From IMG/VR virus record IMGVR_UViG_3300037882_003354, positions 1 to 64,000 of that record: a stretch of DNA of 64,000 bases. One strand, 5' to 3'. This document shows, piece by piece, positions 1 to 64,000 of this stretch. Below the pieces are notes generated by a model. It did not search any database, was not told the origin of the DNA, and saw nothing but the letters and a program-made list of their open reading frames with translations. The translations under genes and the position numbers were made by a program. Numbering within the stretch: position 1 is the first letter of the stretch; the number at the start of each line of letters is the position of its first letter.

Positions 1-15
1 GGCGGCAGCGGTCAA

Positions 16-381
16 TTGTTTGCCACCATTGGATTCAAGCGATCGTTCGGGTATTCTGCTGCACAAGATGCAGCCAGGGCAGTGGGCACCCAGACGGCAG
101 TATTGATGAATGAACAGCAGAATGGTTACACACAGACCATGCTCAGGCAACGCGACACACTCAGACAGTTGGTCAAGGCAGAAACGTTGGAAATGAGTTC
201 CATCAGATGGAACATTACACAACTCAGACAGACTCGTGTGAGTGTTCAGGGAATCGATACTGCGCTGGCGCAGAACACCCTGAGATCGGTCAATCTACAA
301 CTTTCAGTCATGCAAGCACAACTGGCCGGCACTCTGACCCGGCTGGACGGATACAAAAATCTGTTGTTGACCCTGTTGTAA
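16..381 (+). CDS. Hypothetical protein, possibly truncated at the window start
   Basis: 121-aa coiled-coil-like ORF; no recognisable motif. Confidence 0.45.
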   Translation: MFATIGFKRSFGYSAAQDAARAVGTQTAVLMNEQQNGYTQTMLRQRDTLRQLVKAETLEMSSIRWNITQLRQTRVSVQGIDTALAQNTLRSVNLQLSVMQAQLAGTLTRLDGYKNLLLTLL

Positions 382-394
382 TACACCCAGTAGA

Positions 395-423
395 TTGACT
401 TCATCATGTGATCATGCTATAAT
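395..423 (+). promoter_or_regulatory. Sigma70-type early promoter
   Basis: TTGACT-17 bp-TATAAT upstream of ORF 454. Confidence 0.75.
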
Positions 424-453
424 AGTAGCATGTTTATGCATGATTGGAGTTGA

Positions 454-1248
454 ATGATGAGCGAATTACGGAAAGCAGCGCAAGAGGCGCTGGAGGCGCT
501 GGAGTACCACGTTGAGCAGACGCGGCCCATACATCGCACCACAGACGCAATAACCGAACTCCGCGCTGCCCTCGCGCAGCCTGAGCAGGATTTGCAGTTG
601 GTTGCCAATTTTTTGAAAGAGTATGGATTGGAGGTTCTGGAGGTTATTGCTGCACTTAAAACACAGCCCGAGCCTGAACCCGTTGGTTGGCTGTACGAAT
701 CCCGAGCAGGAGTTCGCATCTTTCATCCGGCATCCGATGACAAGAGATTCCAAGCAGATTGGGAGGCTGCCCAGCAACACCCAGAGGCACACAAGATGAC
801 GCCCCTCTATACCCAGTCACCCCAGCACTTGCAGAGTTTTGCTCAAGACTGGGATGCCCCGGGCATGGAGGCATACGATGATCCGCCACTCGCGCCACCT
901 GAGCCGACACGCTCTCAGCAAATGCGCGATGCAGGATACACGCGCCGTCCACGGCAGTTGCCGAAAGAAGATGAGCCTGAGCCTGTGGCGTGGGGGTGTT
1001 TTAGGAACGGCGTTTTGCTAGACGACCTTGTTAGTGATGAAGCGTCGGTGGATTACTGGTGTGAATCTGATGAGCCAGAGATGCAGAAACTGGTCAAACG
1101 TGCGCTCTACACCGCCCCACCCCAGCGCAAGCCGCTGACGGATGAGGAAATCGTAAAGATTTGCATGGATTGTTGGCGGGTGACGCCGAGCGACATCTAC
1201 TTTGCCCGTGCCATTGAACGGGCGCATGGGATTGGGGGTGATGTATGA
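454..1248 (+). CDS. Mosaic phage hypothetical protein (AALAQPE / EPVAW / QRKPLTDEEI / FARAIE modules)
   Basis: 264-aa ORF; GGAG RBS; motifs common in proteobacterial phage accessory ORFs. Confidence 0.75.
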   Translation: MMSELRKAAQEALEALEYHVEQTRPIHRTTDAITELRAALAQPEQDLQLVANFLKEYGLEVLEVIAALKTQPEPEPVGWLYESRAGVRIFHPASDDKRFQADWEAAQQHPEAHKMTPLYTQSPQHLQSFAQDWDAPGMEAYDDPPLAPPEPTRSQQMRDAGYTRRPRQLPKEDEPEPVAWGCFRNGVLLDDLVSDEASVDYWCESDEPEMQKLVKRALYTAPPQRKPLTDEEIVKICMDCWRVTPSDIYFARAIERAHGIGGDV

Positions 1249-1315
1249 GTACTTCTGATTGGATTCTCCTATATTGCACTGTAGTTGCTTTTGGCTTGGG
1301 GATTTGGATAGCAAA

Positions 1316-1561
1316 ATGAAACCACTTTACAAAACAGTCAAAGTAGTGTATGATGCCCATAATGCAGAGTACAAAGTATATTATCGTAATTGGTTTCGTT
1401 GGCGTTTTGATCGTGGATATAATGTTAGCAAGTATATGTCTCCTAAGAGCGCAAGAGAGATGGCAATTGAACGTGCTGAGGCACTTTTGAATACCGTTGA
1501 AGTATTCCGTAAATCTTATTCTCTGCCATGGAAGCATATGAGGTCTTATGAATCAGAATGA
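1316..1561 (+). CDS. Hypothetical protein
   Basis: ORF 1259..1561, likely start MKPLYK; overlaps the next gene. Confidence 0.55.
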   Translation: MKPLYKTVKVVYDAHNAEYKVYYRNWFRWRFDRGYNVSKYMSPKSAREMAIERAEALLNTVEVFRKSYSLPWKHMRSYESE

Positions 1562-1811
1562 ATTAAGGCCAACAGAATCTGAAGTAATTATCGGCAGACT
1601 TCGAAAGAAGATTGTTAAGTTGATGGAACAGCGTGATAGGTACAAGAATGAACTGGTTCATTATCGTGAGGTACTTGACCATCATACTTTCCGTGAACGA
1701 GAATATAAAGATTATAATGCTAGAATCAAAGAACGTGAACGAGTTAAAGCATTGGAAACAAGAGTCAAAGAGCAGGAAGAACTTATTAAGTTGCTGAGGA
1801 AAGAACAATGA
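1548..1811 (+). CDS. Coiled-coil hypothetical protein
   Basis: 87 aa; coupled to neighbours. Confidence 0.65.
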   Translation: MNQNELRPTESEVIIGRLRKKIVKLMEQRDRYKNELVHYREVLDHHTFREREYKDYNARIKERERVKALETRVKEQEELIKLLRKEQ

Positions 1812-2011
1812 GTAAAACTACCCATAAACAACAAATAATTGATGCTGCTTTGGAAGGTCTACATCAGGGCGGATTCAGTCAAGAATATGCATACCTGTTT
1901 GCGAAATTACTTGACAGAGTGTACACTTCGGGATATAATGAAGGTAAGTGGTCGGGTCAACAAGAACAATACCTAGTGAACCTTGGCTCACAGATTTATA
2001 CGAGAGGTTGA
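1808..2011 (+). CDS. Hypothetical protein
   Basis: 67 aa; ATGA overlap. Confidence 0.6.
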   Translation: MSKTTHKQQIIDAALEGLHQGGFSQEYAYLFAKLLDRVYTSGYNEGKWSGQQEQYLVNLGSQIYTRG

Positions 2012-2012
2012 A

Positions 2013-2195
2013 ATGAATGAAGTATTTGTTGTTTTCTATGATGAGGTTTATTATGGCTACGGCGAGCGTGGTACCGAACAGCGTAGAATTGAAGGTGTTT
2101 TTGACACTGATGAAAAGGCACGTGCCAAGGTGCGAGAGTTAGAGAAACTACCACAGATCGCTTATGCTGACTTTGATGTTTTTGAGGTGTTGTGA
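2013..2195 (+). CDS. Small hypothetical protein
   Basis: MNEVFVVFY...IEGVFDTDEKA; GAGG RBS. Confidence 0.6.
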   Translation: MNEVFVVFYDEVYYGYGERGTEQRRIEGVFDTDEKARAKVRELEKLPQIAYADFDVFEVL

Positions 2196-2422
2196 TGAAC
2201 GAACGAATTCGAGAACTTGCTGAACAGGCAATCATACCATTTCAAGATGAAAATCTCATGAAGTGTTATCATTTTTCAAAAGAAAAGTTTGCCGAACTGA
2301 TTGTGAAGGAAACGATTAATGAAATGGTTTCCCAGCTGTGGAATTATGGTATAGATGAATCAAATAATCCATCGTTTTATAAAGCAATAGACAGGACCAA
2401 ACAACATTTCGGAGTTGAATGA
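2192..2422 (+). CDS. MNERI/KFAELIV/HFGVE family small protein
   Basis: All three family blocks present. Confidence 0.8.
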   Translation: MMNERIRELAEQAIIPFQDENLMKCYHFSKEKFAELIVKETINEMVSQLWNYGIDESNNPSFYKAIDRTKQHFGVE

Positions 2423-2766
2423 TGAAGGTCGGTGAACTTTACGAACACATTGGCAGGATTGTAACTTACGGTGATGCTGATGCCGAAGTGGTAATTCAGA
2501 TCAAACTTCCATATAATACTGTAGGCGGCAGTCCAGTAGTCAAGGTCAAGCAAGTTCAGATGGGATTTGACTGGGATAGCGGTAAATTCATCATTGTTCC
2601 TGAAGAAGACCTAACTCCAAGCGACCGAGACTTTGCCAAGCAGATGAAAGAGATGCAAGATCGGGCTGGCTGGGCAGACTATGAGAATCGCAATCTCAAG
2701 GCAGAAGTCAAGCAACTAAGAAAGAAACTAAAGGTGGAAAATGGATCCAATTCGCAAAGCGTTTGA
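2419..2766 (+). CDS. Hypothetical protein
   Basis: 115 aa; ATGA coupling. Confidence 0.65.
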   Translation: MMKVGELYEHIGRIVTYGDADAEVVIQIKLPYNTVGGSPVVKVKQVQMGFDWDSGKFIIVPEEDLTPSDRDFAKQMKEMQDRAGWADYENRNLKAEVKQLRKKLKVENGSNSQSV

Positions 2767-2995
2767 AGACGTAACTGCCCAGGCTTTCATGGGCGATGAT
2801 TGTGTGTATGATTATCAACGACTTAAAAAATTGTATCCACGAAAGCCCAGCGGCGAATACAACAACAGTGTCGTTGAAGATCATTGGCAGACTTTCCAAG
2901 AGGGTTGGGAAGAAGCTGTCAAATACTTGACAAATAGAGACAATCCATGCTATACTGATGTTGTTAGCAATGGTGGAATGGATCCTAGGAGTTGA
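2741..2995 (+). CDS. Hypothetical protein
   Basis: 84 aa. Confidence 0.6.
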   Translation: MDPIRKAFEDVTAQAFMGDDCVYDYQRLKKLYPRKPSGEYNNSVVEDHWQTFQEGWEEAVKYLTNRDNPCYTDVVSNGGMDPRS

Positions 2996-3328
2996 ATGAT
3001 GGGAACTAATATCAATCTCAAGCAAGAATTCAGGAATTACTTTGATGGACTAGAAGGATTCGCACTTCGTTCAGAAAGATTCTATGATGAATTCGAGTCT
3101 GGTGTTATGCGTGAGAAGCGTATTCTGGAATGGCTAGAAGCAGCATATATTGCTGGTGCTAGGAAAATGGCGCAGGATACTCTGGACACACTCGGTGATT
3201 ATGCCTGTGCCCTGTCTGGACTTAAGCCAGAGCTTATCAAGCCAGAAGAAATATACGATCGCGCACATAGCAATCTTATGGTGTATTATACCAAGGTATT
3301 GGATGATGCAGAAAGGATTGAAGAATGA
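2996..3328 (+). CDS. Hypothetical protein
   Basis: 110 aa; GGAG RBS. Confidence 0.65.
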   Translation: MMGTNINLKQEFRNYFDGLEGFALRSERFYDEFESGVMREKRILEWLEAAYIAGARKMAQDTLDTLGDYACALSGLKPELIKPEEIYDRAHSNLMVYYTKVLDDAERIEE

Positions 3329-3630
3329 GTAACCAACCAGAAGCCCTGCGGCTGGCTGATGCCATTGATCCGCTGATCCGCAATCGGCTCGACAACCTGA
3401 CCTGCGCTACTGCCGCCACCGAACTGCGGCGCCTACATCAGTCTGAGAGGGAAGGCTGGCGATATGCTGCGGAGCTTGAACAAGAACGCATCCACTTGAA
3501 CGCGGTGAATCAAGAACTGCTAAATGCACTACACTGCATCAGTCTCGCGTCACAAGATTCTGGTAGCACAAGGGAGGGCATGGGGTTATATGCCCGTGCC
3601 GCCATCGCCAAAGCGGAGGAGCAAGCATGA
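3325..3630 (+). CDS. Phage hypothetical protein (QPEALRLAD...ARAAIAKA)
   Basis: 101 aa; coupled. Confidence 0.7.
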   Translation: MSNQPEALRLADAIDPLIRNRLDNLTCATAATELRRLHQSEREGWRYAAELEQERIHLNAVNQELLNALHCISLASQDSGSTREGMGLYARAAIAKAEEQA

Positions 3631-3893
3631 ATAGGGAAGAACTGATCCGCATGGCGCGGGAGGCTGACCAATACGCTGACGACCACGCCCCGGCATGGAC
3701 TCAAACTCCGCAAGAATGGCAGGAGTTGCGCGATCACCGCTTTGCCACATTGGTCGCCGCTGCCGAGCGCGAAGCGTGTGCGAAGGTGTGTGATGAGTTT
3801 GCCGCGCATTACTGGGCTAAAGACGATGCTGTGGAGTCGGTGATCTACGAAGAATGCGCCGCCGCCATCCGCGCAAGGAGCAACAATGTTTAA
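3627..3893 (+). CDS. Phage hypothetical protein (IRMAREA...AEREACAKVC...AAAIRAR)
   Basis: Common phage small-ORF motifs. Confidence 0.75.
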   Translation: MNREELIRMAREADQYADDHAPAWTQTPQEWQELRDHRFATLVAAAEREACAKVCDEFAAHYWAKDDAVESVIYEECAAAIRARSNNV

Positions 3894-4716
3894 GCTGAAA
3901 GAATACCACAAAGACCAGCATTGGAGCCGTTATGCGCTCAATGTGTCTAATCCACATGAGTATTATGAATCTGGGCATTGTGCTACTCGCTATTGTATGT
4001 TAAATATCGCACTAGGCAAACACTCTTGGTGGTGGCAGATTCCCGAGTTCTTCAAGCCGCGCAAGAAGTGGGTTGATCTTTCTAAAGAATCTTGGTGCAA
4101 GTCTGAACAAAAGGGATATTGGGAACATATTCGCCGAGAGTACGGATTCACAATCTCTGACGACAACATTCACGTTCACTACGGCATTCAACCTGGATCT
4201 TGGTCTTCACGTGACAAGAAGAACTCTGACCATACCAAGCTGTTTGGAATTCCCTGGCTGCAGAAGCGATACGTTCATGAGAAGTTCTATAGGCCAGACT
4301 GGAAAGAGTTTGGTGTCTGTGAGCCCATGAAGAGTAGCAGGCTGGACTTTGATTTACTGCACAAAATCAAAGATATGGTTCCCAAGATCAAGTTTAGGTT
4401 CAATGACTACGATGGCGAAGAGATTGTTGCTACTTGCTACATCAGCGAAATGCGTCATGAACACGGCACTGGTTGGTTCAAGTGGTTGAAGTATTTTGTC
4501 GAGCCTCTAATTACTCGCCGTCTTGATCTTGAGTTCAGCAAAGAGATTGGATATGAAAAAGGTAGCTGGAAAGGCGGCACATTGGGTCACTCTGTTGAGA
4601 TTGCGTACGGAGAAGATCCACTGCAAGCATTCATTCGCTATGGTACCGCCGATGATCGCTACAAGAATCATGGAACAAAGAATCGTGGATTCACTAACAT
4701 CCAGAGAATTGAGTGA
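3886..4716 (+). CDS. Hypothetical protein
   Basis: 276-aa Trp/His-rich ORF; coupled. Confidence 0.75.
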   Translation: MFKLKEYHKDQHWSRYALNVSNPHEYYESGHCATRYCMLNIALGKHSWWWQIPEFFKPRKKWVDLSKESWCKSEQKGYWEHIRREYGFTISDDNIHVHYGIQPGSWSSRDKKNSDHTKLFGIPWLQKRYVHEKFYRPDWKEFGVCEPMKSSRLDFDLLHKIKDMVPKIKFRFNDYDGEEIVATCYISEMRHEHGTGWFKWLKYFVEPLITRRLDLEFSKEIGYEKGSWKGGTLGHSVEIAYGEDPLQAFIRYGTADDRYKNHGTKNRGFTNIQRIE

Positions 4717-4991
4717 TGGCTAAAACATTGTTTGTATGCTCGACATATGAACGAGCAAGATACCATTTCAACAAACTCTTGAAGTTATATGAGGATAATA
4801 ACATTTTGGGTATTGCATCCCCCTCACGCTTACGCATTGAAGTGAATTCTAATACTTACGAATTTATTTGGTCAGATGGCATTCGTGATAAGGTTGTGGG
4901 AAGAACATGTAGTAGTATAATCATTGATGAATATGCGACGATAACACCAGAACAATATTCACTTCTGCAATCACGAAAGAGGACGGAATGA
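4713..4991 (+). CDS. Small protein with a Walker-B-like motif
   Basis: GRTCSSIIIDEY resembles a terminase/helicase Walker B; no Walker A. Confidence 0.5.
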   Translation: MMAKTLFVCSTYERARYHFNKLLKLYEDNNILGIASPSRLRIEVNSNTYEFIWSDGIRDKVVGRTCSSIIIDEYATITPEQYSLLQSRKRTE

Positions 4992-5182
4992 TGTTAGTAA
5001 AACTTACAGATCAAGACTATGTGAATCCAGAAGATGTTTCAAGTGTCTATGTTCGTGAATACAATGAGCACGCCTTTGTGAAAATGCGTGATGGAACAGA
5101 ATACTCAGTCTATCCTCTTTATGGAATGATGAAACACGAGAATCTTAATAGAATTGTAAAATTAATAAATGGAGTTGACTAA
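4988..5182 (+). CDS. Hypothetical protein
   Basis: 64 aa; coupled. Confidence 0.6.
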   Translation: MMLVKLTDQDYVNPEDVSSVYVREYNEHAFVKMRDGTEYSVYPLYGMMKHENLNRIVKLINGVD

Positions 5183-5557
5183 ATGAGCAAGCTATCAGAT
5201 CAATTTACCACACAAGTTCAAGACTTCTACAGAGTTCCGAGGACTAAACCTACGCTTTCTAATTTCAGTGCCAAGACCGTGATCGATGGTTCTTCGCATG
5301 AATACTACCGTCAGCGTCAAGTCAAGGTTATTGCCAAGTTTGAATACACTGGGTGGATCAACGAAACAAAGACTCCCGGAGATGAGAACCAGAACTACTC
5401 TGCGTTCTTGAACACTGTCCGTCGACAAGTCATTGAAGAAGTATTCGGTGAGTTCCGACCATTCATTTATGAAATGAACACTGCGCTCTATGACGAGGAT
5501 CTAACTCGGATTAGGACTCTGCTAGCTAATTTAGAACAACAAATGTTTACGGTGTAA
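5183..5557 (+). CDS. Hypothetical protein
   Basis: 124 aa; GGAG RBS. Confidence 0.65.
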   Translation: MSKLSDQFTTQVQDFYRVPRTKPTLSNFSAKTVIDGSSHEYYRQRQVKVIAKFEYTGWINETKTPGDENQNYSAFLNTVRRQVIEEVFGEFRPFIYEMNTALYDEDLTRIRTLLANLEQQMFTV

Positions 5558-5581
5558 GGAATAGATAATGAGGAATAAGAA

Positions 5582-5839
5582 ATGAACGAACGAATCCTAG
5601 CAATATATCGTCAAAGCCATACTGAAGGTTATTTGGGTAAAGCATTTGATCCAGAAAAATTTGTTGAACTCATCAAGCAAGCAATTTATGATGATGTAAA
5701 ACAAGACCTGATCGAAGATTCTGAGATTAACATAGAGCCGGACAGTCCACAGCGTCAATATCTTAAAGGCTGCAATGGTGGAGTAACCGATGCTTTGTAT
5801 CGAATCAAAATGTTCGGGGTAGATGAGGAAGAACAATGA
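5582..5839 (+). CDS. MNERI family small protein
   Basis: MNERI...EKFVELI...MFGVDEE. Confidence 0.75.
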   Translation: MNERILAIYRQSHTEGYLGKAFDPEKFVELIKQAIYDDVKQDLIEDSEINIEPDSPQRQYLKGCNGGVTDALYRIKMFGVDEEEQ

Positions 5840-6117
5840 ACGAACGTATCCTAGAACTCGCCAAGCAAGCAGGTCTCAAGAAAGAACACGGTGCTGATCG
5901 TGAGTATATGGGTGACTTTGATTGGCGACAGTTCGCCGAGTTGATTGTTAGGGAATGTATTGAACAACTGGTCAAAGAAGGCGATGCTTGGGAACAATTC
6001 AGTCGCAATCCTCCCCAAGGTCAAGAGACCAATGCCAGTGCCGCATTGTTTGCCGCATACAGGTTGAAGGAAGATGCGGTATCTAGATTAGAAGAACATT
6101 TCGGAGTTGAAGAATGA
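5836..6117 (+). CDS. MNERI family small protein
   Basis: MNERILELAKQAG...FAELIVREC...EHFGVEE. Confidence 0.8.
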   Translation: MNERILELAKQAGLKKEHGADREYMGDFDWRQFAELIVRECIEQLVKEGDAWEQFSRNPPQGQETNASAALFAAYRLKEDAVSRLEEHFGVEE

Positions 6118-6272
6118 ACAATACTGATATTGTAGGTATAAAAACATACAATCCCAAATATGACGATAATCTAGTGCTGATCCAGCGAGATGGTGTATGT
6201 ATTAGTTTGGAAGAGTATGTATCTCAAAAAGTTGCCGAACAGATTAAAGAACATTTTGGAGTTGAAACATGA
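6114..6272 (+). CDS. 52-aa ORF ending KEHFGVET (not in the ORF track)
   Basis: Read manually: MNNTDIVGIK...IKEHFGVET; ATGA overlaps on both sides. Confidence 0.65.
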   Translation: MNNTDIVGIKTYNPKYDDNLVLIQRDGVCISLEEYVSQKVAEQIKEHFGVET

Positions 6273-6511
6273 ACGATTATGATATGAATATACACACAAA
6301 TCCTGATGCAAGAGCCTGGGCTAAATTCTTTACTGAAAAGTATAAAGTATGGTCGGAAGATGGTGTTGAATCTGATAGTGAGGCTTTAATGACTACATGG
6401 TTCGCCAATGCCATGATGGCGATGCACGATTATTTGGTATTGAAAGATAATCCAATCAATGGAGATCATGCTCAATATCTATTAGATAAAGAAAACGGAG
6501 TTGAAGAATGA
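6269..6511 (+). CDS. Hypothetical protein ending GVEE
   Basis: 80 aa; carries the junction motif. Confidence 0.7.
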   Translation: MNDYDMNIHTNPDARAWAKFFTEKYKVWSEDGVESDSEALMTTWFANAMMAMHDYLVLKDNPINGDHAQYLLDKENGVEE

Positions 6512-6768
6512 ATGAACGAACGCTAGAACTTGCCCTGCTGGCAGGTCTCAAGAAGGCGCACGGTGCTGACCGTGAGTATATCGGCGATTTTGATTGGCGA
6601 CATTTTGCTGAGTTGATTGTGAAAGAATGTGCTGAATTGTTTGTAGACCAAAGATACATGATCCTAAGTCCACATGAGCCATTTGCCAATGAAAGAGTTC
6701 GTGCGTTGAAAGAACACGACAAGGATACTGTTAAAAAGATTAAAGAACATTTCGGAGTTAAAGAATGA
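6508..6768 (+). CDS. MNERI family small protein
   Basis: N-half nearly identical to 5836..6117. Confidence 0.8.
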   Translation: MNERTLELALLAGLKKAHGADREYIGDFDWRHFAELIVKECAELFVDQRYMILSPHEPFANERVRALKEHDKDTVKKIKEHFGVKE

Positions 6769-6908
6769 AACGCAATTATCGTGGTTGGAGTATCTATATG
6801 TGTTCCGCCAGTAGATATTTTGCAGTTCGTCATGGTGTCCGTATGAATGCCAACACTGAGGAATTGTTGATTACCATGATTGATCTACGTCCAGTTTGGG
6901 GGAAATAA
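6765..6908 (+). CDS. 47-aa hypothetical protein (not in the ORF track)
   Basis: MKRNYRGWSIY...PVWGK; coupled on both sides. Confidence 0.55.
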   Translation: MKRNYRGWSIYMCSASRYFAVRHGVRMNANTEELLITMIDLRPVWGK

Positions 6909-7111
6909 TGAACGAACGAATTAAAGAAATTGCTGCACAGGCTGGACTAAGATTTACTCAACTAATGAGCAATCCAATGGTTCCTGTTGTAGATGGTAAA
7001 GAAACAGATTTGGAAAAGTTCGCCGAGTTGATCGTCAGGCAGTGTGCTGAGATTTGTTTGGAAGCAAACGACCATGATAATATCCTAAGATATTTTGGAG
7101 TTGACGAATGA
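6908..7111 (+). CDS. MNERI family small protein
   Basis: MNERIKE...KFAELIVRQC...YFGVDE. Confidence 0.8.
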   Translation: MNERIKEIAAQAGLRFTQLMSNPMVPVVDGKETDLEKFAELIVRQCAEICLEANDHDNILRYFGVDE

Positions 7112-7326
7112 ATTCCCGAATGCAAGATTTGATGTATGAATCGGGACTGACAGCACAGGGTTGTTGGGATCAAATGGATGAGTATGATCGAGCGGCAATT
7201 GAAAAATTTGCTCAGTTGATTGTTCGGGCGTGTGCCGACGTGGCTGCTACGGTTGTTGTCGAACACGAAGGGGTGGATTTTGGTCTGACGGCCGCCTGTC
7301 ATGAACATTTCGGAGTTGAAGAATGA
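7108..7326 (+). CDS. MNERI family small protein
   Basis: KFAQLIVRAC...EHFGVEE. Confidence 0.8.
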   Translation: MNSRMQDLMYESGLTAQGCWDQMDEYDRAAIEKFAQLIVRACADVAATVVVEHEGVDFGLTAACHEHFGVEE

Positions 7327-7703
7327 TTTCTGAACAACTTAGAAAATATATTGACATGGTCATTAAAGAAGAACAAGATGACGTGCTTCACGAAATGGCC
7401 AATTTGGGCAGTCATAATCACGGAATACCAGATGTTGTCATCTGGGTGGGAAAAGCAAATAAACAACATGGGTTGAGAATCAAAGTTTCCAATCTAAAAA
7501 ATCGTTGGAGCAACGATGACAATTTTGTAATTCAATTGCCACAGTTGGATCATGATCCCGATCAAGTTGCTCGATGGATCACAGTTGATGTGATGAAAAA
7601 AATCATGGACTGGGTCAAGTTGAATCAGCAAGTGTTACATGATTTTGAAACTGACAAGATCATGTATACAGACCAATTTATCAGTCAAATTTCCAAGGTA
7701 TAA
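7323..7703 (+). CDS. Phage hypothetical protein (LHEMANL...HGLRIKV)
   Basis: 126 aa; coupled. Confidence 0.7.
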   Translation: MISEQLRKYIDMVIKEEQDDVLHEMANLGSHNHGIPDVVIWVGKANKQHGLRIKVSNLKNRWSNDDNFVIQLPQLDHDPDQVARWITVDVMKKIMDWVKLNQQVLHDFETDKIMYTDQFISQISKV

Positions 7704-7704
7704 A

Positions 7705-7893
7705 ATGCACGAACGAATGCGAGAATTTGAGAAACAATGCTGGAATCATCAAGCCAATTGTTTGGATGCGAAAAAGTTCGCCCAGTTGATTGTGAAAGAA
7801 TGTGTTGGCATTGTAGCAGATGCTGTTGATCATCGTGAACCCGCAAGCACTTATGTAGGCAAAATTAAACAACATTTTGGAGTTGAAGAATGA
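7705..7893 (+). CDS. MNERI family small protein
   Basis: MHERMRE...KFAQLIVKEC...KQHFGVEE. Confidence 0.75.
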   Translation: MHERMREFEKQCWNHQANCLDAKKFAQLIVKECVGIVADAVDHREPASTYVGKIKQHFGVEE

Positions 7894-8123
7894 ACGAACA
7901 AATTCGATCACTTGCCATGCAGTCTGGTGCACGGGAAGCGAAAACCGTGCTCAACTCACCACCGGCGCTATCATTGAACGGGGATGAGATTGCAGAGTTC
8001 GCTCAGTTGATTGTGCGGGCATGTGCCCAGATCGGTGAATTAAAAGAACAAGGCCATGAAGATTATGACCCTGACATGTCAGTTGGCTGGTACATGCGGC
8101 AGCATTTTGGAGTTGAAGAATGA
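7890..8123 (+). CDS. MNERI family small protein
   Basis: FAQLIVRAC...QHFGVEE. Confidence 0.8.
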   Translation: MNEQIRSLAMQSGAREAKTVLNSPPALSLNGDEIAEFAQLIVRACAQIGELKEQGHEDYDPDMSVGWYMRQHFGVEE

Positions 8124-8302
8124 ACTATCCACAACTTGACCGTGACACACCGGAACAATGCCAAATGTTCGACCAGTATCTGAATGACACCGAAGAACTG
8201 GAAGATCGCAGCCGACGAGGTCGGGGATTGAGTTATGATGAAGCAGAATGGGAAGCATTTCAGTATGGGTGGAATGCTGCTCGTGCCCATTTTGGAATTT
8301 AA
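8120..8302 (+). CDS. Small protein ending HFGI
   Basis: 60 aa; last ORF of the array. Confidence 0.65.
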   Translation: MNYPQLDRDTPEQCQMFDQYLNDTEELEDRSRRGRGLSYDEAEWEAFQYGWNAARAHFGI

Positions 8303-8348
8303 AAATAATTGGTAATATTAGTATTAAATACTATTTTTGGAGAACCAC

Positions 8349-8570
8349 ATGCGATATTGGACCATAGCCACACCACATCCAGAGACAGACGAACCTGTCT
8401 ACGAAACATTAAGTGAAGATGAAATACTTGAGCAGTATTATCCTTACTGGTCTGGTAAGATGATCGAGAAGTATGGTCTAGAAGAATTCAACAAGACTTG
8501 GTCAAAGAAGGAATGTATAGAAGATTGGGTAACAATTCATTGGGCATGGAAGAGTTCTGAAAGTCATTGA
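8349..8570 (+). CDS. Hypothetical protein
   Basis: MRYWTI...IEDWVTIHWAW; GGAG RBS. Confidence 0.65.
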   Translation: MRYWTIATPHPETDEPVYETLSEDEILEQYYPYWSGKMIEKYGLEEFNKTWSKKECIEDWVTIHWAWKSSESH

Positions 8571-8595
8571 CACCGCCCTGTTTCTAGTGTATAAT
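8567..8595 (+). promoter_or_regulatory. Consensus sigma70 promoter
   Basis: TTGACA-17 bp-TATAAT. Confidence 0.85.
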
Positions 8596-8602
8596 ATATC
8601 AC

Positions 8603-9103
8603 ATGAGGTGGGCAATGTGCATGGCGGTGTTGGTGGCAGTCGCTGCATGTGCGTCGTATGGTAGTTCGTATGTCTTGGCTGATGTAACTGACGTGAACAA
8701 TCATGTCAATGACGCCATTGAATTTGGCACTGACCAGGACAATTGGGGTGTGCGAGATTATTGGACCAGTCCAGACGAGTTATTTGCCCTGGGCTCTGGT
8801 GATTGTGAAGACTATGCCATTGCCAAGTATTTTATTTTGTTAAAGCATGGAATAGATGCCCACCGTTTGAAATTATGGTATGTCCAAGCACCTGTTGGTG
8901 CACACATGGTGCTGGCATATGATTGGTATCCGGTATCGTCGACATATGATCCCTTGATTTTAGACAACATGGTACCAGTCATACTGCCATTGTCACAACG
9001 TAACGACCTAGTACTAATTTTTAGTTTCGATCAAGACACTCGAAACATAAAAAGATGGAACAATGTTTTAATCAAAGCAAGATCAGAAGGGTACATCCAA
9101 TGA
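8603..9103 (+). CDS. Transglutaminase-like cysteine peptidase (BTLCP/C93, LapG-like)
   Basis: Signal-like N-terminus; WGVRDYW, GDCEDYAIAKY, HMVL, LDN (Cys-His-Asp triad). Confidence 0.85.
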   Translation: MRWAMCMAVLVAVAACASYGSSYVLADVTDVNNHVNDAIEFGTDQDNWGVRDYWTSPDELFALGSGDCEDYAIAKYFILLKHGIDAHRLKLWYVQAPVGAHMVLAYDWYPVSSTYDPLILDNMVPVILPLSQRNDLVLIFSFDQDTRNIKRWNNVLIKARSEGYIQ

Positions 9104-9555
9104 AAAAGATTTACTACGAAAAAGTTGGCCGCCGGTATGTGCCCGTGGCAGAGTACGACAGCGATTTTTATGACAGTTTTAGACGTGGCAACCACCTGGT
9201 CATGTGCTACCCTGGTGGTACCAGCCGTCGATTTGACGTTGATCCAGACCATGCCGCCATGGTTGCTGCTGGGCGTGTGGCAGAAGATGCAATCAGTCAT
9301 GCATTGATAAAAGCCAGCGAGATGCGGCCGGCCCGAACACCCATCACAGAAGGCCAGCGAAAAGCATGGAAGAAGTTGGCACGGGAATTCGGTGACGATC
9401 TGGCCACATTAAATGTGGCCAGTGCCCGAGACATTGCCGAAGCAGGAGTCCAGGCTTTACAAACCCAGGCAGATGTGCTATTATCTAATCCAGCAGTTCG
9501 TAAAGCCTACGATCACTTTATGTTAATGTGTGAACTTACCAAGGAAAACAAATGA
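9100..9555 (+). CDS. Phage hypothetical protein
   Basis: MKKIYYEKVGRRYVPV; coupled. Confidence 0.7.
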   Translation: MKKIYYEKVGRRYVPVAEYDSDFYDSFRRGNHLVMCYPGGTSRRFDVDPDHAAMVAAGRVAEDAISHALIKASEMRPARTPITEGQRKAWKKLAREFGDDLATLNVASARDIAEAGVQALQTQADVLLSNPAVRKAYDHFMLMCELTKENK

Positions 9556-10079
9556 TCACTCTGAAAACTTTCATGGAAACTGTGGACTATCGGATCACTG
9601 AAGGTTCGGCCTATGGCTGGTCCTGCTATGGCGAGAACCCTTTCGGCCTGGATTCCTGGAAAGACCATTGGGAAAATAACTCACTGTCCATCGTGTTTGA
9701 CACCAAGACACAGACGGTGTACGAGGTCACGGCCTGCGATTACAAGAATAACCGCGCCTACCGGTTGGTGAACCCTGATCATGTTCAGGCAATTGAACAA
9801 GAAGCCCAGCGTCGTGGTGTGAATTATAAGTCGGCCTGGGACGATGTCAATTGGGTGGACCTGGACACTGATGAAGATTTCCTGGAAAAAGCCCAGGCCA
9901 TCTTCCGGGGCGAGGACTATGACACTCGTGTACAGGTTCCCCTGGATCTAGACGACAAAACGCTGTTCCAACTCATGCACATGGCACATGAATCGGATGT
10001 CACTCTGAACCAGAAGGTGGAAGAGATCCTGCGGGACGTCATTGAGCAACATAACAACACCATTGATTGGGTGATTTGA
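9552..10079 (+). CDS. Phage hypothetical protein
   Basis: 175 aa; AAGGA RBS. Confidence 0.75.
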   Translation: MITLKTFMETVDYRITEGSAYGWSCYGENPFGLDSWKDHWENNSLSIVFDTKTQTVYEVTACDYKNNRAYRLVNPDHVQAIEQEAQRRGVNYKSAWDDVNWVDLDTDEDFLEKAQAIFRGEDYDTRVQVPLDLDDKTLFQLMHMAHESDVTLNQKVEEILRDVIEQHNNTIDWVI

Positions 10080-10080
10080 C

Positions 10081-10506
10081 ATGAAAATTGGACTGAGTTT
10101 TTCCAGGTGTGTGCTGGACATTGTGGAGGAGCGTGTGGACATCAACGATGTGTTGATTGTCATTGCACGTACCAACTTTGATCCCAATGTTGACACAGAA
10201 TGGACAGACATTTGGAACGGATACCGACAGGCTGATCCATTTAGTTCGTCAGCCCCTGAATGGGAGCACCATGCAGAAGAAGATCAGGACAAGTTTCGTG
10301 CTGTGGCCATGATGTTGTATAATGATGGCAAGATGCATCAACCCAGGAAATTTGGTGCTCGTGCGGCCCGTCGGAGTGAATTTTGGCTGGAAACAGTATT
10401 ACCCAGTTCTGAACTGGAGCGAAATCCCATGGCCCGGCGGGCCTGGGAGACATTTCAGACTGTTGCTGGATTGGCCAGCGTCAGTCTCGATAAAGATTAT
10501 CAATAA
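10081..10506 (+). CDS. Phage hypothetical protein
   Basis: [15 protein letters not shown]; 141 aa. Confidence 0.75.
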
Positions 10507-10514
10507 GGAAAACG

Positions 10515-11108
10515 ATGTATTCAAATCTTGTACCCATGGTGGTAGAGCAATCGGCTCGCGGTGAGCGCGCCTTCGACATCTTCTCACGTCTGTTGAGCGA
10601 ACGAATTGTGTTCCTCAACGGGCAGGTGGACGAACAGTCGGCCAATCTGGTGGTGGCACAGATCTTGCACTTGGAGAGTTCAGATTCCGAGAAGGACATA
10701 CATTTGTACATCAACTCACCAGGCGGGGTCATCACGGCTGGCATGGCCATCTATGACGTCATGCAGTTTGTCAAGCCCGATGTGTGCACTTATGTCATGG
10801 GTCAGGCTTGTTCCATGGGCTCGTTCCTGGCGCAGGCTGGCACTCCGGGCAAGCGTTTTGTACTACCCAACTCCAGAACCATGATTCATCAGCCGTCGGG
10901 TGGTGCTCGTGGCATGGCCAGTGATATTGAAATTTCCTACAACGAAATCATGTACTGGAAGAAACGGCTGACTGAACTGTATGTCAAGCACAATACCCAG
11001 GGCAAGACCTACGAAGAATTTGAACGTAACATGGATCGTGACACCTTCCTGAGTGCCCAAGAGGCCCTGGACTTTGGGTTGTGCGACAAAATCATTCAGC
11101 AACGGTGA
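10515..11108 (+). CDS. clpP: ATP-dependent Clp protease proteolytic subunit
   Basis: [22 protein letters not shown] (catalytic Ser), [12 protein letters not shown]. Confidence 0.97.
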
Positions 11109-11167
11109 TGGGCTGGGGATTAAATTATGGTCGTTTAATGATTAAATAGCCCACAGGGGCTGGACCA

Positions 11168-11344
11168 TGTTATTGTACGTTTGGATACTCATGATTCTTT
11201 TGACCATATCGGTGATTGGCTGGGTCTGGGTATTTTTTACCATTCGCAGATTGATGATTGCCAACCATTGCGGTGCAGAAATAGTCACAGAAATCAAAGA
11301 AGACATCCAATCAATAAAAACTTCCTTGAAAGAACTAGAATAGT
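11168..11344 (+). CDS. Small membrane protein (not in the ORF track)
   Basis: MLLYVWILMILLTISVIGWVWVFF...LKELE: one TM helix plus coiled coil. Confidence 0.5.
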
Positions 11345-11401
11345 TATTGATATTTCCTGTACAGTGCCGTAAAATAAAAGAATTACACAAGGTATTAACA
11401 A

Positions 11402-11914
11402 ATGACAACACAGCCAGTGACTTATAAATTTACATCTACCAAAGAATACATTGATGCGTTTCCAGTAGCCTATCGACAGTGGCGTGCTGACAGCCATTGC
11501 AATTTGATTCATGGATACTCCTTCAGTATGAAGTTCTTCTTTGGTACGAATGATCTTGATGTTCGTAACTGGTCTGCGGATTACGGCGGATTGAAGGAAT
11601 TGAAGAATGTGTTGCAAGATAAGTTTGATCATTGTCTCTTAGTCAGTTCCGATGATCCAGAACTCGAAACATATAAACTCCTACAAGAAAAGAAGATGGC
11701 TAAACTAACCATTTTACCTAAACTTGGATGCGAAGGTTTAGCTGATATGTTATACAAATACATTAATGCTGTTTATATCCCAGATATGTGGGGACCGAGC
11801 GAAGCCGAAAGACTTTGGTGTTACCGTGTAGAAGTGAGAGAAACACAATCTAATATGGCTTTTAGAGAAGGCCACCGAGAGTGGAACGAAGATTTATTTG
11901 AAGGATTTGACTGA
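11402..11914 (+). CDS. queD: 6-carboxytetrahydropterin / 6-pyruvoyl-tetrahydropterin synthase
   Basis: HCNLIHGYS, DYGGLK, KFDH, VEVRET. Confidence 0.88.
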   Translation: MTTQPVTYKFTSTKEYIDAFPVAYRQWRADSHCNLIHGYSFSMKFFFGTNDLDVRNWSADYGGLKELKNVLQDKFDHCLLVSSDDPELETYKLLQEKKMAKLTILPKLGCEGLADMLYKYINAVYIPDMWGPSEAERLWCYRVEVRETQSNMAFREGHREWNEDLFEGFD

Positions 11915-11954
11915 TTTCATATAAATAAACATAGTTAGTAGCAAAGGACGAACT

Positions 11955-12815
11955 ATGTATTATGGATTTATTTATGAATGGACTAATGATCTTAATGGTA
12001 AAAAATATATTGGTTCACACGCAGGAACAATAGATGACGGTTATATCGGTTCGGGAAAAGTTTTCATAAGGGCTATAAAAAAGCATGGCATTGAAAATTT
12101 TACAAGAACCATCATTGAATATGTTGAAGTAAAAGATAGACAATATCTTTTAGAGCGTGAAAAGTTTCATTTAGATAAAGTGAATGCTTATTACTCTAAC
12201 GACTATTACAATGTTGCTAAAGATGTCATAGGTGGCGATACCAAAGCAGGATGGACTAACGAACGCCGTCAAGAGTTTAGCAATCAAATCAAGCAAGTTT
12301 GGGCCAAAAGAACGGAAGAAGAAAAAAAGACATTGTTTGATACCATTCGTAGTAAAACTAAAGAATGGTATCAAACTGAAGAAGGTGACCGATTTAAAGA
12401 AAAGTTGCGTTCCAATGTTCCTCGAATGGTCGAGGGTATCAAAGCCCGCGAGCCAGAAGATAGAAAGCGCAGTGCCCGTTTGGGCAAAGAGCGAATGGGT
12501 GCTGAACGTAGAAAAGAAGTTGCCCGCAAAGGCGTAGAAAATCGTAATCCCGAAACCGAAGCATTGGCAAGACAAAAGGCATTAGAAACCAGAGCAAATT
12601 GGTCAGAAGAAAAGCGTAAAGAAGTTTTCGAGAATAGCAGTAAAGGTAGAAAAGGTAAATGTATTGGTGCCAAAAATGGCAGGGCACGAAAGATTTACGC
12701 TGAGTCTAGAACATTTGACACATTGAAGGATGCCATGCTACAATTGAACATATCTGAATACAAACTGCAAAGTAGATTAAAAGATCCAAACAACAAAGAA
12801 TATTATTATCTATGA
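11955..12815 (+). CDS. Free-standing GIY-YIG (Seg-like) homing endonuclease
   Basis: GFIY...KKYIGSH, YIGSG, YYN; basic C-terminal region; AT-rich. Confidence 0.85.
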   Translation: MYYGFIYEWTNDLNGKKYIGSHAGTIDDGYIGSGKVFIRAIKKHGIENFTRTIIEYVEVKDRQYLLEREKFHLDKVNAYYSNDYYNVAKDVIGGDTKAGWTNERRQEFSNQIKQVWAKRTEEEKKTLFDTIRSKTKEWYQTEEGDRFKEKLRSNVPRMVEGIKAREPEDRKRSARLGKERMGAERRKEVARKGVENRNPETEALARQKALETRANWSEEKRKEVFENSSKGRKGKCIGAKNGRARKIYAESRTFDTLKDAMLQLNISEYKLQSRLKDPNNKEYYYL

Positions 12816-13063
12816 ATGAACGAATTAAAGCACTTGCCGAACAGGCTTGGGATGCCACAGCGGTGAGCCCAGACTTTAATCATCCTGTTTCATTTGCTGA
12901 AAAATTATCCGAGTTGATTGTGCAGGAATGTATCGACAAGATTGAAACATATCAGATTCCTGTTGGTAACAGTACCGCTGGTGAAATGGCCTGTGAATGG
13001 ACCTATGACGCATTGAAAGAAATTAGGGACGATATTAAAGAACATTTCGGAGTTAAAGTATGA
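12812..13063 (+). CDS. MNERI family small protein
   Basis: MNERIKALAEQA...ELIVQEC...KEHFGVKV. Confidence 0.8.
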   Translation: MNERIKALAEQAWDATAVSPDFNHPVSFAEKLSELIVQECIDKIETYQIPVGNSTAGEMACEWTYDALKEIRDDIKEHFGVKV

Positions 13064-13155
13064 GATACAAATTTAAGGTAGAAGTAAGAGAAACTCAATC
13101 AAACATGGCTTTCAGAGAAGGCCACAGAGAGTGGAACGAGGATTTGTTTGCGTGA
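13060..13155 (+). pseudogene. Displaced duplicate of the queD 3' end
   Basis: Encodes MRYKFKVEVRETQSNMAFREGHREWNEDLFA; 13078-13150 matches 11828-11900 with synonymous changes. Confidence 0.85.
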
Positions 13156-14330
13156 AAAAACATACGGCAGTTGTGGGAGCAGGTATCACTGGCATGACCG
13201 CAGCCTATTATTTGGCTCGAGCAGGACATCAGGTGACCGTATACGAGCAAGAACGATATCCTGCCATGCGAACCAGTTTTGCCAACGGTGGACAGATCAG
13301 CGTCAGTAACAGTGAAGTATGGAACACTTGGAGCAATGTTAAAAAGGGCTTCAAATGGATGCTGAAAAAAGACGCGCCATTGTTGGTCCGTCCTCGTCTG
13401 GATTGGGCACAGTGGGAATGGATGTTTAAATTTTTGTATTACACCGTGACCGGTGCTTATGAAAAGAACACCAGGGAAACCATACGACTGGGTCTGGATT
13501 CCAGGGACTTGTACCAGCAGATGATTAAAGACGAACTGCTGGAGTTTGATCAAAGTCGCAGTGGAATTTTACATTTTTATCGAGATCCACTGTATTTCCA
13601 GCATGCAATCAATGTAAAAGATCTCTATAACAGCAGCGGCGTAGAGTGGGACATATTGGAACCACTGCAGACCAAAAGCCTTGATCCTGCTCTGTGTGAT
13701 CTAACAGGCGTAGTAGGAGGTGCCTGGACTCCTGAAGATTGGACCGGTGACATACACAAATTTTGTGTGCAACTGGCACAAGTCTTAGAAGAAAAATATG
13801 GTGTTAGTTTTGTATATGGCTCAAATACTGATCTAGAGCAACTTGCTGTTGACCATGATCATGTGGTGGTTTCTGCAGGTGTGGGCAGCGTAAAATTAGC
13901 AGCCAGCATTGGGGATCATTTGCCCATCTATCCCATCAAGGGATATAGTATCACAATCCAGGTACGTGATCAAGATCTCATACATCTACCACGAGTGAGT
14001 TTGCTGGACGATCAGGCCAAGATTGTGACCTCCACACTGGGCAATAAATTTCGTGTGGCGGGCACTGCTGAGTTGGCTGGCGAGAATTATGACATCAGGG
14101 CAGACCGGATTGCTCCTCTGCTAAAATGGGTGCATGACAATTTCCCTGGTATAAACACTAGTGAATATTCCAGCTGGGCATGTCTTCGGCCCATGACTCC
14201 CAACATGCTGCCCATAGTAGAGCAGAGCCAGACCAATCACAAAGTATACTATCATACTGGTCACGGCCACTTGGGCTGGACCCTTAGTCCGGCCACGGCC
14301 AAACAACTGGTAGATAAGATGTCCAACTGA
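13152..14330 (+). CDS. dadA: FAD-dependent D-amino acid dehydrogenase
   Basis: VVGAGITG, TSFANGGQIS, YPIKGYSIT, RVAGTAE, WACLRPMTP, GHGHLGWT. Confidence 0.9.
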   Translation: MKKHTAVVGAGITGMTAAYYLARAGHQVTVYEQERYPAMRTSFANGGQISVSNSEVWNTWSNVKKGFKWMLKKDAPLLVRPRLDWAQWEWMFKFLYYTVTGAYEKNTRETIRLGLDSRDLYQQMIKDELLEFDQSRSGILHFYRDPLYFQHAINVKDLYNSSGVEWDILEPLQTKSLDPALCDLTGVVGGAWTPEDWTGDIHKFCVQLAQVLEEKYGVSFVYGSNTDLEQLAVDHDHVVVSAGVGSVKLAASIGDHLPIYPIKGYSITIQVRDQDLIHLPRVSLLDDQAKIVTSTLGNKFRVAGTAELAGENYDIRADRIAPLLKWVHDNFPGINTSEYSSWACLRPMTPNMLPIVEQSQTNHKVYYHTGHGHLGWTLSPATAKQLVDKMSN

Positions 14331-14516
14331 CATGAAGAAAATTTTAATGGCGGGTGGTGCAGGATTTTTTTGGGATAATCCAGGAAAATGCATCATGCTA
14401 GGGTTGATGCAGAAAGTCATTGACTTTGCGTCGTCTTCAAGTATAATAGTATACAAGCACTTGCCCATACAGGGTTACAATATACTACTAACTACTTTCC
14501 CACTAAAAAGAGAATT

Positions 14517-14987
14517 ATGGAAATCCAACCCAAACAACTAAATTTTGCCAATTGTGAAGCCGGTACAGAATATAGGTATAATGCCATCACAGCCCTGTTG
14601 CATGAGCATCAGTGCACTGTTGATTTTGTTAAACTTGACGGCGAGACTCGTACCATGCCCTGTACCCTGCGTTCCGATCTCATGCCAGTGGCCACACAGA
14701 TGATCAAAGAAGACATGGTGAACAAACCTGTAAACTATGAAACCATCACAGTCTGGTGCACTGACAAGCAGGCCTGGCGCGCCATGAAGACCATGAACGT
14801 GACCTCCATCAGGGTCGCACCCACTTCCTGGACGGTGACAGTAGAGCAAGATCCTGCAACTGGTGACATCCTGCTGCCCTTGCCACCTGATGTGCTGACC
14901 ATGCGTGGTTGGAACGAGGGAGACACCCTGGAATGGTCGGACAACGGCGACGGATCTTGGAGCCTGTCCAAAGTCCATGAACTGTAA
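14517..14987 (+). CDS. SH3/WYL-like domain fused to an AbrB-like domain
   Basis: VDFVKLDGETRTMPCTL...WRAM; then ILLPLPPD...GWNEGDTLEW. Confidence 0.55.
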   Translation: MEIQPKQLNFANCEAGTEYRYNAITALLHEHQCTVDFVKLDGETRTMPCTLRSDLMPVATQMIKEDMVNKPVNYETITVWCTDKQAWRAMKTMNVTSIRVAPTSWTVTVEQDPATGDILLPLPPDVLTMRGWNEGDTLEWSDNGDGSWSLSKVHEL

Positions 14988-15239
14988 TACTTGTCACAAA
15001 GAATACACCGTCCGGTGTGCACTAAAACAGGGCCGATGCCCACATCATGCACCATTAATTGAGGTAAAAAATATGATACAAATTTTTAAACCACTGCGAG
15101 AACGCATCAGCTATATCAAGAGTTTCACCGGCATTGTATGTGGAATCATACTATGTGTGAGCGGCTGGGGACTATTGGCTTACGTGCTGGGCGTCATGCT
15201 GATTCTAGCAGAGATCATCATTCTTTTGGAGAAATTGGA

Positions 15240-15422
15240 TTGAACTCAGTACAACAACGCATGGCAGAATTGATGGAGCCCATCAACCGTCAGATTATGA
15301 TGTGTGATTCCACACAAGAAATGCTCATGATTGCCAGTGCCATGATGGTCAGTGCCAAGGAAATTTTCGATAATCATATTGGTGTGCAGGGTCGTAAACA
15401 AATGTTCAAAGATCTGTCATGA
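15240..15422 (+). CDS. Hypothetical protein
   Basis: LNSVQQRMAELMEPI...; coupled to uvsE; start uncertain. Confidence 0.45.
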   Translation: MNSVQQRMAELMEPINRQIMMCDSTQEMLMIASAMMVSAKEIFDNHIGVQGRKQMFKDLS

Positions 15423-16453
15423 AAAACATCAAGCGTCTGGCTTTTGCCTGCAAGTGGATTGACTCCATGGACCAGGTGGACGCAATCAAGCCCACTGACG
15501 ACTGCAGAAAATACAACACCAGTACCACCACGGTGGCCTGGTTGAATCGGCAGCCACGGGATGTGGCAGTACAAAAACTCTGGGACCTGATGGTGAGCAA
15601 CATTGAGTCTGTTCGACTGTTGGTGGAGCGAGTGGGATTCCTGCAGCCGCACCTGCGCATGGTCCGACTGGGCTCAGATCTACTGCCAGTGTACACACAG
15701 GCAGATTGGTCCTGGTTTTGGAAGCGGCCGGATGTAATCGCATATTGTGAACAGCAGTTTGCCAGGATTGGCGCAATCGCTCGTGATCGTGATGTCAGGC
15801 TGTCCATGCATCCTGGACAATTTGTGGTGCTGGCCAGTGAAACTCCTGCCATTGTGGAACGCAGTATAGAAGAATTTGAGTATCATGCGGACATGGCACG
15901 TTGGATGGGTTTCGGTCGTGAGTTTCAGGACTTCAAGATCAATGTGCACATCTCAGGACGGCTGGGTCCTGCAGGTATTCGCACCGTATATCAACGCCTC
16001 ACTCCCGAGGCACGCAACTGTTTGGCTATTGAAAATGAGGAAATGACCCATGGATTGGATGATTGTCTCGCTATTTCTGATCTGGTGGCTATCACACTGG
16101 ACATACATCATAATTGGATTAAAACAGGAGAGTACATCTCCCCAACCGACCCTAGGATCGATCGTGTTATTCAGTCTTGGCGCGGTCGCCGGCCTACTAT
16201 GCATTATAGTATCAGCCGTGAAAATGTTCTCCTGGATCACAGCACTACTGTGATGCCTGATCTGGCCAGCCTGCTGGCATCAGGACACAACCGTCAGAAA
16301 CTCAGGGCGCACAGTGATACCTATTGGAATACCACGGCAAACGACTGGGCGCTGAGTTTCCTGGATCGATTCGATCTCATGTGTGAAAGTAAATCCAAGA
16401 ATCTTGCCAGCTTTGCACTGGCCAGTCGAGCCCAAGAATTAAACCTTCTTTGA
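15419..16453 (+). CDS. uvsE: UV DNA damage endonuclease (UvsE/UVDE)
   Basis: RLGSDLLP, RLSMHPGQFVVLAS, IENEE, LDIHH, LRAHSD, MCESKSKNLA. Confidence 0.9.
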   Translation: MKNIKRLAFACKWIDSMDQVDAIKPTDDCRKYNTSTTTVAWLNRQPRDVAVQKLWDLMVSNIESVRLLVERVGFLQPHLRMVRLGSDLLPVYTQADWSWFWKRPDVIAYCEQQFARIGAIARDRDVRLSMHPGQFVVLASETPAIVERSIEEFEYHADMARWMGFGREFQDFKINVHISGRLGPAGIRTVYQRLTPEARNCLAIENEEMTHGLDDCLAISDLVAITLDIHHNWIKTGEYISPTDPRIDRVIQSWRGRRPTMHYSISRENVLLDHSTTVMPDLASLLASGHNRQKLRAHSDTYWNTTANDWALSFLDRFDLMCESKSKNLASFALASRAQELNLL

Positions 16454-16747
16454 AGGTGCCTTGACTTTCTTTGCAGCCGGGGCCTTGACTCGGGCTGTAG
16501 TTGCTTTTGTGGTCTTCACTGGCGTTTTTGCCACAACCACTGGTGCCGACTTGGCTGTTCTGGGCTTGCGTGGTTTCTTGGCAGGCGCCACTTCCACCAC
16601 AGCTTCAGCAACTGGTGTTTCGATCTTGTAAGGGGCCTGGTCCCAGATCTCATCTAGGGTGGGCGCTGTTTGCTTGTACCTGTGGCCCACCCAGGCGGCG
16701 GCGCCTGCTGCCAGGGCAAGAATGGCGAGAATGATAATGATTTCCAT
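16439..16747 (-). CDS. Membrane-anchored Lys/Ala-rich protein
   Basis: Hydrophobic N-terminus; histone-like basic tail; AGGA RBS. Confidence 0.65.
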   Translation of the reverse strand: MEIIIILAILALAAGAAAWVGHRYKQTAPTLDEIWDQAPYKIETPVAEAVVEVAPAKKPRKPRTAKSAPVVVAKTPVKTTKATTARVKAPAAKKVKAPSKKV

Positions 16748-16802
16748 TTGGGGTTTCCTTTAAAGAAGTTTATGTGTTTATTTAACTCCGAATAAATACC
16801 AT

Positions 16803-17372
16803 GTGGAAAAAACATTACATGAGTTGAGCAAGATCATAACACTGGCTGAATCAACTAAAGAACAGTTGGTTCTGGCACCGTTACCCTATGCTCGCGATGA
16901 TCTTGACCCTGTATTGAGTGCGGAGTCCTTGGTCAACCACCATGACAAACTGGCACAAGCCTATGTCACCAGATATAACAATGGTGAGGGGGATGCAGAG
17001 TTCAATCAGGCCGGCGCATTTCTGCACAATATCTTTTTCCCACAACTACAGGCACCCATGGGCGGCAACAAACCACATGGCGCCAGTGCTGAGTTTATCG
17101 AGCGACATCACAGCAGTTTTGACCAATTGAAAAGCCATGTGGAGACCCAGGCCATGGGCATACAAGGCAGCGGGTGGGTTTACCTGGCTCGCAATGGTGA
17201 AGTAAAAACCATTAAAAATCATCAAATACGGCAGGACATCGTGCTGCTAATAGACTGGTGGGAGCATGCTTTTATCTTGGACTACGGCACTGACAAGGCA
17301 AAATACTTAAAAAACATATGGAGGATCATCAACTGGTCGGTTATCAACGACAGAATACACTTGAACAAGTGA
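16803..17372 (+). CDS. sod: Fe/Mn superoxide dismutase
   Basis: LPYARDDLDP, HHDK, FLHNIFF, QGSGW, DWWEHA. Confidence 0.92.
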   Translation: MEKTLHELSKIITLAESTKEQLVLAPLPYARDDLDPVLSAESLVNHHDKLAQAYVTRYNNGEGDAEFNQAGAFLHNIFFPQLQAPMGGNKPHGASAEFIERHHSSFDQLKSHVETQAMGIQGSGWVYLARNGEVKTIKNHQIRQDIVLLIDWWEHAFILDYGTDKAKYLKNIWRIINWSVINDRIHLNK

Positions 17373-17407
17373 TTCTGTAATACTGTTAAAATTATTGGAG
17401 TAATAAG

Positions 17408-17632
17408 ATGTCTAACCACGAAATAGGCGATGTTTCCCAAGTTGAAGACGTTGAAGAAGATGATGCATATGCCAAAGACGACTTTGGATTTATCATCGGA
17501 GCCGACGGAGATTTAAAGAGTATCATGTATCCCGAGCACTTGATGGGCGAACCTCCTGAAGAAATCAAGATGATTCTGGAGATTTTTGGCATTGACGACC
17601 TAGATCAGGTGGAAAACAGAGTGTTGCATTGA
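17408..17632 (+). CDS. Acidic hypothetical protein
   Basis: 74 aa; GGAG RBS. Confidence 0.65.
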   Translation: MSNHEIGDVSQVEDVEEDDAYAKDDFGFIIGADGDLKSIMYPEHLMGEPPEEIKMILEIFGIDDLDQVENRVLH

Positions 17633-17669
17633 TGCGTTTTGGGTAAATATCGGATAACCATTTACCCCA

Positions 17670-18824
17670 ATGACCTCACCCACTTGGATTACCCCGGCAG
17701 GATTTTTATTCACTGCCACTGAATTATTGATCACCGCCACCACGGTGATGGCCGTGGGCACACCCACATACACTCTGATAAGTGGTGCCCTGCCCCTGGG
17801 TCTGACATTATCCACTGCCGGCGTGATCTCGGGCATACCGTCGGGTGTGTTGGATGTCGGTCGCAGTGAATTCGTCATCCGAGCAGCCAACTCATCGGGC
17901 AAGACTGATCGCACATTTTATGTTGATGTTGCAGGGCCTGATGCACCCATCTGGCTAATACCCGCAGATTATTATCTGCCCGTGGGCATACGTGGCGAAT
18001 CATATGCTCTGAACAAGCAATGGGTAGATTATCAGCTGACCGCCCAGCCGGTGCAGGCCCCAATCAACACTCCGTTGAAGTATTACATAGCCAGGGGCGA
18101 TGGACTATTACCACCAGGTCTGACACTGAGTCAGACCGGCAGAATAACCGGCTACGTCAACGACCAGTTGTCCTACGAAGCTGACATTTCTGTACTGGGT
18201 GGATACGATGACGAGGCTTATGATAAATTTCCCTACGATCATGGTGGCAGTTACCTGGGATCCATCACCGATGCCAGCATGGCAGGCTTGCCCAAGATCT
18301 ATCAATTCATAGTCACTGCAAGTGACGGTGTGGCGCAAGAAAAAAGATTATTCAAGATTGTGGTCACTGACACTATCATTCTGACTTTCAATTTAAAGTC
18401 CATGCCTGAAGAGCTGACAACGTCAACCAGCGTGTTGTACGTACCATTGTCCACCAGCACAATATATGCACCATTACCGCAGTGGATCAATGGCTCAGAC
18501 CTAGGCACTGTGCGCGCTAACAACAACGTCAGCATCGATGTGTCGGCTTATGATCCATATAACTTGGTATTACGAGACAATCAAAATTTTACATCTGTTC
18601 CTGATGTGATCGTGGACATCGTAACACCTCCACCGCCACCGCCACCACCGCCTCCCCCACCGCCTCCCCCACCGCCACCGCCTCCTCCACCGCCTGTGAC
18701 CACGCTGGGTGTCTATGATGTCGGCATTTACGAACCGGGCATATACAATCAGACTGTGGTCTCAAGCGATGTGGTGTTCGAGGCTGGCATATACGAACCA
18801 GGCATCTACTACGATGCTGCATAA
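17670..18824 (+). CDS. Ig-like (He_PIG-type) virion structural protein, N-terminal part, with poly-Pro tail
   Basis: SGALPLGLTLS..GVISG and LPPGLTLSQTGRITG repeats; poly-Pro tract; YEPGIY x2. Confidence 0.75.
   Translation: MTSPTWITPAGFLFTATELLITATTVMAVGTPTYTLISGALPLGLTLSTAGVISGIPSGVLDVGRSEFVIRAANSSGKTDRTFYVDVAGPDAPIWLIPADYYLPVGIRGESYALNKQWVDYQLTAQPVQAPINTPLKYYIARGDGLLPPGLTLSQTGRITGYVNDQLSYEADISVLGGYDDEAYDKFPYDHGGSYLGSITDASMAGLPKIYQFIVTASDGVAQEKRLFKIVVTDTIILTFNLKSMPEELTTSTSVLYVPLSTSTIYAPLPQWINGSDLGTVRANNNVSIDVSAYDPYNLVLRDNQNFTSVPDVIVDIVTPPPPPPPPPPPPPPPPPPPPPPPVTTLGVYDVGIYEPGIYNQTVVSSDVVFEAGIYEPGIYYDAA
18626..18694 (+). repeat. Poly-proline coding tract
   Basis: Over 20 consecutive CCN codons. 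Confidence 0.9.
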
Positions 18825-18827
18825 ATA
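18821..18827 (+). promoter_or_regulatory. T4-like late promoter motif ATAAATA
   Basis: The motif recurs just upstream of many genes: + strand at 11921, 16792, 29901, 43124; - strand at ~40233, 44059, 45006, 61872. Confidence 0.6.
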
Positions 18828-18846
18828 CATAGAATAAGGAAATAAC

Positions 18847-19230
18847 ATGGGATATCTTTCACGAACTGAAAAAGGCAGCGCACTCAACATAAGTGAGCAC
18901 GATACCAATCTGGAATTGCTGGCCAAGGGTCGGGCACTTGATCCTGTGATCATTACTACTAGCACCACGTTAACAGCCACCCTGCATGAAAGTCGAGAAC
19001 TGTTTTGCAACAGTGACGACCCCATCACACTGACCATTGCGCTGGAAGCCAGCGGCGGCCCCACTGCGCTGGGTGCAAGATTTTTTGGTACCAACATCGG
19101 GGTGGGCGAGGTGACATTGCTGGCTGCTGGCACACTAAATGGCGATGCGCTGCTACCAGCCACCATCAGCCAATGGTCACCATTCGAAGCCATTAGAATT
19201 GACCCAGACATTTATGTGCGGAGAGCATGA
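18847..19230 (+). CDS. Tail-fibre adaptor-like protein
   Basis: N-terminal RTEKGSALN.SEHDTNL fibre-anchor-like motif; ITLTI...GEVTL beta domain. Confidence 0.6.
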   Translation: MGYLSRTEKGSALNISEHDTNLELLAKGRALDPVIITTSTTLTATLHESRELFCNSDDPITLTIALEASGGPTALGARFFGTNIGVGEVTLLAAGTLNGDALLPATISQWSPFEAIRIDPDIYVRRA

Positions 19231-19233
19231 TCC

Positions 19234-22200
19234 ATGCGCTCCCTATTTTTTAGAAGATCAGTTGCCCGAGCAAAGCAAGCCCCCACACTGAGGGAAGCGG
19301 CCAGGTTTTTACGCAATGCCACCCTGGCACCCAGCTATGCTGAAATACGCGCCCTGGTCAACAATCCCAGTGGTCTTGAGGCCACACTGACTTCCGGAAC
19401 CAACACTGTGGTGTTGACTGCGGGCACCACCAACGACTTGTATATAGGACAATTGTTGAAGAAAACCAGTGGCACTGGCGAATTTAACACCGACTGTTTC
19501 GTTGTTTTGATCAGTGATGCAAACACCTCCACATTCACAGTGAGTAATCCGCATGTGGCGTCAGGTGACATAGTGTTTAGTGGGGCCAACGATTTTACCA
19601 CTGATCATTTTTCCCGGTGGATAGACGCTCAGATGGCACTGTCATTCCCCAGAATCACCGCCACACAGCCGGCCAGGAGTGGCTGGGACGATGACTTCGT
19701 AGCATGTAGAGTCAATCCACTAGCTTTAGGTAGCACAGATGTTCTGTTGGCATCGGGCAATACCAGTCTGATGCGGGTGGGTGATTATTTATACTATACA
19801 CTTGGACAGGACAATTCCCATCTGGGCAGGTTTGGTGCTGGCGCTCGAGTTGCGTCGATAACTGACAACACCCGATTCACCACCACCGTGCCGCATGCGG
19901 CGTCAGGACAACTTGAGTTTTGGCACGGTAGTGGCATACAACAAACCATACGCATGCGTGAAACTTGCGGTGTCTTGGCACTAAACCGTGGAAACCTGGG
20001 AAGAACACTGAATTGGACCCAGTATCAAGAAGGCAGGAGACTAGCCGAAGCCTATAGATTTTACTTGCACCCTGATAAACTACGCATGCGTGTGATACGT
20101 GCTCTGTCGGAATTGTATTCTGTAGGTCCCACTATTCTTGACGGTGCAGAGGCCGCCAGGGGAACTGATTTTACTGACATGCTGTCAGCATCTGCATTTG
20201 GCAATTACGAAGATTTGATTTACAATGTGACCAAAAGTCTCATCATGGGACGATGGCTCAACCATGAAGGCAACAGGAAGGCCAGTGCGGCCAGCGAACC
20301 TGACGAAAATTATGCGCGAGAAATCATGCAACTGTACACCATTGGTCTATGGGAATTACATCTCAACGGTTCTAGAAAACTGGCCAGTGAGCTATCTCCC
20401 AATGACAGTCGTTATATTGCCCAGCCTGACCCGGGATGGGATGCACAAGTGCCCACCTACGGCTATGATGACATACGAGCCATGGCCAGAATACTCACCG
20501 GATATGTGAGTGCAAGTAGAAATCAAGTTTATTATCTGGGCAACCTTGACGACTCAGTCACGGTGACCATGGCCAGCACCACCACCTCACATGGATTGTT
20601 GCCTGGGGATGGAGTATACATTAGTTTCCCACCTTATGACGATGTCCGTTGGAAGGCCACGTTTACCAACAGCAGCACCACATGCACAGTGATCGATACT
20701 ATAGGTTACGGATCCATCCACGGTTTAAGTGCGAATATGGACATCCTGGATATGGACGCCAATCCTGACCGGGAATATACCATTACCTCAGTCAATACAT
20801 TGACAAATACGTTCACTGTTAACACTGCCAGCAATGTGACTGGTGCCCGCGTCATACAGCAAAAAACACCCCCTAATACGGGGTCGTATCTTCCAACATC
20901 AGCTATATTTTCAGTAGTCAGTACATCCAGCGATCGGGTGTTCACCTTTGATTATTCCACACTGCCAATTAAAGCGTCCAACATAAAAACTAGAATCAAA
21001 GGCCGTGGCGGCTACGCTTATATATCGTCAGAGATCATTGGTGGTATTGATCGGGGCATGATCATAGACCAGGACAGACACGAATATGCGTTGCCCAAGG
21101 TGGCCCTCAAGTGGATCACCAATGATCCGGACCAGATCGAGAATGATGCAGCCCTGGCTGGCTCATTATACATTCCCTCCAGAACAATATCATTGAATGC
21201 CACACTGGCAGCCAACACCAACACCGTTTTACTCAGAGATGTGTCATTCCGCGCCCCTGGTACGACCAACTTCGATGTAAATCGTGTCAACACCACAGAC
21301 GTGTTGTATGTGGGACAGCCACTGTACAAGATTAGTAATACTGGCGTATTTGGCACTGGCACTTTTGTAACCAGTATCAACAGCTCTTACGAATTCACAG
21401 TGAGCGTCAATCATAGAACTTCCGGTAACGTGACATTTACAGGCACCAGTACTGGATTCCAGGCCACGCTGGAGCAGGGTAGCAATACTGTTGTATTGAC
21501 ACCTGGTAAAGGCATACCACAAGGCCTGTATGTGGGGCAGGCCCTGTCCAAGATCAGCGGCACCGGCGTGTTTGGAACAGGCACAGTGGTCAGCTCCATA
21601 ATGATGGGCAGCACCACCACATTCCAGGTGAGTGTGCCGCATGAGACCTCGGGTGTTATATCTTTTCAAGGTCTAAACCCCCGCACCATGGTGGGACTGA
21701 CCGATCCAACACTTCTACAAAATTTAGCCGAACAAGAAGTCAGATGGGCCATGCGAGCACTAACCCGTCATCCCAGCACAGCACCCTATTTTGCCACCCG
21801 AATGATTCGCATGATGGTCACCAGTAATCCGTCTCCAGGCTACATTGCTCGAGTGGCATCTGTGTTTAGGAATGATGGACAGGGCGTGGTGGGCAATCTG
21901 GCAGCCGTGTTCAAGGCCATGTTGCTGGATCAAGAAGCTCGCGCACCAGCATCGAAAAATTTAATTGCCAGGGGTACCGACCCACATGACCTGGGCGCCA
22001 CTCTGGTGGGCGCCACACGCCGCCGCCCAGACCGCCTGGGCGGCAGGCTGGATGGTTATAACAGGCAGCATGGCACTGGCACTAGTCAATACACCCAGGC
22101 CTTTACCTACGCCACCGCGCTAAATCACGGTGTTAATTTTGGTCTGTTCACCACTGGTTCGGTATTTGGTCGGTATCCTGCAATATATTCACCAGCGGGG

Positions 22201-22566
22201 CCAGTTCAAGATGCAGGTAAAATTGCACCAGAATTATTCCTATATGATGAAAATGGCACCAGTCGTATCTACAATAGTTCTGAGGATTTCAATGTTATTA
22301 TAGTAGACATCATGGACCGAGAACAGGAGCATCTGCAATTGGCAACGTCCAATCCTAGTGCTGAGGCCAACATCGATGCTCTGATAGAAAAATATAACAT
22401 TCTGTTCACAGGTGGCACTGCTTCGCCTGCATATATAGCAGCATTGTCCAGTTTTATTAAAAATACCACCAATTTCAGTCGCAGCACGGTGTCCAGCCAA
22501 AAAAAGGCACTTCAAATGATCATGCACAGTCTGTACATCAGCCCTTATTCAGTAATCAGGACCTAA
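19234..22566 (+). CDS. DUF1800 family protein with beta-repeat insertions, no signal peptide
   Basis: EAARFL, DKLRMRV..ALSE, AFGNY, PDENYAREIMQLYTIGLWEL, HPSTAPY, VTSNPSPGYIARVA, GNLAAVFKAMLLD. Confidence 0.88.
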   Translation: MRSLFFRRSVARAKQAPTLREAARFLRNATLAPSYAEIRALVNNPSGLEATLTSGTNTVVLTAGTTNDLYIGQLLKKTSGTGEFNTDCFVVLISDANTSTFTVSNPHVASGDIVFSGANDFTTDHFSRWIDAQMALSFPRITATQPARSGWDDDFVACRVNPLALGSTDVLLASGNTSLMRVGDYLYYTLGQDNSHLGRFGAGARVASITDNTRFTTTVPHAASGQLEFWHGSGIQQTIRMRETCGVLALNRGNLGRTLNWTQYQEGRRLAEAYRFYLHPDKLRMRVIRALSELYSVGPTILDGAEAARGTDFTDMLSASAFGNYEDLIYNVTKSLIMGRWLNHEGNRKASAASEPDENYAREIMQLYTIGLWELHLNGSRKLASELSPNDSRYIAQPDPGWDAQVPTYGYDDIRAMARILTGYVSASRNQVYYLGNLDDSVTVTMASTTTSHGLLPGDGVYISFPPYDDVRWKATFTNSSTTCTVIDTIGYGSIHGLSANMDILDMDANPDREYTITSVNTLTNTFTVNTASNVTGARVIQQKTPPNTGSYLPTSAIFSVVSTSSDRVFTFDYSTLPIKASNIKTRIKGRGGYAYISSEIIGGIDRGMIIDQDRHEYALPKVALKWITNDPDQIENDAALAGSLYIPSRTISLNATLAANTNTVLLRDVSFRAPGTTNFDVNRVNTTDVLYVGQPLYKISNTGVFGTGTFVTSINSSYEFTVSVNHRTSGNVTFTGTSTGFQATLEQGSNTVVLTPGKGIPQGLYVGQALSKISGTGVFGTGTVVSSIMMGSTTTFQVSVPHETSGVISFQGLNPRTMVGLTDPTLLQNLAEQEVRWAMRALTRHPSTAPYFATRMIRMMVTSNPSPGYIARVASVFRNDGQGVVGNLAAVFKAMLLDQEARAPASKNLIARGTDPHDLGATLVGATRRRPDRLGGRLDGYNRQHGTGTSQYTQAFTYATALNHGVNFGLFTTGSVFGRYPAIYSPAGPVQDAGKIAPELFLYDENGTSRIYNSSEDFNVIIVDIMDREQEHLQLATSNPSAEANIDALIEKYNILFTGGTASPAYIAALSSFIKNTTNFSRSTVSSQKKALQMIMHSLYISPYSVIRT

Positions 22567-22570
22567 TCAA

Positions 22571-24373
22571 ATGGCATTATTACCAGCAGAGTTTACGCAA
22601 GCAATAAAAGCAGTTGACAAGCAAAAGTCAAACAACAAACGTGCCCTGGTGATTGTGTACCTGGGTGGTGGGTCGGATAACTTTAATTTTGTCAGCCCCA
22701 CCACTGGAACCAATCGCGTGAATTACGAAGCCGCTCGTGCAGAAACAAATAGAATTCCTGTTGATGCCACAGGCAATACCCAATTGATGCCCGGCTGGCA
22801 AATGCACCCGCAATGTTTCAAGCCGGTGTTAACTGGGGGATCGTACGCTTACCATTCACCCACCACAACAGTTGTCACATCCAACGCAGTGGCTCAGTTG
22901 ACCTCCAATCTTCGATTGGACACTGGGGATCAGGTGTACATTGATTTTAAAACTGTGAATACTGGAACGATTGCCACTAGCGGGGTGTTCACGGCCACGG
23001 TATTAACTTCCAGTACATTCATAATCGATAGATCGGTGGATGTTGATCAAACAGGTACGGCTGACATCACCATAAGAAAGAACACCTTCATGCGTTTGAT
23101 TGACCAGGGCAAGGCAGCAGTAATCATGAATGTGGGACCCTTGATGGAACCCACCAGTCGGGCAAATGTAGGCGGTGCTTATTATGGCCAACCGGCCTCA
23201 GTAAAATTGCCAGTGCAAATCGCCAGTCATTCAGATCAAAATGCTTTATGGCAGACCGGTGTTGCGCAAAACCCACAGTACACCACCGGTTGGGCAGGTC
23301 GGGCCATGGATTTGTTAAACCCAGTGTACAACTCCACGCTGACCAACGGAGAACCCACGGTGCTATATCCGTCATCCATCTCTTTCAGTGGAGTGGGTGT
23401 GGCATTTCGAGCCAATGATCAACACGCCGCTGGCATGTCCCCCACCGGATTGACCGGTCGCACGGGCAAAATTTTATCTAATGTAGCAAACACTGGTACC
23501 ATCAACTCATTTGGTTCCGGCACCCAGGGACAACTGTTGACTAATTTTAACAATGTGTTGTACACTGACACCACCTCATCCAATGCATTGATTAAAGAAT
23601 ATTTGGCGGCTCAACAGCGAAGTGATGTGGCGACCCAGGTGATATCAGCGGTATTGGCTACAACGAATACATTTAATACTGTACCGAGCGACAGATTTAG
23701 CGCAGGTGAGTCGATATATTCTTCATTAAAAACCACTACTCGATTGATCAAGGGCATGTTTGACACAACACCGTCGAGAGATTTACAACAAAACCGTCAG
23801 ATTTTCTTCATGACGCACGGCGGATTTGACCAACACGATGATTTGATTTTTGACCAAGACAAGCGACTGGCGCCACTCATGTCGGCATTAAGACAATTCT
23901 ATGATGCAACTGTGGATTTGGGCGTGCAAGATAATGTCACCCTGCTGGTGTATAGTGAATTCGGCAGAACATTATTGCAGAACGATGATGGAACTGACCA
24001 TGGTTGGGGAGGGCATGTGCTGGTCATGGGTGGCGCGGTGCAAGGTGTCAATGGAGTGGGCGGTCTCCCAGTATTTGGCACTCCCCCCACCATTGGCACT
24101 CGATCTGATCGATGGGGACCAGACTTCACAAATGATTTCCGAGGGCTACTATTACCATCCATGCCCACTGAAACATTGTATTCAACACTAATACAATGGA
24201 TGGGTATACCGGATGGTTGGTATGATTTGAATGGTGATCCCACAGTCAAGGGCGCACAAAATGCTGTCAACCCTGTGGAAGTAGTGTTACCCAACATGCC
24301 TAACTTTGACACGGCAGTGGACGGGTCGGGCAATCCCAGACTGAGAAAAATCACAGGACTCTTGAGTCCCTAA
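22571..24373 (+). CDS. DUF1501 family protein lacking a Tat signal
   Basis: ALVIVYLGGGSD, NVGPL, SHSDQ..WQ, GWAGR, GGFDQH, SEFGRTL, GTDHGWG. Confidence 0.9.
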   Translation: MALLPAEFTQAIKAVDKQKSNNKRALVIVYLGGGSDNFNFVSPTTGTNRVNYEAARAETNRIPVDATGNTQLMPGWQMHPQCFKPVLTGGSYAYHSPTTTVVTSNAVAQLTSNLRLDTGDQVYIDFKTVNTGTIATSGVFTATVLTSSTFIIDRSVDVDQTGTADITIRKNTFMRLIDQGKAAVIMNVGPLMEPTSRANVGGAYYGQPASVKLPVQIASHSDQNALWQTGVAQNPQYTTGWAGRAMDLLNPVYNSTLTNGEPTVLYPSSISFSGVGVAFRANDQHAAGMSPTGLTGRTGKILSNVANTGTINSFGSGTQGQLLTNFNNVLYTDTTSSNALIKEYLAAQQRSDVATQVISAVLATTNTFNTVPSDRFSAGESIYSSLKTTTRLIKGMFDTTPSRDLQQNRQIFFMTHGGFDQHDDLIFDQDKRLAPLMSALRQFYDATVDLGVQDNVTLLVYSEFGRTLLQNDDGTDHGWGGHVLVMGGAVQGVNGVGGLPVFGTPPTIGTRSDRWGPDFTNDFRGLLLPSMPTETLYSTLIQWMGIPDGWYDLNGDPTVKGAQNAVNPVEVVLPNMPNFDTAVDGSGNPRLRKITGLLSP

Positions 24374-24376
24374 ATC

Positions 24377-25729
24377 ATGGCCAATGTGACCACCAATCAG
24401 GGCGTGACTGTGTATACAGTCACAAGTTCCACAGACTCGGCCACCCGTATACCCGACAACCTGGTGTTGGATCCCCTGAAGGGCGTCATACACGGCAACA
24501 TACCCTATCAGCCGGCCTACGTCAAGAATTATGAACTGACGGTCAATGCCACCAAGTACATCACCACCTCGTCAGGCGCACCTCTTTACGTTGTCACCAC
24601 CACCAACACATTTACCCTGGCCATCAAGGGCGAAGTTGAAAGCACCATCGAATGGGTCACTGGCACTGATTTGGGATCCATTGAAACTGGCATCACCAGT
24701 GAACTGGCCGTGGCAGCCCGCCAGATAAATTCAGATTACACCATCAAATATCAGCTGGCCAGTGGCACACTTCCACCGGGGCTGGCCTTGGAAAGAGATG
24801 GCAGTCTGTCCGGCCGTGTGAATACTGGATCCACCACTGGCACCTACACATTCTCCGTCACAGCCAGCGATGTTTACCAGTTGAGTGCCGTACAACGAAC
24901 ATTCACAGTCAATGTCATACAACTAGATAACCGTGTGTACACTGAAGTTTACATGCGCCCGTTTCTGTCCCGACAAAAACGCGATGTCTACAGAGAATTT
25001 ATATCCAACGAGTTTACATTTCCACCCAACATGATGTATCGATATTTTGATGCCAACTTTGGGGTGAGACATGATCTCAGGATCACACTGGAATTTGGCA
25101 TAGAGAAGATAAACTTGCGTGATTATGTGCCAGCACTCAGGGAGAACTTCTATCGTAGGAGGTTTTATTTTGGCGACGTCAAAACGGCGGTGGCCAAGGA
25201 CACACACGGCAGGGTGTTATACGAACTGGTGTATGTGGATGTGGCCGACAGCCTGGTGAACAATTCTGGAGACAGTGTGTCATCCATGATCACATACAAT
25301 CATGGTGGCATGTATTACCCTGGCAGCGTGGCCAACATGAGACAACGATTACAAGGACTGGTACTTCCAGATGATCAATACATTGGTATCAACTACTTTA
25401 ATTTGCCACGATTCATGCAAACACCGCAAGTGGGCAGTTATCGCCCAGTGGAGTACATCAGTGTGATACCGCTTTGTTATGCGCTGCCCGGACAAGCAAG
25501 TAAAATCGTCAGCAGAATTCGACTGAGCAAGTTTGATTTTAAGTTGATAGATTTTGAAGTTGACCGATTGATTGTACAGAGCAGTGCTGATAACAACTCA
25601 GCTAAATATTTGATGTTCGACAGAGAGGATTTAGCCAATTCCATCAGCGACGATTATATTGTATACGGCGCTGACGCCGTGAGTATAAGCACCGTGCAGG
25701 ATGCGGTGCCATTAACCAGAGAAGAATAA
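24377..25729 (+). CDS. Ig-like virion structural protein, C-terminal part
   Basis: LDP..GVIHG.IPYQPA, SGTLPPGLAL..DGSLSG, YPGSVANMR, LCYALPG, FDFKLIDFEVDR. Confidence 0.75.
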   Translation: MANVTTNQGVTVYTVTSSTDSATRIPDNLVLDPLKGVIHGNIPYQPAYVKNYELTVNATKYITTSSGAPLYVVTTTNTFTLAIKGEVESTIEWVTGTDLGSIETGITSELAVAARQINSDYTIKYQLASGTLPPGLALERDGSLSGRVNTGSTTGTYTFSVTASDVYQLSAVQRTFTVNVIQLDNRVYTEVYMRPFLSRQKRDVYREFISNEFTFPPNMMYRYFDANFGVRHDLRITLEFGIEKINLRDYVPALRENFYRRRFYFGDVKTAVAKDTHGRVLYELVYVDVADSLVNNSGDSVSSMITYNHGGMYYPGSVANMRQRLQGLVLPDDQYIGINYFNLPRFMQTPQVGSYRPVEYISVIPLCYALPGQASKIVSRIRLSKFDFKLIDFEVDRLIVQSSADNNSAKYLMFDREDLANSISDDYIVYGADAVSISTVQDAVPLTREE

Positions 25730-27306
25730 TGACACAAATCACCAACTTGCCAGCATTGACCACCATAACCAATGCCATTGTGCTCCCCATTCAGGATCTC
25801 TCCTCACTACCCAACATCACCAAGAAGATGACCATACCACAGCTCAAACAGGCGCTGAGTGGTGCACAGGGATACAGCGGTTCATCAGGATATACAGGTT
25901 CTGCCAGCAATGTAATAGGACCACTAGGGTACACTGGCAGTCGAGGTTACACTGGCAGCACGGGTTATACTGGCAGCACAGGATATGCTGGCAGTCTGGG
26001 ATACACCGGCAGCATAGGTTACACGGGCAGCACGGGTTATACTGGCAGCCGGGGATACGCAGGTAGTCGTGGCAATCTGGGTTATACCGGATCCATAGGC
26101 TATACCGGAAGTTCAGGATATGTGGGATCGCAAGGAGAACCAGGATTAATAGGCGACGTGGGATACGACGGATCCCGGGGTGATCAGGGATACCAGGGCA
26201 GTCGTGGTGACCTGGGCTACACTGGCAGCATGGGATATACCGGATCAATTGGTTATACCGGCAGTCGGGGTGACTCTGGATATGACGGATCCAGGGGTGA
26301 CCTGGGCTACACTGGGTCAATTGGATATACTGGCAGTCAGGGCGATACAGGTTACGCAGGCAGTGCGGGGATTGACGGTGATGATGGTCTACCTGGTGCG
26401 CGCGGTCCGCAGGGGTACACCGGCAGTTATGGTTACACAGGTTCCAGTATAACTGGATATGCTGGCAGCCGTGGATATGCTGGCAGCCGTGGATATGCTG
26501 GCAGCCGTGGATATGCTGGATCAATAGGATATACTGGCAGTAGCGGCTATACTGGCAGTCGGGGATACACTGGATCAACGGGAGCAGGATACACCGGCAG
26601 TCGAGGCCTGGATGGAGCAGCAGTGGCCAGGGGTGACACTGGGTATACCGGCAGCCTGGGCAAATTTATCAGTAGCGACATTGATTGCGGGACACCCTAC
26701 GATGTCAGCAACACCAGAGTCCAACTGCGTCGTGGCACCGCCCAGCAGTGGACCACACTGCCGTCGCCAAATTCAGTTTTACGATCAGGTGAAATCGGAA
26801 TCGAAACCGACACTGGGGCAATCAAGGCTGGCAATGGCACAGCCTCCTGGAATACCTTGCCCTACACCAACAATGCACAGAACAGTCTGGCCACGCCCAG
26901 CAGCACCCGACCACCCACTGTGGACGCTGTGAATGCGGCGTTGGCGGTGCTGGCAACACCGGGTCAACTGTACATGGATTCAAACAACGACATCACTGAA
27001 ATTCGTACTCTTAGTGCATCGGATTTTGACGGGTATATTCGTCGTATCAATAGTGAGTATCCCATCACAGTCACCGTGCCCACAGTGGCTGACATGGGTC
27101 TTGAATCAGATCCAAATATCCTGCGCACCATTGTATTCCTGCACATGGCTCTTGGTGATTTGGAATTTTACGCCAGTGAGGGTGTTACAATCAATGGAGT
27201 GGCTGGTCCCAGTGTGGTCAACCCAGTGGGCGGTGCCGCTGTGGGCTATAAGTTTTATACACTCACACAGATGTCTGTGAATGGTGATGAATGGGCGCTA
27301 TCATGA
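25729..27306 (+). CDS. Collagen-like (GYTGS) tail fibre with an Mtd/hyaluronidase N-terminal-like domain
   Basis: About 260 aa of Gly-X-Y; QLRRGTA..W...GEIGIETDT..K.GNG..WNTLPY. Confidence 0.85.
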   Translation: MTQITNLPALTTITNAIVLPIQDLSSLPNITKKMTIPQLKQALSGAQGYSGSSGYTGSASNVIGPLGYTGSRGYTGSTGYTGSTGYAGSLGYTGSIGYTGSTGYTGSRGYAGSRGNLGYTGSIGYTGSSGYVGSQGEPGLIGDVGYDGSRGDQGYQGSRGDLGYTGSMGYTGSIGYTGSRGDSGYDGSRGDLGYTGSIGYTGSQGDTGYAGSAGIDGDDGLPGARGPQGYTGSYGYTGSSITGYAGSRGYAGSRGYAGSRGYAGSIGYTGSSGYTGSRGYTGSTGAGYTGSRGLDGAAVARGDTGYTGSLGKFISSDIDCGTPYDVSNTRVQLRRGTAQQWTTLPSPNSVLRSGEIGIETDTGAIKAGNGTASWNTLPYTNNAQNSLATPSSTRPPTVDAVNAALAVLATPGQLYMDSNNDITEIRTLSASDFDGYIRRINSEYPITVTVPTVADMGLESDPNILRTIVFLHMALGDLEFYASEGVTINGVAGPSVVNPVGGAAVGYKFYTLTQMSVNGDEWALS

Positions 27307-29873
27307 ATTTAGGTTCAGCAGCAGGGGATTTTACACCCCCCAACGTCATGCAATTTTCATTCACCACCACAGCCAGCTGTTCAACCAGTGCTGGCGTGTA
27401 TGATGCAAATGATCGATTGATTCGAACCCTGTGGAGCGGTGCAGCAGTGGGGGCAGGGCTGGTAACTAGATCCTGGGATGGACTGGATGATCAGGGGGAA
27501 TTTGTATCCAACACCGCCACCTACACCATTAAAGTTTTACAAAATAATGTACAGCATGTATACGACGGCGTGGTGGGCAATAGTTCCTGGCGGGACGACG
27601 ATCATCAAAACATGCACAGCCTTTTCGGCGGTGCCCCCTCATGTCTAGATGCAAATGGCAACCAGGTATTTTACACCGCCGCTTATAATGAAGGCCAAAG
27701 AATATTTGGTAGTTTTGACAGCACCCAATCTCAAATCAATACATACAGAGTTGCCTTCCAGGATTTCCTTACCAGTCCCTATAATTTTGCAGTTGACGAT
27801 CAACGGCTGTATTTTATAACTGCTGGCGGATTAGCTCTGGAAGGACAACTCAGTTACCCGCCGAAAACATTCATTTATGCAGTGGCCCTGGATGTCCCTG
27901 ACAATAATCAATCAAGAACTGGATTCTCATCCGGCACCTACCAGTGCCTGTATTATTATCCAGGACCCGAAACCTGTGCTAATCCTTTTCCCGGAATGAT
28001 CAACCTTGACGAGTATTACCCCACCGATCTTGAATCAGTGGGAACACCTGTGGACGTGCCGTCTGGTATTGCTGTGCAAAAAAATGGAACAGTATTGGCC
28101 GTGGCCTACCCCACTAGGGGAAAAATTCAGTTGTTTGACAAAATTACCGGAGTTGAATTACCCAGCATACTCACTCAATTGATTCCACAGGTATTGATTG
28201 ATCGAGTGTGGGACGGCAGCCGAGTGATACCCTGGATGCCCTATCAATTCCGTATGAATCAACTGGCCATGACCACCGCAGGTGATCTGTGGGTCATCAC
28301 TGGACCCACCACGGTGGCCAAATACACCAACCTCTCCACCACCGCCACCATGGTTACATCGTTTTCCATGAACACGCAGGATCCCGTGGCCATTGCAGTG
28401 GATCCAACCAATGGATCCATCTGGGTGATAGACGGTGGCACCAATCAACAGATTAAGAATTTCAGTGCTGCAGGGGTGCTGCTGAGAACCCTGGGAGTAG
28501 CTGGCGGTTCAATTGGCACCCCCAACTTAAATGATGATCAATTTAATTTCACCGTCCTTCAAACACGTCGAAATGCCGATACCCGTGATACAGAAATCTT
28601 GCTCTATCCCAAGGGCGCCCTAACGGTTGATGCAGGTGGCAATGTGTGGGTGTCAGATCCTGGCAACATACGCACTTTGAAATTTAGAAAGGGCACCTCC
28701 ACCGTCATAGACCGAATAACATATCTTGGTGCAACTTATCATGCTCATGTTGATGCTGGCAATCCCAGCCGAGTATTTTCCAGATTCACAGAGTATGCCG
28801 TGAAGTATGACAAACCATTGACCAATCCTGATTCATGGCGCGTCAGGTTAAATTGGTTGGGGGCTATCCCGCCAGAATGGATAAATCCATTAAGTTATGG
28901 TAGCTTCTATGGTTTTGCCGCTGGGTTTAAAAATGTTGTGACCTTGCGTAATGGTAGAACCTATGCACAATTGGGCTTGGGACAACCCCCGCAAGAACCG
29001 TACGGGAATAATCTTTATGTGATAGTAGAACTCCTGGGTAACGGGACCATCAGGCAGGTGCCTAACATAGTGGGTTCACCACTACGTACCAGTTCCACAG
29101 GCATCGGCCAATATCATCCCACGGCTCTCTTTGAATTACATGATTTGTGTAATGATGGCAGCATTGTATATGCAATAACTGAAGAAAACATCAGGCAAAC
29201 CGTCTACCGGCTACAATTGCAAGGCTTTGACAATTCAAATAACCCTGTATGGAATACCGTCCCCGAGGTAATTGCAACTGCTCCTCTGAATGTTACAGGC
29301 TGGGAGTTGGGGGCGCGAACACAGTTTGGGAATGTTCTTTTTCCAATCACATCCGGTGGTAAAGTGATATTTTATAATGCCATTCCTGACTACGCAGGCA
29401 TGCATCTGGGTGCGGTCAACCTGGGAGACACTGAATGGTCCTGGATGACCAGTCCCACTGGTGAAATCGATTTCAAGGGAACATTCGGTGGACGATTGAC
29501 GAATGGCAGGCCCAATGGTTTAAATTACACCGGCATTTATGCAAAAACATGGGAATCAAGTGTAATTTATGGATATCATGGTGAGGGATATAATAATTCT
29601 CAAGCTAACCAGTTTTACCATTTCCATGAATCAGGACTATTTATAAGTCAGTTTGGCGTGCCCGGCTATGTCGCACCACATGGTCGGAGAACCCCAGGTT
29701 GCATTGGCAATGCATTCAGCTGGAATCTGGCACATGTGGCTGGTTCACTGTATCTGTACAGCAATGACGAAAGCATGTTTGGGGGCATCAGCAGGTGGCG
29801 AATTGACCATCTGAACTCGGTGGTCATGCAAACTGGATCGGGTGGTCTGGGCAGCCGCATTAGCCTGACATAA
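27303..29873 (+). CDS. FlgD-Ig plus NHL/beta-propeller protein, putative receptor-binding or cargo protein
   Basis: SAGVYD..RLIRTLW...WDGLDDQG; PSGIAV, PVAIAVD, VWVSDPGN. Confidence 0.7.
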   Translation: MNLGSAAGDFTPPNVMQFSFTTTASCSTSAGVYDANDRLIRTLWSGAAVGAGLVTRSWDGLDDQGEFVSNTATYTIKVLQNNVQHVYDGVVGNSSWRDDDHQNMHSLFGGAPSCLDANGNQVFYTAAYNEGQRIFGSFDSTQSQINTYRVAFQDFLTSPYNFAVDDQRLYFITAGGLALEGQLSYPPKTFIYAVALDVPDNNQSRTGFSSGTYQCLYYYPGPETCANPFPGMINLDEYYPTDLESVGTPVDVPSGIAVQKNGTVLAVAYPTRGKIQLFDKITGVELPSILTQLIPQVLIDRVWDGSRVIPWMPYQFRMNQLAMTTAGDLWVITGPTTVAKYTNLSTTATMVTSFSMNTQDPVAIAVDPTNGSIWVIDGGTNQQIKNFSAAGVLLRTLGVAGGSIGTPNLNDDQFNFTVLQTRRNADTRDTEILLYPKGALTVDAGGNVWVSDPGNIRTLKFRKGTSTVIDRITYLGATYHAHVDAGNPSRVFSRFTEYAVKYDKPLTNPDSWRVRLNWLGAIPPEWINPLSYGSFYGFAAGFKNVVTLRNGRTYAQLGLGQPPQEPYGNNLYVIVELLGNGTIRQVPNIVGSPLRTSSTGIGQYHPTALFELHDLCNDGSIVYAITEENIRQTVYRLQLQGFDNSNNPVWNTVPEVIATAPLNVTGWELGARTQFGNVLFPITSGGKVIFYNAIPDYAGMHLGAVNLGDTEWSWMTSPTGEIDFKGTFGGRLTNGRPNGLNYTGIYAKTWESSVIYGYHGEGYNNSQANQFYHFHESGLFISQFGVPGYVAPHGRRTPGCIGNAFSWNLAHVAGSLYLYSNDESMFGGISRWRIDHLNSVVMQTGSGGLGSRISLT

Positions 29874-29939
29874 ATTTACTTCAAACAACCTGAAGAAATA
29901 ATAAATACATTATCGAACTTTTGACAGGGATATAACCAA

Positions 29940-31829
29940 ATGGCCATTAGACCAGACCTTACACTATTACCAATACTATCCGACCCCACCGAGGGCGGGA
30001 CAGTGTTCATTGTTCAGGATGCTGGCGTTAATCAGACATTGACTGTGGCAAGAACACGAGCGTTACTGTCCACTGTGGGACCCGCTGGGCCACGTGGGCC
30101 ACAGGGATACAGTGGATCAAGGGGTTACACAGGGTCAATTGGATACACTGGCAGTTCAGGCGGCAGCGGCACCGCTGGTTATACTGGCAGCATAGGCTAC
30201 GCCGGCAGCAGTGGCTATGTGGGCAGTCGTGGCAGTGAAGGGTATACTGGCAGTATAGGTTATACTGGCAGTCGTGGTTATACTGGCAGCAGTGGCTATG
30301 TGGGCAGCCAGGGTGAGGAAGGTCCCGAGGGACGCCCGGGTGAGAGAGGTTATTCAGGATCAGTAGGATACACCGGATCAGCGAGTGATGTGGCAGGCCC
30401 ATTAGGATACGCCGGCAGTATAGGCTACACTGGCAGTCGAGGCGACACCGGATATGTCGGATCCAGGGGGGACCTGGGTTACACTGGTAGTATAGGATAC
30501 ACTGGTAGTATAGGTTACACTGGTAGTCAAGGTTACACTGGTAGTCAAGGATACACTGGCAGTATAGGATACACTGGTTCAACTGGTGCTGGCTACGTGG
30601 GCAGCTCGGGATATGCAGGTAGCCAGGGCAGTCTGGGCTATACTGGCTCAATTGGTTACACTGGCAGTCGAGGAGACACTGGATATGACGGATCCAGGGG
30701 TGAACAGGGTTACGCAGGGTCCATTGGTTACACCGGCAGTTCAGGATATACAGGCAGTCAGGGTGATCTGGGATATACTGGCAGTATAGGCTACACTGGC
30801 AGTCAGGGTATACCAGGTGAAGCAGCCGCTCAGGGATACACAGGATCAATTGGTTATACAGGGTCAATTGGCTACACTGGATCAGAAGGTGTTGGGTACA
30901 CAGGATCGGGAGTACGAGGTTACACTGGATCAATTGGCTACACCGGCAGCATTGGCTACACAGGATCGGCCAGTACTGTGCGTGGGTACTTGGGCAGTGT
31001 GGGATATGCGGGATCAATTGGTACTGTGGGATACACTGGCAGCCGTGGCGATTCGGGATACATAGGTTCAGCAAGCATTGTTTCAGGTCCCAGGGGCCCA
31101 CAGGGCCCATCAGGATATGCGGGCAGTCGAGGTGATGTTGGATACGTGGGCAGCCGGGGATACACTGGCAGCATAGGTTATACTGGCAGTCAGGGATACA
31201 CTGGTTCGGTGGGAGCGGTGGGGTCCAGGGGCGATCAGGGATACTATGGATCAAAGGGTTACACTGGCAGTCAAGGATACACCGGCAGCAGAGGATACGA
31301 CGGCAGTCGGGGATACACTGGAAGCATAGGTTATACCGGCAGTGCAGGAAACGACGGGGAAGATGGACTTACTGTTCGTGGTCCGCAGGGATACACCGGC
31401 AGTGTAGGCTATACTGGCAGCATAGGTTACACAGGATCCAGGGGTGCGCAGGGAGCGCAGGGTGTTCAGGGTGTTCAGGGAGCGCAAGGTGCTCAGGGAG
31501 CGCAGGGTGCTCGCGGAGCCTCACCGTATGGATACGCTAATATAGCAGTAACATCTGGTAGAATTGGTATAGCTAATTACTCCAACAACGCGGGATTCCC
31601 CAACGACCGAAATTTCTTTGATGTACTGCCGCCTGGGGGCTATACCATGGCAGGCATCATAGGATTTACACTCAGCATTGGGGCGATTTATTTTAATGGC
31701 GATGTCGATGATAATGATGCCATACGGGCGGAATATTCTTATTTGAGTGATCGTGTTCGCTGTTGGGTCCAAGGTACTGAACAAGATGGGGCGCCAGTTG
31801 GTAATTGGTTCGCAATGTGGGGAGCATAG
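29940..31829 (+). CDS. Collagen-like (GYTGS) tail fibre 2
   Basis: About 480 aa of Gly-X-Y; small globular C-terminal tip. Confidence 0.85.
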   Translation: MAIRPDLTLLPILSDPTEGGTVFIVQDAGVNQTLTVARTRALLSTVGPAGPRGPQGYSGSRGYTGSIGYTGSSGGSGTAGYTGSIGYAGSSGYVGSRGSEGYTGSIGYTGSRGYTGSSGYVGSQGEEGPEGRPGERGYSGSVGYTGSASDVAGPLGYAGSIGYTGSRGDTGYVGSRGDLGYTGSIGYTGSIGYTGSQGYTGSQGYTGSIGYTGSTGAGYVGSSGYAGSQGSLGYTGSIGYTGSRGDTGYDGSRGEQGYAGSIGYTGSSGYTGSQGDLGYTGSIGYTGSQGIPGEAAAQGYTGSIGYTGSIGYTGSEGVGYTGSGVRGYTGSIGYTGSIGYTGSASTVRGYLGSVGYAGSIGTVGYTGSRGDSGYIGSASIVSGPRGPQGPSGYAGSRGDVGYVGSRGYTGSIGYTGSQGYTGSVGAVGSRGDQGYYGSKGYTGSQGYTGSRGYDGSRGYTGSIGYTGSAGNDGEDGLTVRGPQGYTGSVGYTGSIGYTGSRGAQGAQGVQGVQGAQGAQGAQGARGASPYGYANIAVTSGRIGIANYSNNAGFPNDRNFFDVLPPGGYTMAGIIGFTLSIGAIYFNGDVDDNDAIRAEYSYLSDRVRCWVQGTEQDGAPVGNWFAMWGA

Positions 31830-31835
31830 AAATTA

Positions 31836-32219
31836 ATGACAACATACAACTTATTACACGATACACTGACAGGGGTCATCAGTATTATAAACTATGAACC
31901 CAATGCACCTGCAGAATTCAATGTTTATCCAATCACTGAAGCAGAAAAACTTGGTATGGATACAGGTACACACTACTTTGATTTAACTACCAACACCATA
32001 CAGGCAAAACCCGCGGAAGTACTGCAGGCAGAACAAGATATAAAAGCCATTAAAATTGCCAATGCAGGATATAGAACATTTTTAGGATCTACCGATTGGC
32101 AAGTGTTACGTCACATCAGACAACAGTCGCTGGGCATGGCGACTTCGCTGACACAGCAAGAATATCTGGACCTGGAAAATCAAAGACACCAAGCAGCACT
32201 CAGTGTCATTCCAGAATAG
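31836..32219 (+). CDS. Tail fibre assembly chaperone-like protein
   Basis: FLGSTDWQVLRH..Q...L..QR motif directly after a fibre gene. Confidence 0.6.
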   Translation: MTTYNLLHDTLTGVISIINYEPNAPAEFNVYPITEAEKLGMDTGTHYFDLTTNTIQAKPAEVLQAEQDIKAIKIANAGYRTFLGSTDWQVLRHIRQQSLGMATSLTQQEYLDLENQRHQAALSVIPE

Positions 32220-32225
32220 CAGGTA

Positions 32226-32894
32226 TTACACAGATTCTGGAAACAGGATGTCTTGTACAAACTTGGTTATCTGAGCCTCAGGTACACCCATGCTGACCAT
32301 GCTGCGAACCACATGCGGGTTCTGCTTCTGGTAGTGGCAATACCTGTTCTGAGCCTGATGGAAGTCGGCACCGCTCTCCTGTGTCAGACCCACATGTTCC
32401 AGATAATAATCCAGGCTGTCCAAGGCCAGATCGCATAATGCAGTAATTTCGCTCTCTGTGCTGATGTTACCTGCTGCCACCATGGCAGGGCTGAATATGC
32501 TTCGTGCCCAGACGGGCAGTTCACGAGGTTTATTCCATGCATAGTCAGCAGTTTTATTAGCGAACCATTGCATCATCACATGCGAACTATCACCTGCCGA
32601 ACTGAAGTCGTGAAATGCACCAGTTATCTTATGGGCACCACACACTGCATCGAATCCCCAGATGGGGCTGGCATCATTAAAGTGTGGAAATATGGTGCAA
32701 TGTAGTATGTAGGTCTTGTGTGACTCTCGATGGTCCACCACCTCAATGTGCGCCCTGCGATACCTGTTGCTGGTGTACAGACTGTTATGCCATGCATACT
32801 CGTCAGTGGCCACTGGCAGTACATCGCCAGTGTCTTTGAATCTTTGTTCTATGTGACTGGCCAGTGCACTGATATGTGACCAGACGTCAACAGT
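32226..32894 (-). CDS. pcyX: Ferredoxin-dependent bilin reductase (PcyX/PcyA-like)
   Basis: RRAHIEVVD, LHCTIFP, PIWGFD, GAFHDFS, RELPVWA.IFS, QNRYC..QKQNPH. Confidence 0.85.
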   Translation of the reverse strand, partial: TVDVWSHISALASHIEQRFKDTGDVLPVATDEYAWHNSLYTSNRYRRAHIEVVDHRESHKTYILHCTIFPHFNDASPIWGFDAVCGAHKITGAFHDFSSAGDSSHVMMQWFANKTADYAWNKPRELPVWARSIFSPAMVAAGNISTESEITALCDLALDSLDYYLEHVGLTQESGADFHQAQNRYCHYQKQNPHVVRSMVSMGVPEAQITKFVQDILFPESV

Positions 32895-33414
32895 CATATT
32901 CGCGCAGTATTCTGATGGCCCAGTCAAATGCCACATTGGCTTCATCAGCCATGTCATCCGACAGCATGCCACGCATGGTCATCATGAGCGTCTGGACATT
33001 ATCAAAATCCAGATGTCTGTGTGGTGCATCTATAAGTTTCTTGATCATCTGTCCGCCAAACATGTCACCCATGTGCCAGGTGTACAAGTGCGCCAGCACT
33101 CTTTTGGCATCATCAAGACCATTGATATATTGTACGTATTCCCCAGTGATGGGACGAAAGAAATATGTGTCCTGACTGCCACTGATCATGTCATAAAAGT
33201 CGTCTCTGATCAGGTGGGCTCTGGCAATTCCCGGCAATTGATCCAAAAGTCCCATTTTACCAGCCTGGTCTTCAATGGCGTAATACCATTGAAATTTTTG
33301 ATAGGTGTAATCAGTCCATGTGTCTGGTCGCATGGTGCCCGCAAACACTGATCGCATGAAGGCAGTATTCTCAGCCAGGGCATGCCGCTCCTGGGTCAAT
33401 TCTTTTAGGCTCAT
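32887..33414 (-). CDS. hemO: Heme oxygenase
   Basis: LKELT..RH..AE (heme-ligand His); HLYTWHMGDMFGGQMIKK. Confidence 0.9.
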   Translation of the reverse strand: MSLKELTQERHALAENTAFMRSVFAGTMRPDTWTDYTYQKFQWYYAIEDQAGKMGLLDQLPGIARAHLIRDDFYDMISGSQDTYFFRPITGEYVQYINGLDDAKRVLAHLYTWHMGDMFGGQMIKKLIDAPHRHLDFDNVQTLMMTMRGMLSDDMADEANVAFDWAIRILREYDC

Positions 33415-33419
33415 TTATA

Positions 33420-33722
33420 TCACTCCGGCACCACTTGAATGAGCAGGGGAAACTCGTGTGCTCGGGCCATTTGTGTGCCGTCCAGTGCCTTTTGTTCGGC
33501 AATCTCACAACTATAAACACCCACCACTGCATTACCCTGATTGTGAATTTGCAATGTTAATGCAACCGCGGCTTCCGCAGAGTGTTTGAACACCTGCACC
33601 AGCATGGCCACCACAAATTCCACAGTGGTAAAATCATCGTTGCACACAATGACCTTGTACTTAATGGGTTCTTTAACACGTGAGACTGTGTGTGATTTCT
33701 TTTCTATTACGATGTCTGTCAT
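33420..33722 (-). CDS. clpS: Clp protease N-degron adaptor
   Basis: YKVIVCNDDFTTVEFVV, IHNQG..VVGVY..EIAE, FPL. Confidence 0.93.
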   Translation of the reverse strand: MTDIVIEKKSHTVSRVKEPIKYKVIVCNDDFTTVEFVVAMLVQVFKHSAEAAVALTLQIHNQGNAVVGVYSCEIAEQKALDGTQMARAHEFPLLIQVVPE

Positions 33723-33756
33723 AATTTTATTTAAGTGTGTGTTTGACTCTTGGTTC

Positions 33757-33781
33757 AAAAAGGGAGCAGTCTCCTGCTCCC
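33757..33781 (-). terminator. Intrinsic terminator after hsp20
   Basis: GGGAGCAG/CTGCTCCC hairpin plus U-tract on the - strand. Confidence 0.75.
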
Positions 33782-33788
33782 TGGTTGC

Positions 33789-34223
33789 TTACTCCGATTT
33801 CAACTGGAGTTGTCGCGGCTTCAGAGACTCCGGAATCCTGCGATAGAGTGTGATGCTGAGCACGCCGTTCTTCACAGTGCCCTCACCCACCTCCATGTGC
33901 TCTGCCAGTGTCCAACTACGGGTAAAATCCCGTGTGGATAGTCCACGATGCAGATACTGGATGGACTCATCGTCAGGTTTGGTCCGTTGTCCTTTGACCA
34001 CCAATTGATTTTGATCAATCTCAACAGTGATCTCATCTGGCAAAAATCCCGTCACAGCGATTTCCAACTCGTAAGAATCTTCATCGTGTTTGAGAATGTT
34101 GTAGGGTGGATAACTGTTGTTGGCTTGAGTTGCGTGACGATTCTGAAAATCGTCAAACAAGGTGTCAAAACCCAGCAGGGCTCGGTTGAGCGAATTGGTG
34201 TCAAATCTAACTAATTGTGTCAT
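33789..34223 (-). CDS. Small heat shock protein (Hsp20/IbpA-like)
   Basis: YPPYNI, EIAVTGF, YLHRGLS.RDF, NGVLSI. Confidence 0.93.
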   Translation of the reverse strand: MTQLVRFDTNSLNRALLGFDTLFDDFQNRHATQANNSYPPYNILKHDEDSYELEIAVTGFLPDEITVEIDQNQLVVKGQRTKPDDESIQYLHRGLSTRDFTRSWTLAEHMEVGEGTVKNGVLSITLYRRIPESLKPRQLQLKSE

Positions 34224-34306
34224 GATATTTTTCCTTATTAAGTGTTATCATTGTTTTGGGCCCTATGCCCTATGCAGAAGCCATTAGGTCTTCCACACAT
34301 TTATTT

Positions 34307-34335
34307 ATTATAATTAACTACTAGGTATATGTCAA
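34307..34335 (-). promoter_or_regulatory. Consensus sigma70 promoter
   Basis: TTGACA-17-TATAAT upstream of hsp20. Confidence 0.8.
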
Positions 34336-34348
34336 ATGGTTTAAAATA

Positions 34349-34627
34349 TTAATCTTTTGTCACATGATCAGCAATGGGGGACAGTTTGTCCAGATATTCT
34401 TCACGGTAGACACGCTGACTCTCCACGGGATCATATGTGACTTTGTGCTGTTCCTTCATCACACCAAGGATATGATGCTTGAGTTTGTCCACAATACGCC
34501 TGCCCATGTCTTCCATGACCAAGTTTATATCCATGCCAGTGGCAACTTTTTTTAGTGCCACGCCGTATTCGTATATACGCACCCGGTGGGCCCAGGATTC
34601 AAAAGTTTCGTCAGGCAACCTCTTCAC
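34349..34627 (-). CDS. Hypothetical protein
   Basis: 92 aa, helical. Confidence 0.6.
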   Translation of the reverse strand: MKRLPDETFESWAHRVRIYEYGVALKKVATGMDINLVMEDMGRRIVDKLKHHILGVMKEQHKVTYDPVESQRVYREEYLDKLSPIADHVTKD

Positions 34628-34649
34628 TGTATGAACATCTCAATTGTGG

Positions 34650-35459
34650 TTAAATTTCAAACGTGCACCCTGAATTGAAGCCACTGGTATCTTCGTGACC
34701 CACATACCCGCGTGGGTTACTCAGCACCCTGGTGGTACCAATCATATAATCCACGGGATCATGCATGTGGCCGTGGATCCAGTTCTTGATGTTGCCATGA
34801 TCCAGGATCAGTTCACTCAGATCGCTGACATAACCACCGTTCATCAAATGATCGCCCTTGTACTTTTCATGGGTGCTCATGTGACTGGGCCCATGATGCG
34901 TGATGATGACAAACGGCTTGTCTGCATGTTCTTTGAGCATGAGCCGGAAATATTGCAGAGTCTTATAGTGAACACCAGCAGTATGCTCCGGAGTCAGTTT
35001 ATGATAGACGTCTTTACCCACATAGTGGTTTTGAATGACTTTGTAATCACTCATGCAACCCCTCAGATGGTATGCAGTCAAACTGTCATTCTTGTTCAAG
35101 TCAGTCCACAAGGTGCTGCCCATGAACATGACGCCCTGATACTCCACCACTTGATTTTCCAGTATGGTGACGTTCCGGGGCATGATGCTCTTGAGTTGAT
35201 CGTGGGTCTTGTCCAACCGACCGTGGTAATGTTCATGATTTCCTAAAACATAGAACACCTGGTCATACTTGGCACACTCCCACTCAAAAAAGTCCCAGCA
35301 GGATTTGCCTGGCACAGGAGGATAAGGTCGAGTGCTGTGGAATGCCTTGGTGATGCTGCGGGCTTCGGCGATATCGCCAGCCAGAATCAACACCTCTCCA
35401 CCAGGGAGTTCCTGGTATTGAAATTCCAGGTGGAGGTCTGAGCAAACTGAAACTTTCAT
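34650..35459 (-). CDS. Calcineurin-like metallophosphoesterase
   Basis: SDLHLE, LAGDI, GNHEHY, THH.PS, HGHMH. Confidence 0.9.
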   Translation of the reverse strand: MKVSVCSDLHLEFQYQELPGGEVLILAGDIAEARSITKAFHSTRPYPPVPGKSCWDFFEWECAKYDQVFYVLGNHEHYHGRLDKTHDQLKSIMPRNVTILENQVVEYQGVMFMGSTLWTDLNKNDSLTAYHLRGCMSDYKVIQNHYVGKDVYHKLTPEHTAGVHYKTLQYFRLMLKEHADKPFVIITHHGPSHMSTHEKYKGDHLMNGGYVSDLSELILDHGNIKNWIHGHMHDPVDYMIGTTRVLSNPRGYVGHEDTSGFNSGCTFEI

Positions 35460-35479
35460 GATAATCCTTTCTATACACT

Positions 35480-35508
35480 AGTATAGTTGATTTATCCCGA
35501 AATGTCAA
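35480..35508 (-). promoter_or_regulatory. Sigma70 promoter
   Basis: TTGACA-17-TATACT. Confidence 0.75.
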
Positions 35509-35517
35509 TCAGTGCGA

Positions 35518-36048
35518 TTATCTGGGTCGGATCTTGAGTTTGGCATAGATGTTCTGCACACCCACACTCTGACGGATGGCATCTTGTAGTGCATCATGCT
35601 TGCTGTTCTTGGGCATGTCAGGATCGTAACCCAGATCAAACAGCGTACGAGTGTCTCGCAATTGCCAGAAATTCCAGGGCAGGGGCTTGCCCAATTGACG
35701 GTAGATGTTTTCGATGATCACCAGGTCAAAAGTTGCACCGTGTGACCAGAAGGCATCGCAGCCCCAGGCAAATTTATGGAACCGATCCATGGCATCCACC
35801 AGACTGATGCGATCGTCAGGACTGAATGCTTCATCCTGAATGTCGGCAGCTTGCCGACCCCACCAATCCAGAGTGTCGGGATCCACCTCTCTGCCCAGCG
35901 CATCTTGATCGTCTATGCTGATACGGAAATAAATTTTATCACTGTATCCGTTGCCATAGGGGTTGAAATGTACTGCGCCTAAACTCAAGACCACAGCGTT
36001 GGGGGAAACTGCCAAGGTTTCCATATCTAGCATCAAATGTTTGGCCAT
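35518..36048 (-). CDS. DEDDh 3'-5' exonuclease (Rv2179c-like)
   Basis: MLDMETL, SLGAV, GATFD, RDTRT, HDALQD. Confidence 0.88.
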   Translation of the reverse strand: MAKHLMLDMETLAVSPNAVVLSLGAVHFNPYGNGYSDKIYFRISIDDQDALGREVDPDTLDWWGRQAADIQDEAFSPDDRISLVDAMDRFHKFAWGCDAFWSHGATFDLVIIENIYRQLGKPLPWNFWQLRDTRTLFDLGYDPDMPKNSKHDALQDAIRQSVGVQNIYAKLKIRPR

Positions 36049-36084
36049 GCTGGCTTTCTATTAAAAATATAGTCTAATTAACAA

Positions 36085-37047
36085 TTAGTCTGTTGTCGAC
36101 TGCTTCTTTTTCATTGCCATCTTATATCTACGTTGCGCTAGTGCTTCAGGAGACAATTTACTACCCAATTTTCGCTTGCTCATAGCTTGTTTCTCCTCAA
36201 CAGTCCACTTTTTTCCATAATTGGGATTTTTTTCGCCATCCATGTCAGTACGCCCTTTAAATCTCAAACCCACTAATTTTTTAAAATTTTCACCTTTGGG
36301 ACGTTGACCATTCTTTCTTGCTGTTTCAATCTGACGTTGTTTTCCTTCTGGCGTGTATTCTTTATTTTTGTTAGCCTCGTGCATTCTTTGAATTTGCTCG
36401 GGAGTATAGAGTTCTTCCCAAGTCTTTCCTCGTTTTTTAGCTGCACATTTTTCTATAATTGCTGGATCTCGTTTAATCCCACGCAGCGCATCAGATGCGG
36501 CTTTTCGTTTGACGATCACTTCAGGTCGTTGATTGGCGATTCTTCTATTTTCTAATGTTTTAGCTTTACGAACCGGGTCATTCCAGAGTTCATCAACACT
36601 TTTTTTCCGATTAAGTTTACCCTCTTCAGAAATATTTTGTTTCTTACCCCATGCTGGACTCAGTGGACCTTTTAGGGTTTGGAGATGCGCCACTCTTTCC
36701 AATCTTACTGATTCGAACAATCTACTGTTAAGTTTATATCCAGGTTTGTTGTATGAACCGTCCTTCATAATACACATAGCATTAAATGCATGCACCATTT
36801 TATTATGATAACCTATGCTCACATTCATTTTCCATAATATAGCATGTGCTACATAATGTTCTCTTGCAGTAAGACGAACGATATTATTTCTCGTATCTGC
36901 TCCTCCCCAACTTTTAGGTATTATATGATGCCCTTCTGTGTAAACATCTTTGGGTAACGTACGAGTCTGTGCTTTTTTGATAAGCGACTCATACCATCTA
37001 CTATGCTTGGTATCTCTCAATTTTACTTTAAGCGGCCAATTGATCAT
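36085..37047 (-). CDS. HNH homing endonuclease with a basic DNA-binding tail
   Basis: EGHHIIPKSWGG...NIVRLTAREHYVAH; GEKNPNYGKK; AT-rich. Confidence 0.88.
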   Translation of the reverse strand: MINWPLKVKLRDTKHSRWYESLIKKAQTRTLPKDVYTEGHHIIPKSWGGADTRNNIVRLTAREHYVAHAILWKMNVSIGYHNKMVHAFNAMCIMKDGSYNKPGYKLNSRLFESVRLERVAHLQTLKGPLSPAWGKKQNISEEGKLNRKKSVDELWNDPVRKAKTLENRRIANQRPEVIVKRKAASDALRGIKRDPAIIEKCAAKKRGKTWEELYTPEQIQRMHEANKNKEYTPEGKQRQIETARKNGQRPKGENFKKLVGLRFKGRTDMDGEKNPNYGKKWTVEEKQAMSKRKLGSKLSPEALAQRRYKMAMKKKQSTTD

Positions 37048-37095
37048 GATATTTTTAATAATTTAAGTCTTATTATAGCATCAATCTCCATCATG

Positions 37096-37332
37096 TCAAT
37101 ATAATTTTTTAGGCAGCTCTTGTTCCCGCAATTGTTTGAGCCAGCGGGCTCGGGCAGCACCCTTTTTACGTTTACGTTCAGTGGTGGGCTTCTCATAGAA
37201 CATGCCGGATCTGACCACCTCCAGGGTGCCGTTGTCTTCAATCAATTGCTTGAATTTACGCATGGCCACCGTGAGTGGTAGATCCCCCACCGTTATGCTT
37301 GATCCGCGTGTGTTGATTTTATTCCGCTTCAT
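37096..37332 (-). CDS. rpsU: Ribosomal protein bS21
   Basis: AMRKFK...[16 protein letters not shown]. Confidence 0.88.
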
Positions 37333-38548
37333 CGTCTGAATTTTCTTCGAATGTCATGGCAGCTGGCTGGCCAGTCACAGTGTCTTTGTTTACACAGATG
37401 CTTTTAAGACCCCGCTCCACTAGATTGACGGCATCAAATTGATAGGGCAACAGCGCACGCTCTATGATGTTCTTCAGGCCACGAGCATTGGTCTTCAATT
37501 CCTTGGCACGTTCTGCTATGTGAGTCAAGGCTGACTCTTCAAAAATTAGATCAATACCATCCAGCTCAAACATGTATTGATACTGGCGGATCAGACTGTT
37601 CTTGGGTTCTTTCAGCACGGTCACCAGATCGTCCACAGACAGTTCATCCACATTGGTTATCAGACCAAAACGTCCAACAAATTCTGGAATGAAACCAAAC
37701 TGTATGATGTCCTTGGTGGTCACCTGCTGATAAACTTTACTGTTGTTTTCCAAGTTGGCCACTGATGCATGAAAACCAATGCTGCGACTTTCCAGACGCT
37801 TGCTGATGATTTTGTCCAGGCCCACAAATGCACCACCACAGATGAACAGCATGTTGCGAGTGTCAATTTCTTGCATGTCACCACCGGGATGTTTGCGCTT
37901 GCCCGAATGCGGTACTCTGACAATGCCTCCCTCGATCATTTTAAGCAGGGCCTGCTGTACACCCTCTCCACTGACGTCGCGAGTGATGCTCATGTTTTCA
38001 CCCTTGCGAGCAATCTTGTCGATTTCGTCGATGTAAACAATGCCTCGGCTGGCCCTTTCAACGTCACCGTCGGCAGCGTTGATCAATCTGAGTATGATGC
38101 TTTCCACATCGTCGCCCACATAGCCGGCTTCTGTGATGCCAGTGGCGTCGCAGATGGCGAATGGTAGATCCAGGTAGTCGGCTATCTTTCTGGCCATGAG
38201 AGTTTTCCCGCAGCCAGTGGGCCCCAACAGCAACACGTTGGTTTTTTCCAACTCAATGTCCTTGCTGGGATTGTTGATGCGTTTGAAATGCTGGCTCACA
38301 GCCACACTGAGCACTGTCTTGGCATCTTCTTGGCCCACCACATAGTCGTCCAGGTAGTCCTTGATGGCAGTGGGATTCAGGGTCCGTTTCTCTGTGGGGT
38401 CGGCTTTACCTTTTTCATCATCCAGGATGCCCACACACAGACTGATACAATCGTTACAAATGGCGGCGTGCTCGCCCACGATTAGTTTTTCCACGTCTTC
38501 TTTGCTTTTTCCGCAAAAATCACACACATGATTAAGTTGTTTAGCCAC
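37319..38548 (-). CDS. clpX: Clp protease ATP-binding subunit
   Basis: CDFCGK zinc-binding domain; GPTGCGKT; IDEIDK; [12 protein letters not shown]; RKHP; IGF loop. Confidence 0.97.
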
Positions 38549-38930
38549 CTAGTACTGTCTCCAAAAAACCCTCGATACTGCTCACTCGATTTTGACTGAT
38601 GTGACTGTATATCTCAGCCACCTGATCATTCTCTGTGTGATAATAAAAATCCTGTCGGCCCAGCAGGTAACCACTCAAGGATTGTGTGATTAAATTCAAG
38701 CTGTCCAGGTTCAAGTACTTGTGTTCACAGCGAGCGGCTGCATACAAAAACCATGATATATTGTGTTCACCGTCATATACATAGATGTTTAAATCCTGGT
38801 CAAAATTGGATTTAGCCAACCATTGACTGGCTGCATCTTGTTCTTGATCGCTCAGATGAACCAGTAGTATGCTGAGATCCCCTGTCTCAAAAAAATCAGG
38901 AGGCGTGATTAGTTTTATTGTTCCCTGCAT
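38541..38930 (-). CDS. Hypothetical protein
   Basis: 129 aa; coupled. Confidence 0.7.
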   Translation of the reverse strand: MQGTIKLITPPDFFETGDLSILLVHLSDQEQDAASQWLAKSNFDQDLNIYVYDGEHNISWFLYAAARCEHKYLNLDSLNLITQSLSGYLLGRQDFYYHTENDQVAEIYSHISQNRVSSIEGFLETVLGG

Positions 38931-38931
38931 G

Positions 38932-40227
38932 TCATATCCTTGATTTCACGGACTGTTGCAGCGATCGCGGCACTTCGTCCAGTTCTAAATGTCCTGACTT
39001 TACAAGTTCCACGATTTCGTCAATGTAATCTTCCAGTTTGGAAAGACTGATGTCCTGATAATGTTCCCTGCTGATGGATTCCATGGTGTTGGTCCATTGG
39101 TTGCTTTGTTGTTGTTCTTCATTTTGTACATAATCGTGCGTCAAAGGTTCTGTGCCAGTGGATTCAGAAACCACATCTCCTGCCTGCTCAGGGCGGTCAT
39201 CTTCCCGAACTTCAGGTGGGCATACCTGTGGGCCGGCATGTACCCAACCAGCAGGCATCTTCCAAAAACTATCTCCTTGAAAAAGATAGGGATGACGCTC
39301 CACCAGGGTGAGTTCTGGTTCAACCACAGGTGTCGCCACCGGGCCAGCATCTGCCAGAGTGGCATCTGGTTCAACCTCTTGATCTGTGACAGTGAGCGGC
39401 TGTGGGTCTATGACTGCTTGGGTCTCTGCAGGGCTGTCACCCTCCTCAATTCTTTTCTTGAAGTTCTGAAAACTCACCTGGCTGGCCAACAGCAATATTA
39501 TAGCCAGTGGGTCAAATACCACAATCAGAGTGATGATGATCCAGGTCACTGACTTTTCCATGATGGCTGTATCAGTGGCACCATAAAAGAATGCCGCGAT
39601 GTAACGAATGGGCCCCACTTCTGCATCAACTGCACGTACTTCGGCGGCAATGGGTGCCCGTTGCTGATTCAGTTCCTGTATGATCTGTTGTGAGCTAGTG
39701 ATTTCGGACATCAGTCTGCTGCGTTCCTTGGACTGTGATTTTCTCACAACCACAGCACGATTGGCACCTGTTTCAGTAGTACTACGAGACATCACTTGGT
39801 CCACTGCTGTGTCCATTTGCTGGAGTGCTCGTCGATTGGCATCAATATTTTCTTTTTCAGTCTGGATCTTTTCATCGTAGATGGCAATCCTGGACATGAC
39901 ATCTCCTGACACCAGACTCTGATCACTGTGTGCCTTGCTCAGGAATCCAAAAATGCCCAGACTGGTGATCAGCATCAATACTATGATGGCAATGATCAGG
40001 TATGCCTTGATGGTGTAGTGCGTAATGGACCAGTTTTGCTTGAGCCAGACTGTGGCAATGAGTTTGCTGATCTCCAGGGTGACACCCATGATGATGATGG
40101 GTATCACGGCGGCAGAGAAGATGGCAGTGAGCCCAGACACTGAATAATAGACTGCCACTGCGGATATGGATAGCCCACTCAACAGGGCCAGGTATGCAAT
40201 CAGTCTTTCATTAAATGTTGGTTTCAT
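38932..40227 (-). CDS. Multi-TM coiled-coil membrane protein
   Basis: Several TM helices; GIFGFLSKAH, EVGPIRYIA, VFDPLA. Confidence 0.8.
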   Translation of the reverse strand: MKPTFNERLIAYLALLSGLSISAVAVYYSVSGLTAIFSAAVIPIIIMGVTLEISKLIATVWLKQNWSITHYTIKAYLIIAIIVLMLITSLGIFGFLSKAHSDQSLVSGDVMSRIAIYDEKIQTEKENIDANRRALQQMDTAVDQVMSRSTTETGANRAVVVRKSQSKERSRLMSEITSSQQIIQELNQQRAPIAAEVRAVDAEVGPIRYIAAFFYGATDTAIMEKSVTWIIITLIVVFDPLAIILLLASQVSFQNFKKRIEEGDSPAETQAVIDPQPLTVTDQEVEPDATLADAGPVATPVVEPELTLVERHPYLFQGDSFWKMPAGWVHAGPQVCPPEVREDDRPEQAGDVVSESTGTEPLTHDYVQNEEQQQSNQWTNTMESISREHYQDISLSKLEDYIDEIVELVKSGHLELDEVPRSLQQSVKSRI

Positions 40228-40248
40228 AGTGTATTTATTACAAGCAAT

Positions 40249-40626
40249 TTATCGACGCATTTTACTAATGTCGATGGCATCTTGACGGGAGAATACAGGT
40301 ACTGCATTACTTTTATGAAGTGTGGAAATGCCAATGATCTTGTCACCAGTGTACACAGGTGCGGCTTTCTTGGTACAAGGCACCCAACCAGTATTCAGGC
40401 TGGGGATCTTGGGTTCTGCCAGGCGGCGGTTGGGTTCAGTCACCCAGACTTCAGCAGACATGGCGCGGCGTCGCCGCTTGTCTTCAGCCTCCACACCCCA
40501 CTTCTTTTGCAGAGCTTGCCACTCTCGATCCAATTGTGCTGCTCGTTGTTTGTCTGCAGACGATGCAAACTTGTGTTTGCCCTTTTTTTTACCCGTGGTA
40601 TTCAATGCTGGATGTGCTAGGCTCAT
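40249..40626 (-). CDS. Basic phage hypothetical protein
   Basis: YTGDKIIGISTLHKSNAVPVF; sigma70 promoter at 40655-40683 (TTGACC-17-TATAAT). Confidence 0.7.
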   Translation of the reverse strand: MSLAHPALNTTGKKKGKHKFASSADKQRAAQLDREWQALQKKWGVEAEDKRRRRAMSAEVWVTEPNRRLAEPKIPSLNTGWVPCTKKAAPVYTGDKIIGISTLHKSNAVPVFSRQDAIDISKMRR

Positions 40627-40709
40627 GTGCGGTGTCTCGGTTGATTGTTGTACTATTATACTGGATACTGGACACTGGGTCAATGTGTCACCAGGCGTAG
40701 CTCACAGGT

Positions 40710-40737
40710 AAAAATAGGACCCGAAGGTCCTATTTTA
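40710..40737. terminator. Bidirectional intrinsic terminator
   Basis: AAAATAGGACC-CGAA-GGTCCTATTTT. Confidence 0.85.
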
Positions 40738-40756
40738 TTATTTCACCCGACTATTC

Positions 40757-41203
40757 TCAGAAAGAATATTTAAGACCAGCGGTGATTCGATTGCCGTTAA
40801 AATCACGCACTCGTGATTGGCCACGCTGATAGGAATAATCCAAAGTGGCTTTGACTTGGTCAAACACTGGAATTTCAGCACCAACACCCACCAGTGCAGC
40901 GCCACCATCAGACACGATGCCGTTTTCAAGATATGCAAAACCCGCCTTGACCGACAGTTCAACTGGTCCAACTTTTGTCACCTGGTAACTGCCCAGCAGG
41001 CTCCAGCGACTCTGATCATTGTCACCAGTGGTGCTACGATCAAAACCACCAGTTACGCCAAATGCACCGAACCGCTCACCCAGAGTGACACCGACGGAAT
41101 TGCGTTCACTACCAAAATCTCGAGCAGCAGTCACGCCCATTTCCAGTGCGCTGGCAGCAGTTGCCGACAGTGCGATTAACGATGCAATTACAATTTTCTT
41201 CAT
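40757..41203 (-). CDS. Outer-membrane beta-barrel protein (OmpA/Ail-like)
   Basis: Sec signal; alternating beta strands; C-terminal GLKYSF. Confidence 0.85.
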   Translation of the reverse strand: MKKIVIASLIALSATAASALEMGVTAARDFGSERNSVGVTLGERFGAFGVTGGFDRSTTGDNDQSRWSLLGSYQVTKVGPVELSVKAGFAYLENGIVSDGGAALVGVGAEIPVFDQVKATLDYSYQRGQSRVRDFNGNRITAGLKYSF

Positions 41204-41344
41204 GTTTAAGTTTCCTTTGAAATAATGATCTCAATGATCATTGTATATTATGTATCCTTTTGCTGACAATAGCAAGCGGAATCGGAAAAAACTGGTTACG
41301 GGTTCCAGCGCAGCCCAATTAGTTGCTGCCGATTTGACATGACT

Positions 41345-41378
41345 ATAATAACATGCAGTTGTTACACCATTGTTAAAC
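41345..41378 (-). promoter_or_regulatory. Pho-box-like promoter
   Basis: GTTTAAC-AATG-GTGTAAC-10 nt-TATTAT, matching PhoB promoter geometry. Confidence 0.5.
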
Positions 41379-42368
41379 GAGATTTTCCTTGAAGATGTTC
41401 CAGCAATGGTCCCAACTCCATTGCCGACTGTGCCGCTCCACCTGCTGTCTGTCCAGGGTCAGGCACTGATTGATGGCCCTGCGGAGATCCTGGTCTAGAC
41501 ATCCAGTGACACCTGACTCAATGATGTCCAGAGGGCCAGGCACAGGATATGCAGCCACCGGTGTACCCACTGCAAGTGCCTCGATGATCACCACCCCAAA
41601 CGTATCGTGGCGGCTGGTGAACACAAATACATCTGCCTGTGCGTAATACCGTGCCAGGCTGGTGCCTGTTTTTGCTCCGGTAAAAATAACATCGGGGTAA
41701 CGACTTTTCAGCTGGTTCAAGTATGGACCATCGCCCACCACTATCTTGGTGGCACCCGGATAGTACAGATTGCAGAAGTCATCCAGACCCTTCTCCTTGC
41801 TGATGCGGCCCACGCTGAGTAATATGGGACGGCCAGCCACTGTGGTGCCGCGCAGACTACTCTGAAATACATCACGATCCACACCCCGCGTCCAGGGAAT
41901 GATGTCACCGTCAAATCCGTGAGATCTGAGATCATTGACCATGGTCTGGGTGGTGGTCAGTACCCGTCCACTATGCTTGTGAAACCAGCGCACATACCAA
42001 TAGGTCATGAACATGGGAATGCCATAGATCTTTTTTAGGAATTCGGGAAATTTAGTATGATAGGAAGTGTTATAGCGCCGGCCACACAGATCCATCCAGC
42101 AACGTGCCGCCAGGCCAATAGGCCCCTCCGTAGCAATATGTATGTGATCAGCCCCCACCGCCGCAATCTTCTTGCCAATGCGCCAGGGCCAACTGAGTTT
42201 AACTTCAGGATAACCAGGGGTACTAATATGAGGGAACTGCCGGGGATCAAGATAAACAATATCGTACCCGTCATGACCTGCGCATATCTCAATGTTTTTG
42301 AACGTGGTGACAACGCCATTTAGTTGGTCAGGTAGATTGTCTGTTATTACTAGTATCTTTTTTCTCAT
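41373..42368 (-). CDS. GT4 glycosyltransferase, Agt-like diacylglycerol glycosyltransferase
   Basis: ITD...QLNGVVTT, YPEVKL, HIATEGPIG, YHTKFPE, RGVD, VGRISKEK, DTFGVVIIEALA. Confidence 0.85.
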   Translation of the reverse strand: MRKKILVITDNLPDQLNGVVTTFKNIEICAGHDGYDIVYLDPRQFPHISTPGYPEVKLSWPWRIGKKIAAVGADHIHIATEGPIGLAARCWMDLCGRRYNTSYHTKFPEFLKKIYGIPMFMTYWYVRWFHKHSGRVLTTTQTMVNDLRSHGFDGDIIPWTRGVDRDVFQSSLRGTTVAGRPILLSVGRISKEKGLDDFCNLYYPGATKIVVGDGPYLNQLKSRYPDVIFTGAKTGTSLARYYAQADVFVFTSRHDTFGVVIIEALAVGTPVAAYPVPGPLDIIESGVTGCLDQDLRRAINQCLTLDRQQVERHSRQWSWDHCWNIFKENLV

Positions 42369-43125
42369 CTTGTTCTGTTGTCCAAGTTATGATTTCCCAT
42401 GTGCCGTCATGATGTTCCACCAGGGCTGTGCATGATTCCACCCAGTCGCCATCATTCATGTAGGTGACGCCGTCTATTTCTTTTATTTCAGCATGGTGTA
42501 TGTGACCACAGATGACCCCATCATATCCACGCTTCTTGCAGTAGGCAGCCAGATTTTTTTCAAATCGGAATATGAAATCCACTGCCTTCTTCACACGTTG
42601 CTTGAGATACTGGCTCAGGCTCCAGTAACCAAATCCCAGGCGATGACGCAGCCAATTGAATTTGGTATTGAAACTCAGCATGAAATCGTAGGCTTTGTCG
42701 CCCAGGAACACCAGCCAGGGCGCCAGTCTGGTGATGCCATCAAATAAATCTCCGTGGGTCACCAGATAATGCTTGCCGTCCAGTCCAATATGCTCCACTT
42801 GGTTGGCTATTTCGATATTGCCAAATCCAATGTCATAGGGCATGAGCGGTCTTAAGAATTCATCGTGGTTACCGGCAATATAAATTACTCGGGTGCCGCG
42901 CTTGGAATGTCCAAGTATGCGTCGAACCACATTGGTGTGGCTTTGTTTCCATCGCCATTTGTTTTGTTGAATCTTCCAAATGTCCAGGATGTCGCCCACC
43001 AGATAAAGCGTTTCGCAGGTGTTGTGTTTGAGAAAGTTGTTGAGTTTGTCTGCTTGACAATCTCTTGTACCTAAGTGCACATCACTGATTGCTATTGTCC
43101 TATATTTTTTTTTATTTTTTGGCAT
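42328..43125 (-). CDS. LpxH-family metallophosphoesterase, PlcP-like phospholipase C
   Basis: ISDVHLG, LVGDILD.W, GNHDE, HGDLFD, CGHIH, NDGDWVESCTALVE. Confidence 0.85.
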   Translation of the reverse strand: MPKNKKKYRTIAISDVHLGTRDCQADKLNNFLKHNTCETLYLVGDILDIWKIQQNKWRWKQSHTNVVRRILGHSKRGTRVIYIAGNHDEFLRPLMPYDIGFGNIEIANQVEHIGLDGKHYLVTHGDLFDGITRLAPWLVFLGDKAYDFMLSFNTKFNWLRHRLGFGYWSLSQYLKQRVKKAVDFIFRFEKNLAAYCKKRGYDGVICGHIHHAEIKEIDGVTYMNDGDWVESCTALVEHHDGTWEIITWTTEQDEKKDTSNNRQST

Positions 43126-43192
43126 AAATAAAGTTGTAGTTCGCGATACTGGAAATATCCAACTACCCTAATGCTTGAAAGGAGCAGTCAGC

Positions 43193-43879
43193 ATGAGTAT
43201 TTATAAAGAAGTTCGTTACAGGAATATTACAACTAACGGACATTATATCTATGCCTATTTAAGAGAAGACGGCACACCTTATTATATAGGTAAAGGGCAA
43301 CGATATAGAGCCTGGATGAATCATCGAGTGAATAACAAGGGTGTTCATACACCCACCGATTTATTTCGTGTAGTTATTATGGAAGAAAATCTAACCGACC
43401 TTGGAGCATCTGCTTTAGAAAGATTTTACATAAGATGGTATGGTCGTAAAGATTTAGGAACAGGAACACTACACAATAGGACCGATGGTGGTGATGGCGG
43501 TAGCAATGACTCGGAGGAAACTCGTCGCAAAAAAGCAAGGCCAGGAAAACTAAACGGAATGTATGGTAAGAAGCGTCCGCCAGAACTCATTGCCAAATTA
43601 GTTGCTGCAAGTGTTGCTAATTCAAAAGGTAAAACTTACGAAGAAATATACGGAGAAGAGCGGGCGCAGGAAATAAAACAGGCTCGTTCAGTAGCACTAC
43701 AAAAACCTAAGTCTGATGCTCACAAAGAAAAGTGTAGAGAAAACGGTATGAAGGGTGCCTTAAAGATTGGCGCCACACGTAAAGGAAAAACGGCAGAAGA
43801 AATCTACGGCCCAGAAAAAGCACGTTCTATGGTTGAAAAAAGATTAGCAACATTAGCCAAGAAAAGTACTACTAAATGA
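43193..43879 (+). CDS. GIY-YIG-like homing endonuclease
   Basis: [30 protein letters not shown]; [10 protein letters not shown] x2. Confidence 0.85.
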
Positions 43880-44054
43880 ACCAGTTGCATGTCTTGAGTA
43901 TTTTGATGATCCTGTCTTCACTAGTGTGATGCATTCTGGCAGCCATGGTGATGAATTCAGCACCGCGCGACCTATACTCATCGTTACCCTGCTGCCAGCA
44001 TTGGTACATGTTTTTTAATTCATCCGCAGTCATGCTACAATGAGTTTTCTGCAT
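43872..44054 (-). CDS. Small hypothetical protein
   Basis: 60 aa; ATAAATA upstream. Confidence 0.5.
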
Positions 44055-44098
44055 AGCAGTATTTATCGCTCTAGAGTGTATGTAATGTTACAGTTGGG

Positions 44099-44734
44099 TT
44101 AAATCTGTGTCACAGTGATTACCGCACTAGGAATAGCAGGTCTCACATACGGTACAGTCTGTGCGGCGGTAAATTCAAGTTTTATGTCATCAACACGACT
44201 TAGAGCAAACTTCAGTTGAATATAGTCGTTGGCGTTGATGTTGTGAAGTAACCACGGTTTATTAAAAGTCTGATATACTGGATTAACCCCCTGTCTCAGC
44301 GAAATCTTTACAGCAGATTCTGCGATATCATTGCCATTCCTTGCCAACCAAAGAAACACATTTCTTTCAGCATTGCCGGTTATTTTTACTATCATTTCCA
44401 ACATAACCAAATAATCACCAGCAGTGTCAATGTTTAATCGAGTGGGTTGACCTGATATTACAGTGACGCCCGAATCCCCAACATGTTGCGTGACATCTGT
44501 AAACCAATCAAACTCATATATAGTATCAGCGGCCACAGCCGTGACATCTGCCATTTTGTGAAAACAACCGTGAACACCTTGAACATTGCTACCAATTGGT
44601 AGGCCGCCGGCAGTAGATCCATTAGAAATTCTTAAATTTGTTGCGGCCGGATCATAAAATATCTCGCCTGTTCGGCCCACATAAGCACCTGCGGTGCCCG
44701 ATACTGCTTTATTTACGAGTTTCCTTACAGTCAT
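44099..44734 (-). CDS. Fibre/C1q-like hypothetical protein
   Basis: GEIFYD...LRISNG.T.GG anchor-like motif; AGDY..., ANDYIQL, PSAVITV. Confidence 0.65.
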   Translation of the reverse strand: MTVRKLVNKAVSGTAGAYVGRTGEIFYDPAATNLRISNGSTAGGLPIGSNVQGVHGCFHKMADVTAVAADTIYEFDWFTDVTQHVGDSGVTVISGQPTRLNIDTAGDYLVMLEMIVKITGNAERNVFLWLARNGNDIAESAVKISLRQGVNPVYQTFNKPWLLHNINANDYIQLKFALSRVDDIKLEFTAAQTVPYVRPAIPSAVITVTQI

Positions 44735-44767
44735 ATACTATCCTTTTATTCTATAATATATTTAGTC

Positions 44768-44794
44768 AAAAGAAAGGGCTACCGAAGTAGCCCT
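44768..44794 (-). terminator. Intrinsic terminator
   Basis: AGGGCTAC-TTCG-GTAGCCCT followed by a U-rich tract. Confidence 0.8.
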
Positions 44795-44818
44795 ACTGTG
44801 TGTAATGTTACAGTTGCG

Positions 44819-44977
44819 TTAAATCTGTACCAAAGTCCAGTTGACTGTAAATGGCTTGCCCTTGGCTTTGCGTTTTAAGATTTTTTCAAACTCAAGTTTC
44901 TTGAGTTGAGCAATCCGGTCGGCATTGTGTTCGAGACAGGCTTGATACAGTTTTTTTATCAGTTTACGTTGTTTCAT
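44819..44977 (-). CDS. 52-aa basic protein (not in the ORF track)
   Basis: [14 protein letters not shown]...WTLVQI. Confidence 0.55.
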
Positions 44978-45032
44978 GATTTGCCCCTTCGCTATAGTAT
45001 AAACTATTTATATAGAAGGAGCAAATTATTCA

Positions 45033-45182
45033 TCAAACCTTGGCAGGTTCGCTGGCAACAGGTGCTGCAGGTACTGTAGGCACCTCAAAGGCTGGTGCAG
45101 GTGCGGCCTCAGGTGCCTTGCCACAAGCGACAAGAGCAGCAGCGGCGATCAGGGTGGCGATAGTAGTTACAATTGATTTCAT
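45033..45182 (-). CDS. Small lipoprotein
   Basis: MKSIV...ALVACGK lipobox; Ala/Pro-rich; GGAG RBS. Confidence 0.7.
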   Translation of the reverse strand: MKSIVTTIATLIAAAALVACGKAPEAAPAPAFEVPTVPAAPVASEPAKV

Positions 45183-45267
45183 GTTTTCTCCAGGGTTATG
45201 AAATGTCACATGTATAATGTAGCATGATGTCATGATTAATGCTAGTGTTTTTTAAAATATTTTCATC

Positions 45268-45580
45268 AAAAGAATGGGCCCCGAGGAACCCATTCACTAT
45301 TTCCTGTTTCTAGGGATAGTTCCCCAATGATGGTTTAAGCGGCCATCAAATATGCATCATCATTAGCTGCATTTAAAGGTTTTGCTTGATTGACAGTCAT
45401 CGCCTACTGTGTTGCCTGCTCCACTATCTCGCGCAATCGAAAACCTGGTCATCCCCATCAAAAGCACTCCCACGGTTTATCTGTCCGTTGCCAGCATACT
45501 ATGTACCTGGATGAAAATGCTTTTGGTGGAGATGGGCGGAATCGAACCGCCGTCTTGCCCGCCTTTGTTTTGCCGGAATT
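45268..45580 (-). ncRNA. ssrA: Circularly permuted (two-piece) tmRNA gene
   Basis: Acceptor piece GGCGGTTCGATTCCGCCCATCTCCACCA ends at 45524 and precedes the coding piece starting GGGGATG at 45456; G3-U70 pair; tag ORF 45370-45335 AANDDAYLMAA*; terminator 45268-45295. Confidence 0.92.
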
Positions 45581-45602
45581 ACAACAATTAAGAATATTTA
45601 GT

Positions 45603-46094
45603 CTACACTGGTTTGCCGTCTGCGTCAACTTCCACCCAGGTGTAATCTCCCAACCACATGACTCGGGCAATGTACTCATATTCGTCAGGAATGAACCAAT
45701 GGTCAGGATCAGTGATCACCAGCCGAGTAATGTTTTTCCTGGAATCAAAAACCAACCAGTAGGGTCGGCCGTGGCACACCTGAAACTGGTATTCAGCAGC
45801 ATGCACCTGATCTGTGATCATCAAGCGACGCTGAATGGCCTGCGCCTGTCGTTCCAGCACCCGTACCATGTCCATGATTCTGTCATACTCTTGCTGTGCG
45901 TACATCCTGGCCACATTGAGCATGACGTCCTTCTGCTGGGTCACTGGCACCAGATCAAACTTAGGACCACCTGCTTCAGTGGGGTAGGGACTCACATTCC
46001 TGTTGAAGAACGTCACCATGGCACCGTCGATTCGGGCGTCGTAACTGGTCCGGCCCTTGGCCAGATTGGATTTTTCTTCAGGATCAGGGTTCAT
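45603..46094 (-). CDS. DUF2452-like protein
   Basis: YPTEAGGPKF..VPV; QQEYDRI. Confidence 0.65.
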   Translation of the reverse strand: MNPDPEEKSNLAKGRTSYDARIDGAMVTFFNRNVSPYPTEAGGPKFDLVPVTQQKDVMLNVARMYAQQEYDRIMDMVRVLERQAQAIQRRLMITDQVHAAEYQFQVCHGRPYWLVFDSRKNITRLVITDPDHWFIPDEYEYIARVMWLGDYTWVEVDADGKPV

Positions 46095-46209
46095 GAATTG
46101 TTCTATTCGGTTGGCGGACTCCCTGGGGCGGCTGGGTCCTCCGCCTAGACAAGTAGCCTCTCACTACCACAATTGGCTATGCCAATTTACCCCCAAAGAT
46201 CTAGTTTAT

Positions 46210-47106
46210 TTACGCATTGGCGAGATCGTACAATCCCGCAACACCAGGGCCCTTGCAGTTTTTATCATTCATGAATGTAAACACCTGCTTCCTGTTGCCA
46301 TCTTTGTTAAAACTAATATGGTGCCAGGGGTTTTTACTTCCGGTGGTTTTATATTCTAACAAGAACTGATCGAAGGCGATGTTATCCTTGATCCATTGTG
46401 CTCTGATGAAATAATCTGCCTTGGTGGCCTTGGAATATTGAATGTCGCAAGCCATGCCCAAGGGATGTTGACTGGTACCGTTGCCCTTGCGTAATCGAAA
46501 AGAGTTAGTCATAAAGGCATCGGGATACTCTGCTTTGATGGGGTCATAACAGTTGATCACCAGTAGTCTCAAGTTGTCCACCACTGATTGAACTGTGACA
46601 CCATTTTGTATGGCCACAGTGGCCACATCGTAGGGAAATGTCACACCCGGTGCCTTGGTCACAGTTTTGACGTAATACGTGATTCCAGTTGCTTCGCTGA
46701 TATATAGTACTGTGTCATCAACTGACGTGGCCAATGTCACACTGCCTGTGGTGGTGGCAGTGGTGGTGGCTGTGGAGGCCGGAGTGGTATCCACGTTGGT
46801 GGCACTGACGGCGGCATTGTCACCTGCACTGAGGTCAGCCTGAGTTATAGTACCAGCGGCAATCAATTTCTGTTGTTGTACTTGTACCTCTGCTTCATTG
46901 GTTTCCCCGTCTAATTCAGCAGTGGCTGCATCAACTTTGTATGATGGACTGTTGATCAATGCCAATGATGCGGCCTCTGAACCCTGCGGATCGTTCCATA
47001 ATGCCACAGGCACAAAGTTAGCGTATACATTGTCACTGTGATAGACATCGCTGACGGCCGGCAATCCGCTGTTTTTTTGCGCACCACCACCTTTAATATA
47101 GGGCAT
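46210..47106 (-). CDS. Peptidase M15 (Zn DD-peptidase fold) peptidoglycan hydrolase
   Basis: SFR...SQH..GMACD...WHHISF. Confidence 0.75.
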   Translation of the reverse strand: MPYIKGGGAQKNSGLPAVSDVYHSDNVYANFVPVALWNDPQGSEAASLALINSPSYKVDAATAELDGETNEAEVQVQQQKLIAAGTITQADLSAGDNAAVSATNVDTTPASTATTTATTTGSVTLATSVDDTVLYISEATGITYYVKTVTKAPGVTFPYDVATVAIQNGVTVQSVVDNLRLLVINCYDPIKAEYPDAFMTNSFRLRKGNGTSQHPLGMACDIQYSKATKADYFIRAQWIKDNIAFDQFLLEYKTTGSKNPWHHISFNKDGNRKQVFTFMNDKNCKGPGVAGLYDLANA

Positions 47107-47118
47107 GTTGTTATCCTG

Positions 47119-47412
47119 TTATCTCAGGGCAATGCCTGTGGTGCCGGTCAGGTACTGATCTGCGGCTTCTTTCTTGCTTATGACCATGACGAACACATGC
47201 TCTCGCTTGAGAGAAAATGTTTCAGTGTCACCCAGGAACAACCAGGGAATCATGCCCAGTCCATTGGCGCCCATGGTCAATGCCAGGGGGCGATTGATGG
47301 TGATGGTACCATCATCTTCACTCTCGTAACGTGCAATGATTTCATCACCATTGACCAATTTCATGCTGACCACCGATCCCGGTGTAATTTGCTTTTGTAA
47401 TAACATGTTCAT
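47119..47412 (-). CDS. Sm-like phage protein
   Basis: VSMKLVNGDEIIAR...RPLAL...GMIPW. Confidence 0.6.
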   Translation of the reverse strand: MNMLLQKQITPGSVVSMKLVNGDEIIARYESEDDGTITINRPLALTMGANGLGMIPWLFLGDTETFSLKREHVFVMVISKKEAADQYLTGTTGIALR

Positions 47413-47567
47413 CCTTTGTTGTTGGCTATTCTTACTATCTCGTTTCTACGTCGACCGTTCTCTCTTTCCAAGAAATCGGTTCGTTGAATTAATTTACTGC
47501 ACAGGTCCATCAATTGCCGGACCTGTTGTTCAAGTTTTGCAATTTTTTGATCACGTGGATCAGTCAT
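47409..47567 (-). CDS. Small coiled-coil protein
   Basis: MTDPRDQKIAKLEQQV; coupled on both sides. Confidence 0.55.
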   Translation of the reverse strand: MTDPRDQKIAKLEQQVRQLMDLCSKLIQRTDFLERENGRRRNEIVRIANNKG

Positions 47568-47958
47568 GTTTCTGATCCGTGGGAATTTCGCACAGTGCTT
47601 CCAGTGTCTTGTAGTGTGCGTATGCTTTCTGCAGACTCTGGAAGTGTTCCAGTTTCTTGGGGTCGGGTACCAGGATGGCCATTCTTTTTTCCATGCTTTC
47701 CATGAAATCTCGCATGCTGCGTCCATCAATGATCACATCCCGGTCTGCGCGGATTACGCCGTAATCTTTATTGAATGAGTTCGTATCAAAATAACCGTCG
47801 TACCCCAGCCCACCTGAACCACTGGAACCACCAGTGCCCAATGTGTTGATGGTAACATGACCACCAGCACCCACTGCTCCAGTGTTGGCAGCATAATTGC
47901 TTGATGAAGTACATGCACCAGGCGGATAAAAGACGTCTGTATTAATAATGGTGTTCAT
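47560..47958 (-). CDS. Hypothetical protein
   Basis: IDGRSM...EKRMAILVPD...LQKAY..YK.LE. Confidence 0.7.
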   Translation of the reverse strand: MNTIINTDVFYPPGACTSSSNYAANTGAVGAGGHVTINTLGTGGSSGSGGLGYDGYFDTNSFNKDYGVIRADRDVIIDGRSMRDFMESMEKRMAILVPDPKKLEHFQSLQKAYAHYKTLEALCEIPTDQKHD

Positions 47959-48011
47959 GTGTATATTTTAGTTTAAAGCACATTGCCTAGTCAATTAATA
48001 ACCAAGCATTC

Positions 48012-49382
48012 CTATACTAAGAACCCCAAATTAGGTTTCGAGAATCTTCCAATGTTGGGCACGACGGTGGACAAGTCTGAGGCAGGCACGCCAAACCAGG
48101 ATGCGAGGGTGGCCGCATATTCATCCACAGAGGTGGTGGGGATCAATCGACCCTGTCCAGCGTCCTCCGGACTACCTATAGCAACTGTTGGGAAATTACC
48201 GTAGATTCTATTTCCTAGAACTGCACCACCCATAATGAAGTGATGACTACCCCATCCGTGATCTGATCCTTGACCATTGCCCTGCAGGGCACGACCAAAC
48301 TCCGATGCTGTAAAGCTGGTCACACTTTCAGATATGCCCATGGCAACGGTCGCCTGATAGAACGCTGTCATGGCGTCGGAAAGTTCCTTCATTCTGACTG
48401 CATGATCATTTACGAGATTAGCGTGTAAATCGTTACCACCCATGTTAACAAAAAATATCTGTCTCTTTTGCGACAATCCACCTCTGGCACCAATCAAACG
48501 AGCCACCATCCTCAATTGCCTACCAAGATTTGTATCAGGGAATAGTGTACTTGCGGGTACATTAGATAAAGCATTAGTAACCAAGACCTCTGTGGAAATA
48601 GCTCTGGTTGACACTTTATTCAGCTCGTTTTCTAGTAGGCTACTTCGTGGATCCGTGATAAGTTTTCTCATAGCAGGACCAATAGATGGAGCATGATATG
48701 CTCCATTTGCTAAAGCATATACTTTGATCGCACCTCCCACGGAACACTGATACTGGATGGTGTTATTTCCGATTTGCATAGTATTATTACCAGCAACGGA
48801 TATTGCAATAGACACTCCACTGCCTGGATTGAATGCACTGTTGGTTAAGTCTCCGATACGTCCCAACCATCCCGTACTGGAGGCACGGTCTGGCAAGCCA
48901 GTTTGCCAGGCGCGAGTTTGATCTGAGTGGGAGAACAGTTGAAATGGTAGATCTACGCTGCCATTTTTGTACTGTGTTTTTGTTGTTGGAACGCAAAGTG
49001 GCCCAACATTGGCAAGTACGGCGAGATTTTCCTGATCGAATACGGATTTTAGGCCGCCCATCGATCCGTTGAATGCTAGAGTAGGACCATTCCATCCAGA
49101 AGGACTGATCTGCTGGAGACCAGAGACGGGCAGGGCAAGAGCTCCTCTGCCTTTGGCGTAGAGGTCGTACTCTGCCGCGCTGACGGGGACGATGGTGTTT
49201 GACTGATCGTTGCCGCCACCGAGGTAGATGCAAACCAGAGCCTTGTAGTCGCTGGCCTGCTGTGCGCTGGCTGCACCCATGGCAAGCAGGTTGGCCGCGA
49301 ATGGCGTCCCGGCCAGAGCACTAATTTTTGAAAATTTCTGGAGGAATTGACGGCGATTGGCTGCATTGAATGTGTTTGTCAT
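48012..49382 (-). CDS. DUF1501 family protein with a Tat signal
   Basis: NRRQFLQ + hydrophobic + ASA; DYKALVCIYLGGGND, SHSDQ, SEFGR, GSDHGWG, GRLIPTTSVD. Confidence 0.93.
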   Translation of the reverse strand: MTNTFNAANRRQFLQKFSKISALAGTPFAANLLAMGAASAQQASDYKALVCIYLGGGNDQSNTIVPVSAAEYDLYAKGRGALALPVSGLQQISPSGWNGPTLAFNGSMGGLKSVFDQENLAVLANVGPLCVPTTKTQYKNGSVDLPFQLFSHSDQTRAWQTGLPDRASSTGWLGRIGDLTNSAFNPGSGVSIAISVAGNNTMQIGNNTIQYQCSVGGAIKVYALANGAYHAPSIGPAMRKLITDPRSSLLENELNKVSTRAISTEVLVTNALSNVPASTLFPDTNLGRQLRMVARLIGARGGLSQKRQIFFVNMGGNDLHANLVNDHAVRMKELSDAMTAFYQATVAMGISESVTSFTASEFGRALQGNGQGSDHGWGSHHFIMGGAVLGNRIYGNFPTVAIGSPEDAGQGRLIPTTSVDEYAATLASWFGVPASDLSTVVPNIGRFSKPNLGFLV

Positions 49383-49390
49383 GGTGTCTC

Positions 49391-51571
49391 CTATTTTTGT
49401 GTGATAAATTCTGGTGACACCATAGTCAGCAACACAGCAGCGGCAACTCTAGTGTGACCTGAATCCCTAGTTGCCGGAATGGTGTTTATTACATTGATGA
49501 TCGTTTGTTTGGTGGAACTACTCATTCGACCTGCAGTGAGAAGCAAGTTCAAACGATCTACAAGTGCCACTGGGTTCGAGGCTAGGGCCATTTCCACGCT
49601 GTAGTCAGCACCGAGATAGTGATCAACCGAGCCATATTTAATGGCGACGTTATCTCTCCACCAATTGGTTTGCCGTTCCGCTATGTTAGTAATAAAGTTG
49701 TCATAGCCTGTTACTGTGGTTTCATGGGTTATAGCGAACTCCGGTGCTACCAGACCTCTATTCATGATTTCACCTGGTGGTGAATAAGTAGGGCTAAACC
49801 AGTTGAAAACGCTTGGGGCTCTTAGAGGGTTTTGGCCTATGCTTGATACAGGATCTTCGAGATTCCAGATCTTGTAATACCCACTGGTGGCCTTGACATC
49901 AAAGGCGCGCATGAAGTTAGCATATCTGATCATCGGCTCGCGAAGTTTCCCCCACAACGGATCCGACACCTTGGAGGTATCTCGAGCCTCTGGGTCGAGC
50001 AACACGGCCTTGATCACCGCTTTCATGTCACCGCGCACGCCTTGGCCATTGTTGTTGAAGGCTGCTGTCACCCTCGAAACATAGGCTGGGCTCGGATTGC
50101 TGGTGACGAAACGCTTGATCAACTGGCTGCCAATGAAGGGCCCCACGTTGGGGTGGTTGAACAGGGTGTCCAGCGCGATCTTCAGACTTTGCTCTCCAGT
50201 GGTGCCTGCCGGGATGACGACACCCCTGATGATATTCTTTTCACTGGTGCTATGGTACTGTGGGTAATTGATCATTTGCTTACTCCAACTGTTATAGGTC
50301 ACGCTGCTCCAACCATTCCAGTCACTAGCCCAACTCCAGCCCGTGAAAACCTTGGCCATACCCATCACGTCGATCTGGTCGTAGGTGGGTATGTCCTTAC
50401 CATACGCATCTTTTTTTCTTGATCCGTCTGGGTTCAGTTCCCACAGACCTATTGAAAATAACTGCATCATCTCACGTGCAAAATTTTCATCAGGAATTCT
50501 GCCTGTTATTGGATCTTCTTTTATGTTCTTAAAATGAGACAAATAATGGCCCATTGTTGGGTGAGTTGCCACTTGTTCCAGCAGGGTGCGATAATTACCA
50601 AATGCATTACGAGACAGCATATCAAGATAGCTAGCGTGTGCGTCCTTTTGTACCTCTACTGCACTATTGACCGTGCTGACAACGAAGATCTCGCTGAGCG
50701 CAAAGACTAAACGCTGACGCAATTGGTCAGGTCCGACAACAGCTTGTCGCCAGAAACTTTCCATTACTGCGTTGATGTGCTCAGAATTACAAGGGTTGCA
50801 TCCTGGTGGCCCCTTGCGCTCCATCACATAGGTCCAGTGGGTTTCCAGGCTGGGTGTCACAAACTGGTTTTCAATCCACGCGGCCGGGCCGGACTGGGCC
50901 ACCGATGAAATGCTGCTCATGTTGGGACCGAAACTCGCCTGCACGAGAAAGCGCGCCGCTTCAGCTGGAGTTACAGAAGGAGGAGCAGGTGCTGGTTCTG
51001 GCGCAGGTGCTGGAGCAGGTGCTGGAGCAGGTGCTGGAGCAGGTGCTGGAGCAGGTGCTGGAGATGTACCTGGAACAAATCCCACTGGGTAATAACAGGC
51101 TTTTACTGTTCCAACAATTGGGTCTCCAAACACCCAGTTATTACAGCCAACTATAGGTGTTGTGAAGGTCTTGGTGACAAATTTACCAGCAGCACCATAC
51201 GAAATACTAACGGGTGCGCCAGGTGAGCAGATTCCATTTTCAGTAGCACACGGAGTTGTTGAGAATCCTGTGGGAGCTGTAGTTAGCACCGTTACTTCTG
51301 TGTAGCAGGATTTAGTTTTCGTGGTGGTTAAACGACCAAACGTCTGGTCGCTGCAAACGAACGTGGCTTCCCGCATTGACTTCAGGCGAAATTTGCCAGC
51401 AGCTCCGTAAAGTACCCTCGAGGCCTTTGGAAGCGTGCAAGTCTGACCCTCGACCGCGCAGGGGGTAGACGAAAACGTCATGCCTGCAAGCCTGAATGTT
51501 TCCGCAGATACTACTGGTGCCGCGTATCCAGCCAACACCAGAGATAATGTTAAAAGTATTTTAAGTTTCAT
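49391..51571 (-). CDS. Secreted DUF1800 family protein with two Cys-rich N-terminal modules and a PA linker
   Basis: Sec signal; AARFLVQASFG, DQLRQR..FALSEIFVVS, PDENFAREMMQLFSIGL, HPNVGPF, KLREP. Confidence 0.93.
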   Translation of the reverse strand: MKLKILLTLSLVLAGYAAPVVSAETFRLAGMTFSSTPCAVEGQTCTLPKASRVLYGAAGKFRLKSMREATFVCSDQTFGRLTTTKTKSCYTEVTVLTTAPTGFSTTPCATENGICSPGAPVSISYGAAGKFVTKTFTTPIVGCNNWVFGDPIVGTVKACYYPVGFVPGTSPAPAPAPAPAPAPAPAPAPAPEPAPAPPSVTPAEAARFLVQASFGPNMSSISSVAQSGPAAWIENQFVTPSLETHWTYVMERKGPPGCNPCNSEHINAVMESFWRQAVVGPDQLRQRLVFALSEIFVVSTVNSAVEVQKDAHASYLDMLSRNAFGNYRTLLEQVATHPTMGHYLSHFKNIKEDPITGRIPDENFAREMMQLFSIGLWELNPDGSRKKDAYGKDIPTYDQIDVMGMAKVFTGWSWASDWNGWSSVTYNSWSKQMINYPQYHSTSEKNIIRGVVIPAGTTGEQSLKIALDTLFNHPNVGPFIGSQLIKRFVTSNPSPAYVSRVTAAFNNNGQGVRGDMKAVIKAVLLDPEARDTSKVSDPLWGKLREPMIRYANFMRAFDVKATSGYYKIWNLEDPVSSIGQNPLRAPSVFNWFSPTYSPPGEIMNRGLVAPEFAITHETTVTGYDNFITNIAERQTNWWRDNVAIKYGSVDHYLGADYSVEMALASNPVALVDRLNLLLTAGRMSSSTKQTIINVINTIPATRDSGHTRVAAAVLLTMVSPEFITQK

Positions 51572-53122
51572 GATTTAATATCCTTAATAACCAAGCATCT
51601 GATTTCCATCACCCAGATTGTTAGTATGACAATCTCTGCTGCGTTGATTGCAGTTCAACATCCAAGTATTTATCAAACCACTCCAACCATTCCACCAGTC
51701 TCCATGACCACTAAATCCACCAGGAGTTCCCATGGGATAGTTGTCTGAACTCAGTCTCCAGTAGGTGTCAATGCCAGGTTCTTTTACGGGGTAGTAGATA
51801 TTGAAAGCTATCTCAGTAAGAGGTACTGGATGTGTTGCTGGACAGCCAAAAGCAGGATAGGCCATGTGTGCCTTGTGGTCTGGACTGTCTAGATTAACTC
51901 CATCCCAACACTGTGGAAATTGCACACCCATTACCATTGTGCTTCCAACTGGACAATTGGGTATTGACTTGCCACGAGGTGGTGCAGTCATACCAGCGGG
52001 AACACCCTGACACTCATAGGTAACTTTTGACGAAGTGGCAGAATCCACAGCCTTCATGTTACCAGCAATCATTCTTAATCCTACTGGCAGTGGCTGAATT
52101 AAACTAGGTGGAATATAGCTATATCCAGTCTTGTAGTAAATTTGATTGCCCCTTGCCTGGATCGGAGTATTAGTACGAGTATCGATCATGGTGGGAACCC
52201 AATACGAACTACGATTGGCGATACCACCACCACAGGTGGAATTGCCTGTGTTGGTCAGACTGTCAGTGGTACTGAACGCATCTGCTCCGGTATTTCCAAA
52301 GAAGGTGTGGAGATGTGATGCTCCGTTCTGGCCAGGGTATATGATGGGATCGTTAAATCCCATGTGGCTGTAACCACACATCATTCTGAAAGCACCAATG
52401 TTACTAGTGGTAATATCGTCCGTTGCGTGAAATTTCAAACGTAAATCGCTAAAGCCAGAGGCTCTTTTGGGCACTTGATTGATGTCTACAACGGGCATAT
52501 CGCCCATTTTCATGCTGAGATTTTGTGCAGTGCTGGCTGGCGTAAACACCTGGCATTCCTTCAGGTCATTATGCCAATAACCCAAATAACCATGAGAGCA
52601 GGTTCCACCCAGTGTGTCCTGACGATAGAACCACTTGCCGAGTCCATCACCCCAACGGACCATTTTGGTGCCTTCAAATGAGTATGGTTGGTTAAGCAAA
52701 GCAACACGGCTCCAAGTGCCTGGTGGGATATCTGGCAGTACATTATGCGACATCATTGACATGGGTACCTCTGGCATGACAAGTGGTACCACAACAGGTA
52801 ATGCCGCTACTGGAATATAGCAATGCTTTATCTTGCCAGGGGCGGGATCACCACCAAAAGTAGTGTTGTTACAAGTGACAACTTGACCAGCTAGGAAAGT
52901 TTTGATCGTATACGGACCTGCAGGTACCAGATCAAATGCTACAACAGGGCCATATGCAATAATGGTATCAATACTAGGAGTACATTTACGACCCCATTCA
53001 TCACCACAACTAGCAATGGAAAACTCATGACCACCGTAACTAAACGTTGGTTTAACTGGAGCAGGTGCGGGAGCAGGTGCGGGAGCAGGTGCGGGAGCAG
53101 GTGCGGGAGCAGGTGCGGGAGC
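50984..53122 (-). repeat. 12-bp tandem repeats encoding (PA)n linkers at ~50984-51062 and ~53058-53122
   Basis: GGAGCAGGTGCT and GGAGCAGGTGCG arrays on the + strand. Confidence 0.85.
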
Positions 53123-53404
53123 CTCTATATAACAGGCTTTCTCTGATTTTGTTGTAGTCCTACCAAACGTCTTGTCGCTGCAAATGAAGGTACCTACCGG
53201 AATAGACTTCAGGCGAAACCTGCCAGCCACTCCGTAAAGCACCCTAGATTTATACGGAACAGTACATTGTTCACCCTCCACAGCACAAGGTGTAGATAAG
53301 AATGTCATCCCAGCTAACCTGAATGTTTCCGCAGATGCTGCGGGCATCGAGTAAGTCGCTAGCAGCAGAGGGATAGTTGATAAGATTGTTCTTAGTTTCA
53401 TGTT
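51584..53404 (-). CDS. Secreted DUF1996 domain protein
   Basis: DPIIYPG..GASHLHTFFGN, NRSSYWVP, GLRMIAG, FPQCWDGVNLDSPDHKAHMAY, HGDWWNGW. Confidence 0.88.
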   Translation of the reverse strand, partial: NMKLRTILSTIPLLLATYSMPAASAETFRLAGMTFLSTPCAVEGEQCTVPYKSRVLYGVAGRFRLKSIPVGTFICSDKTFGRTTTKSEKACYIEAPAPAPAPAPAPAPAPAPAPAPVKPTFSYGGHEFSIASCGDEWGRKCTPSIDTIIAYGPVVAFDLVPAGPYTIKTFLAGQVVTCNNTTFGGDPAPGKIKHCYIPVAALPVVVPLVMPEVPMSMMSHNVLPDIPPGTWSRVALLNQPYSFEGTKMVRWGDGLGKWFYRQDTLGGTCSHGYLGYWHNDLKECQVFTPASTAQNLSMKMGDMPVVDINQVPKRASGFSDLRLKFHATDDITTSNIGAFRMMCGYSHMGFNDPIIYPGQNGASHLHTFFGNTGADAFSTTDSLTNTGNSTCGGGIANRSSYWVPTMIDTRTNTPIQARGNQIYYKTGYSYIPPSLIQPLPVGLRMIAGNMKAVDSATSSKVTYECQGVPAGMTAPPRGKSIPNCPVGSTMVMGVQFPQCWDGVNLDSPDHKAHMAYPAFGCPATHPVPLTEIAFNIYYPVKEPGIDTYWRLSSDNYPMGTPGGFSGHGDWWNGWSGLINTWMLNCNQRSRDCHTNNLGDGNQMLGY

Positions 53405-53412
53405 AGTCCTCA

Positions 53413-53754
53413 TTAGGGCATGGTCTTTGATACTTCGTTTGAATAAGCACTTTCCATACCAGCACGATCAATGGCAGTCACAGCGAAGTAATATGTATAT
53501 CCTGTGGTGAGACCCACAACGGTATAATTAACCTTTCGAGAATACATACCACTGCCCGACGGCTGGTCATATGTGCCTGGTTTTGTTCCGTAGTACACAC
53601 GGTATCCACTGATTGCTTCAGCAGGTGCCACCCAGGTCAATGCAGCAGTATTAGGCGCATGGGGTCGTCGACGATGAGCATGGCTGGGGTCAGTGACCAT
53701 CAAACTGGTACTGACCAAAACCAGGCTTGCCATCAATCGTGTCCAGGATCTCAA
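53413..53754 (-). CDS. Secreted fibronectin type III protein
   Basis: LTW...GYRVYYG...YTVVGL..G.TYYFAVTA.D..G.ES.YSNEV. Confidence 0.85.
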   Translation of the reverse strand: MRSWTRLMASLVLVSTSLMVTDPSHAHRRRPHAPNTAALTWVAPAEAISGYRVYYGTKPGTYDQPSGSGMYSRKVNYTVVGLTTGYTYYFAVTAIDRAGMESAYSNEVSKTMP

Positions 53755-54002
53755 GGTGTGCTCTTGTTAACCACAGGATGGGACCGCAGGTGATGCTTTA
53801 ATTCGTTGTACCCACCAATCAACTGATCGCCCAGAAAAATTTGTGGCACTGAGCGTGCACCGGGTACCAGTTCCAAGAGTTCCTCTCGTGTGTGCCCACG
53901 ACCAATCACTCGCTCGTCAAATGGTATACCATGCTGTTCGAGTAAAAATTTAGCTTGGTCGCAAAAAACACATTGTTCTCGACTGTAAATTACGGCTTTC
54001 AT
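53751..54002 (-). CDS. Glutaredoxin
   Basis: CVFC, RSVPQIF, IGGY. Confidence 0.9.
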   Translation of the reverse strand: MKAVIYSREQCVFCDQAKFLLEQHGIPFDERVIGRGHTREELLELVPGARSVPQIFLGDQLIGGYNELKHHLRSHPVVNKSTP

Positions 54003-54017
54003 TTGTATTCCTTAAAG

Positions 54018-55106
54018 TCATAGATCCGGCAATTGGGCAAGATCAATTTCTGAACTCATGGCTCCGATGACATATGATGTACTTTCTGTTTCCTGCAGAG
54101 CCGATTGTTTTTTCCCCAGATTCAAATGTTTGTTAAACCAGGGAATGGGGCTGGATTTGGGATATTCCTCAGTGTATTTAATACCAATATCTTTCAGGCG
54201 AGTAAAAGCGGTATAGTCCACAAAGTCTTTGAGAATGGCGGCATTGAGACCGATCACAGGTCCTTTCTTGAACAAATAGTCAGCCCAGGCCTTTTCTTCT
54301 TGAATAACTTCCATGTACATAGCATATACTTCTTCACGGCATTCTTCAACTAAATTGGCAAAATCTTCATCATCTTTGGTGACATTGTTGATCAACCAGG
54401 CGGTCCATTCTGCATGCAGAATTTCGTCCTGCAAGATCAAACTGATGATGTTGCCATTACCAATGTAGATCTTGTTTTCCACCATGGCCAGGCTGGTGGC
54501 AAAGCTCACCATGAATCGGAAGGCTTCCAGTGCATAACTTGCATGCAGTGCCAGCCAGATGGCCCGTTTGTGATCATGCATGGAGATGTCTTGTCCCATG
54601 GCCCGGCGGCAGTTGAGATCGTGTAGTGCATCGTAATAACGGCCAATGTTGGCGGCCATGTCCACGATTTCCTTGGTGTCATGAATCTTGTTGAATTCTT
54701 CCTTGGGCACCGAGTACACGTTGCGAATGATGTGGCTGTAACTCTTGCTGTGGATGTTGGTCTCAAACATGCTCCAGATGAGCACCAGTGATTCCAGTTC
54801 TGGTATGCTGATCACTGGACTGAAGATCTGTACAGGTGCACGACCCTGAATGCTGTCCAGGGCAGTCTGTCGCAGCAGGTTGCTGGTGAAGATGTGTTTG
54901 ATGGCAGGTGTGGCATCCTTGTGATCCATCTTGTCCTTGGTCAGGCTGATTTCTTCGGGCACCCAGAAAAATCCTCGTTGTAATTCTTCGTACTTGGCAA
55001 TCTTGGGTTGACGGAATTCTTCATATCGTTGTACTGTGACCTCACCGTCCAGAAACATTTTACGCTTGAGGTAATTGGTGGGTTTAGATATATCGTAAGT
55101 GCTCAT
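54018..55106 (-). CDS. nrdB: Class Ia ribonucleotide reductase beta subunit
   Basis: FFWVPEE, LDSIQGR, ETNIHSKSY, LEAFRF, DEILH, QETE. Confidence 0.96.
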   Translation of the reverse strand: MSTYDISKPTNYLKRKMFLDGEVTVQRYEEFRQPKIAKYEELQRGFFWVPEEISLTKDKMDHKDATPAIKHIFTSNLLRQTALDSIQGRAPVQIFSPVISIPELESLVLIWSMFETNIHSKSYSHIIRNVYSVPKEEFNKIHDTKEIVDMAANIGRYYDALHDLNCRRAMGQDISMHDHKRAIWLALHASYALEAFRFMVSFATSLAMVENKIYIGNGNIISLILQDEILHAEWTAWLINNVTKDDEDFANLVEECREEVYAMYMEVIQEEKAWADYLFKKGPVIGLNAAILKDFVDYTAFTRLKDIGIKYTEEYPKSSPIPWFNKHLNLGKKQSALQETESTSYVIGAMSSEIDLAQLPDL

Positions 55107-55170
55107 ATTTTATCCTGTTTTGTTAATGTTGTATCGTTCCAAAAATTTCTAGTTTGTATTAAACTACCGG

Positions 55171-55806
55171 TCAGCAGTCTCCGGATTTTCCTGGGGAGGG
55201 GTCTCTAGTCCAAAAACCCAGTCTATCCTGCATGGGACTGGCATACCATGCCCAGTTGGGTGGAGGTGTTGTGTCTTGACCTGTCCAGACTGGAATGATT
55301 TCGTCTGCAGTATGATTGGCAAAGTCATCATTGTATCTAAAGTGTACTTCAATCACTTGATGGCCTATTACTTCTACATTGAACCAAGGATATCTGTCTG
55401 CCACACATTGTAATACCTGGGGCAATTTAAAATCTAGGTCAATTTTTGTCCAACGACTGAATCTGTCCAGGCGTGTGGGATCTGTTCTAAATCCTTCAAC
55501 TGCCAGTGTTTGCTTGCCCCAGTTGTAATCAAAACTCATGTGTGGTCCAGTGAACAGTTGACACCAGAAATAACCATCTGGAATTGAATCCGAGTCCAGA
55601 TATTGAATGGTAGCACCCACACTCATGGATTTTAGATTCATAATGGGACGCACCACATACTGCCCAGGCACTGCTGGTGGTATGCCTGCGGGCCCACACT
55701 CATGCCCCAATTTTTTTGATAAGATCAATTTATCCACACACCACAGATCATCTGAGTGTATGCTGTCAAATACATCTGCATCGCCAATCTGAGGTACTAT
55801 GATCAT
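55171..55806 (-). CDS. Phage hypothetical protein (possibly ATP-grasp-like)
   Basis: DKLILS..LG..CGPAG, YVVRPIMNL, IEVHFR. Confidence 0.7.
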   Translation of the reverse strand: MIIVPQIGDADVFDSIHSDDLWCVDKLILSKKLGHECGPAGIPPAVPGQYVVRPIMNLKSMSVGATIQYLDSDSIPDGYFWCQLFTGPHMSFDYNWGKQTLAVEGFRTDPTRLDRFSRWTKIDLDFKLPQVLQCVADRYPWFNVEVIGHQVIEVHFRYNDDFANHTADEIIPVWTGQDTTPPPNWAWYASPMQDRLGFWTRDPSPGKSGDC

Positions 55807-55810
55807 TTGA

Positions 55811-56461
55811 TTAGTATTTCCCGCTGGCTAAAATGATCTTGCAAATATGTGATAGGCGTTCAATATGCTCATAAGCACGCCAGGGGCTGGTGTCAATGGC
55901 CACAACTCCGTGCCCTTTAATACCAACTATGTCGTAGGCAATGTTGCCATTTTTATCCAACTGTAGATTTTCGTGGCAACGATCAGCAAGCTCTTGGCTG
56001 ATGGGAGGCACATCTCCCACGTTGGGAGCCACCCTGGTATAGCGATTGAGTTCTGGAAATGCACGACTGATGGTGCTCAAATCAATACCGGCATGCATGG
56101 CCGCAATACAGTAAGTGGGGTGAACATGCACCACCACCCTGACATCCTTTGCATATTGCCCCAATTCCCTTTGCAGTCCAAAGTGCAAGGGTAGTTCTCC
56201 ACTGGGCCGTAGATTTTTACTGATTTCAGTGTACTCCAGCTCCCTGCAGGAATAATGCAATCGAGGCGGCTGGTCGTAGAAACCCTGCTCAATGCCAATC
56301 TTCTTGAACTGATCAGGTTGTAGCGTTTGCTTGCGAACACCGCTGGGAGTAATGTAAAAGTGATCACGGTCGTGATGTCGTATGCTCACATTACCATCAC
56401 GGCTGGTGATCCAATTACGCTTGTATGCGTCTACTAATATATCACATATGGTTTCTAACAT
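55811..56461 (-). CDS. Class II aldolase/adducin family protein
   Basis: DGNVSIR, ITPSG, PSGELPLH, VVHVHP, GHGVVA. Confidence 0.88.
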   Translation of the reverse strand: MLETICDILVDAYKRNWITSRDGNVSIRHHDRDHFYITPSGVRKQTLQPDQFKKIGIEQGFYDQPPRLHYSCRELEYTEISKNLRPSGELPLHFGLQRELGQYAKDVRVVVHVHPTYCIAAMHAGIDLSTISRAFPELNRYTRVAPNVGDVPPISQELADRCHENLQLDKNGNIAYDIVGIKGHGVVAIDTSPWRAYEHIERLSHICKIILASGKY

Positions 56462-56479
56462 TAGAGTTTGTATAATTGT

Positions 56480-57109
56480 TTATGATATGCAATTTAATAA
56501 CTGCTCTTTTGACCAAAGACACATTTCTCGCTTGGGGTGCGGCCACATGGTATCATCAAATCTATACAATGGTTCAGGAAAGTTGTAGGGAGCGGCAAAC
56601 AGATTTAACAAATCAAAATGACCGTTAGGAATGCTGCGGTTTTCGCTCCACATAAATCCATCGTAGTTTATAGTATTAAAGTTATGTGAAGTAGTCAGTA
56701 TATACTTTACATCCGACTTTTTAAAGTTTAATAGCACTTTTTTAATATTTTCAGGCGTCAGGTGAAACAGTATATCTCTAACAATCCAAAGATCAGCAGA
56801 AGGAATAGGGTCTTCAGTTATATCTAAATGTACAAATGATCTTCCGCCCACATCTTTAAAGTTTTCGTTATGTCTATCAATTAGTCCTCTGACTATATCC
56901 CCACCTGTATATTTTATGTTAGGTTGGCCTTTTAGCAATGGGGTCATCCATACCATATCCCCACACGGTGCATCTAATACAGTTTTGATATCAAACTGGT
57001 CAAATATTACTGGTAGATTTTGACAAACGTTTAACGTATATTCAATAGTGGACCCTGGTCCACTTGATTCTATGTATCCTTGAAAAATCTGTTCTAATTC
57101 TTGATTCAT
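56480..57109 (-). CDS. Class I SAM-dependent methyltransferase
   Basis: SGPGS, VLDAPCGD..WM, YTGGDIV, RDILFHL; AT-rich. Confidence 0.8.
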   Translation of the reverse strand: MNQELEQIFQGYIESSGPGSTIEYTLNVCQNLPVIFDQFDIKTVLDAPCGDMVWMTPLLKGQPNIKYTGGDIVRGLIDRHNENFKDVGGRSFVHLDITEDPIPSADLWIVRDILFHLTPENIKKVLLNFKKSDVKYILTTSHNFNTINYDGFMWSENRSIPNGHFDLLNLFAAPYNFPEPLYRFDDTMWPHPKREMCLWSKEQLLNCIS

Positions 57110-57127
57110 TATTTTATTTTTCCTTTA

Positions 57128-59449
57128 TTATAATTTACAGGCGTCACAATCCGACTCATCATTTGCTGTAACTGGTTCAGATTCTGATGTATTCTTTGTG
57201 GTGGTTAAAACATGTTTAGAGTCGGTTTTAGAAAGAAGACTATAGTACATGGTTTTTAGCCCCCACTTGTAAGCCAACATGAGATTTCTGGCAATCAGAG
57301 TGCCTGGAACCTTGCCGTCTGCGAAGTGTTTGGGTGAATAGAACGTGTTGGTGCTCAGGCTCTGATCAATGTATGCAGCCAGCACAGCAGCAGTCTTCAG
57401 ATATCCCACGCAGTCTGTCTGATCCCACATGAGTTGGTATTTGTTCTTTAACTTCCGATATTCCGGAACAACCTGTACAAAACTACCAGCCTTGGATTCC
57501 TTGACTGAAATTAATTCCATGGGCATCTCAATGCCATTGGTGCTGTTCAATACTACGCTGGAACTTTCAACTGGAGCCACGGCCATCAATGTAGCATTAC
57601 GAATGCCATGCTGTTTCATTCGTGCTCGCAAGGGTTCCCAGTCCAGGCTGGGTGTGAAGTCGGTGAGTTCGTTGACTCCAGCGGCCCGTCGCTCCCAGGG
57701 AAATACTCCACGCCCGTAGTAAGTGTACTGACTGCGCTGGCATGACCCACGTTCCTGGGCCAGTTCCACACTGGCTTCGGTCAGGTAATAGGCCTGATGC
57801 TCCATCCAACGACGAACTTCTGCCAGTGCTTCAGGTGCACCGTACTTGAGACCACGCTTGGCATGCCAGTAGGCCAGATTGGTGATGCCCACGCCCAGGG
57901 GCTCAAAATCTTGATTGGCCAGTCGACTCTGAATGGACAGGAAATCCTGATAGTTCAACAAGTTGCTCAGGCTGCGCACCAGCACACGGCAGGCCTTGCG
58001 CATTTGTTGAGGGTTGGTAAACGACCCCCAATTCACACTGCCCAAAGTGCACAGGGCGATCCGGCCCTTAGGGTCTTCAATACGCTGAAATGGTCTGGTG
58101 GGAAGAAGTATTTCCTGGCAGAGGTTGCTCTGGTAGATGGGATCAGTGGTGGCATCAAATGGGCCTTGATTGATCACATTGTCAATGTTCACCAGATAGA
58201 TACGGCCAGTATCAGTCCGTTCTTTAAGAATACCGTTCTTGAAGATTTCTGCTGCTGGCAGTACTTTTTTCTTGATGTCTGTTCTGGCTTCGTATGCCAC
58301 ATACAGTTTTTCAAATTCGGCTGAATCACGATAGTATGCTTCGTACAAGTCAGGCACTTGATGCGGGTCAAACAATGTGATGTCGCCGCTATGCTTGTAT
58401 CGACGCCAGAACATGGCACTGACCACCACTGAGTAATCCATCTGACGCACACGAGTTTCGTCAGTGCCCTGATTGTTCTTGAGCACAATTAGATCTTCGA
58501 ATTGGTAGTGCCAGATGGGAAATGTCACCGTGCAACTGGCGTTGCGAATGCCACCCTGACTGCAACTGCGTAGATCACTGAACCACTTCTTCAAGAAGGG
58601 TATCATGCCCGTGTGTTTGATCTCTCCGTTGCGAATTGGGGCACCTAATGGGCGTAAACGGCCGATTTCCAGGCCGATTCCGGCTCGTTTGCTTGCATAT
58701 TTTGCCATCATTTCACCACTGGCAAAGATACTGTCCAGAGTATCGTCGCTGGTGATCAGCACACAACTGCTAAACTGCTTGGTGGTGGTGCCCAGGCCTG
58801 CCAGCACAGGGGTGGCCAGAGTAAAGTGCCCATCGCTGGCACATTCATAATATTCCTTGACCAATTTCAATCTGCTGTCCCGGGGCTCTGCATGAAAGGC
58901 AGTGGCAGCAGCCATGGCATATCTCACCTGCGGAGTTTCATAGATCTGTCCAGTGGCGCGATTTTGCACCAGGTATTTTTCTGATAGTTGTGCGATGGCA
59001 GCGTAGGTGTAAGTTTCATCTTTGTCATGATCAATGAACAGATCAATGATGTCCCATTCTGCTTCAGTGTACCAATCCAGCAGTTCGGGCGTGTACATGC
59101 CAGCCTCTACGTTTTTCTTCACAATGCTGTAAAGATTTGGTGGAGTGTATCCGCCGTACACCTCCTTGCGCAACATGCTGATGCGCTGTCTGCCGGCCAC
59201 ATACTGATAGTTGACATTGTTGATTTCTGGATTCTCTGACTCATCGATCAGATTGACCATGGCCTTGAGCAACAGCTCGTCAATGGTCTTGGTGGTCATG
59301 CCATCATGTATTTCGATCTGAGCTTTGATCTCAATCATGCTGGGGCTTACACCGTCTATACCACAGCAGGCGTTGGCCACCTGTCTTTGTATTTTACTAA
59401 TATCCAGTGGGACTCGTCCACCGTCACGCTTAACTACTGTAATTGTCAT
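57128..59449 (-). CDS. nrdA: Class Ia ribonucleotide reductase alpha subunit
   Basis: ATP cone VVKRDG; SSC; SNLCQE; AVAPVESSS; KTMYY; C-terminal CDAC. Confidence 0.97.
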   Translation of the reverse strand: MTITVVKRDGGRVPLDISKIQRQVANACCGIDGVSPSMIEIKAQIEIHDGMTTKTIDELLLKAMVNLIDESENPEINNVNYQYVAGRQRISMLRKEVYGGYTPPNLYSIVKKNVEAGMYTPELLDWYTEAEWDIIDLFIDHDKDETYTYAAIAQLSEKYLVQNRATGQIYETPQVRYAMAAATAFHAEPRDSRLKLVKEYYECASDGHFTLATPVLAGLGTTTKQFSSCVLITSDDTLDSIFASGEMMAKYASKRAGIGLEIGRLRPLGAPIRNGEIKHTGMIPFLKKWFSDLRSCSQGGIRNASCTVTFPIWHYQFEDLIVLKNNQGTDETRVRQMDYSVVVSAMFWRRYKHSGDITLFDPHQVPDLYEAYYRDSAEFEKLYVAYEARTDIKKKVLPAAEIFKNGILKERTDTGRIYLVNIDNVINQGPFDATTDPIYQSNLCQEILLPTRPFQRIEDPKGRIALCTLGSVNWGSFTNPQQMRKACRVLVRSLSNLLNYQDFLSIQSRLANQDFEPLGVGITNLAYWHAKRGLKYGAPEALAEVRRWMEHQAYYLTEASVELAQERGSCQRSQYTYYGRGVFPWERRAAGVNELTDFTPSLDWEPLRARMKQHGIRNATLMAVAPVESSSVVLNSTNGIEMPMELISVKESKAGSFVQVVPEYRKLKNKYQLMWDQTDCVGYLKTAAVLAAYIDQSLSTNTFYSPKHFADGKVPGTLIARNLMLAYKWGLKTMYYSLLSKTDSKHVLTTTKNTSESEPVTANDESDCDACKL

Positions 59450-59482
59450 TTAACGACCTTATTTTATATGCTGAGCATCTAT

Positions 59483-59917
59483 TTACCCAGGTTTTTTGAT
59501 TTCTATAAGATTCTCAAGTAAAAAAGTCGGTGGCAAGAGATCCATGGCAAGTGGCCCATCGTCATTGAAATTTATAACCCATTGATCATCAACACAAATT
59601 ATATTATACTGTCTAGTTCGAGCATTGTCTACTAGTGTCCTAATTTCAATTTTGGAGTTTTGATATCGTTGAGACAATTTCAAGGTCCAAGCAATCATCA
59701 GGGCCTTGGTGAAATCATCGTATTTGTTCCCCACAATGATGTCCCAGGGCGTGGGCCAACTTCTTTCATGATAAGGATCAATTTTGTTATTATAGGGAAC
59801 AAAGGGAGCAGCTTTCCAGAACTCCCAGACCTCCCGGAGGGCATCAGGTGTTTCAGACAATTGGGAACGCAACCACATCCATGCCGACAGGCGGTCATCT
59901 ATGGATCTATCAAACAT
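59483..59917 (-). CDS. Phage hypothetical protein
   Basis: RLSAW..LR...SWPTPWDI. Confidence 0.7.
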   Translation of the reverse strand: MFDRSIDDRLSAWMWLRSQLSETPDALREVWEFWKAAPFVPYNNKIDPYHERSWPTPWDIIVGNKYDDFTKALMIAWTLKLSQRYQNSKIEIRTLVDNARTRQYNIICVDDQWVINFNDDGPLAMDLLPPTFLLENLIEIKKPG

Positions 59918-59918
59918 A

Positions 59919-61847
59919 TTAGAGCAGTGTGTCTATCTGAAATTCCAGCAAGGTCTCAGTCAAGGCCGAGCTGTTGCTGCAGGTCAACTCCACATAATTA
60001 TTTCTTGGTAACGACACATTAAAATCTTGTGAAGGCGAATCGGCTCGTAATAATTTCCAAGTTTCACCAGGTGTGCTGAAAACAAATTCAGGATCCGCTG
60101 AGTCAGTGTTGAAAGTGTATATGGTGGCACTGGTCTGTGCAACAGCTATGATGGTGGCTGCATAACCAGCATACTCATTGTCCCCAGTCATGAAATAGGT
60201 GCCAGCGGCTATATCGGTGACGATAGTGGGGTCGAATGAGGGGAACTCACTGACGTCAATGGCGAACTGAGTGTCATCCAGACCACCCACAGTGGCAGTG
60301 GTCACGTTGTCAGTAATGACATACAATCCCTGTGTGAAATTGTAGGTATCAGTTATCACAGAATACCCTTCAGTGCTCAGATTCAAACTCAGGGTACCCT
60401 TTCTTGACAGTCCAAAATCGCTGAGTTGATACTTGATGGTGATCAATTGCCCCACATCGTTAAGGCAAATCTTGGCCACTGGTTGGTTTATTGATTCTGT
60501 GGCCAGGGTGGCAGTAAAGGCAGCACCGCTTCTGATGGATGTTCTGCCTATGATCAAGGGATTGTAATAAAAGGTGGTGCTCGTGGTGGCATTGGCCAGC
60601 GCCTGTCTGTTGAAATAATCAGCATCAGATTCGTTACCAGTGGCCTGGAATACTATGACCGCAGTGGCGCCAGTGCTAGTGGTGACGAAGTCATCCAGGC
60701 CCAGGCCATTGCCCACTTGGACAAAATTGTTTTCTTTGCTGATGTGATTGCTGGAAATACCGTTGGGGTTGGCACCCACAAATATGCCTTCTTGCACAAT
60801 GTTTTCAAATCTGTTCTTGGATATGATGCCATTCATGGGACCTGGTTGAGTGTCTTCAGTATGGAAGTCCACACCACGATACAGGTTGCTGAATATGTTA
60901 CGATCTATGATGGGGCGCATGACTGTGCCAGTGGCCAATATGCCCACGTACATGCCGTCAAATTTACAATCAGTGATCATGGGGTTATAGCACAGTGTGA
61001 CATCACTGGAGCCTTGTGTGGTGCCTGAGCCACGTATGGCGATACCATGGCCGTATGTGGTCAATCCATAGGTCCAGGTGGATGCGGCATCGAATGAACT
61101 CTGAAAATGCACACGAGTTATCTTGGCATCCAGCACATTGTCCAGTGACAACAGGGGATATATTGAAGTGGTGCCAGTGCTGTCGTACTGCAATGTCATG
61201 TTGGACATACTGACTTCACGAGCCCTGTTGATGCCCGACTGCATGTTGCCAGATTCAAAAACATTCTCCTGTGCGTCCACTGTTTTAAACATGGTGGCAG
61301 TGTTGGAGACCATGGTCAAGGTGGTGATACCCGGGCCTTCTCCGCGCAACGATGTGTATGGTGGCAATTCTATGGTGTTATTGATATAATAATTGCCTGC
61401 CGGAATCATGAGTTCGCGTCTGGCATCAGTTCTATTGGTGGGATTGAGAAATATATTGTCTATGGCCGATTGTAATATAGAAGTGATGTCAGTGGGCGTA
61501 GAGCTGGCCCGGACCCCATAGTCAGTCAAACTCACCAGTGCGTCCAACTTGATGCCCACCGTGGACACCACTGAGTTAATGTAGCTGACTCCGTCTCGGT
61601 ACTTGTAGGTGCTGGTGCTGGACACGGCTTCACCACCATATATGAATGCGAAGATGTTGTCCAGGTCTTTTTCTGTCAGAATTCTGGAGTTGGCGTCGCT
61701 GACTGCACCGTCTACTATGCGTTTACCTATGTAGAGATTTTCTGTGTCCTGTGACCAGCCAAATTCACCAGGCTCCAGCTGTGGGACTCCTGTCTGGTTC
61801 TCGCGACCACGTCTAACTTGAACCCTGCTTATTTGAATTACCGCCAT
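59919..61847 (-). CDS. Virion structural protein with a pectin-lyase-like beta-helix (tailspike-like)
   Basis: MAVIQISRVQVRRG..PQL..GEFGW..D...LYIG; DYGV, IPAGNYYI, LRGEG. Confidence 0.75.
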   Translation of the reverse strand: MAVIQISRVQVRRGRENQTGVPQLEPGEFGWSQDTENLYIGKRIVDGAVSDANSRILTEKDLDNIFAFIYGGEAVSSTSTYKYRDGVSYINSVVSTVGIKLDALVSLTDYGVRASSTPTDITSILQSAIDNIFLNPTNRTDARRELMIPAGNYYINNTIELPPYTSLRGEGPGITTLTMVSNTATMFKTVDAQENVFESGNMQSGINRAREVSMSNMTLQYDSTGTTSIYPLLSLDNVLDAKITRVHFQSSFDAASTWTYGLTTYGHGIAIRGSGTTQGSSDVTLCYNPMITDCKFDGMYVGILATGTVMRPIIDRNIFSNLYRGVDFHTEDTQPGPMNGIISKNRFENIVQEGIFVGANPNGISSNHISKENNFVQVGNGLGLDDFVTTSTGATAVIVFQATGNESDADYFNRQALANATTSTTFYYNPLIIGRTSIRSGAAFTATLATESINQPVAKICLNDVGQLITIKYQLSDFGLSRKGTLSLNLSTEGYSVITDTYNFTQGLYVITDNVTTATVGGLDDTQFAIDVSEFPSFDPTIVTDIAAGTYFMTGDNEYAGYAATIIAVAQTSATIYTFNTDSADPEFVFSTPGETWKLLRADSPSQDFNVSLPRNNYVELTCSNSSALTETLLEFQIDTLL

Positions 61848-61912
61848 GACAATATCCCCTCAATATAAGGATATTTATGCGGATTGAGTGAGCAATTGCC
61901 AGTGACCTTGCG

Positions 61913-62605
61913 TCACATGGAGTAGTATTCTTCCACTTTTTTCAGCCACATGTCCTGATACTTGTTGTAGTTGGCCGGAGTCAGATCAAATTGTTGATAC
62001 TGAAGATCTCTGCTGCACATGAAGATCACACCACGACGTATGTTGGTTCCATACACTTCGTTATGTGCTTCTGCGTAGGCCACCAGTTGTACGTAGTAGT
62101 CTTCCACCCATTCTGCCTTCTTGGGTTTGTTGGTTTGTTTGTGGTCAGCAATGGCTGGCTCACCGTCATACACACCCACCAGGTCTGTGGTGCCGCTGTA
62201 CAAGCCGGGAAAGTACAGGCTCTGCTCCATGGCCCAGACTTCATTCATTTTGCTCAATCCATGTTCAATGATGACATCAGCCATGCGATTGGCCTGTACA
62301 TGCACTGGATTGTTCCCCGGTTGTCGCTGCTCACCGATTAGGAATCGTTCCAGATTGGCGTGCATGGCACTTCCTACTCCGGCCGCTTCTGTGGTGATTT
62401 GTTGAGCTTTTTCCACTCCCACACGCTTCCGCCATTCGTTGAGTGCTGTCATGTCCTTGGTGGCACTCAGTATGGTGGTCACCGAGGGCAGTCGTTCACC
62501 GTCGGGTGTCAGATACACTCGCTTGCGTGTCACAGGATCATTGATCTGTTGACATTTTTTATATTGGAATCTTTCGACGAACGGTGGAGGATTGTAAGTG
62601 GTCAT
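61913..62605 (-). CDS. PD-(D/E)XK exonuclease
   Basis: PSVTTIL, WRKRVG, GSAMH, YSGTTD, DHK, QLVAY. Confidence 0.85.
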   Translation of the reverse strand: MTTYNPPPFVERFQYKKCQQINDPVTRKRVYLTPDGERLPSVTTILSATKDMTALNEWRKRVGVEKAQQITTEAAGVGSAMHANLERFLIGEQRQPGNNPVHVQANRMADVIIEHGLSKMNEVWAMEQSLYFPGLYSGTTDLVGVYDGEPAIADHKQTNKPKKAEWVEDYYVQLVAYAEAHNEVYGTNIRRGVIFMCSRDLQYQQFDLTPANYNKYQDMWLKKVEEYYSM

Positions 62606-62640
62606 ATACTGACTATAACATCAGTATTGGAATACTTCAA

Positions 62641-62979
62641 CTATTTTATTGCAGTTTTGGCGTTGCGGCTGGCCATTTGATCCACGCTGGGACCTGCTGG
62701 CGTTTGAGCAGCATCCGGCTTCTGATTGCTGGCAGTCTTGGTTTTCAGAACAACTGTGCCGTTGTCCAGTATGTCAGAGATGACATCACCTGCAGGATCC
62801 AGGGAGTTTTTCAGTGCTCTCAGGCCGTCAGGGGTGGATATGCCCAGTCCCAGTGGCTTGAGCATGTGCATGACCACTGGAAAGGGCAATTCAGAAGATT
62901 GGCCCTGCTGGTTGGCCTGGCCTTGAAGTACCGCCAGAACGTCTCTGGCGGACCCTTGATCTACTTCAAACAATCTCAT
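62641..62979 (-). CDS. Hypothetical protein, possibly an internal head protein
   Basis: MRLFEV start; coupled. Confidence 0.65.
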   Translation of the reverse strand: MRLFEVDQGSARDVLAVLQGQANQQGQSSELPFPVVMHMLKPLGLGISTPDGLRALKNSLDPAGDVISDILDNGTVVLKTKTASNQKPDAAQTPAGPSVDQMASRNAKTAIK

Positions 62980-64000
62980 CTGGCCAGTTTGCTCATGATG
63001 CTGTGACTTTCGGACAATTTTCTGGCGCGCTGCTGAGCCCGGCTTTCACGCATTTCGCGTCCACTGGTCTCATCGCCGCCAGCGGCAGCATCACTAGCAC
63101 CGAACTCATCGCCAGCTGGCGTTGGGTTCATCTCGTCTGGTGCACTCAGGTCCATGCCTGGCTCTTGACCACCCATGTCTGGTTCCATGCCCATGGGCTC
63201 TTCTGCGCCAGCCTCACCGGCCAGAGTGGCCACTGCGTTGCTGATGGCTTCACGTTGTTGTGTCAGTGTTTCCAGTGTGGCAGACAAGGCAGGTGCCACT
63301 GATTGTTTGAATGCCTCAGCTTCAGCAGCACCAAACTCTGAACGAATCTCGTCAGCCAATTCGATGATGGCCTTGGTCTGATACTGGCCCACACGTTGCA
63401 TCCAGCTGGTGAAGTCATTGACCATGTCACCGGCGGCGGTGATGGCTTTAGCCTTGGCTTCTTCATCTTCCATCAGGAAGAATTCAATACTTTCGTTGAC
63501 AAACTTGACGTTCTGCTTGAATACTGAACGTGATTCCTTGGCCTGCTGTTTCCACATGGCGGCGGCGGCCACTGCCTTGGGATCACGGGCACCGCTCTTG
63601 GCGGCTGCTTTCTCCACCTTGGCGAAACCCTTGCCTGGCTTGCCGATGTCGCCACCTGCCTTGGCCTTCTTGACCACAGCAGACTTTTCCTTGGCACTCA
63701 TACCAGCACTGGGCTTGGTTTCGGCAACGCTTTCACGTTCCATTCTGTCAGCATATGCCTGGTCGTCGGCTGCCTTTTCACGTGCCATTCTGGCCAGTGT
63801 GGCCTTGGCGCGCTCGTCACCTGCGGCGGCTTTCTTTTGCAATTCTTTTTCACGATGAGCCCTGAGCTCTCTGCCCTGCTGTGCATCTGGTGAGTTTGGA
63901 TTATATGCTTCCTTGACCTTCTTGGACTTCTTTTCTTCAGGCTCAGGTTGGTCTTTGGTGGCTTTCTTGGTGTAAACTGTGCCAGTAGTGGTGTTCTTCT
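62976..64000 (-). CDS. Acidic/helical protein, 5'-truncated; possible head core or internal protein
   Basis: Frame stays open to the window end; repeated x-x-E motifs (VKEA, VAET, AKES, VNES, MRES, LSES). Confidence 0.65.
   Translation of the reverse strand, partial: KNTTTGTVYTKKATKDQPEPEEKKSKKVKEAYNPNSPDAQQGRELRAHREKELQKKAAAGDERAKATLARMAREKAADDQAYADRMERESVAETKPSAGMSAKEKSAVVKKAKAGGDIGKPGKGFAKVEKAAAKSGARDPKAVAAAAMWKQQAKESRSVFKQNVKFVNESIEFFLMEDEEAKAKAITAAGDMVNDFTSWMQRVGQYQTKAIIELADEIRSEFGAAEAEAFKQSVAPALSATLETLTQQREAISNAVATLAGEAGAEEPMGMEPDMGGQEPGMDLSAPDEMNPTPAGDEFGASDAAAGGDETSGREMRESRAQQRARKLSESHSIMSKLAR

What the first reader, a model, noticed from the sequence alone, without database searches (positions are those of the whole stretch)
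33420..45580. Phage-encoded ribosome rescue and proteolysis toolkit
Seen in one window: tmRNA with a tag ending MAA, ClpX (intact RKH and IGF loops), ClpP (10515), ClpS, Hsp20, and bS21 overlapping clpX. Known: ClpXP degrades ssrA-tagged proteins through their C-terminal Ala-Ala. Inference: a near-autonomous trans-translation and degradation circuit that could counter mRNA/tRNA-cleaving defences or retarget host proteolysis. SmpB and ClpA are not in this window.
Basis: partly seen in the sequence, partly recalled or inferred. Interest (0 to 1): 0.7.

Follow-up and report, generated by a model that had tools for sequence, protein, structure and literature searches.

The report
Jumbo-phage tmRNA and Clp protease module
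A 322-kb freshwater jumbo phage carries its own two-piece ribosome-rescue RNA (tmRNA), complete ClpXP and ClpAP/ClpS proteases, a small heat-shock protein and ribosomal protein bS21; relatives keep the cluster in the same gene order, but ribosome rescue must still use the host's SmpB.

Summary
The window is the first 64 kb of a complete 322,512-bp phage genome. It holds a tmRNA (tag AANDDAYLMAA), ClpX, bS21 overlapping clpX, Hsp20, ClpS and ClpP, all with catalytic and loop motifs intact.

Corrections:
- The tmRNA is a circularly permuted (two-piece) gene of the betaproteobacterial type, with its own sigma-70-like promoter and terminator.
- ClpA and a DnaJ-domain protein lie at 278-282 kb of the same genome.
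- SmpB, SspB, AlaRS, RF-1/ArfB-domain proteins and RtcB are absent.

The genes form a conserved block: tmRNA .. o144-o431-o129-ClpX-S21-exoribonuclease-(phosphoesterase-orf92-Hsp20-ClpS). At least 232 uncultivated viral contigs encode a related ClpX. Of the best 80 loci, 57 carry the tmRNA upstream and 75 have S21 beside clpX. The tmRNA stems covary, G3:U70 is kept in 27 of 27, and 51 of 53 readable tags end in [LMIV]AA. The phage ClpX sequences form one clade apart from bacterial ClpX.

"Near-autonomous" holds for degradation, not for rescue. A counter-defence role is untested. Phage tmRNAs, S21 and Clp sets are already reported in jumbo phages, so this is a new variant of a known kind.

The parts
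45600..45628 (-). sigma-70-like promoter of the tmRNA gene (TTGACG-17 nt-TAGACT)
   Evidence: It lines up with the promoter-like 5' part of the Rfam beta_tmRNA consensus.
45524..45562 (-). tmRNA 3' tRNA-like domain (T arm and 3' acceptor strand, ending ACCA). It comes first in the gene, which shows the gene is permuted.
   Evidence: ARAGORN verbose output reports 'Permuted', 3' tRNA domain at positions 55-93. The T stem is 5/5 paired.
45457..45523 (-). 67-nt intervening segment between the CCA end and the 5' acceptor strand, presumably removed during processing into two pieces
   Evidence: Its length ranges from 25 to 217 nt in relatives.
45429..45456 (-). tmRNA 5' tRNA-like domain (GGGGAUG...). 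It pairs 7/7 with the 3' strand and keeps the G3:U70 alanine identity pair.
45335..45370 (-). tag reading frame: GCA resume codon through TAA, encoding AANDDAYLMAA
45272..45295 (-). intrinsic terminator hairpin of the tmRNA gene (10-bp stem followed by a T run)
   Evidence: It matches the last helix of the RF01850 model.
40249..40626 (-). o144, a basic protein of unknown function and first gene of the conserved o144-o431-o129-clpX-S21 operon. A promoter (TTGACC-17-TATAAT) lies at 40655-40683.
   Evidence: Found in 75/80 relatives. Start placed at M20 from alignment A2. Promoter. The structure model is poor, pTM 0.31.
38932..40227 (-). o431, a membrane / coiled-coil protein whose nearest Atlas clusters are almost all viral; function unknown
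   Evidence: Found in 74/80 relatives. Only weak Pfam hits. Nearest Atlas clusters are virus clusters without a known function.
38541..38930 (-). o129, a small alpha/beta protein with a flavodoxin-like, nucleoside-deoxyribosyltransferase-like fold. Its 3' end overlaps the clpX start. It is not SmpB or SspB.
   Evidence: Found in 79/80 relatives. AF2 model pLDDT 91.8. Best Foldseek match 4mcj, TM 0.67. Atlas match to PF15891-like proteins, TM 0.73.
37319..38548 (-). ClpX AAA+ unfoldase with N-terminal C4 zinc finger, GYVG, RKH and IGF loops
37096..37332 (-). ribosomal protein bS21 with a short basic N-terminal extension. It overlaps the clpX stop by 14 nt.
   Evidence: S21 lies next to clpX in 75/80 relatives, and its ORF overlaps clpX in 74/75.
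35518..36048 (-). 3'-5' exoribonuclease of the Rv2179c-like family, a conserved member of the block
   Evidence: PF16473, 120 bits. Found in 72/80 relatives.
34650..35459 (-). calcineurin-like metallophosphoesterase, a frequent member of the block
   Evidence: PF00149, 32 bits. Found in 30/80 loci, many of which end before this gene.
34349..34627 (-). orf92, a small conserved protein of unknown function between the phosphoesterase and Hsp20
33789..34223 (-). small heat-shock protein (IbpA/IbpB-like alpha-crystallin domain). A perfect TTGACA-17-TATAAT promoter lies at 34307-34335.
   Evidence: Two lake metatranscriptomes hold contigs on it at about 98-99% identity.
33420..33758 (-). ClpS N-degron adaptor for ClpA. 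The pocket residues N-D-D, T and H are kept; E. coli M40 is V here.
10515..11108 (+). canonical ClpP peptidase (Ser-His-Asp triad). It is 27 kb from the block, among auxiliary genes rather than in a head-assembly module.

Best explanation
This is a conserved auxiliary module of a widespread clade of freshwater jumbo phages. It is probably expressed early, and it props up translation and protein quality control in the infected cell.

Shown:
- The phage has a structurally intact two-piece tmRNA with its own promoter and terminator.
- It has intact ClpX, ClpP, ClpA, ClpS, a small heat-shock protein, a DnaJ-domain protein and bS21.
- The tmRNA, ClpX, bS21, an exoribonuclease, Hsp20 and ClpS keep one gene order in many relatives.

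Inferred:
- Host RNA polymerase transcribes the module from sigma-70-type promoters.
- Host RNase P and 3' trimming enzymes cut the pre-tmRNA into an acceptor piece and a coding piece.
- Host AlaRS charges it through G3:U70, and host SmpB and EF-Tu deliver it to ribosomes stalled on broken mRNAs. Such mRNAs should be abundant if host mRNA decays during infection.
- The nascent chains receive a tag of the form ANDxx[YF]x[LM]AA (in this phage AANDDAYLMAA).
- Phage ClpXP, possibly mixing with host subunits, unfolds and degrades the tagged chains via the C-terminal Ala-Ala, which frees ribosomes and amino acids.
- ClpAP with ClpS, Hsp20 and DnaJ handle N-degron substrates and aggregates.
- bS21, probably translationally coupled to clpX, adjusts initiation on host ribosomes.
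- The co-located RNase T-like exoribonuclease may trim the internal CCA end of the permuted tmRNA or degrade non-stop mRNA. This is speculative.
For: Integrity of the parts:
- tmRNA: RF01850 at 139.5 bits; permuted layout; G3:U70; encoded CCA; GCA resume codon; stop codon.
- ClpX, ClpP, ClpA and ClpS motifs are intact against E. coli structures.

Selection on the tmRNA:
- In 27 of 27 parsed phage tmRNAs the acceptor stem is 7/7 paired, in 6 sequence variants.
- The T stem is 5/5 paired, in 7 variants, and G3:U70 is always kept.
- 53 of 56 tmRNAs have a readable tag: 42 end in LAA, 7 in MAA, 1 in VAA and 1 in IAA.

Linkage:
- 232 viral contigs encode a ClpX relative.
- In the best 80 loci, S21 follows clpX in 75, the exoribonuclease is present in 72 and o129 in 79. 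The tmRNA lies upstream on the same strand in 57.
- In six whole records: tmRNA 6/6, ClpP 5/6, ClpA 5/6, ClpS 5/6, DnaJ 5/6.

Origin:
- 65 phage ClpX sequences form one clade (support 100, stem length 0.94) apart from 80 bacterial ClpX of many phyla, which are at most 55% identical. This is an old phage gene, not host contamination.

Transcription signals and expression:
- Promoter-like sites number 39 against 23.4 +/- 4.9 in shuffles. They include 11-12 of 12 matches upstream of Hsp20, the o144 operon and the phosphoesterase gene. The tmRNA has its own promoter and terminator.
- Lake metatranscriptomes hold Hsp20 and ClpS contigs at 93-99% identity, and none for the neighbouring 4 kb.

Established knowledge: ClpX recognises the C-terminal Ala-Ala carboxylate of ssrA tags through its pore-1 and RKH loops (PMC7652416).
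Against: - There is no SmpB in any of 6 records, two of them complete. tmRNA function therefore depends on compatibility with an unknown host's SmpB.
- The host is not identified. A search of 151 genomes of the class Gammaproteobacteria for the beta-type tmRNA found none.
- Evidence that the tmRNA is transcribed is thin. One 141-nt adapter-flanked fragment at 45484-45624 starts upstream of the predicted promoter and runs past the CCA end. It looks like read-through, precursor or DNA, and the runs were chosen because they hold tmRNA words.
- ClpP, ClpA and DnaJ are far from the block, so linkage is only partial.
- Gene order may reflect shared timing of expression rather than a shared pathway.
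- Nothing shows that phage ClpX prefers the phage tag.
- Of the six whole records, the 39%-complete fragment lacks ClpP, ClpA and DnaJ, and the complete 354-kb relative lacks ClpS.
Confidence: 0.6

Rival explanations
1. The genes act independently. The Clp machines, ClpS, Hsp20 and DnaJ serve phage-specific remodelling or targeted destruction of host or phage proteins, such as defence proteins, replication regulators or assembly chaperones. The tmRNA and bS21 serve translation. The shared gene order only reflects common early expression.
For: - ClpP, ClpA and DnaJ are encoded 27 kb and about 240 kb away from clpX.
- Published readings of Clp genes in Atu_ph07 and other jumbo phages propose replication control, assembly or host takeover (PMC6102473, PMC7824862).
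- 23 of the 80 ClpX loci show no tmRNA within the sequence available.
- ClpX has many substrates that are not ssrA-tagged (established knowledge).
Against: - The tmRNA sits upstream of the same operon, on the same strand, in 57/80 loci, and is present in 6/6 longer records.
- The tags keep the ClpX-type C-terminal degron in 51/53, which only matters if a ClpX-type or ClpA-type protease reads it.
Confidence: 0.28
2. One reading: the module exists mainly to survive host abortive-infection nucleases that cut mRNA or tRNA, by clearing the resulting stalled ribosomes.
For: It is conceptually compatible with a tmRNA, an exoribonuclease, two metallophosphoesterases and 11 phage tRNAs.
Against: - No RtcB in 6 records.
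- No RF-1/ArfB-domain protein in 6 records.
- No defence or anti-defence signature was tested or seen here.
- Generalised mRNA decay during lytic infection explains the same genes without invoking a specific defence.
Confidence: 0.1
3. The phage tmRNA is a decoy or inhibitor that blocks host trans-translation, as reported for the CDS-less tmRNA-like RNA of mycobacteriophage DS6A. Alternatively it is only a remnant of an integration site.
For: - No SmpB is encoded.
- A precedent of an inhibitory phage tmRNA form is cited in PMC11915505.
- tmRNA genes are common integration sites (same paper).
Against: - The gene is full length (model positions 1-331), with promoter, terminator, both tRNA-like halves and a tag frame.
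- The tag frames are conserved with canonical degrons in 51/53 relatives.
- The stems covary.
- The genome has direct terminal repeats, and both flanks of the gene are phage genes in dozens of contigs.
Confidence: 0.04

Closest known systems
Rak2-like / Atu_ph07-like jumbo phages (Agrobacterium phage Atu_ph07; Sinorhizobium phages AP-J-162 and Phosso)
   Same: These are jumbo phages that encode ClpX, ClpA, ClpP, ClpS, Hsp20, DnaJ and ribosomal protein S21. AP-J-162 also has a tmRNA (PMC6102473, PMC11242549). The ClpA and DnaJ genes lie close together here too. They give the best GenBank phage matches to this ClpX.
   Different: ClpX is only 50-53% identical. In those phages clpX lies next to topoisomerase genes, and in AP-J-162 also next to IF-3, not fused to S21, and no tmRNA-clpX-S21-exoribonuclease-Hsp20-ClpS block is described. 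Their hosts are soil Alphaproteobacteria. This clade is uncultivated, lives in fresh water, and carries a beta-type two-piece tmRNA.
Bacterial trans-translation with ClpXP (E. coli ssrA/SmpB/SspB/ClpXP; the two-piece form of Caulobacter and some Betaproteobacteria)
   Same: tRNA-like domain with G3:U70, a tag frame starting with Ala and ending in Ala-Ala, and ClpX with RKH and pore-1 loops docking on ClpP through IGF loops (PMC7652416).
   Different: SmpB, SspB, AlaRS and RF-1/ArfB-domain proteins are not encoded. The intervening segment is longer than in the Rfam consensus (57 against 17 unaligned positions). The system sits in a virus.
Two-piece tmRNAs of aquatic phages (OM43 phage Melnitz, pelagimyophages)
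   Same: Phage-encoded, circularly permuted tmRNA genes. A survey found 402 of 18,146 phage genomes with a tmRNA; 53 of the 133 unique tmRNA structures are two-piece, and 50 of those come from marine or aquatic phages (bioRxiv 10.1101/2021.08.24.457595).
   Different: Those are alpha-type, some carry a glutamine riboswitch, and they are not linked to Clp genes. This one is beta-type (RF01850) and lies in a block with clpX.
Huge-phage translation gene sets (Al-Shayeb et al. 2020, PMC7162821)
   Same: tmRNAs, S21 with N-terminal extensions, and tRNAs in phages above 200 kb, interpreted as redirection of host translation.
   Different: That study reports SmpB alongside tmRNA in huge phages and does not mention Clp proteases in its main text. 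Here SmpB is consistently absent and full Clp machines are present.

Membership tests
tmRNA, permuted/two-piece, betaproteobacterial type (Rfam RF01850; RF04321) | Score at or above the curated gathering score over the full model | tested here: met
   RF01850: 139.5 bits against 84, model positions 1-331. RF04321: 115.7 bits against 47.
tmRNA, permuted/two-piece, betaproteobacterial type (Rfam RF01850; RF04321) | Circular permutation: the 3' tRNA-like half, ending in CCA, lies upstream of the 5' acceptor strand and the tag frame | tested here: met
   ARAGORN reports 'Permuted': 3' domain at 55-93, 5' domain at 161-188, tag at 247-282.
tmRNA, permuted/two-piece, betaproteobacterial type (Rfam RF01850; RF04321) | Acceptor stem with the G3:U70 alanine identity pair, and a T arm supported by covariation | tested here: met
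   Acceptor stem 7/7 paired and G3:U70 present in 27/27 phage homologues, with 6 acceptor variants and 7 T-stem variants.
tmRNA, permuted/two-piece, betaproteobacterial type (Rfam RF01850; RF04321) | Tag reading frame with an Ala resume codon, a stop codon and a C-terminal hydrophobic-Ala-Ala degron | tested here: met
   GCA resume codon through TAA, AANDDAYLMAA. 51/53 readable relatives' tags end in [LMIV]AA.
tmRNA, permuted/two-piece, betaproteobacterial type (Rfam RF01850; RF04321) | Dedicated partner SmpB encoded with it | tested here: not met
   PF01668 is absent from G000 and 5 relatives. The RNA must rely on host SmpB. This bears on autonomy, not on the identity of the RNA.
tmRNA, permuted/two-piece, betaproteobacterial type (Rfam RF01850; RF04321) | Transcribed, cut into two base-paired pieces, and alanylated | tested here: inconclusive
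   Only one precursor-like 141-nt fragment was found in a lake metatranscriptome. Processing and charging cannot be tested with these tools.
ClpX | N-terminal C4 zinc finger, a single AAA+ module with Walker A/B, GYVG pore-1 loop, RKH loop, IGF loop and sensor-II arginine; equivalog score above the cut-off | tested here: met
   NF003745: 540.2 bits against 359. TIGR00382: 508.7 bits against 370.75. All motifs are seen in the alignment to 8e91_A.
ClpX | Forms a hexamer that docks on a ClpP tetradecamer | not testable with these tools
   Inferred from the intact IGF loop and the canonical ClpP. No assembly prediction was run.
ClpP (canonical ATP-dependent Clp peptidase, not a prohead protease) | Ser-His-Asp triad; a score above the canonical ClpP cut-off and below the cut-off for the ClpP-related head-maturation family; genomic context outside the head module | tested here: met
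   NF001368: 299.2 bits against 249. Clp_rel_HeadMat: 103.4 bits, below its cut-off of 120. TIGR00493: 281.2 bits, below 308.6. The triad is seen. Neighbouring genes are auxiliary enzymes.
ClpA | N-domain plus two AAA+ modules, no ClpB/ClpC middle domain, and a ClpP-docking tripeptide loop | tested here: met
   End-to-end alignment to E. coli ClpA (query 5-735 against 3-742) with both Walker A/B pairs and the KYR and GYVG pore loops. IGL is replaced by VGF.
ClpA | Equivalog score above the curated cut-off | tested here: not met
   TIGR02639: 868.7 bits against 993.15. It is the best-scoring family and the match is full length, so this is a divergent ClpA rather than another family.
ClpS | ClpS domain with the N-degron pocket residues | tested here: met
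   PF02617: 93.7 bits against 23. N-D-D, Thr and His are conserved against E. coli ClpS; M40 is V. The NCBIfam equivalog scores are below their cut-offs.
Small heat-shock protein (Hsp20 / IbpAB-like) | Alpha-crystallin domain | tested here: met
   PF00011: 60.4 bits against 20.8. IbpA/IbpB equivalogs score 109-112 bits, below their cut-offs of 207-212.
Ribosomal protein bS21 | S21 domain above the curated cut-offs | tested here: met
   PF01165: 41.8 bits against 27. TIGR00030: 40.2 bits against 28.95. Incorporation into ribosomes cannot be tested here.

The most novel reading that the evidence does not exclude
The block is one functional pathway that the phage runs largely by itself:
- a two-piece tmRNA whose internal CCA end is matured by the co-encoded RNase T-like exoribonuclease;
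- tags read preferentially by the phage's own ClpXP;
- ClpX and bS21 made in fixed ratio from overlapping genes, so that ribosome remodelling and ribosome rescue are coupled;
- the conserved unknown proteins o144, o431 and o129 in the same operon acting as new cofactors, for example an SmpB- or SspB-like helper of unrelated fold.
Probability: 0.2. Interest if true: 0.7.

Novelty: new variant of a known kind. Interest (0 to 1): 0.45.

Why it matters
If the tmRNA and the phage Clp machines work together, this would be the first case of a virus supplying both the tagging RNA and the protease that reads the tag. The clade occurs in lake and freshwater metagenomes from at least 11 studies. It would show that ribosome rescue and clearance of truncated proteins limit large lytic phages.

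The clade-wide absence of SmpB makes a clean prediction: the phage RNA must be compatible with host SmpB. That constrains host range and can be tested.

The tight clpX-S21 overlap and three conserved unknown genes in the same operon are concrete handles for finding new ClpX or ribosome cofactors.

Practically, ARAGORN called only 27 of the 57 tmRNA genes found with a clade-specific profile, so surveys may undercount phage tmRNAs.

Tried and rejected
- Megablast of the 13-kb region against GenBank phages gave no match. The clade has no close cultured representative in that collection. By tblastn the best ClpX match is 53% identical.
- Host inference failed.
  - RF01850 found no match at E <= 1e-10 in 151 genomes sampled from the class of an Acinetobacter handle.
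  - A first attempt with a locus as centre was a syntax error.
  - The Sharkady and Williams 2004 paper on beta-type two-piece tmRNA is not held.
- I tested whether a hidden SmpB or SspB sits among the conserved unknown genes.
  - o129 folds with high confidence into a flavodoxin-like, nucleoside-deoxyribosyltransferase-like domain, not an SmpB or SspB fold.
  - The o144 model is too poor to search (pTM 0.31).
  - The Atlas gave no informative relatives: virus clusters without a known function for o431 and nothing usable for o144.
- Complex prediction for ClpX with o129 returned 'no answer' (score 0.00). This counts neither for nor against binding.
- Host-DNA contamination or an att-site remnant is rejected, because the same layout with phage flanks recurs in dozens of contigs and the phage ClpX sequences form one clade.
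- ClpP as a prohead protease is rejected on family scores and neighbouring genes.
- tmRNA expression: the RNA-run hits are mostly short conserved T-arm pieces from other organisms. Only one near-identical fragment was found.

Full report
**What the window is.** The 64-kb window is the first fifth of G000, a virus record of 322,512 bp with direct terminal repeats, rated complete. Collagen-like tail-fibre genes and a ribonucleotide reductase confirm a phage context. Sampled words of the 37-46 kb stretch occur in lake and freshwater metagenomes of at least 11 studies. So this is an uncultivated freshwater jumbo phage.

| Element | Coordinates | Evidence |
|---|---|---|
| tmRNA | 45244-45616(-) by ARAGORN; 45271-45642(-) by Rfam | tag AANDDAYLMAA; RF01850 139.5 bits vs gathering 84 |
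| ClpS | 33420-33758(-) | PF02617 |
| Hsp20 | 33789-34223(-) | PF00011 |
| bS21 | 37096-37332(-) | PF01165 |
| ClpX | 37319-38548(-) | NF003745 |
| ClpP | 10515-11108(+) | PF00574 |

- bS21 starts 14 nt before the end of clpX.
- Alignment to E. coli ClpX (8e91) shows the C4 zinc finger, Walker A and B, GYVG, RKH, IGF and the sensor-II arginine.
- ClpP keeps Ser-His-Asp, and its N-terminus starts near the mature E. coli N-terminus.
- ClpS keeps the N-degron pocket residues, with Val in place of the E. coli gatekeeper Met40.

**Three corrections.**
1. The tmRNA is circularly permuted.
   - ARAGORN's verbose output and the Rfam alignment both put the T arm and the CCA-ending 3' acceptor strand (45562-45524) first.
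   - A 67-nt intervening segment follows, then the 5' acceptor strand GGGGAUG (from 45456), then the tag frame (45370-45335).
   - The best-fitting family is the betaproteobacterial two-piece type.
   - The gene has a sigma-70-like promoter (45628-45600) and a terminator hairpin (45295-45272).
2. The genome does encode ClpA.
   - It is a 755-aa protein at 278,426-280,693, aligned end to end with E. coli ClpA.
   - Both ATPase modules and both pore loops are intact, and VGF stands in place of the IGL docking loop.
   - A DnaJ-domain protein lies about 1.2 kb from it.
3. Several expected partners are absent.
   - SmpB is absent from the complete genome.
   - So are SspB, RF-1/ArfB-domain proteins, AlaRS and RtcB.
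   - Eleven tRNA genes are present.

**The genes are a conserved block, not a chance collection.**
- A scan of viral contigs with ClpX confirmed 232 relatives. The best 80 are 62-77% identical.
- Their order is [o298, o163] tmRNA .. o144-o431-o129-ClpX-S21-exoribonuclease, followed where the contig reaches that far by phosphoesterase-orf92-Hsp20-ClpS.
- Counts out of 80 loci: S21 in 75, the Rv2179c-like exoribonuclease in 72, o129 in 79, o431 in 74, o144 in 75.
- The S21 ORF overlaps the end of clpX in 74 of 75 loci.
- ARAGORN called a permuted tmRNA in 27 loci. An nhmmer profile built from those found one in 57 of 80, always upstream of clpX on the same strand.
- In this phage the block is interrupted. 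An HNH/NUMOD3 homing endonuclease lies between S21 and the exoribonuclease. A variable insert lies between the tmRNA and o144; it holds an outer-membrane-barrel protein, a glycosyltransferase, a second phosphoesterase and a GIY-YIG-like ORF.
- Across six longer records (this genome, a complete 354,680-bp relative and four fragments) the tallies are below.

| Gene | Records with it |
|---|---|
| tmRNA | 6/6 |
| ClpP | 5/6 |
| ClpA | 5/6 |
| ClpS | 5/6 |
| DnaJ | 5/6 |
| SmpB | 0/6 |

**Evidence of selection for function.**
- In the 27 tmRNAs whose tRNA-like halves could be parsed, the acceptor stem is fully paired in all, in six sequence variants.
- The T stem is fully paired in seven variants, and G3:U70 is invariant.
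- A tag frame could be read in 53 of 56 tmRNAs: 42 end in LAA, 7 in MAA (including this phage), and one each in VAA and IAA.
- A tree of 65 distinct phage ClpX and 80 bacterial ClpX puts all phage sequences on one side of a branch with support 100 and length 0.94.
- The nearest bacterial sequences are only 48-55% identical and come from many phyla. ClpX is therefore an old gene of this phage lineage.

**Expression.**
- Sigma-70-type promoter-like sites are enriched in 33-46.5 kb: 39 against 23.4 +/- 4.9 in shuffles.
- They include a perfect consensus upstream of Hsp20 and an 11-of-12 match upstream of the o144-clpX-S21 operon. This fits transcription by host polymerase.
- Two lake metatranscriptomes hold contigs on Hsp20 (about 98-99% identical, assembler depth up to 57) and on ClpS (93-97%). 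They hold none on the roughly 4 kb from the phosphoesterase gene to clpX.
- For the tmRNA itself I found only one adapter-flanked 141-nt fragment (45484-45624, one mismatch). It begins upstream of the predicted promoter and runs 40 nt past the CCA end.
- A second contig covers the o163/tmRNA junction.
- Those runs were chosen for holding tmRNA words, so this is weak evidence. It looks like precursor or read-through rather than mature RNA.

**Mechanism.**
- The degradation side is self-sufficient on paper: ClpXP, and ClpAP with ClpS, plus Hsp20 and DnaJ.
- The rescue side is not. The RNA needs host SmpB, AlaRS, EF-Tu (not searched for here) and processing enzymes.
- The most economical reading has two parts. 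The phage tops up tmRNA and the proteases that clear tagged fragments, at a time when mRNA is being destroyed and host gene expression fails. bS21 biases initiation.
- That ClpX reads the C-terminal Ala-Ala of ssrA tags through its pore-1 and RKH loops is established (PMC7652416). That the phage enzyme does so with the phage tag is inference.
- The conserved 3'-5' exoribonuclease could trim the internal CCA end that a permuted gene creates, or degrade non-stop mRNA. This is speculation.
- The counter-defence idea is neither supported nor excluded.

**The conserved unknown genes.**
- o129 is coupled to the clpX start. It folds confidently (pLDDT 91.8) into a flavodoxin-like domain nearest to putative nucleoside deoxyribosyltransferases (TM 0.67-0.73), with weaker likeness to receiver domains.
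- It is not SmpB or SspB.
- A complex prediction of o129 with ClpX gave no answer.
- o144 and o431 remain unexplained.

**Comparison with what is known.**
- Huge phages with tmRNA, SmpB and S21 are described (PMC7162821).
- Two-piece tmRNAs are known in aquatic phages (bioRxiv 10.1101/2021.08.24.457595).
- Atu_ph07 encodes ClpX, ClpA, ClpB, ClpP, ClpS, Hsp20, DnaJ and S21 (PMC6102473). Its relative AP-J-162 adds a tmRNA (PMC11242549).
- A comparative review lists ClpP, ClpS, ClpA, ClpX and Hsp20 in jumbo phages (PMC7824862). The ingredients are therefore not new.
- What I did not find described is the following combination: a beta-type two-piece tmRNA in a fixed syntenic block with clpX, an overlapping S21 gene, an exoribonuclease, Hsp20 and ClpS, across a large freshwater clade that consistently lacks SmpB.
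- My literature searches were limited to the held library.

**Verdict.** This is a new variant of a known kind, of moderate interest.

Noticed in passing
window 36085-37047 (-), promoter 37072-37099: An HNH/NUMOD3 homing-endonuclease-like ORF is inserted between S21 and the exoribonuclease. It has its own perfect TTGACA-16-TATAAT promoter. tblastn found it in none of the 80 relatives, and blastp against their ORFs found one hit (L075), at a different position. It is probably a recent mobile insertion that splits the conserved block.
   Followed up: partly
window 43175-43879 (+) and 11955-12815 (+): Two GIY-YIG-type endonuclease candidates. The first shows a YIY..YIGKG motif and NUMOD3-like repeats by eye but has no Pfam hit; it lies on the opposite strand and occurs in only 4/80 relatives. 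The second has a weak SegE_GIY-YIG hit next to ClpP.
   Followed up: no
G000 278426-282035 (outside the window): ClpA and a 289-aa DnaJ-domain protein lie about 1.2 kb apart. The pair is present in five of the six records searched, including this genome. Atu_ph07 carries ClpA and DnaJ as consecutive genes (gp292/gp293), which hints at shared ancestry with Rak2-like jumbo phages.
   Followed up: partly
L064:4240-4444, L014:5640-5761, L061:3648-3754, L036:4956-5194, L044:5083-5141, L054:3050-3105: Several related phages carry a second, partial tmRNA-like segment near the full gene, either a coding-piece or an acceptor-piece fragment. These could be duplications or decay products.
   Followed up: no
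L006-L085 (80 related loci): ARAGORN called only 27 of the 57 tmRNA genes that a clade-specific nhmmer profile found. In four of the five longer relatives the gene scores below the RF01850 gathering score (35-61 bits). Standard surveys may undercount divergent phage tmRNAs.
   Followed up: yes
window 40757-41203 (-) and 45033-45233 (-): The phage encodes an outer-membrane beta-barrel protein (YfaZ/OMP_b-brl-like, with a signal peptide). A 66-aa ORF with a lipoprotein-like signal ending in a cysteine lies just downstream of the tmRNA.
   Followed up: no
window 38541-38930 (-): o129, translationally coupled to clpX and present in 79/80 relatives, has a confident nucleoside-2-deoxyribosyltransferase-like / flavodoxin-like fold. 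Its invariant residues (L7, P11, D12, Q31, N48, Y50, W60) do not match receiver-domain catalytic residues. Its function is unknown.
   Followed up: partly
window 33400-34211: Hsp20 and ClpS of this phage or close relatives appear as contigs in two lake metatranscriptomes, while the adjacent 4 kb does not. This fits the perfect sigma-70 promoter upstream of Hsp20.
   Followed up: partly
G000 302276-307321 and 119146-119229: A cluster of ten tRNA genes (Asn, Ala, two Ser, Lys, two Leu, Cys, Thr, Gly) plus a separate tRNA-Leu. A phage tRNA-Ala is present, but no AlaRS.
   Followed up: no
window 8603-16453 (+): The neighbours of ClpP are auxiliary enzymes: a BTLCP-type cysteine peptidase (C93), a PTPS/QueD-like enzyme, an FAD-dependent oxidoreductase, a WYL_2-domain protein and a UvdE UV endonuclease.
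   Followed up: no

Follow-up and report, generated by a model that had tools for sequence, protein, structure and literature searches.

Phosphorus limits growth in many aquatic environments, and a large double-stranded DNA phage needs a considerable amount of it. Does a 322-kb freshwater jumbo phage encode the means to draw phosphorus from the membrane of its host? The question is raised by two overlapping genes in a stretch of 64,000 nucleotides (hereafter the window), which corresponds to bases 1-64000 of a 322,512-bp virus record with direct terminal repeats, rated 100% complete. A preliminary description read them as an LpxH-family metallophosphoesterase and a GT4 glycosyltransferase resembling PlcP and Agt, the bacterial enzymes that replace membrane phospholipids with phosphorus-free glycolipids, and proposed that the phage frees phospholipid phosphorus while keeping the membrane intact. 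Our analyses confirmed the two genes and support this interpretation, although the activities of the enzymes are predicted from sequence and structure models only.

Organization of the locus

Both open reading frames begin with ATG and lie on the minus strand, together with the following features:

43215-43231 (-): Pho-box-like direct repeat TGTAAT-N5-TGTAAC with an 11-nt period, 90-106 nt upstream of the PlcP-like ATG, proposed as a PhoB site
43199-43205 (-): -10-like element TATAAAT, 9 nt downstream of the repeat
42328-43125 (-): PlcP-like metallophosphoesterase, 265 aa, predicted to be a Mn-dependent phospholipase C releasing diacylglycerol and a phosphorylated head group
42328-42368 (-): 41-nt overlap of the two reading frames
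41373-42368 (-): Agt-like GT4 glycosyltransferase, 331 aa, predicted to transfer a UDP-sugar to diacylglycerol, giving glucosyl- or glucuronosyl-DAG
40757-41203 (-): small outer-membrane beta-barrel protein of Gram-negative type with a signal peptide, 148 aa
40711-40736 (strand not assigned): palindromic, terminator-like hairpin of 11 pairs flanked by A and T runs, the likely end of the minus-strand transcription unit

Pfam models Metallophos and Metallophos_2 matched the first protein, and Glyco_transf_4 and Glycos_transf_1 (GT4) the second, all above the curated cut-offs. The overlap suggests one transcript and coupled translation; similar overlaps (GT match starting 10-37 nt before the end of the PlcP match) occur in about 24 of the 50 viral loci with a GT4, while P. 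aeruginosa plcP and agt1 overlap by 4 nt. The arrangement is the "type 2" plcP-agt layout (PMC4796936). The outer-membrane protein, which gave weak hits to YfaZ and OMP_b-brl, may lie on the same transcript but has its own promoter-like site at 41269-41240, and its homologues are not consistently linked to the pair in relatives (3 of 80 loci, at varying distances), hence we did not accept it as part of the module. The window also holds tail-fibre genes and a ribonucleotide reductase.

The esterase groups with PlcP and not with LpxH

The designation "LpxH-family" holds only loosely. The best NCBIfam hits of the esterase, like the source annotations, are LpxH, but the scores were 46 bits on NF003743 (cut-off 134) and 33.5-35 bits on TIGR01854 (cut-off 190), whereas true LpxH from two gammaproteobacterial genomes that also carry a separate PlcP-like plus GT4 pair scored 288 and 220 bits. 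Grouping with characterized PlcP to the exclusion of LpxH is the criterion used in the literature (PMC9239053), and in our tree LpxH (E. coli plus these two genomes) was split off by a branch with a support value of 100, while the window protein and 24 viral relatives formed one clade (96) inside the group holding the orthologues of P. aeruginosa PA3219 and S. meliloti SMc00171. These references, recovered from PLSDB records and recognized by their gene neighbours (cyaB and sinR/sinI), are strain orthologues of the characterized proteins rather than the exact proteins that were assayed. A profile built from cellular PlcP members only gave 402 bits for the window protein and 25-43 bits for true LpxH. 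Identity was 54% to the PA3219 orthologue, 47% to the SMc00171 orthologue and 18.5% to E. coli LpxH, the first value being higher than the 45% shared by the PA3219 and SMc00171 orthologues.

The seven metal ligands (D15, H17, D45, N86, H124, H208, and H210) are all kept and align with those of LpxH and of both PlcP orthologues. In motif III the window protein has GNHD, where LpxH has GNRD; this discriminator was derived here, with His (H87 in the window protein) present in 60 of 60 PlcP-group rows and Arg in all 3 LpxH rows. The structural model has an LpxH-type, calcineurin-like fold with a helical lid at residues 130-199, and matches LpxH-lipid X structures. A single-sequence search of the PDB gave no hit at E < 0.01, and LpxH appeared only when a profile was used.

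The glycosyltransferase carries the Agt/GTcp signature

The second protein is close in length to the SAR11 Agt, GTcp (331 against 334 aa), and its model (mean pLDDT 91.7) shows the two Rossmann-like halves of a GT-B fold. It keeps all 14 residues whose mutation abolishes (or, for Thr257, alters) GTcp activity: G18, G82, G85, H104, T160, R161, R188, K193, D255, T256, F257, G258, E263, and W319. Among these, H104 and D255 correspond to the catalytic pair His104-Asp256, in which Asp replaces the usual GT4 Glu, and T160, R161, and W319 to the diacylglycerol-binding residues Thr162, Arg163, and Trp320. All 24 cellular GTs beside plcP have this Asp, and the 4 outgroup GT4s have Glu. The UDP-sugar motifs GRVAxEKN and FPSxTDTFG and the Gly-rich motif read GRISKEKG, FTSRHDTFG, and TEGPIG in the window protein, the substitutions falling at positions other than those shown to matter.

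In the tree the viral GTs formed one clade (99) nested among the cellular GTs beside plcP, including the orthologue of P. aeruginosa Agt1 (PA3218), while WaaG and WaaB lay on very long outgroup branches. The Agt-like profile gave 384 bits for the window GT, against 34 and 23 for E. coli WaaG and WaaB and 23-39 for these two together with one GT4 paralogue, although a second GT4 paralogue, from Kordiimonas, reached 171 bits. The best fold matches use diacylglycerol or another glycerolipid as acceptor (MgtA, SQD2, and alpha-MGlcDAG synthases, TM 0.85-0.91); five of the top six use a diacylglycerol-based lipid, and no LPS glycosyltransferase appeared among the 30 best.

Occurrence and conservation of the pair in viruses

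At least 589 IMG/VR contigs carry this PlcP. In 79 of the 80 best viral loci a glycosyltransferase follows it, a GT4 in 50 and a short GT2/GT21-like enzyme in 29, and the partner type switches at least 12 times on the PlcP tree. Esterase followed by GT4 was found in 37 of 80 cellular loci, while no homologue of the GT2/GT21-like partner was detected in the cellular plcP loci that we retrieved. Against viral relatives dN was 0.07-0.15; synonymous sites were saturated, allowing only an upper-bound argument, but the genes are under constraint. Evidence of transcription is thin, as a single metatranscriptome contig was identical over 197 nt (42845-43041) and could derive from carried-over DNA.

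More distant homologues occur in Pelagibacter phage Mosig EXVC030M, where the gene is described as a "putative UDP-2,3-diacylglucosamine hydrolase," and in Synechococcus phage S-SRM01, both annotated as an LPS enzyme in the deposited records. They belong to the same PlcP-like family, with 371 and 203 bits on the cellular PlcP profile and 50 and 38% identity, respectively, but lie outside the freshwater viral clade and are not followed by a glycosyltransferase. In Mosig the gene is next to pstS, and its host HTCC1062 lacks plcP (PMC4796936).

Link to phosphate

The repeat at 43215-43231 is the only match to TGT[AC]A[CT]-N5-TGT[AC]A[CT] in the whole 322,512-bp genome on either strand; shuffled sequences gave a mean of 0.48. 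The same motif lies within 150 nt upstream of the PlcP-like gene in 19 of 64 distinct viral upstream regions, or 35 of 64 with at most one mismatch, against 0 and 0.6% in shuffles, and it precedes true pstS genes in three related phage loci (L085, L086, and L134). The position of the repeat ahead of a -10-like element appears to correspond to the layout of PhoB-dependent promoters, in which a Pho box replaces the -35 element about 10 bp before the -10. The motif is nonetheless a variant, TGTAAY rather than TGTCAT, and its core repeat (TGTMAY-N5-TGTMAY) was derived from relatives: the strict E. coli consensus CTGTCATNNNNCTGTCAT, with up to 3 mismatches, gave 4 matches in the window, fewer than the 9.2 expected by chance, and none near the pair. 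It also sits further from the start codon (-106) than in relatives (-26 to -50), inside the 5' end of a homing-endonuclease reading frame on the other strand, and the regions upstream of the Mosig and S-SRM01 genes do not show it (best matches with 3-4 mismatches). PhoB binding is proposed rather than demonstrated.

Gene neighbourhoods point in the same direction. A true PstS (424 bits) is encoded two genes downstream of the pair in L085, pstS lies within 2 kb in four other viral loci, and in two loci (L088 and L089) the esterase sits inside the RNR/ThyX cluster for dNTP synthesis. The phage studied here has one phoH, at about 286 kb, but no pstS and no UDP-glucose dehydrogenase, so it depends on host enzymes for UDP-sugars.

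A probable phage copy of the lipid-remodelling pathway

Taken together, the two genes are best explained as a phage copy of the bacterial PlcP-Agt lipid-remodelling pathway, a reading to which we assign a probability of roughly 0.7. The pathway is known from S. meliloti (SMc00171), Phaeobacter MED193, Pelagibacter HTCC7211 (PlcP and GTcp), P. aeruginosa (PA3219/PA3218), B. cenocepacia, and M. trichosporium OB3b, with which the phage locus shares the two protein families, the gene order, the overlapping or adjacent arrangement, conserved catalytic residues and a Pho-box-like promoter motif. It differs in being carried by a lytic-type jumbo phage, in the separate clades formed by the viral sequences, in the Pho-box variant, in the replacement of the GT4 by a GT2/GT21-like enzyme in sister phages, and in the absence of an adjacent dagK, unlike the Burkholderia plcP-agt-dagK operon.

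The first enzyme, a binuclear-metal phosphoesterase with a lipid-holding helical lid, is predicted to cut inner-membrane phospholipids (PE, PG, or PC) into diacylglycerol and a phosphorylated head group, and the second, a retaining GT-B glycosyltransferase of the Agt/GTcp clade, to put glucose or glucuronate from host UDP-sugars on that diacylglycerol, so that the membrane keeps its lipid mass while losing phosphorus. PlcP releases phospho-head groups and not free phosphate; host enzymes would have to convert them into usable phosphate, which would then feed nucleotide synthesis. The promoter motif suggests that the host's PhoB switches the module on when the infected cell is short of phosphate, as reported for cyanophage pstS and phoA. 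Those genes, which also appear to be host-derived and controlled through PhoB/PhoR, act on external phosphate by uptake and ester hydrolysis, whereas this module would draw on an internal store. The formation of diacylglycerol and glycolipid, the flow of lipid phosphorus into phage DNA, any benefit to the phage and the effect on superinfection put forward in the preliminary description remain inferences.

Alternatively, the same enzymes could serve to change envelope properties, with surface or membrane glycolipids blocking superinfecting phages, altering receptors or providing resistance to antimicrobial peptides or grazers, and phosphorus release as a side effect. An outer-membrane protein gene lies just downstream, PlcP-Agt remodelling has been linked to phage adsorption and polymyxin resistance in P. 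aeruginosa (PMC9804370; PMC8528852), and the near-universal pairing with a glycosyltransferase despite its varying type shows that the glycolipid product matters. However, the motif shared with pstS, the adjacency to pstS and the position inside dNTP-synthesis clusters all point to phosphorus economy, and the outer-membrane protein is not consistently linked to the pair; we regard this purpose as unlikely to be the main one, even though the two are not mutually exclusive.

Less probable still is that the esterase acts as a lysis or takeover aid, or that the pair is a recently captured piece of host DNA with no role in the phage. Phospholipases can damage membranes, and the proteins are 50-60% identical to cellular ones, but a partner that consumes diacylglycerol is almost always present, which argues for rebuilding the membrane rather than destroying it, while the viral sequences form their own deep clades, are under strong purifying selection, occur in hundreds of viral contigs, and reach a best cellular identity of only about 62%. 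Finally, a true LpxH with an LPS glycosyltransferase, altering lipid A or core LPS synthesis, is the reading of automatic annotation and agrees with the closest solved folds and with catalogues of viral metabolic genes, but it is contradicted by the profile scores, the trees, the GNHD motif and the coexistence of true LpxH with this pair in some genomes.

Implications for phage biology

One copy of this genome holds 645,024 phosphate groups (2 x 322,512). As an E. coli-sized cell probably contains on the order of 10^7 phospholipid molecules, and small planktonic cells fewer, membrane lipid could pay for a meaningful share of a small burst of jumbo phage genomes. The phage phosphate genes known so far (pstS, phoA, and phoH) act on uptake or have unclear roles, and no paper linking plcP or agt to phages was found in the literature searched, which did not cover subscription journals. 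A virus-encoded switch from phospholipid to glycolipid would be a different route, using an internal store while keeping the membrane intact until lysis.

It is somewhat more likely than not that freshwater jumbo phages and, more distantly, pelagiphages and cyanophages carry a PhoB-controlled module of this kind, built from a conserved PlcP plus an exchangeable glycosyltransferase, that diverts lipid phosphorus into phage DNA. If so, the viral lpxH (K03269) entries filed under LPS biosynthesis in surveys of viral metabolic genes, which may be this family, may need to be moved to phosphorus scavenging. It would also mean that part of the glycolipid signal read as bacterial phosphorus stress in lakes and oceans may come from infected cells, and that infection may change the host surface in ways that affect other phages, grazers and antimicrobial peptides.

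Genomic setting of the pair

The genes of interest are two overlapping open reading frames on the minus strand, which share 41 nt:

42328-43125 (-), metallophosphoesterase, 265 aa
41373-42368 (-), GT4 glycosyltransferase (GT), 331 aa

Pfam assigned the first to the calcineurin-like metallophosphoesterases and the second to the GT4 glycosyltransferases, in both cases above the curated cut-offs. The window is the first 64 kb of a 322,512-bp virus record with direct terminal repeats, rated complete, and also carries collagen-like tail-fibre genes and a class I ribonucleotide reductase (RNR); the setting is therefore a tailed jumbo phage. Sequencing runs holding this stretch are freshwater and lake metagenomes from at least 14 studies. 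Further features encoded in the window are:

43175-43879 (+), GIY-YIG-type homing endonuclease ORF (phrog_15526 and phrog_314), divergent from and directly upstream of the esterase gene
40757-41203 (-), small outer-membrane beta-barrel protein with a signal peptide, 148 aa, with weak hits to YfaZ and OMP_b-brl, just downstream of the pair
40711-40736, strong palindromic, terminator-like hairpin following the latter gene
37319-38548 (-), full-length ClpX homologue with the zinc finger, AAA_2 and the small D2 domain

One lake-metagenome contig joins 43084 to 44032 and skips 947 bp, so some relatives probably lack the endonuclease, whose homing target may be the conserved 5' part of the esterase gene. 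Summed metagenome contig depth rises 7- to 20-fold over 42872-43038, a 167-nt stretch encoding the conserved N-terminal part of the esterase, and many short contigs diverge on both sides of it. Many related variants therefore coexist in the same lakes.

Affiliation of the esterase

Automatic annotation names the esterase LpxH, nonetheless the evidence points to PlcP. The protein scored 46 and 35 bits on the two LpxH equivalog models, against cut-offs of 134 and 190; a single-sequence search of the PDB found no LpxH structure, and a family profile found LpxH only at E = 1e-12 to 1e-7. Two gammaproteobacterial genomes hold a genuine LpxH (288 and 220 bits) and, elsewhere, the PlcP-like gene with a GT4 next to it, indicating that the two are paralogues.

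Named references were taken from records in a plasmid collection. In a P. aeruginosa record (NZ_CP137508.1) the homologue is followed by a GT and then by cyaB, which is the PA3219-PA3218-PA3217 layout described in PMC8528852, while in a S. meliloti record (CP090106.1) it lies near the sinR/sinI quorum-sensing genes, a position that, given the likely locus tags of sinI (SMc00168) and sinR (SMc00170), should be that of SMc00171. Both records look like mislabelled replicons, as the 3.7-Mb S. meliloti record labelled "plasmid pSymB" carries chromosomal genes (sinR/sinI), and P. aeruginosa "plasmids" of 96-167 kb carry the chromosomal PA3217-PA3219 region. The two orthologues are 45% identical to each other, in agreement with the published 46%, and the phage esterase is 54% identical to the first and 47% to the second, but only 18.5% to E. 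coli LpxH.

In a maximum-likelihood tree of 63 proteins, LpxH was separated by a branch with support of 100, and the phage esterase and 24 viral relatives formed one clade (support 96) inside the PlcP group. A profile built only from cellular PlcP-group proteins gave the phage esterase 402 bits and true LpxH 25-43 bits. All seven metal ligands are kept, and motif III reads GNHD in all 60 PlcP-group rows of the alignment and GNRD in LpxH. The AlphaFold model (mean pLDDT 83) has the LpxH-type core plus a two-helix insertion at residues 130-199, and its nearest solved structures are LpxH-lipid X complexes, making a lipid substrate plausible.

Affiliation of the glycosyltransferase

The biochemical study of the SAR11 enzyme GTcp defines the Agt clade by a His104-Asp256 pair, with Asp replacing the usual GT4 Glu, by the motifs GRVAxEKN and FPSxTDTFG, by a Gly-rich motif, and by residues Thr162, Arg163 and Trp320, which bind diacylglycerol. 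The phage GT has G18, G82, G85, H104, T160, R161, R188, K193, D255, T256, F257, G258, E263 and W319; every residue whose mutation abolished (or, for Thr257, altered) GTcp activity is therefore present. In the tree the viral GTs formed one clade (support 99), nested among the cellular GTs that sit beside plcP, including the P. aeruginosa Agt1 orthologue. On a profile of those cellular GTs the phage GT scored 384 bits, against 34 for E. coli WaaG and 23 for WaaB. The model (mean pLDDT 91.7) best matches enzymes that glycosylate diacylglycerol or other glycerolipids, namely MgtA, plant SQD2 and the alpha-monoglucosyl-DAG synthases.

Interestingly, a well-supported viral subclade of 15 rows (support 99; the GT4 genes of loci L084, L085, L108, L110, L111, L117, L121, L127, L134, L142, L156, L160, L167, L171 and L181) has Glu at the catalytic position, where the phage GT and all 24 cellular GTs beside plcP have Asp. 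The D256E change cut the activity of GTcp by more than 90%. These viral enzymes may have changed activity or donor preference. Overall, neither of the two phage proteins groups with true LpxH or with LPS glycosyltransferases, an outcome that the preliminary description had named as refuting its PlcP-Agt interpretation.

Distribution and conservation of the module

The closest database relatives, with about 80% identity for the esterase and 61-75% for the GT, lie on other phage-like contigs of 260-350 kb from lakes. Of the 80 best loci, 79 have a glycosyltransferase just downstream on the same strand, 50 being GT4 and 29 a short GT2 that also matches Pfam Glyco_transf_21, while the remaining locus ends 300 bp after the esterase. 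The GT2 partner (208-238 aa; L088:6328-6954 and 28 other viral loci among L112-L185) matches in this the family of the processive Pgt lipid glycosyltransferases; no homologue turned up in the cellular plcP loci retrieved. On the viral PlcP tree the partner type changes at least 12 times, and at least 6 of these changes are forced by well-supported branches. The conserved unit is therefore PlcP plus a glycosyltransferase, which fits a diacylglycerol-consuming second step better than any one sugar chemistry. Against relatives the esterase has dN of 0.07-0.15 with saturated synonymous sites, meaning long residence in phages under purifying selection and not a recent capture.

Among cells, the same order of esterase and then GT4 holds in 37 of 80 loci, mostly Alphaproteobacteria, and in all ten low-GC or small-genome loci retrieved. 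One low-GC (30%) genome of about 1.6 Mb (L100, G214:C1:136882-152907) carries two plcP-agt pairs, convergently oriented and about 4.5 kb apart.

Link to phosphate

While the strict E. coli Pho-box consensus gave nothing near the pair, the upstream regions of the viral relatives share the core direct repeat TGT[AC]A[CT]-N5-TGT[AC]A[CT]. The repeat is exact in 19 of 64 distinct upstream regions and present with at most one mismatch in 35 of 64, compared to 0 and 0.6% in shuffles, and it is always in the orientation of the gene, mostly 26-50 nt before the estimated start. In the whole 322.5-kb genome of this phage the pattern occurs exactly once on either strand (shuffles gave a mean of 0.48 per genome):

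43215-43231 (-), Pho-box-like direct repeat, 90-106 nt upstream of the PlcP-like ATG

Nine nucleotides downstream lies TATAAAT, a spacing that would be expected of PhoB-dependent promoters. The motif is, however, a variant of the Pho box, and in this phage it overlaps the start of the homing-endonuclease ORF on the other strand. The same motif sits 82 nt before a bona fide pstS in the viral loci L085 and L086 (424 bits on the PstS equivalog) and 143 nt before pstS in L134. In three further loci (L176, L177, L180: 4104-4131), three Pho-box-like repeats in tandem at 11-nt spacing lie upstream of a 215-aa ORF (L177:4195-4842) without Pfam match, a candidate phosphate-regulated phage gene of unknown function.

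Other links to phosphate are positional. The pstS gene lies two genes downstream of the pair in L085, within 2 kb upstream in four viral loci, and directly upstream in one cellular locus. The 202-aa protein between the viral pair and pstS in L085 (7741-8349, -) has a faint Mpo1-like hit, and the P. aeruginosa plcP-agt1 locus also has an annotated Mpo1-like protein two genes away (L106:7432-7749, -), which may be a coincidence. Pelagibacter phage Mosig has the esterase next to, and divergent from, pstS, and its host HTCC1062 is reported to lack plcP (PMC4796936). In another phage lineage (L088 and L089) the PlcP-like gene sits inside the dNTP-synthesis cluster, between the RNR and ThyX genes: ThyX, the RNR large subunit and a BPL_N/GATase-like gene lie before it, and the GT2, an Fe-superoxide dismutase, an Fe-S assembly protein, thioredoxin, the RNR small subunit and QueC lie after it.

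Proposed mechanism and significance

Although the evidence is at the level of sequence only and no viral member has been assayed, the most likely reading is that a phosphate-starved infected cell, through PhoB, transcribes the two overlapping genes, PlcP cleaves inner-membrane phospholipids to diacylglycerol and a phospho-head group, the Agt-like enzyme rebuilds a glycolipid from host UDP-sugars, and the released phosphorus enters nucleotide synthesis. The phage genome has no pstS and no UDP-glucose dehydrogenase, and the RNA evidence is a single short contig. A role in changing the cell surface, for example superinfection exclusion or resistance to peptides or grazers, is compatible with the same chemistry and could be the main benefit or an additional one; an effect on superinfection, also put forward in the preliminary description, is neither supported nor contradicted by the present data.

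The enzyme families and the bacterial pathway are well known, and so are phage phosphate-stress genes, whereas we did not find this pathway described as a phage-borne module in the literature that could be searched. Published surveys of viral metabolic genes list a viral "lpxH" (K03269) under LPS biosynthesis, including in a Lake Baikal viral metatranscriptome, and in light of the above results those calls may belong to this family. The module is abundant and carries a testable regulatory signal, and it would add an internal phosphorus source to the ways phages reshape host metabolism.

What the first reader, a model, noticed from the sequence alone, without database searches (positions are those of the whole stretch)
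45268..45580. Circularly permuted two-piece tmRNA in a phage
Seen on the - strand: T-arm plus CATCTCCACCA come first. A 67-nt intervening segment follows, whose ends pair (AAAGCATTTTC/GGGAGTGCTTT). Then come GGGGATG (7-bp acceptor stem with G3-U70), the resume context TTAAAT-GCA, tag AANDDAYLMAA*, a small pseudoknot-like element and a terminator. Known: permuted ssrA occurs in alphaproteobacteria, some betaproteobacteria and cyanobacteria, and some mitochondria; the phage tmRNAs I know of are mostly one-piece. This one is compact, with a very short acceptor piece, is invisible to the ORF track, and hints at host lineage or an independent permutation.
Basis: seen in the sequence. Interest (0 to 1): 0.85.

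Follow-up and report, generated by a model that had tools for sequence, protein, structure and literature searches.

The report
Two-piece tmRNA gene in huge phage
A 322-kb phage carries a complete, circularly permuted (two-piece) tmRNA gene for rescuing stalled ribosomes; the call is correct, but such genes are already known in phages and prove to be common there, so it is a good annotation and not a discovery.

Summary
ARAGORN calls a permuted tmRNA with tag AANDDAYLMAA. Rfam gives beta_tmRNA (RF01850) 139.5 bits against a threshold of 84, over the full model, and tmRNA_permuted 115.7 bits. The window is bases 1-64000 of IMG/VR contig 3300037882_003354 (322,512 bp). That contig has tail fibres, homing endonucleases, an Acb3 anti-CBASS gene, RNR, ClpP and ClpX, so it is a huge phage.

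The interpretation needs trimming in three places:
- It is not an independent permutation. It fits the known beta class.
- It is not rare. Two pattern scans found more than 200 IMG/VR contigs with related genes. Cultured Stenotrophomonas (Marzo) and Pseudomonas (UF_RH6) phages carry the same class, and Marzo's was published as beta-class.
- It is a poor host marker for the same reason.

Modestly new:
- The phage copies form their own clade, split from Rhodocyclaceae tmRNAs with support 0.98.
- They are more diverse than the bacterial copies.
- Their intervening hairpin is longer and covaries (median 68 vs 28 nt).
- They encode CCA (138/144 vs 8/106).

Most likely function: trans-translation in infected cells, with tagged proteins passed to ClpXP.

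The parts
45600..45628 (-). Sigma-70-like promoter, TTGACG-17 nt-TAGACT. It overlaps the last codons of the upstream ORF 45603-46094.
   Evidence: 9 of 12 matches. It aligns with the UUGA...UAuAAU block at the 5' end of the Rfam beta_tmRNA model. A consensus match only; the transcription start (about 45594) is inferred.
45524..45594 (-). Acceptor piece (the 5' end is inferred): P2 5' strand, T-arm, acceptor 3' strand, discriminator A and an encoded CCA.
   Evidence: RF04321 starts at 45586.
45555..45586 (-). P2 5' strand: UGUUG 45586-82, CC and GC near 45576-72, CGGGCAA 45561-55.
   Evidence: Rfam structure line. Across 35 phage homologues P2a is 99% paired and P2d 99% paired, with 6 of 7 P2d pairs showing double changes.
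45535..45551 (-). T-arm: GGCGG / UUCGAUU / CCGCC.
   Evidence: 100% paired in 35 homologues, with 4 of 5 pairs showing compensatory changes.
45524..45534 (-). Acceptor 3' strand CAUCUCC (45534-28), then discriminator A and CCA (45527-24).
   Evidence: Pair 5-68 occurs as AU 83, GC 40, CG 24 and GU 1 in 148 unique viral copies. G3.U70 is invariant.
45457..45523 (-). Intervening segment, 67 nt, removed on maturation. It has an 11-bp closing stem, and the UGAU leader lies opposite ACCA.
   Evidence: fold; the stem is 92% paired in 35 homologues, and 10 of 11 pairs show double changes. The sequence itself is not conserved.
45268..45456 (-). Coding piece, from G1 (45456) to the terminator U-run.
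45450..45456 (-). Acceptor 5' strand GGGGAUG. G3 pairs with U70, the alanine identity element.
45410..45436 (-). P2 3' strand: UUGCGCG 45436-30 and GGCAACA 45416-10.
45387..45410 (-). PK1. Stem 1 is (A)CAG 45410-07 with CUG(U) 45396-93. Stem 2 is loop UGA 45399-97 with UCA 45389-87.
   Evidence: S1 is 95% paired and S2 97% paired in 35 homologues. All 3 pairs in each stem show double changes (for example UGA/UCA changing to CGGA/UCCG). Slid controls give 0.37 or less.
45335..45370 (-). Tag reading frame: GCA GCU AAU GAU GAU GCA UAU UUG AUG GCC GCU UAA, giving AANDDAYLMAA*. It is preceded by UAAAU.
   Evidence: The same tag occurs in two other metagenome contigs that are 99.5% identical.
45296..45325 (-). 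Small 3' H-type pseudoknot: GGGG 45325-22 with UCCC 45316-13, and ACUA 45320-17 with UAGU 45299-96.
   Evidence: Stem 2 is 84% paired with double changes at all 4 pairs. Stem 1 is poorly aligned in A1, so support for it is weaker.
45268..45295 (-). Intrinsic terminator: a 10-bp stem followed by UUUU.
   Evidence: The only difference from L326/L328 in this element (45288, U to C) turns a G.U pair into G-C.
37319..38548 (-). Phage ClpX homologue. It is the likely unfoldase for tagged proteins. The functional link is inferred, not shown.
   Evidence: Pfam zf-C4_ClpX, AAA_2 and ClpB_D2-small. It is 50-53% identical to ClpX of the jumbo phages Atu_ph07 and Phosso.
10515..11108 (+). Phage ClpP homologue. 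The functional link is inferred.
   Evidence: Pfam CLP_protease, 260 bits. It is 64% identical to the Atu_ph07 ClpP.

Best explanation
This is a complete, expressed-looking gene for a circularly permuted, two-piece tmRNA of the beta structural class, carried by a huge (322 kb or more) phage.

Inferred mechanism:
1. One precursor is transcribed from the promoter at 45628-45600 to the terminator at 45272.
2. The tRNA-like fold forms: a 7-bp acceptor stem with G3.U70, plus the T-arm. The 67-nt intervening hairpin is then excised. Host RNase P cuts 5' of G45456, and 3' trimming stops at the encoded CCA.
3. This leaves an acceptor piece of about 65-70 nt and a coding piece of about 189 nt. The acceptor stem and the roughly 20-bp P2 helix hold them together.
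4. Host AlaRS charges the RNA with alanine.
5. With host SmpB and EF-Tu it enters ribosomes stalled on broken mRNAs during infection.
6. Translation resumes at GCA 45370 and appends (A)AANDDAYLMAA. The ribosome is released at UAA.
7. The tagged fragment is degraded by ClpXP, possibly the phage's own ClpX and ClpP.

Shown here: the gene anatomy, class membership, its position in a phage, conservation and covariation across many phages, and that three contigs from different samples carry the gene at 99.5% identity, one of them (L326) in the same flanking-gene context. Inferred: processing, charging, trans-translation and the link to ClpXP.
For: Detection: ARAGORN permuted tmRNA with tag; RF01850 at 139.5 bits and RF04321 at 115.7 bits, both full length.

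Functional elements are all intact: G3.U70, the UUCGAUU T-loop, encoded CCA, the UAAAU-GCA resume context, an in-frame tag ending in a hydrophobic residue then Ala-Ala, its own promoter-like site and a terminator.

Selection on structure. In 148 unique viral copies acceptor pair 5-68 switches among AU, GC and CG with a single GU, and G3.U70 never varies. In 35 homologues the T-arm, P2, PK1 and the intervening stem are 92-100% paired with many double changes.

Selection on the message. Most of the 79 distinct viral tag calls keep the AND....(L/I/M)AA pattern; about 20 are longer variants with other cores and a few are unrelated ARAGORN calls.

Phage context. The window is 100% identical to IMG/VR contig 3300037882_003354 (322,512 bp). 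It has collagen-like tail fibres, homing endonucleases, Acb3 and RNR.

Synteny. Related viral contigs keep the tmRNA next to the same metallophosphoesterase, glycosyltransferase and endolysin-like genes. L326 and L328, from other samples, carry it at 99.5% identity.

Proteolysis partners. ClpX and ClpP are encoded in the same window.
Against: There is no experimental evidence for expression, processing, alanylation or tagging.

No SmpB was found among the 60 ORFs scanned of the 92 called in the window (the ORF set is). The other 258 kb of the contig could not be read, so the RNA would depend on host SmpB.

This copy is a divergent member. It has one G.G mismatch in P2d, and it lacks the local CCUUC/GAAGG hairpin most relatives have. 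Its Rfam score is 139 bits against 150-177 for most relatives (the closest two, L018 and L032, score 130 and 136).

The -10 hexamer is weak (TAGACT), and promoter-like hits are no commoner here than in shuffled sequence.

Met at position -3 of the tag is uncommon. Whether ClpX accepts ...MAA was not tested.
Confidence: 0.8

Rival explanations
1. It is a decoy or inhibitor. The RNA titrates host SmpB, or competes with host tmRNA, to shut down or redirect host trans-translation. The TLD-only RNA of mycobacteriophage DS6A is proposed to act this way.
For: No SmpB gene was seen in the window. The DS6A precedent and inhibition by TLD-like RNAs are described in PMC4131195 and PMC11915505.
Against: The tag frame is intact, in frame and conserved in pattern across hundreds of phage copies, as are the resume context and PK1. 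A pure decoy would not need them. DS6A lost its coding part and this gene did not.
Confidence: 0.08
2. It is a passenger: a host ssrA gene recently picked up, for example by imprecise excision of an ssrA-integrating prophage, or an attP remnant. It would have no role for the phage.
For: ssrA is a frequent integration site, and fragments of it occur in prophages (PMC9004378). Three IMG/VR contigs do carry host-like copies with a short intervening segment and Rhodocyclaceae tags.
Against: The gene is complete, not a 3' fragment, and has its own promoter-like site and terminator. Its best bacterial match in the sample is only 69% identical, against 77-83% for viral copies. It falls in a phage-only clade with support 0.98. 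Structure covaries within that clade. Synteny is kept across related phages. No Pfam family of any kind, integrase included, hit the flanking ORFs.
Confidence: 0.04
3. It is a functional tmRNA whose main use is to re-aim proteolysis. The altered tag (extra Ala, ...YLMAA) would send tagged proteins to the phage's own ClpXP and not to host proteases or adaptors. Possible purposes are recycling amino acids or destroying products of host defence RNases.
For: ClpX, ClpP and Hsp20 are encoded in the same 64 kb. Phage tags are far more varied than the bacterial ones (79 tag variants against 15). Bacillus phage G also has both a tmRNA and a ClpX.
Against: Co-occurrence was seen only in this window and in phage G, and was not tested statistically. 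The genes lie 7 and 34 kb from the tmRNA. Marzo and UF_RH6 were not among the 25 ClpX or 25 ClpP hits listed, out of 254 and 1504 records. The tag still resembles standard ssrA tags.
Confidence: 0.08

Closest known systems
Betaproteobacterial two-piece tmRNA (Rfam RF01850; Rhodocyclaceae such as Azonexus/Dechloromonas, Thauera, Azoarcus, Accumulibacter; Sharkady & Williams 2004 as cited in PMC9004378)
   Same: Same gene order: acceptor piece, intervening segment, coding piece. Same P2 layout, PK1 hairpin, single 3' pseudoknot, terminator and promoter position. Full-length match at 139.5 bits. The tag is of the same ANDxxxAxAA type.
   Different: At most 69% identical. It lies on the other side of a 0.98-supported split. 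The intervening segment is 67 nt with about 21 bp, against a bacterial median of 28 nt with 9 bp. CCA is encoded, whereas bacteria mostly have C or U after ACC. The leader is UGAU, against GGU in bacteria. The tag has an extra Ala and ends in LMAA. It is carried by a phage.
tmRNAs of cultured phages: Stenotrophomonas phage Marzo and other Menderavirus (annotated; called beta-class in PMC8928761), and Pseudomonas Samunavirus (UF_RH6, SM1, PaMx31; unannotated in the UF_RH6 record)
   Same: Permuted, above the RF01850 threshold (94.6 and 104.4 bits). Long intervening hairpin (58 and 113 nt), encoded CCA and a (C/U)UGAU leader. Marzo's also lies near a metallophosphohydrolase and nrdA.
   Different: The sequences are too far apart for blastn from this copy; they were found only from a more typical relative. 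Tags differ (VAANDDSYTVRIAA, ANDTSFDVRLAA). The phages are much smaller (about 93 and 160 kb) and of different morphotypes.
Alpha-type two-piece tmRNAs of marine phages (OM43 phage Melnitz, pelagimyophages; PMC9004378)
   Same: A phage-borne, permuted ssrA in a lytic-type large phage. There too, the tmRNA type does not match the host's.
   Different: A different structural class (alpha). Melnitz's gene carries a glutamine riboswitch, and no other Rfam family was found in this window.
Caulobacter crescentus two-piece tmRNA (Keiler, Shapiro & Williams 2000, as cited in PMC9004378)
   Same: The experimentally validated model for how a permuted precursor becomes two base-paired RNAs that work in trans-translation. 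The mechanism proposed here is copied from it.
   Different: Alpha class, chromosomal and experimentally shown. Nothing has been shown experimentally for this gene.
One-piece phage tmRNAs (mycobacteriophage Bxz1 group, Bacillus phage G; PMC4131195)
   Same: A phage-encoded ssrA in large phages. Phage G also encodes ClpX.
   Different: Standard, unpermuted gene form.

Membership tests
tmRNA (ssrA) in general | tRNA-like domain: 7-bp acceptor stem with G3.U70, T-arm with a UUCGA-type loop, and a 3' ACCA. | tested here: met
tmRNA (ssrA) in general | A short internal reading frame with no start codon. It resumes on an Ala codon, ends in hydrophobic-Ala-Ala and has a stop. | tested here: met
   GCA...UAA at 45370-45335, AANDDAYLMAA*.
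tmRNA (ssrA) in general | A long P2 helix joining the tRNA-like and mRNA-like parts, and PK1 upstream of the resume codon. | tested here: met
   (covariation in P2 and in both PK1 stems).
tmRNA (ssrA) in general | Alanylation, SmpB and EF-Tu binding, and tagging of stalled nascent chains. | not testable with these tools
   Needs biochemistry or infected-cell data.
Permuted (two-piece) tmRNA, Rfam RF04321 | Gene order of acceptor 3' half first, then an intervening segment, then the 5' half with the coding part. Score at or above the gathering threshold. | tested here: met
   115.7 bits against 47, model positions 1-213. ARAGORN marks it tmRNA*.
Permuted (two-piece) tmRNA, Rfam RF04321 | The precursor is cleaved into two RNAs that stay base-paired. 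| not testable with these tools
   Inferred from the anatomy and from the covarying excision hairpin.
beta_tmRNA, Rfam RF01850 | Score at or above the curated gathering threshold over the class-specific model (P2 layout, PK1 hairpin, 3' hairpins). | tested here: met
   139.5 bits against 84, model positions 1-331, E 1.5e-42.
beta_tmRNA, Rfam RF01850 | Belongs to the betaproteobacterial (Rhodocyclaceae) lineage that gives the family its name. | tested here: not met
   It is phage-borne. It sits in a phage clade split from 103 of 104 sampled bacterial copies with support 0.98. So it is a member by structure and score, not by lineage. The bacterial sample was capped at 120 hits of one pattern.
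beta_tmRNA, Rfam RF01850 | Typical, not defining: a short intervening segment (about 25-30 nt) and a 3' A of CCA that is not encoded. | tested here: not met
   67 nt and an encoded CCA. Phage clade: median 68 nt, CCA encoded in 138 of 144. Bacterial clade: median 28 nt, 8 of 106.
attP / ssrA fragment of an integrating element | Only a 3' fragment of ssrA, nearly identical to the host gene, next to an integrase. | tested here: not met
   The gene is complete with a promoter-like site and terminator. It is at most 69% identical to bacterial copies. The flanking ORFs hit no Pfam family at all, so no integrase domain was seen.

The most novel reading that the evidence does not exclude
Phage-borne beta-class tmRNAs are not strays from Rhodocyclaceae. 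They form a large, old, phage-maintained lineage with its own hallmarks: a long covarying excision hairpin, an encoded CCA and a UGAU leader. This lineage moves between unrelated phages (a huge phage, T4-like Menderavirus, siphoviral Samunavirus). It is more diverse than the bacterial clade (mean identity 0.71 against 0.85), and under midpoint rooting the bacterial clade nests 10 nodes inside it. The 'third lineage' of permuted tmRNA in Betaproteobacteria could therefore have begun as a phage gene that replaced the host's one-piece ssrA.
Probability: 0.15. Interest if true: 0.7.

Novelty: new member of a known kind. Interest (0 to 1): 0.3.

Why it matters
For this genome it is a sound annotation of a gene that ORF callers miss. 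It sits with ClpX, ClpP and Hsp20, so the phage appears to bring its own protein quality-control kit.

More widely, it warns against using the tmRNA class to guess a phage's host. The beta class occurs in phages of Pseudomonas and Stenotrophomonas, and in this huge phage whose host is unknown.

The phage copies make up a big, distinct and little-described clade with a longer processing hairpin and an encoded CCA. That clade could be used to study how permuted precursors are processed. Marzo and UF_RH6 are culturable entry points. It also allows a proper test of whether the betaproteobacterial two-piece form came from phages.

None of this changes what is known about what tmRNA does.

Tried and rejected
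- blastn (distant mode) of this tmRNA against 50,697 GenBank phage records found nothing. A more typical relative (L047) had to be used as the query to reach Marzo and UF_RH6.
- tblastn of the 1110-aa ORF 19234-22566 against those phage records found nothing, so the phage has no close cultured relative.
- Sharkady & Williams 2004 (PMC516066) is not held. The supplements of the 2025 tmRNA database paper had no phage table.
- I did not use the count of structure pairs, to avoid typing a 484-character string. I counted pairs with my own script on alignment A1, with slid controls.
- The 3' pseudoknot stem 1 is misaligned in A1 (the slid registers pair better), so its support is weak.
- RNAalifold proposed a UAGGC/GCCUA pairing between the PK1 loop and the tag end. 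I rejected it as evidence because it shows no double changes and one side is fixed by the Ala-Ala-stop coding.
- Considered and rejected: an attP remnant, a recent host capture, and a spurious ORF origin. The + strand ORF 45390-46148 and the - strand ORF 45458-45679 simply overlap the RNA gene.
- Rooting the phage/bacterial tree with an outgroup was not attempted. Alpha-class and one-piece forms align only over the tRNA-like domain. Midpoint rooting is weak evidence.
- SmpB was not found in the 60 ORFs scanned with Pfam, of 92 called. The remaining small ORFs and the other 258 kb of the contig were not examined.

Full report
**1. The observation**

I read the - strand of 45100-45750. It contains, in order:
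- a T-arm, GGCGG/UUCGAUU/CCGCC (45551-45535);
- the acceptor 3' strand CAUCUCC (45534-45528), then ACCA (45527-45524);
- a 67-nt segment (45523-45457) whose ends form the 11-bp stem AAAGCAUUUUC/GGGAGUGCUUU;
- GGGGAUG (45456-45450), which pairs with CAUCUCC to give a 7-bp acceptor stem with G3.U70;
- after a long stretch, UAAAU followed by GCA GCU AAU GAU GAU GCA UAU UUG AUG GCC GCU UAA (45370-45335);
- a small pseudoknot (45325-45296);
- a 10-bp terminator hairpin with a U-run (45295-45268).

ARAGORN reports one gene in the whole window, a permuted tmRNA at 45244-45616 (-) with tag AANDDAYLMAA*. Rfam reports beta_tmRNA RF01850 at 139.5 bits (threshold 84, E 1.5e-42, model positions 1-331) and tmRNA_permuted RF04321 at 115.7 bits (threshold 47).

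Three corrections apply:
The P2 5' strand starts at 45586.
- A TTGACG-17-TAGACT promoter-like site lies at 45628-45600. It aligns with the promoter block built into the Rfam model.
- The acceptor piece is therefore about 65-70 nt, normal for the class and not 'very short'.

**2. Is it in a phage?**

A scan of IMG/VR for a permuted-tmRNA pattern returned a locus 100% identical to the window (L060). It belongs to contig IMGVR_UViG_3300037882_003354, 322,512 bp. The coordinates coincide, so the window is bases 1-64000 of that contig.

The window holds about 92 tightly packed ORFs. They include:
- collagen-like tail fibre proteins and a virion structural protein;
- homing endonucleases and nrdA/nrdB;
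- an Acb3 CBASS inhibitor, a GIY-YIG segE-like endonuclease and a bilin reductase;
- ClpP, Hsp20, SOD and QueD, and ClpX.

GC content is even across the window. Phage-type genes lie on both sides of the tmRNA. The ORFs flanking it hit no Pfam family at all, so no integrase domain was seen there. This is a huge phage, not a bacterial chromosome with a prophage at ssrA.

**3. Relatives**

The first viral scan found 103 contigs with a permuted arrangement. All 14 contigs tested pass the beta_tmRNA threshold, at 130-177 bits.

Several of them keep the tmRNA among the same neighbours as here:
- a metallophosphoesterase about 79% identical to ORF 42328-43125;
- a GT4 glycosyltransferase;
- the endolysin-like ORF 46210-47106;
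- ORFs 47119-47412 and 47560-47958.

The gene is therefore a stable part of a phage lineage. A metagenome scan found two contigs from other samples with a 99.5% identical tmRNA and the same tag (L326, L328), and a 131-kb contig with an 81% relative. One of the two differences from L326/L328 turns a G.U in the terminator stem into G-C.

**4. Cultured phages**

Among GenBank phages this copy finds nothing by blastn. A more typical relative finds Stenotrophomonas phages of the genus Menderavirus and Pseudomonas phages of the genus Samunavirus.
- Marzo's annotated tmRNA is permuted and scores 94.6 bits on RF01850.
- UF_RH6's copy is unannotated in that record, is permuted and scores 104.4 bits.
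- The Marzo genome paper already says its tmRNA resembles the 'Betaproteobacter-class' (PMC8928761).
- Buchholz et al. 2022 counted 53 two-piece forms among 133 unique phage tmRNAs (PMC9004378).
- Huge phages are known to carry tmRNAs (PMC7162821).

So a two-piece tmRNA in a phage, and even a beta-class one, is not new.

**5. Bacterial relatives and host inference**

The hits were almost all Rhodocyclaceae: Azonexus/Dechloromonas, Thauera, Azoarcus, Propionivibrio and Accumulibacter. Their tags are ANDERFALAA, ANDEQFAIAA and similar.

I built a tree on the tRNA-like domain, P2 and the tag region, with the intervening segment removed. In it, 103 of 104 bacterial copies plus three host-like viral-contig copies fall on one side of a branch with support 0.98. 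On the other side are 143 viral copies plus one MAG contig that looks like a phage. This copy is 83% identical to its nearest viral relative (L018), 77% or less to the others, and at most 69% to any sampled bacterial copy.

The same class occurs in phages of Pseudomonas and Stenotrophomonas. Those genera lie outside the three bacterial lineages reported to have permuted tmRNA (PMC9004378, PMC11915505). That their own tmRNA is one-piece is my background knowledge and was not tested here; the Marzo paper even words its comparison as the beta-class tmRNA 'of S. maltophilia'. Given this spread, the class says little about the host. The host of this phage remains unknown.

**6. What sets the phage clade apart**

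| Feature | Phage clade | Bacterial clade |
|---|---|---|
| Distance from ACC to G1 | median 68 nt (85 in the subset found without a length limit), range 27-209 | median 28 nt |
| Base pairs in the intervening fold | median 21 | median 9 |
| Base after ACC | A in 138 of 144, so CCA is encoded | A in 8 of 106, mostly C or U |
| Leader before G1 | (C/U/A)UGAU | GGU or GAU |

The phage clade is also more diverse, with mean pairwise identity 0.71 against 0.85. This gene, at 67 nt with an encoded CCA and a UGAU leader, is a typical member on these counts.

**7. Evidence that the RNA is under selection**

In 148 unique viral copies, acceptor pair 5-68 is AU 83, GC 40, CG 24 and GU 1. G3.U70 never changes, and the T-stem shows 11 Watson-Crick combinations.

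Results from a 35-sequence alignment (A1), analysed with RNAalifold and my own pair counts with slid controls:

| Helix | Paired | Pairs with changes on both sides |
|---|---|---|
| P2a | 99% | 3 of 5 |
| P2d | 99% | 6 of 7 |
| T-arm | 100% | 4 of 5 |
| Acceptor stem | 100% | 1 of 7 |
| Intervening stem | 92% | 10 of 11 |
| PK1 stem 1 | 95% | 3 of 3 |
| PK1 stem 2 | 97% | 3 of 3 |
| 3' pseudoknot stem 2 | 84% | 4 of 4 |

The tag frame is open in nearly all copies, and most keep the AND...(L/I/M)AA pattern.

This particular copy is somewhat divergent. It has a G.G mismatch in P2d, it lacks the local CCUUC/GAAGG hairpin seen in most relatives, and its tag has an extra Ala codon and ends in LMAA. 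Every element known to matter is still intact.

**8. Mechanism**

The best-supported reading is a working two-piece tmRNA. One precursor runs from promoter to terminator. The intervening hairpin is excised by RNase P at G45456 and by 3' trimming to the encoded CCA. The two pieces are held together by the acceptor stem and P2. Host AlaRS charges the RNA through G3.U70. It enters stalled ribosomes with host SmpB and EF-Tu, translation resumes at GCA 45370, (A)AANDDAYLMAA is added, and the product is handed to ClpXP.

The phage encodes ClpX (37319-38548) and ClpP (10515-11108) in the same window. Their best matches are in the jumbo phages Atu_ph07 and Phosso. Bacillus phage G also has both a tmRNA and a ClpX. 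The link between tag and phage ClpXP is an inference. No SmpB was found in the 60 ORFs scanned of the 92 called.

I judge the rivals much less likely, for the reasons given in their entries:
- an SmpB decoy;
- a passenger gene or attP remnant;
- a tag variant meant to re-aim proteolysis.

**9. Verdict**

The call is right and the gene is real. It is a new member of a known kind, not a new kind.

The most novel reading still open is this: the phage clade is an old, self-maintained lineage, and the betaproteobacterial two-piece form descends from it. Under midpoint rooting the bacterial clade nests inside phage diversity. Faster evolution in phages could produce the same picture, and the bacterial sample was capped and filtered by one pattern. 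I give that reading about 15%.

Noticed in passing
window 10515-11108 (+), 37319-38548 (-), 33789-34223 (-): The phage encodes ClpP (Pfam 260 bits), a full ClpX (zinc finger, AAA+ and C-terminal domain) and an Hsp20 small heat-shock protein. Together with the tmRNA this makes a protein quality-control set. The best GenBank phage matches for ClpX and ClpP are Agrobacterium phage Atu_ph07 and Sinorhizobium phage Phosso (50-64% aa).
   Followed up: partly
window 48012-53413 (-): A cassette of DUF1501, DUF1800 and DUF1996 proteins, which are typical bacterial families. It is absent from the closely related contig L326, which runs straight from the equivalent of 47948 to nrdB at 54018. So it is an insertion here or a deletion there.
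   Followed up: partly
window 3886-4716 (+): A strong match to Acb3, a CBASS inhibitor (PF25187, 154 bits), which is a phage counter-defence gene.
   Followed up: no
window 32226-32972 (-): A ferredoxin-dependent bilin reductase homologue (PF05996, 60 bits). As far as I recall, this kind of auxiliary gene is best known from cyanophages and other aquatic phages, so it may hint at habitat or host.
   Followed up: no
window 16803-17372 (+), 11402-11914 (+), 35518-36048 (-), 55811-56461 (-): Other auxiliary genes: Fe/Mn superoxide dismutase, a QueD/PTPS-like enzyme, an Rv2179c-like 3'-5' exoribonuclease and a class II aldolase.
   Followed up: no
L119, L178, L182 (Cupriavidus), L183 (Pseudomonas indica NBRC 103045): Isolates of genera that I would expect, from memory, to have one-piece tmRNA carry a Rhodocyclaceae-type permuted tmRNA (tags ANDERFALAA and ANDERFAVAA, short intervening segment). 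This could be a second ssrA on a mobile element.
   Followed up: no
L214 (CALMJT010000228.1, 'Alteromonadales' MAG, 46-kb contig): The one 'bacterial' hit that falls in the phage clade. It has a 148-nt intervening segment and tag ANDSTYALAA. It is probably a phage contig binned into a MAG.
   Followed up: no
L325 1477-1897 (Pseudomonas phage UF_RH6, OQ383211.1): A permuted beta-class tmRNA (RF01850 104.4 bits, tag ANDTSFDVRLAA, 113-nt intervening segment) is not annotated in this GenBank record. No tmRNA feature is listed under the blast matches in SM1, vB_PaeS_FBPa45 or PaMx31 either; only UF_RH6 was run through ARAGORN and Rfam.
   Followed up: partly
viral loci such as L017, L264, L228, L251, L327: Some phage copies encode much longer tags (26-30 aa, for example AKANTGEVTVSGKNVKFSARTAQRQSLAV and ANANTTESRVVLDLSALEDSDMMIAA). 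They still end in a hydrophobic-Ala-Ala/Val motif. Their purpose is unknown.
   Followed up: no
alignment A1 columns 28-32 / 51-55 (window 45576-45562): Most phage copies can form a local hairpin CCUUC-loop-GAAGG in the acceptor piece (85% paired). It competes with the P2b/P2c pairs of the Rfam model. This copy and L018 cannot form it and keep the P2b/P2c pairs instead. Which fold is used is unresolved.
   Followed up: partly
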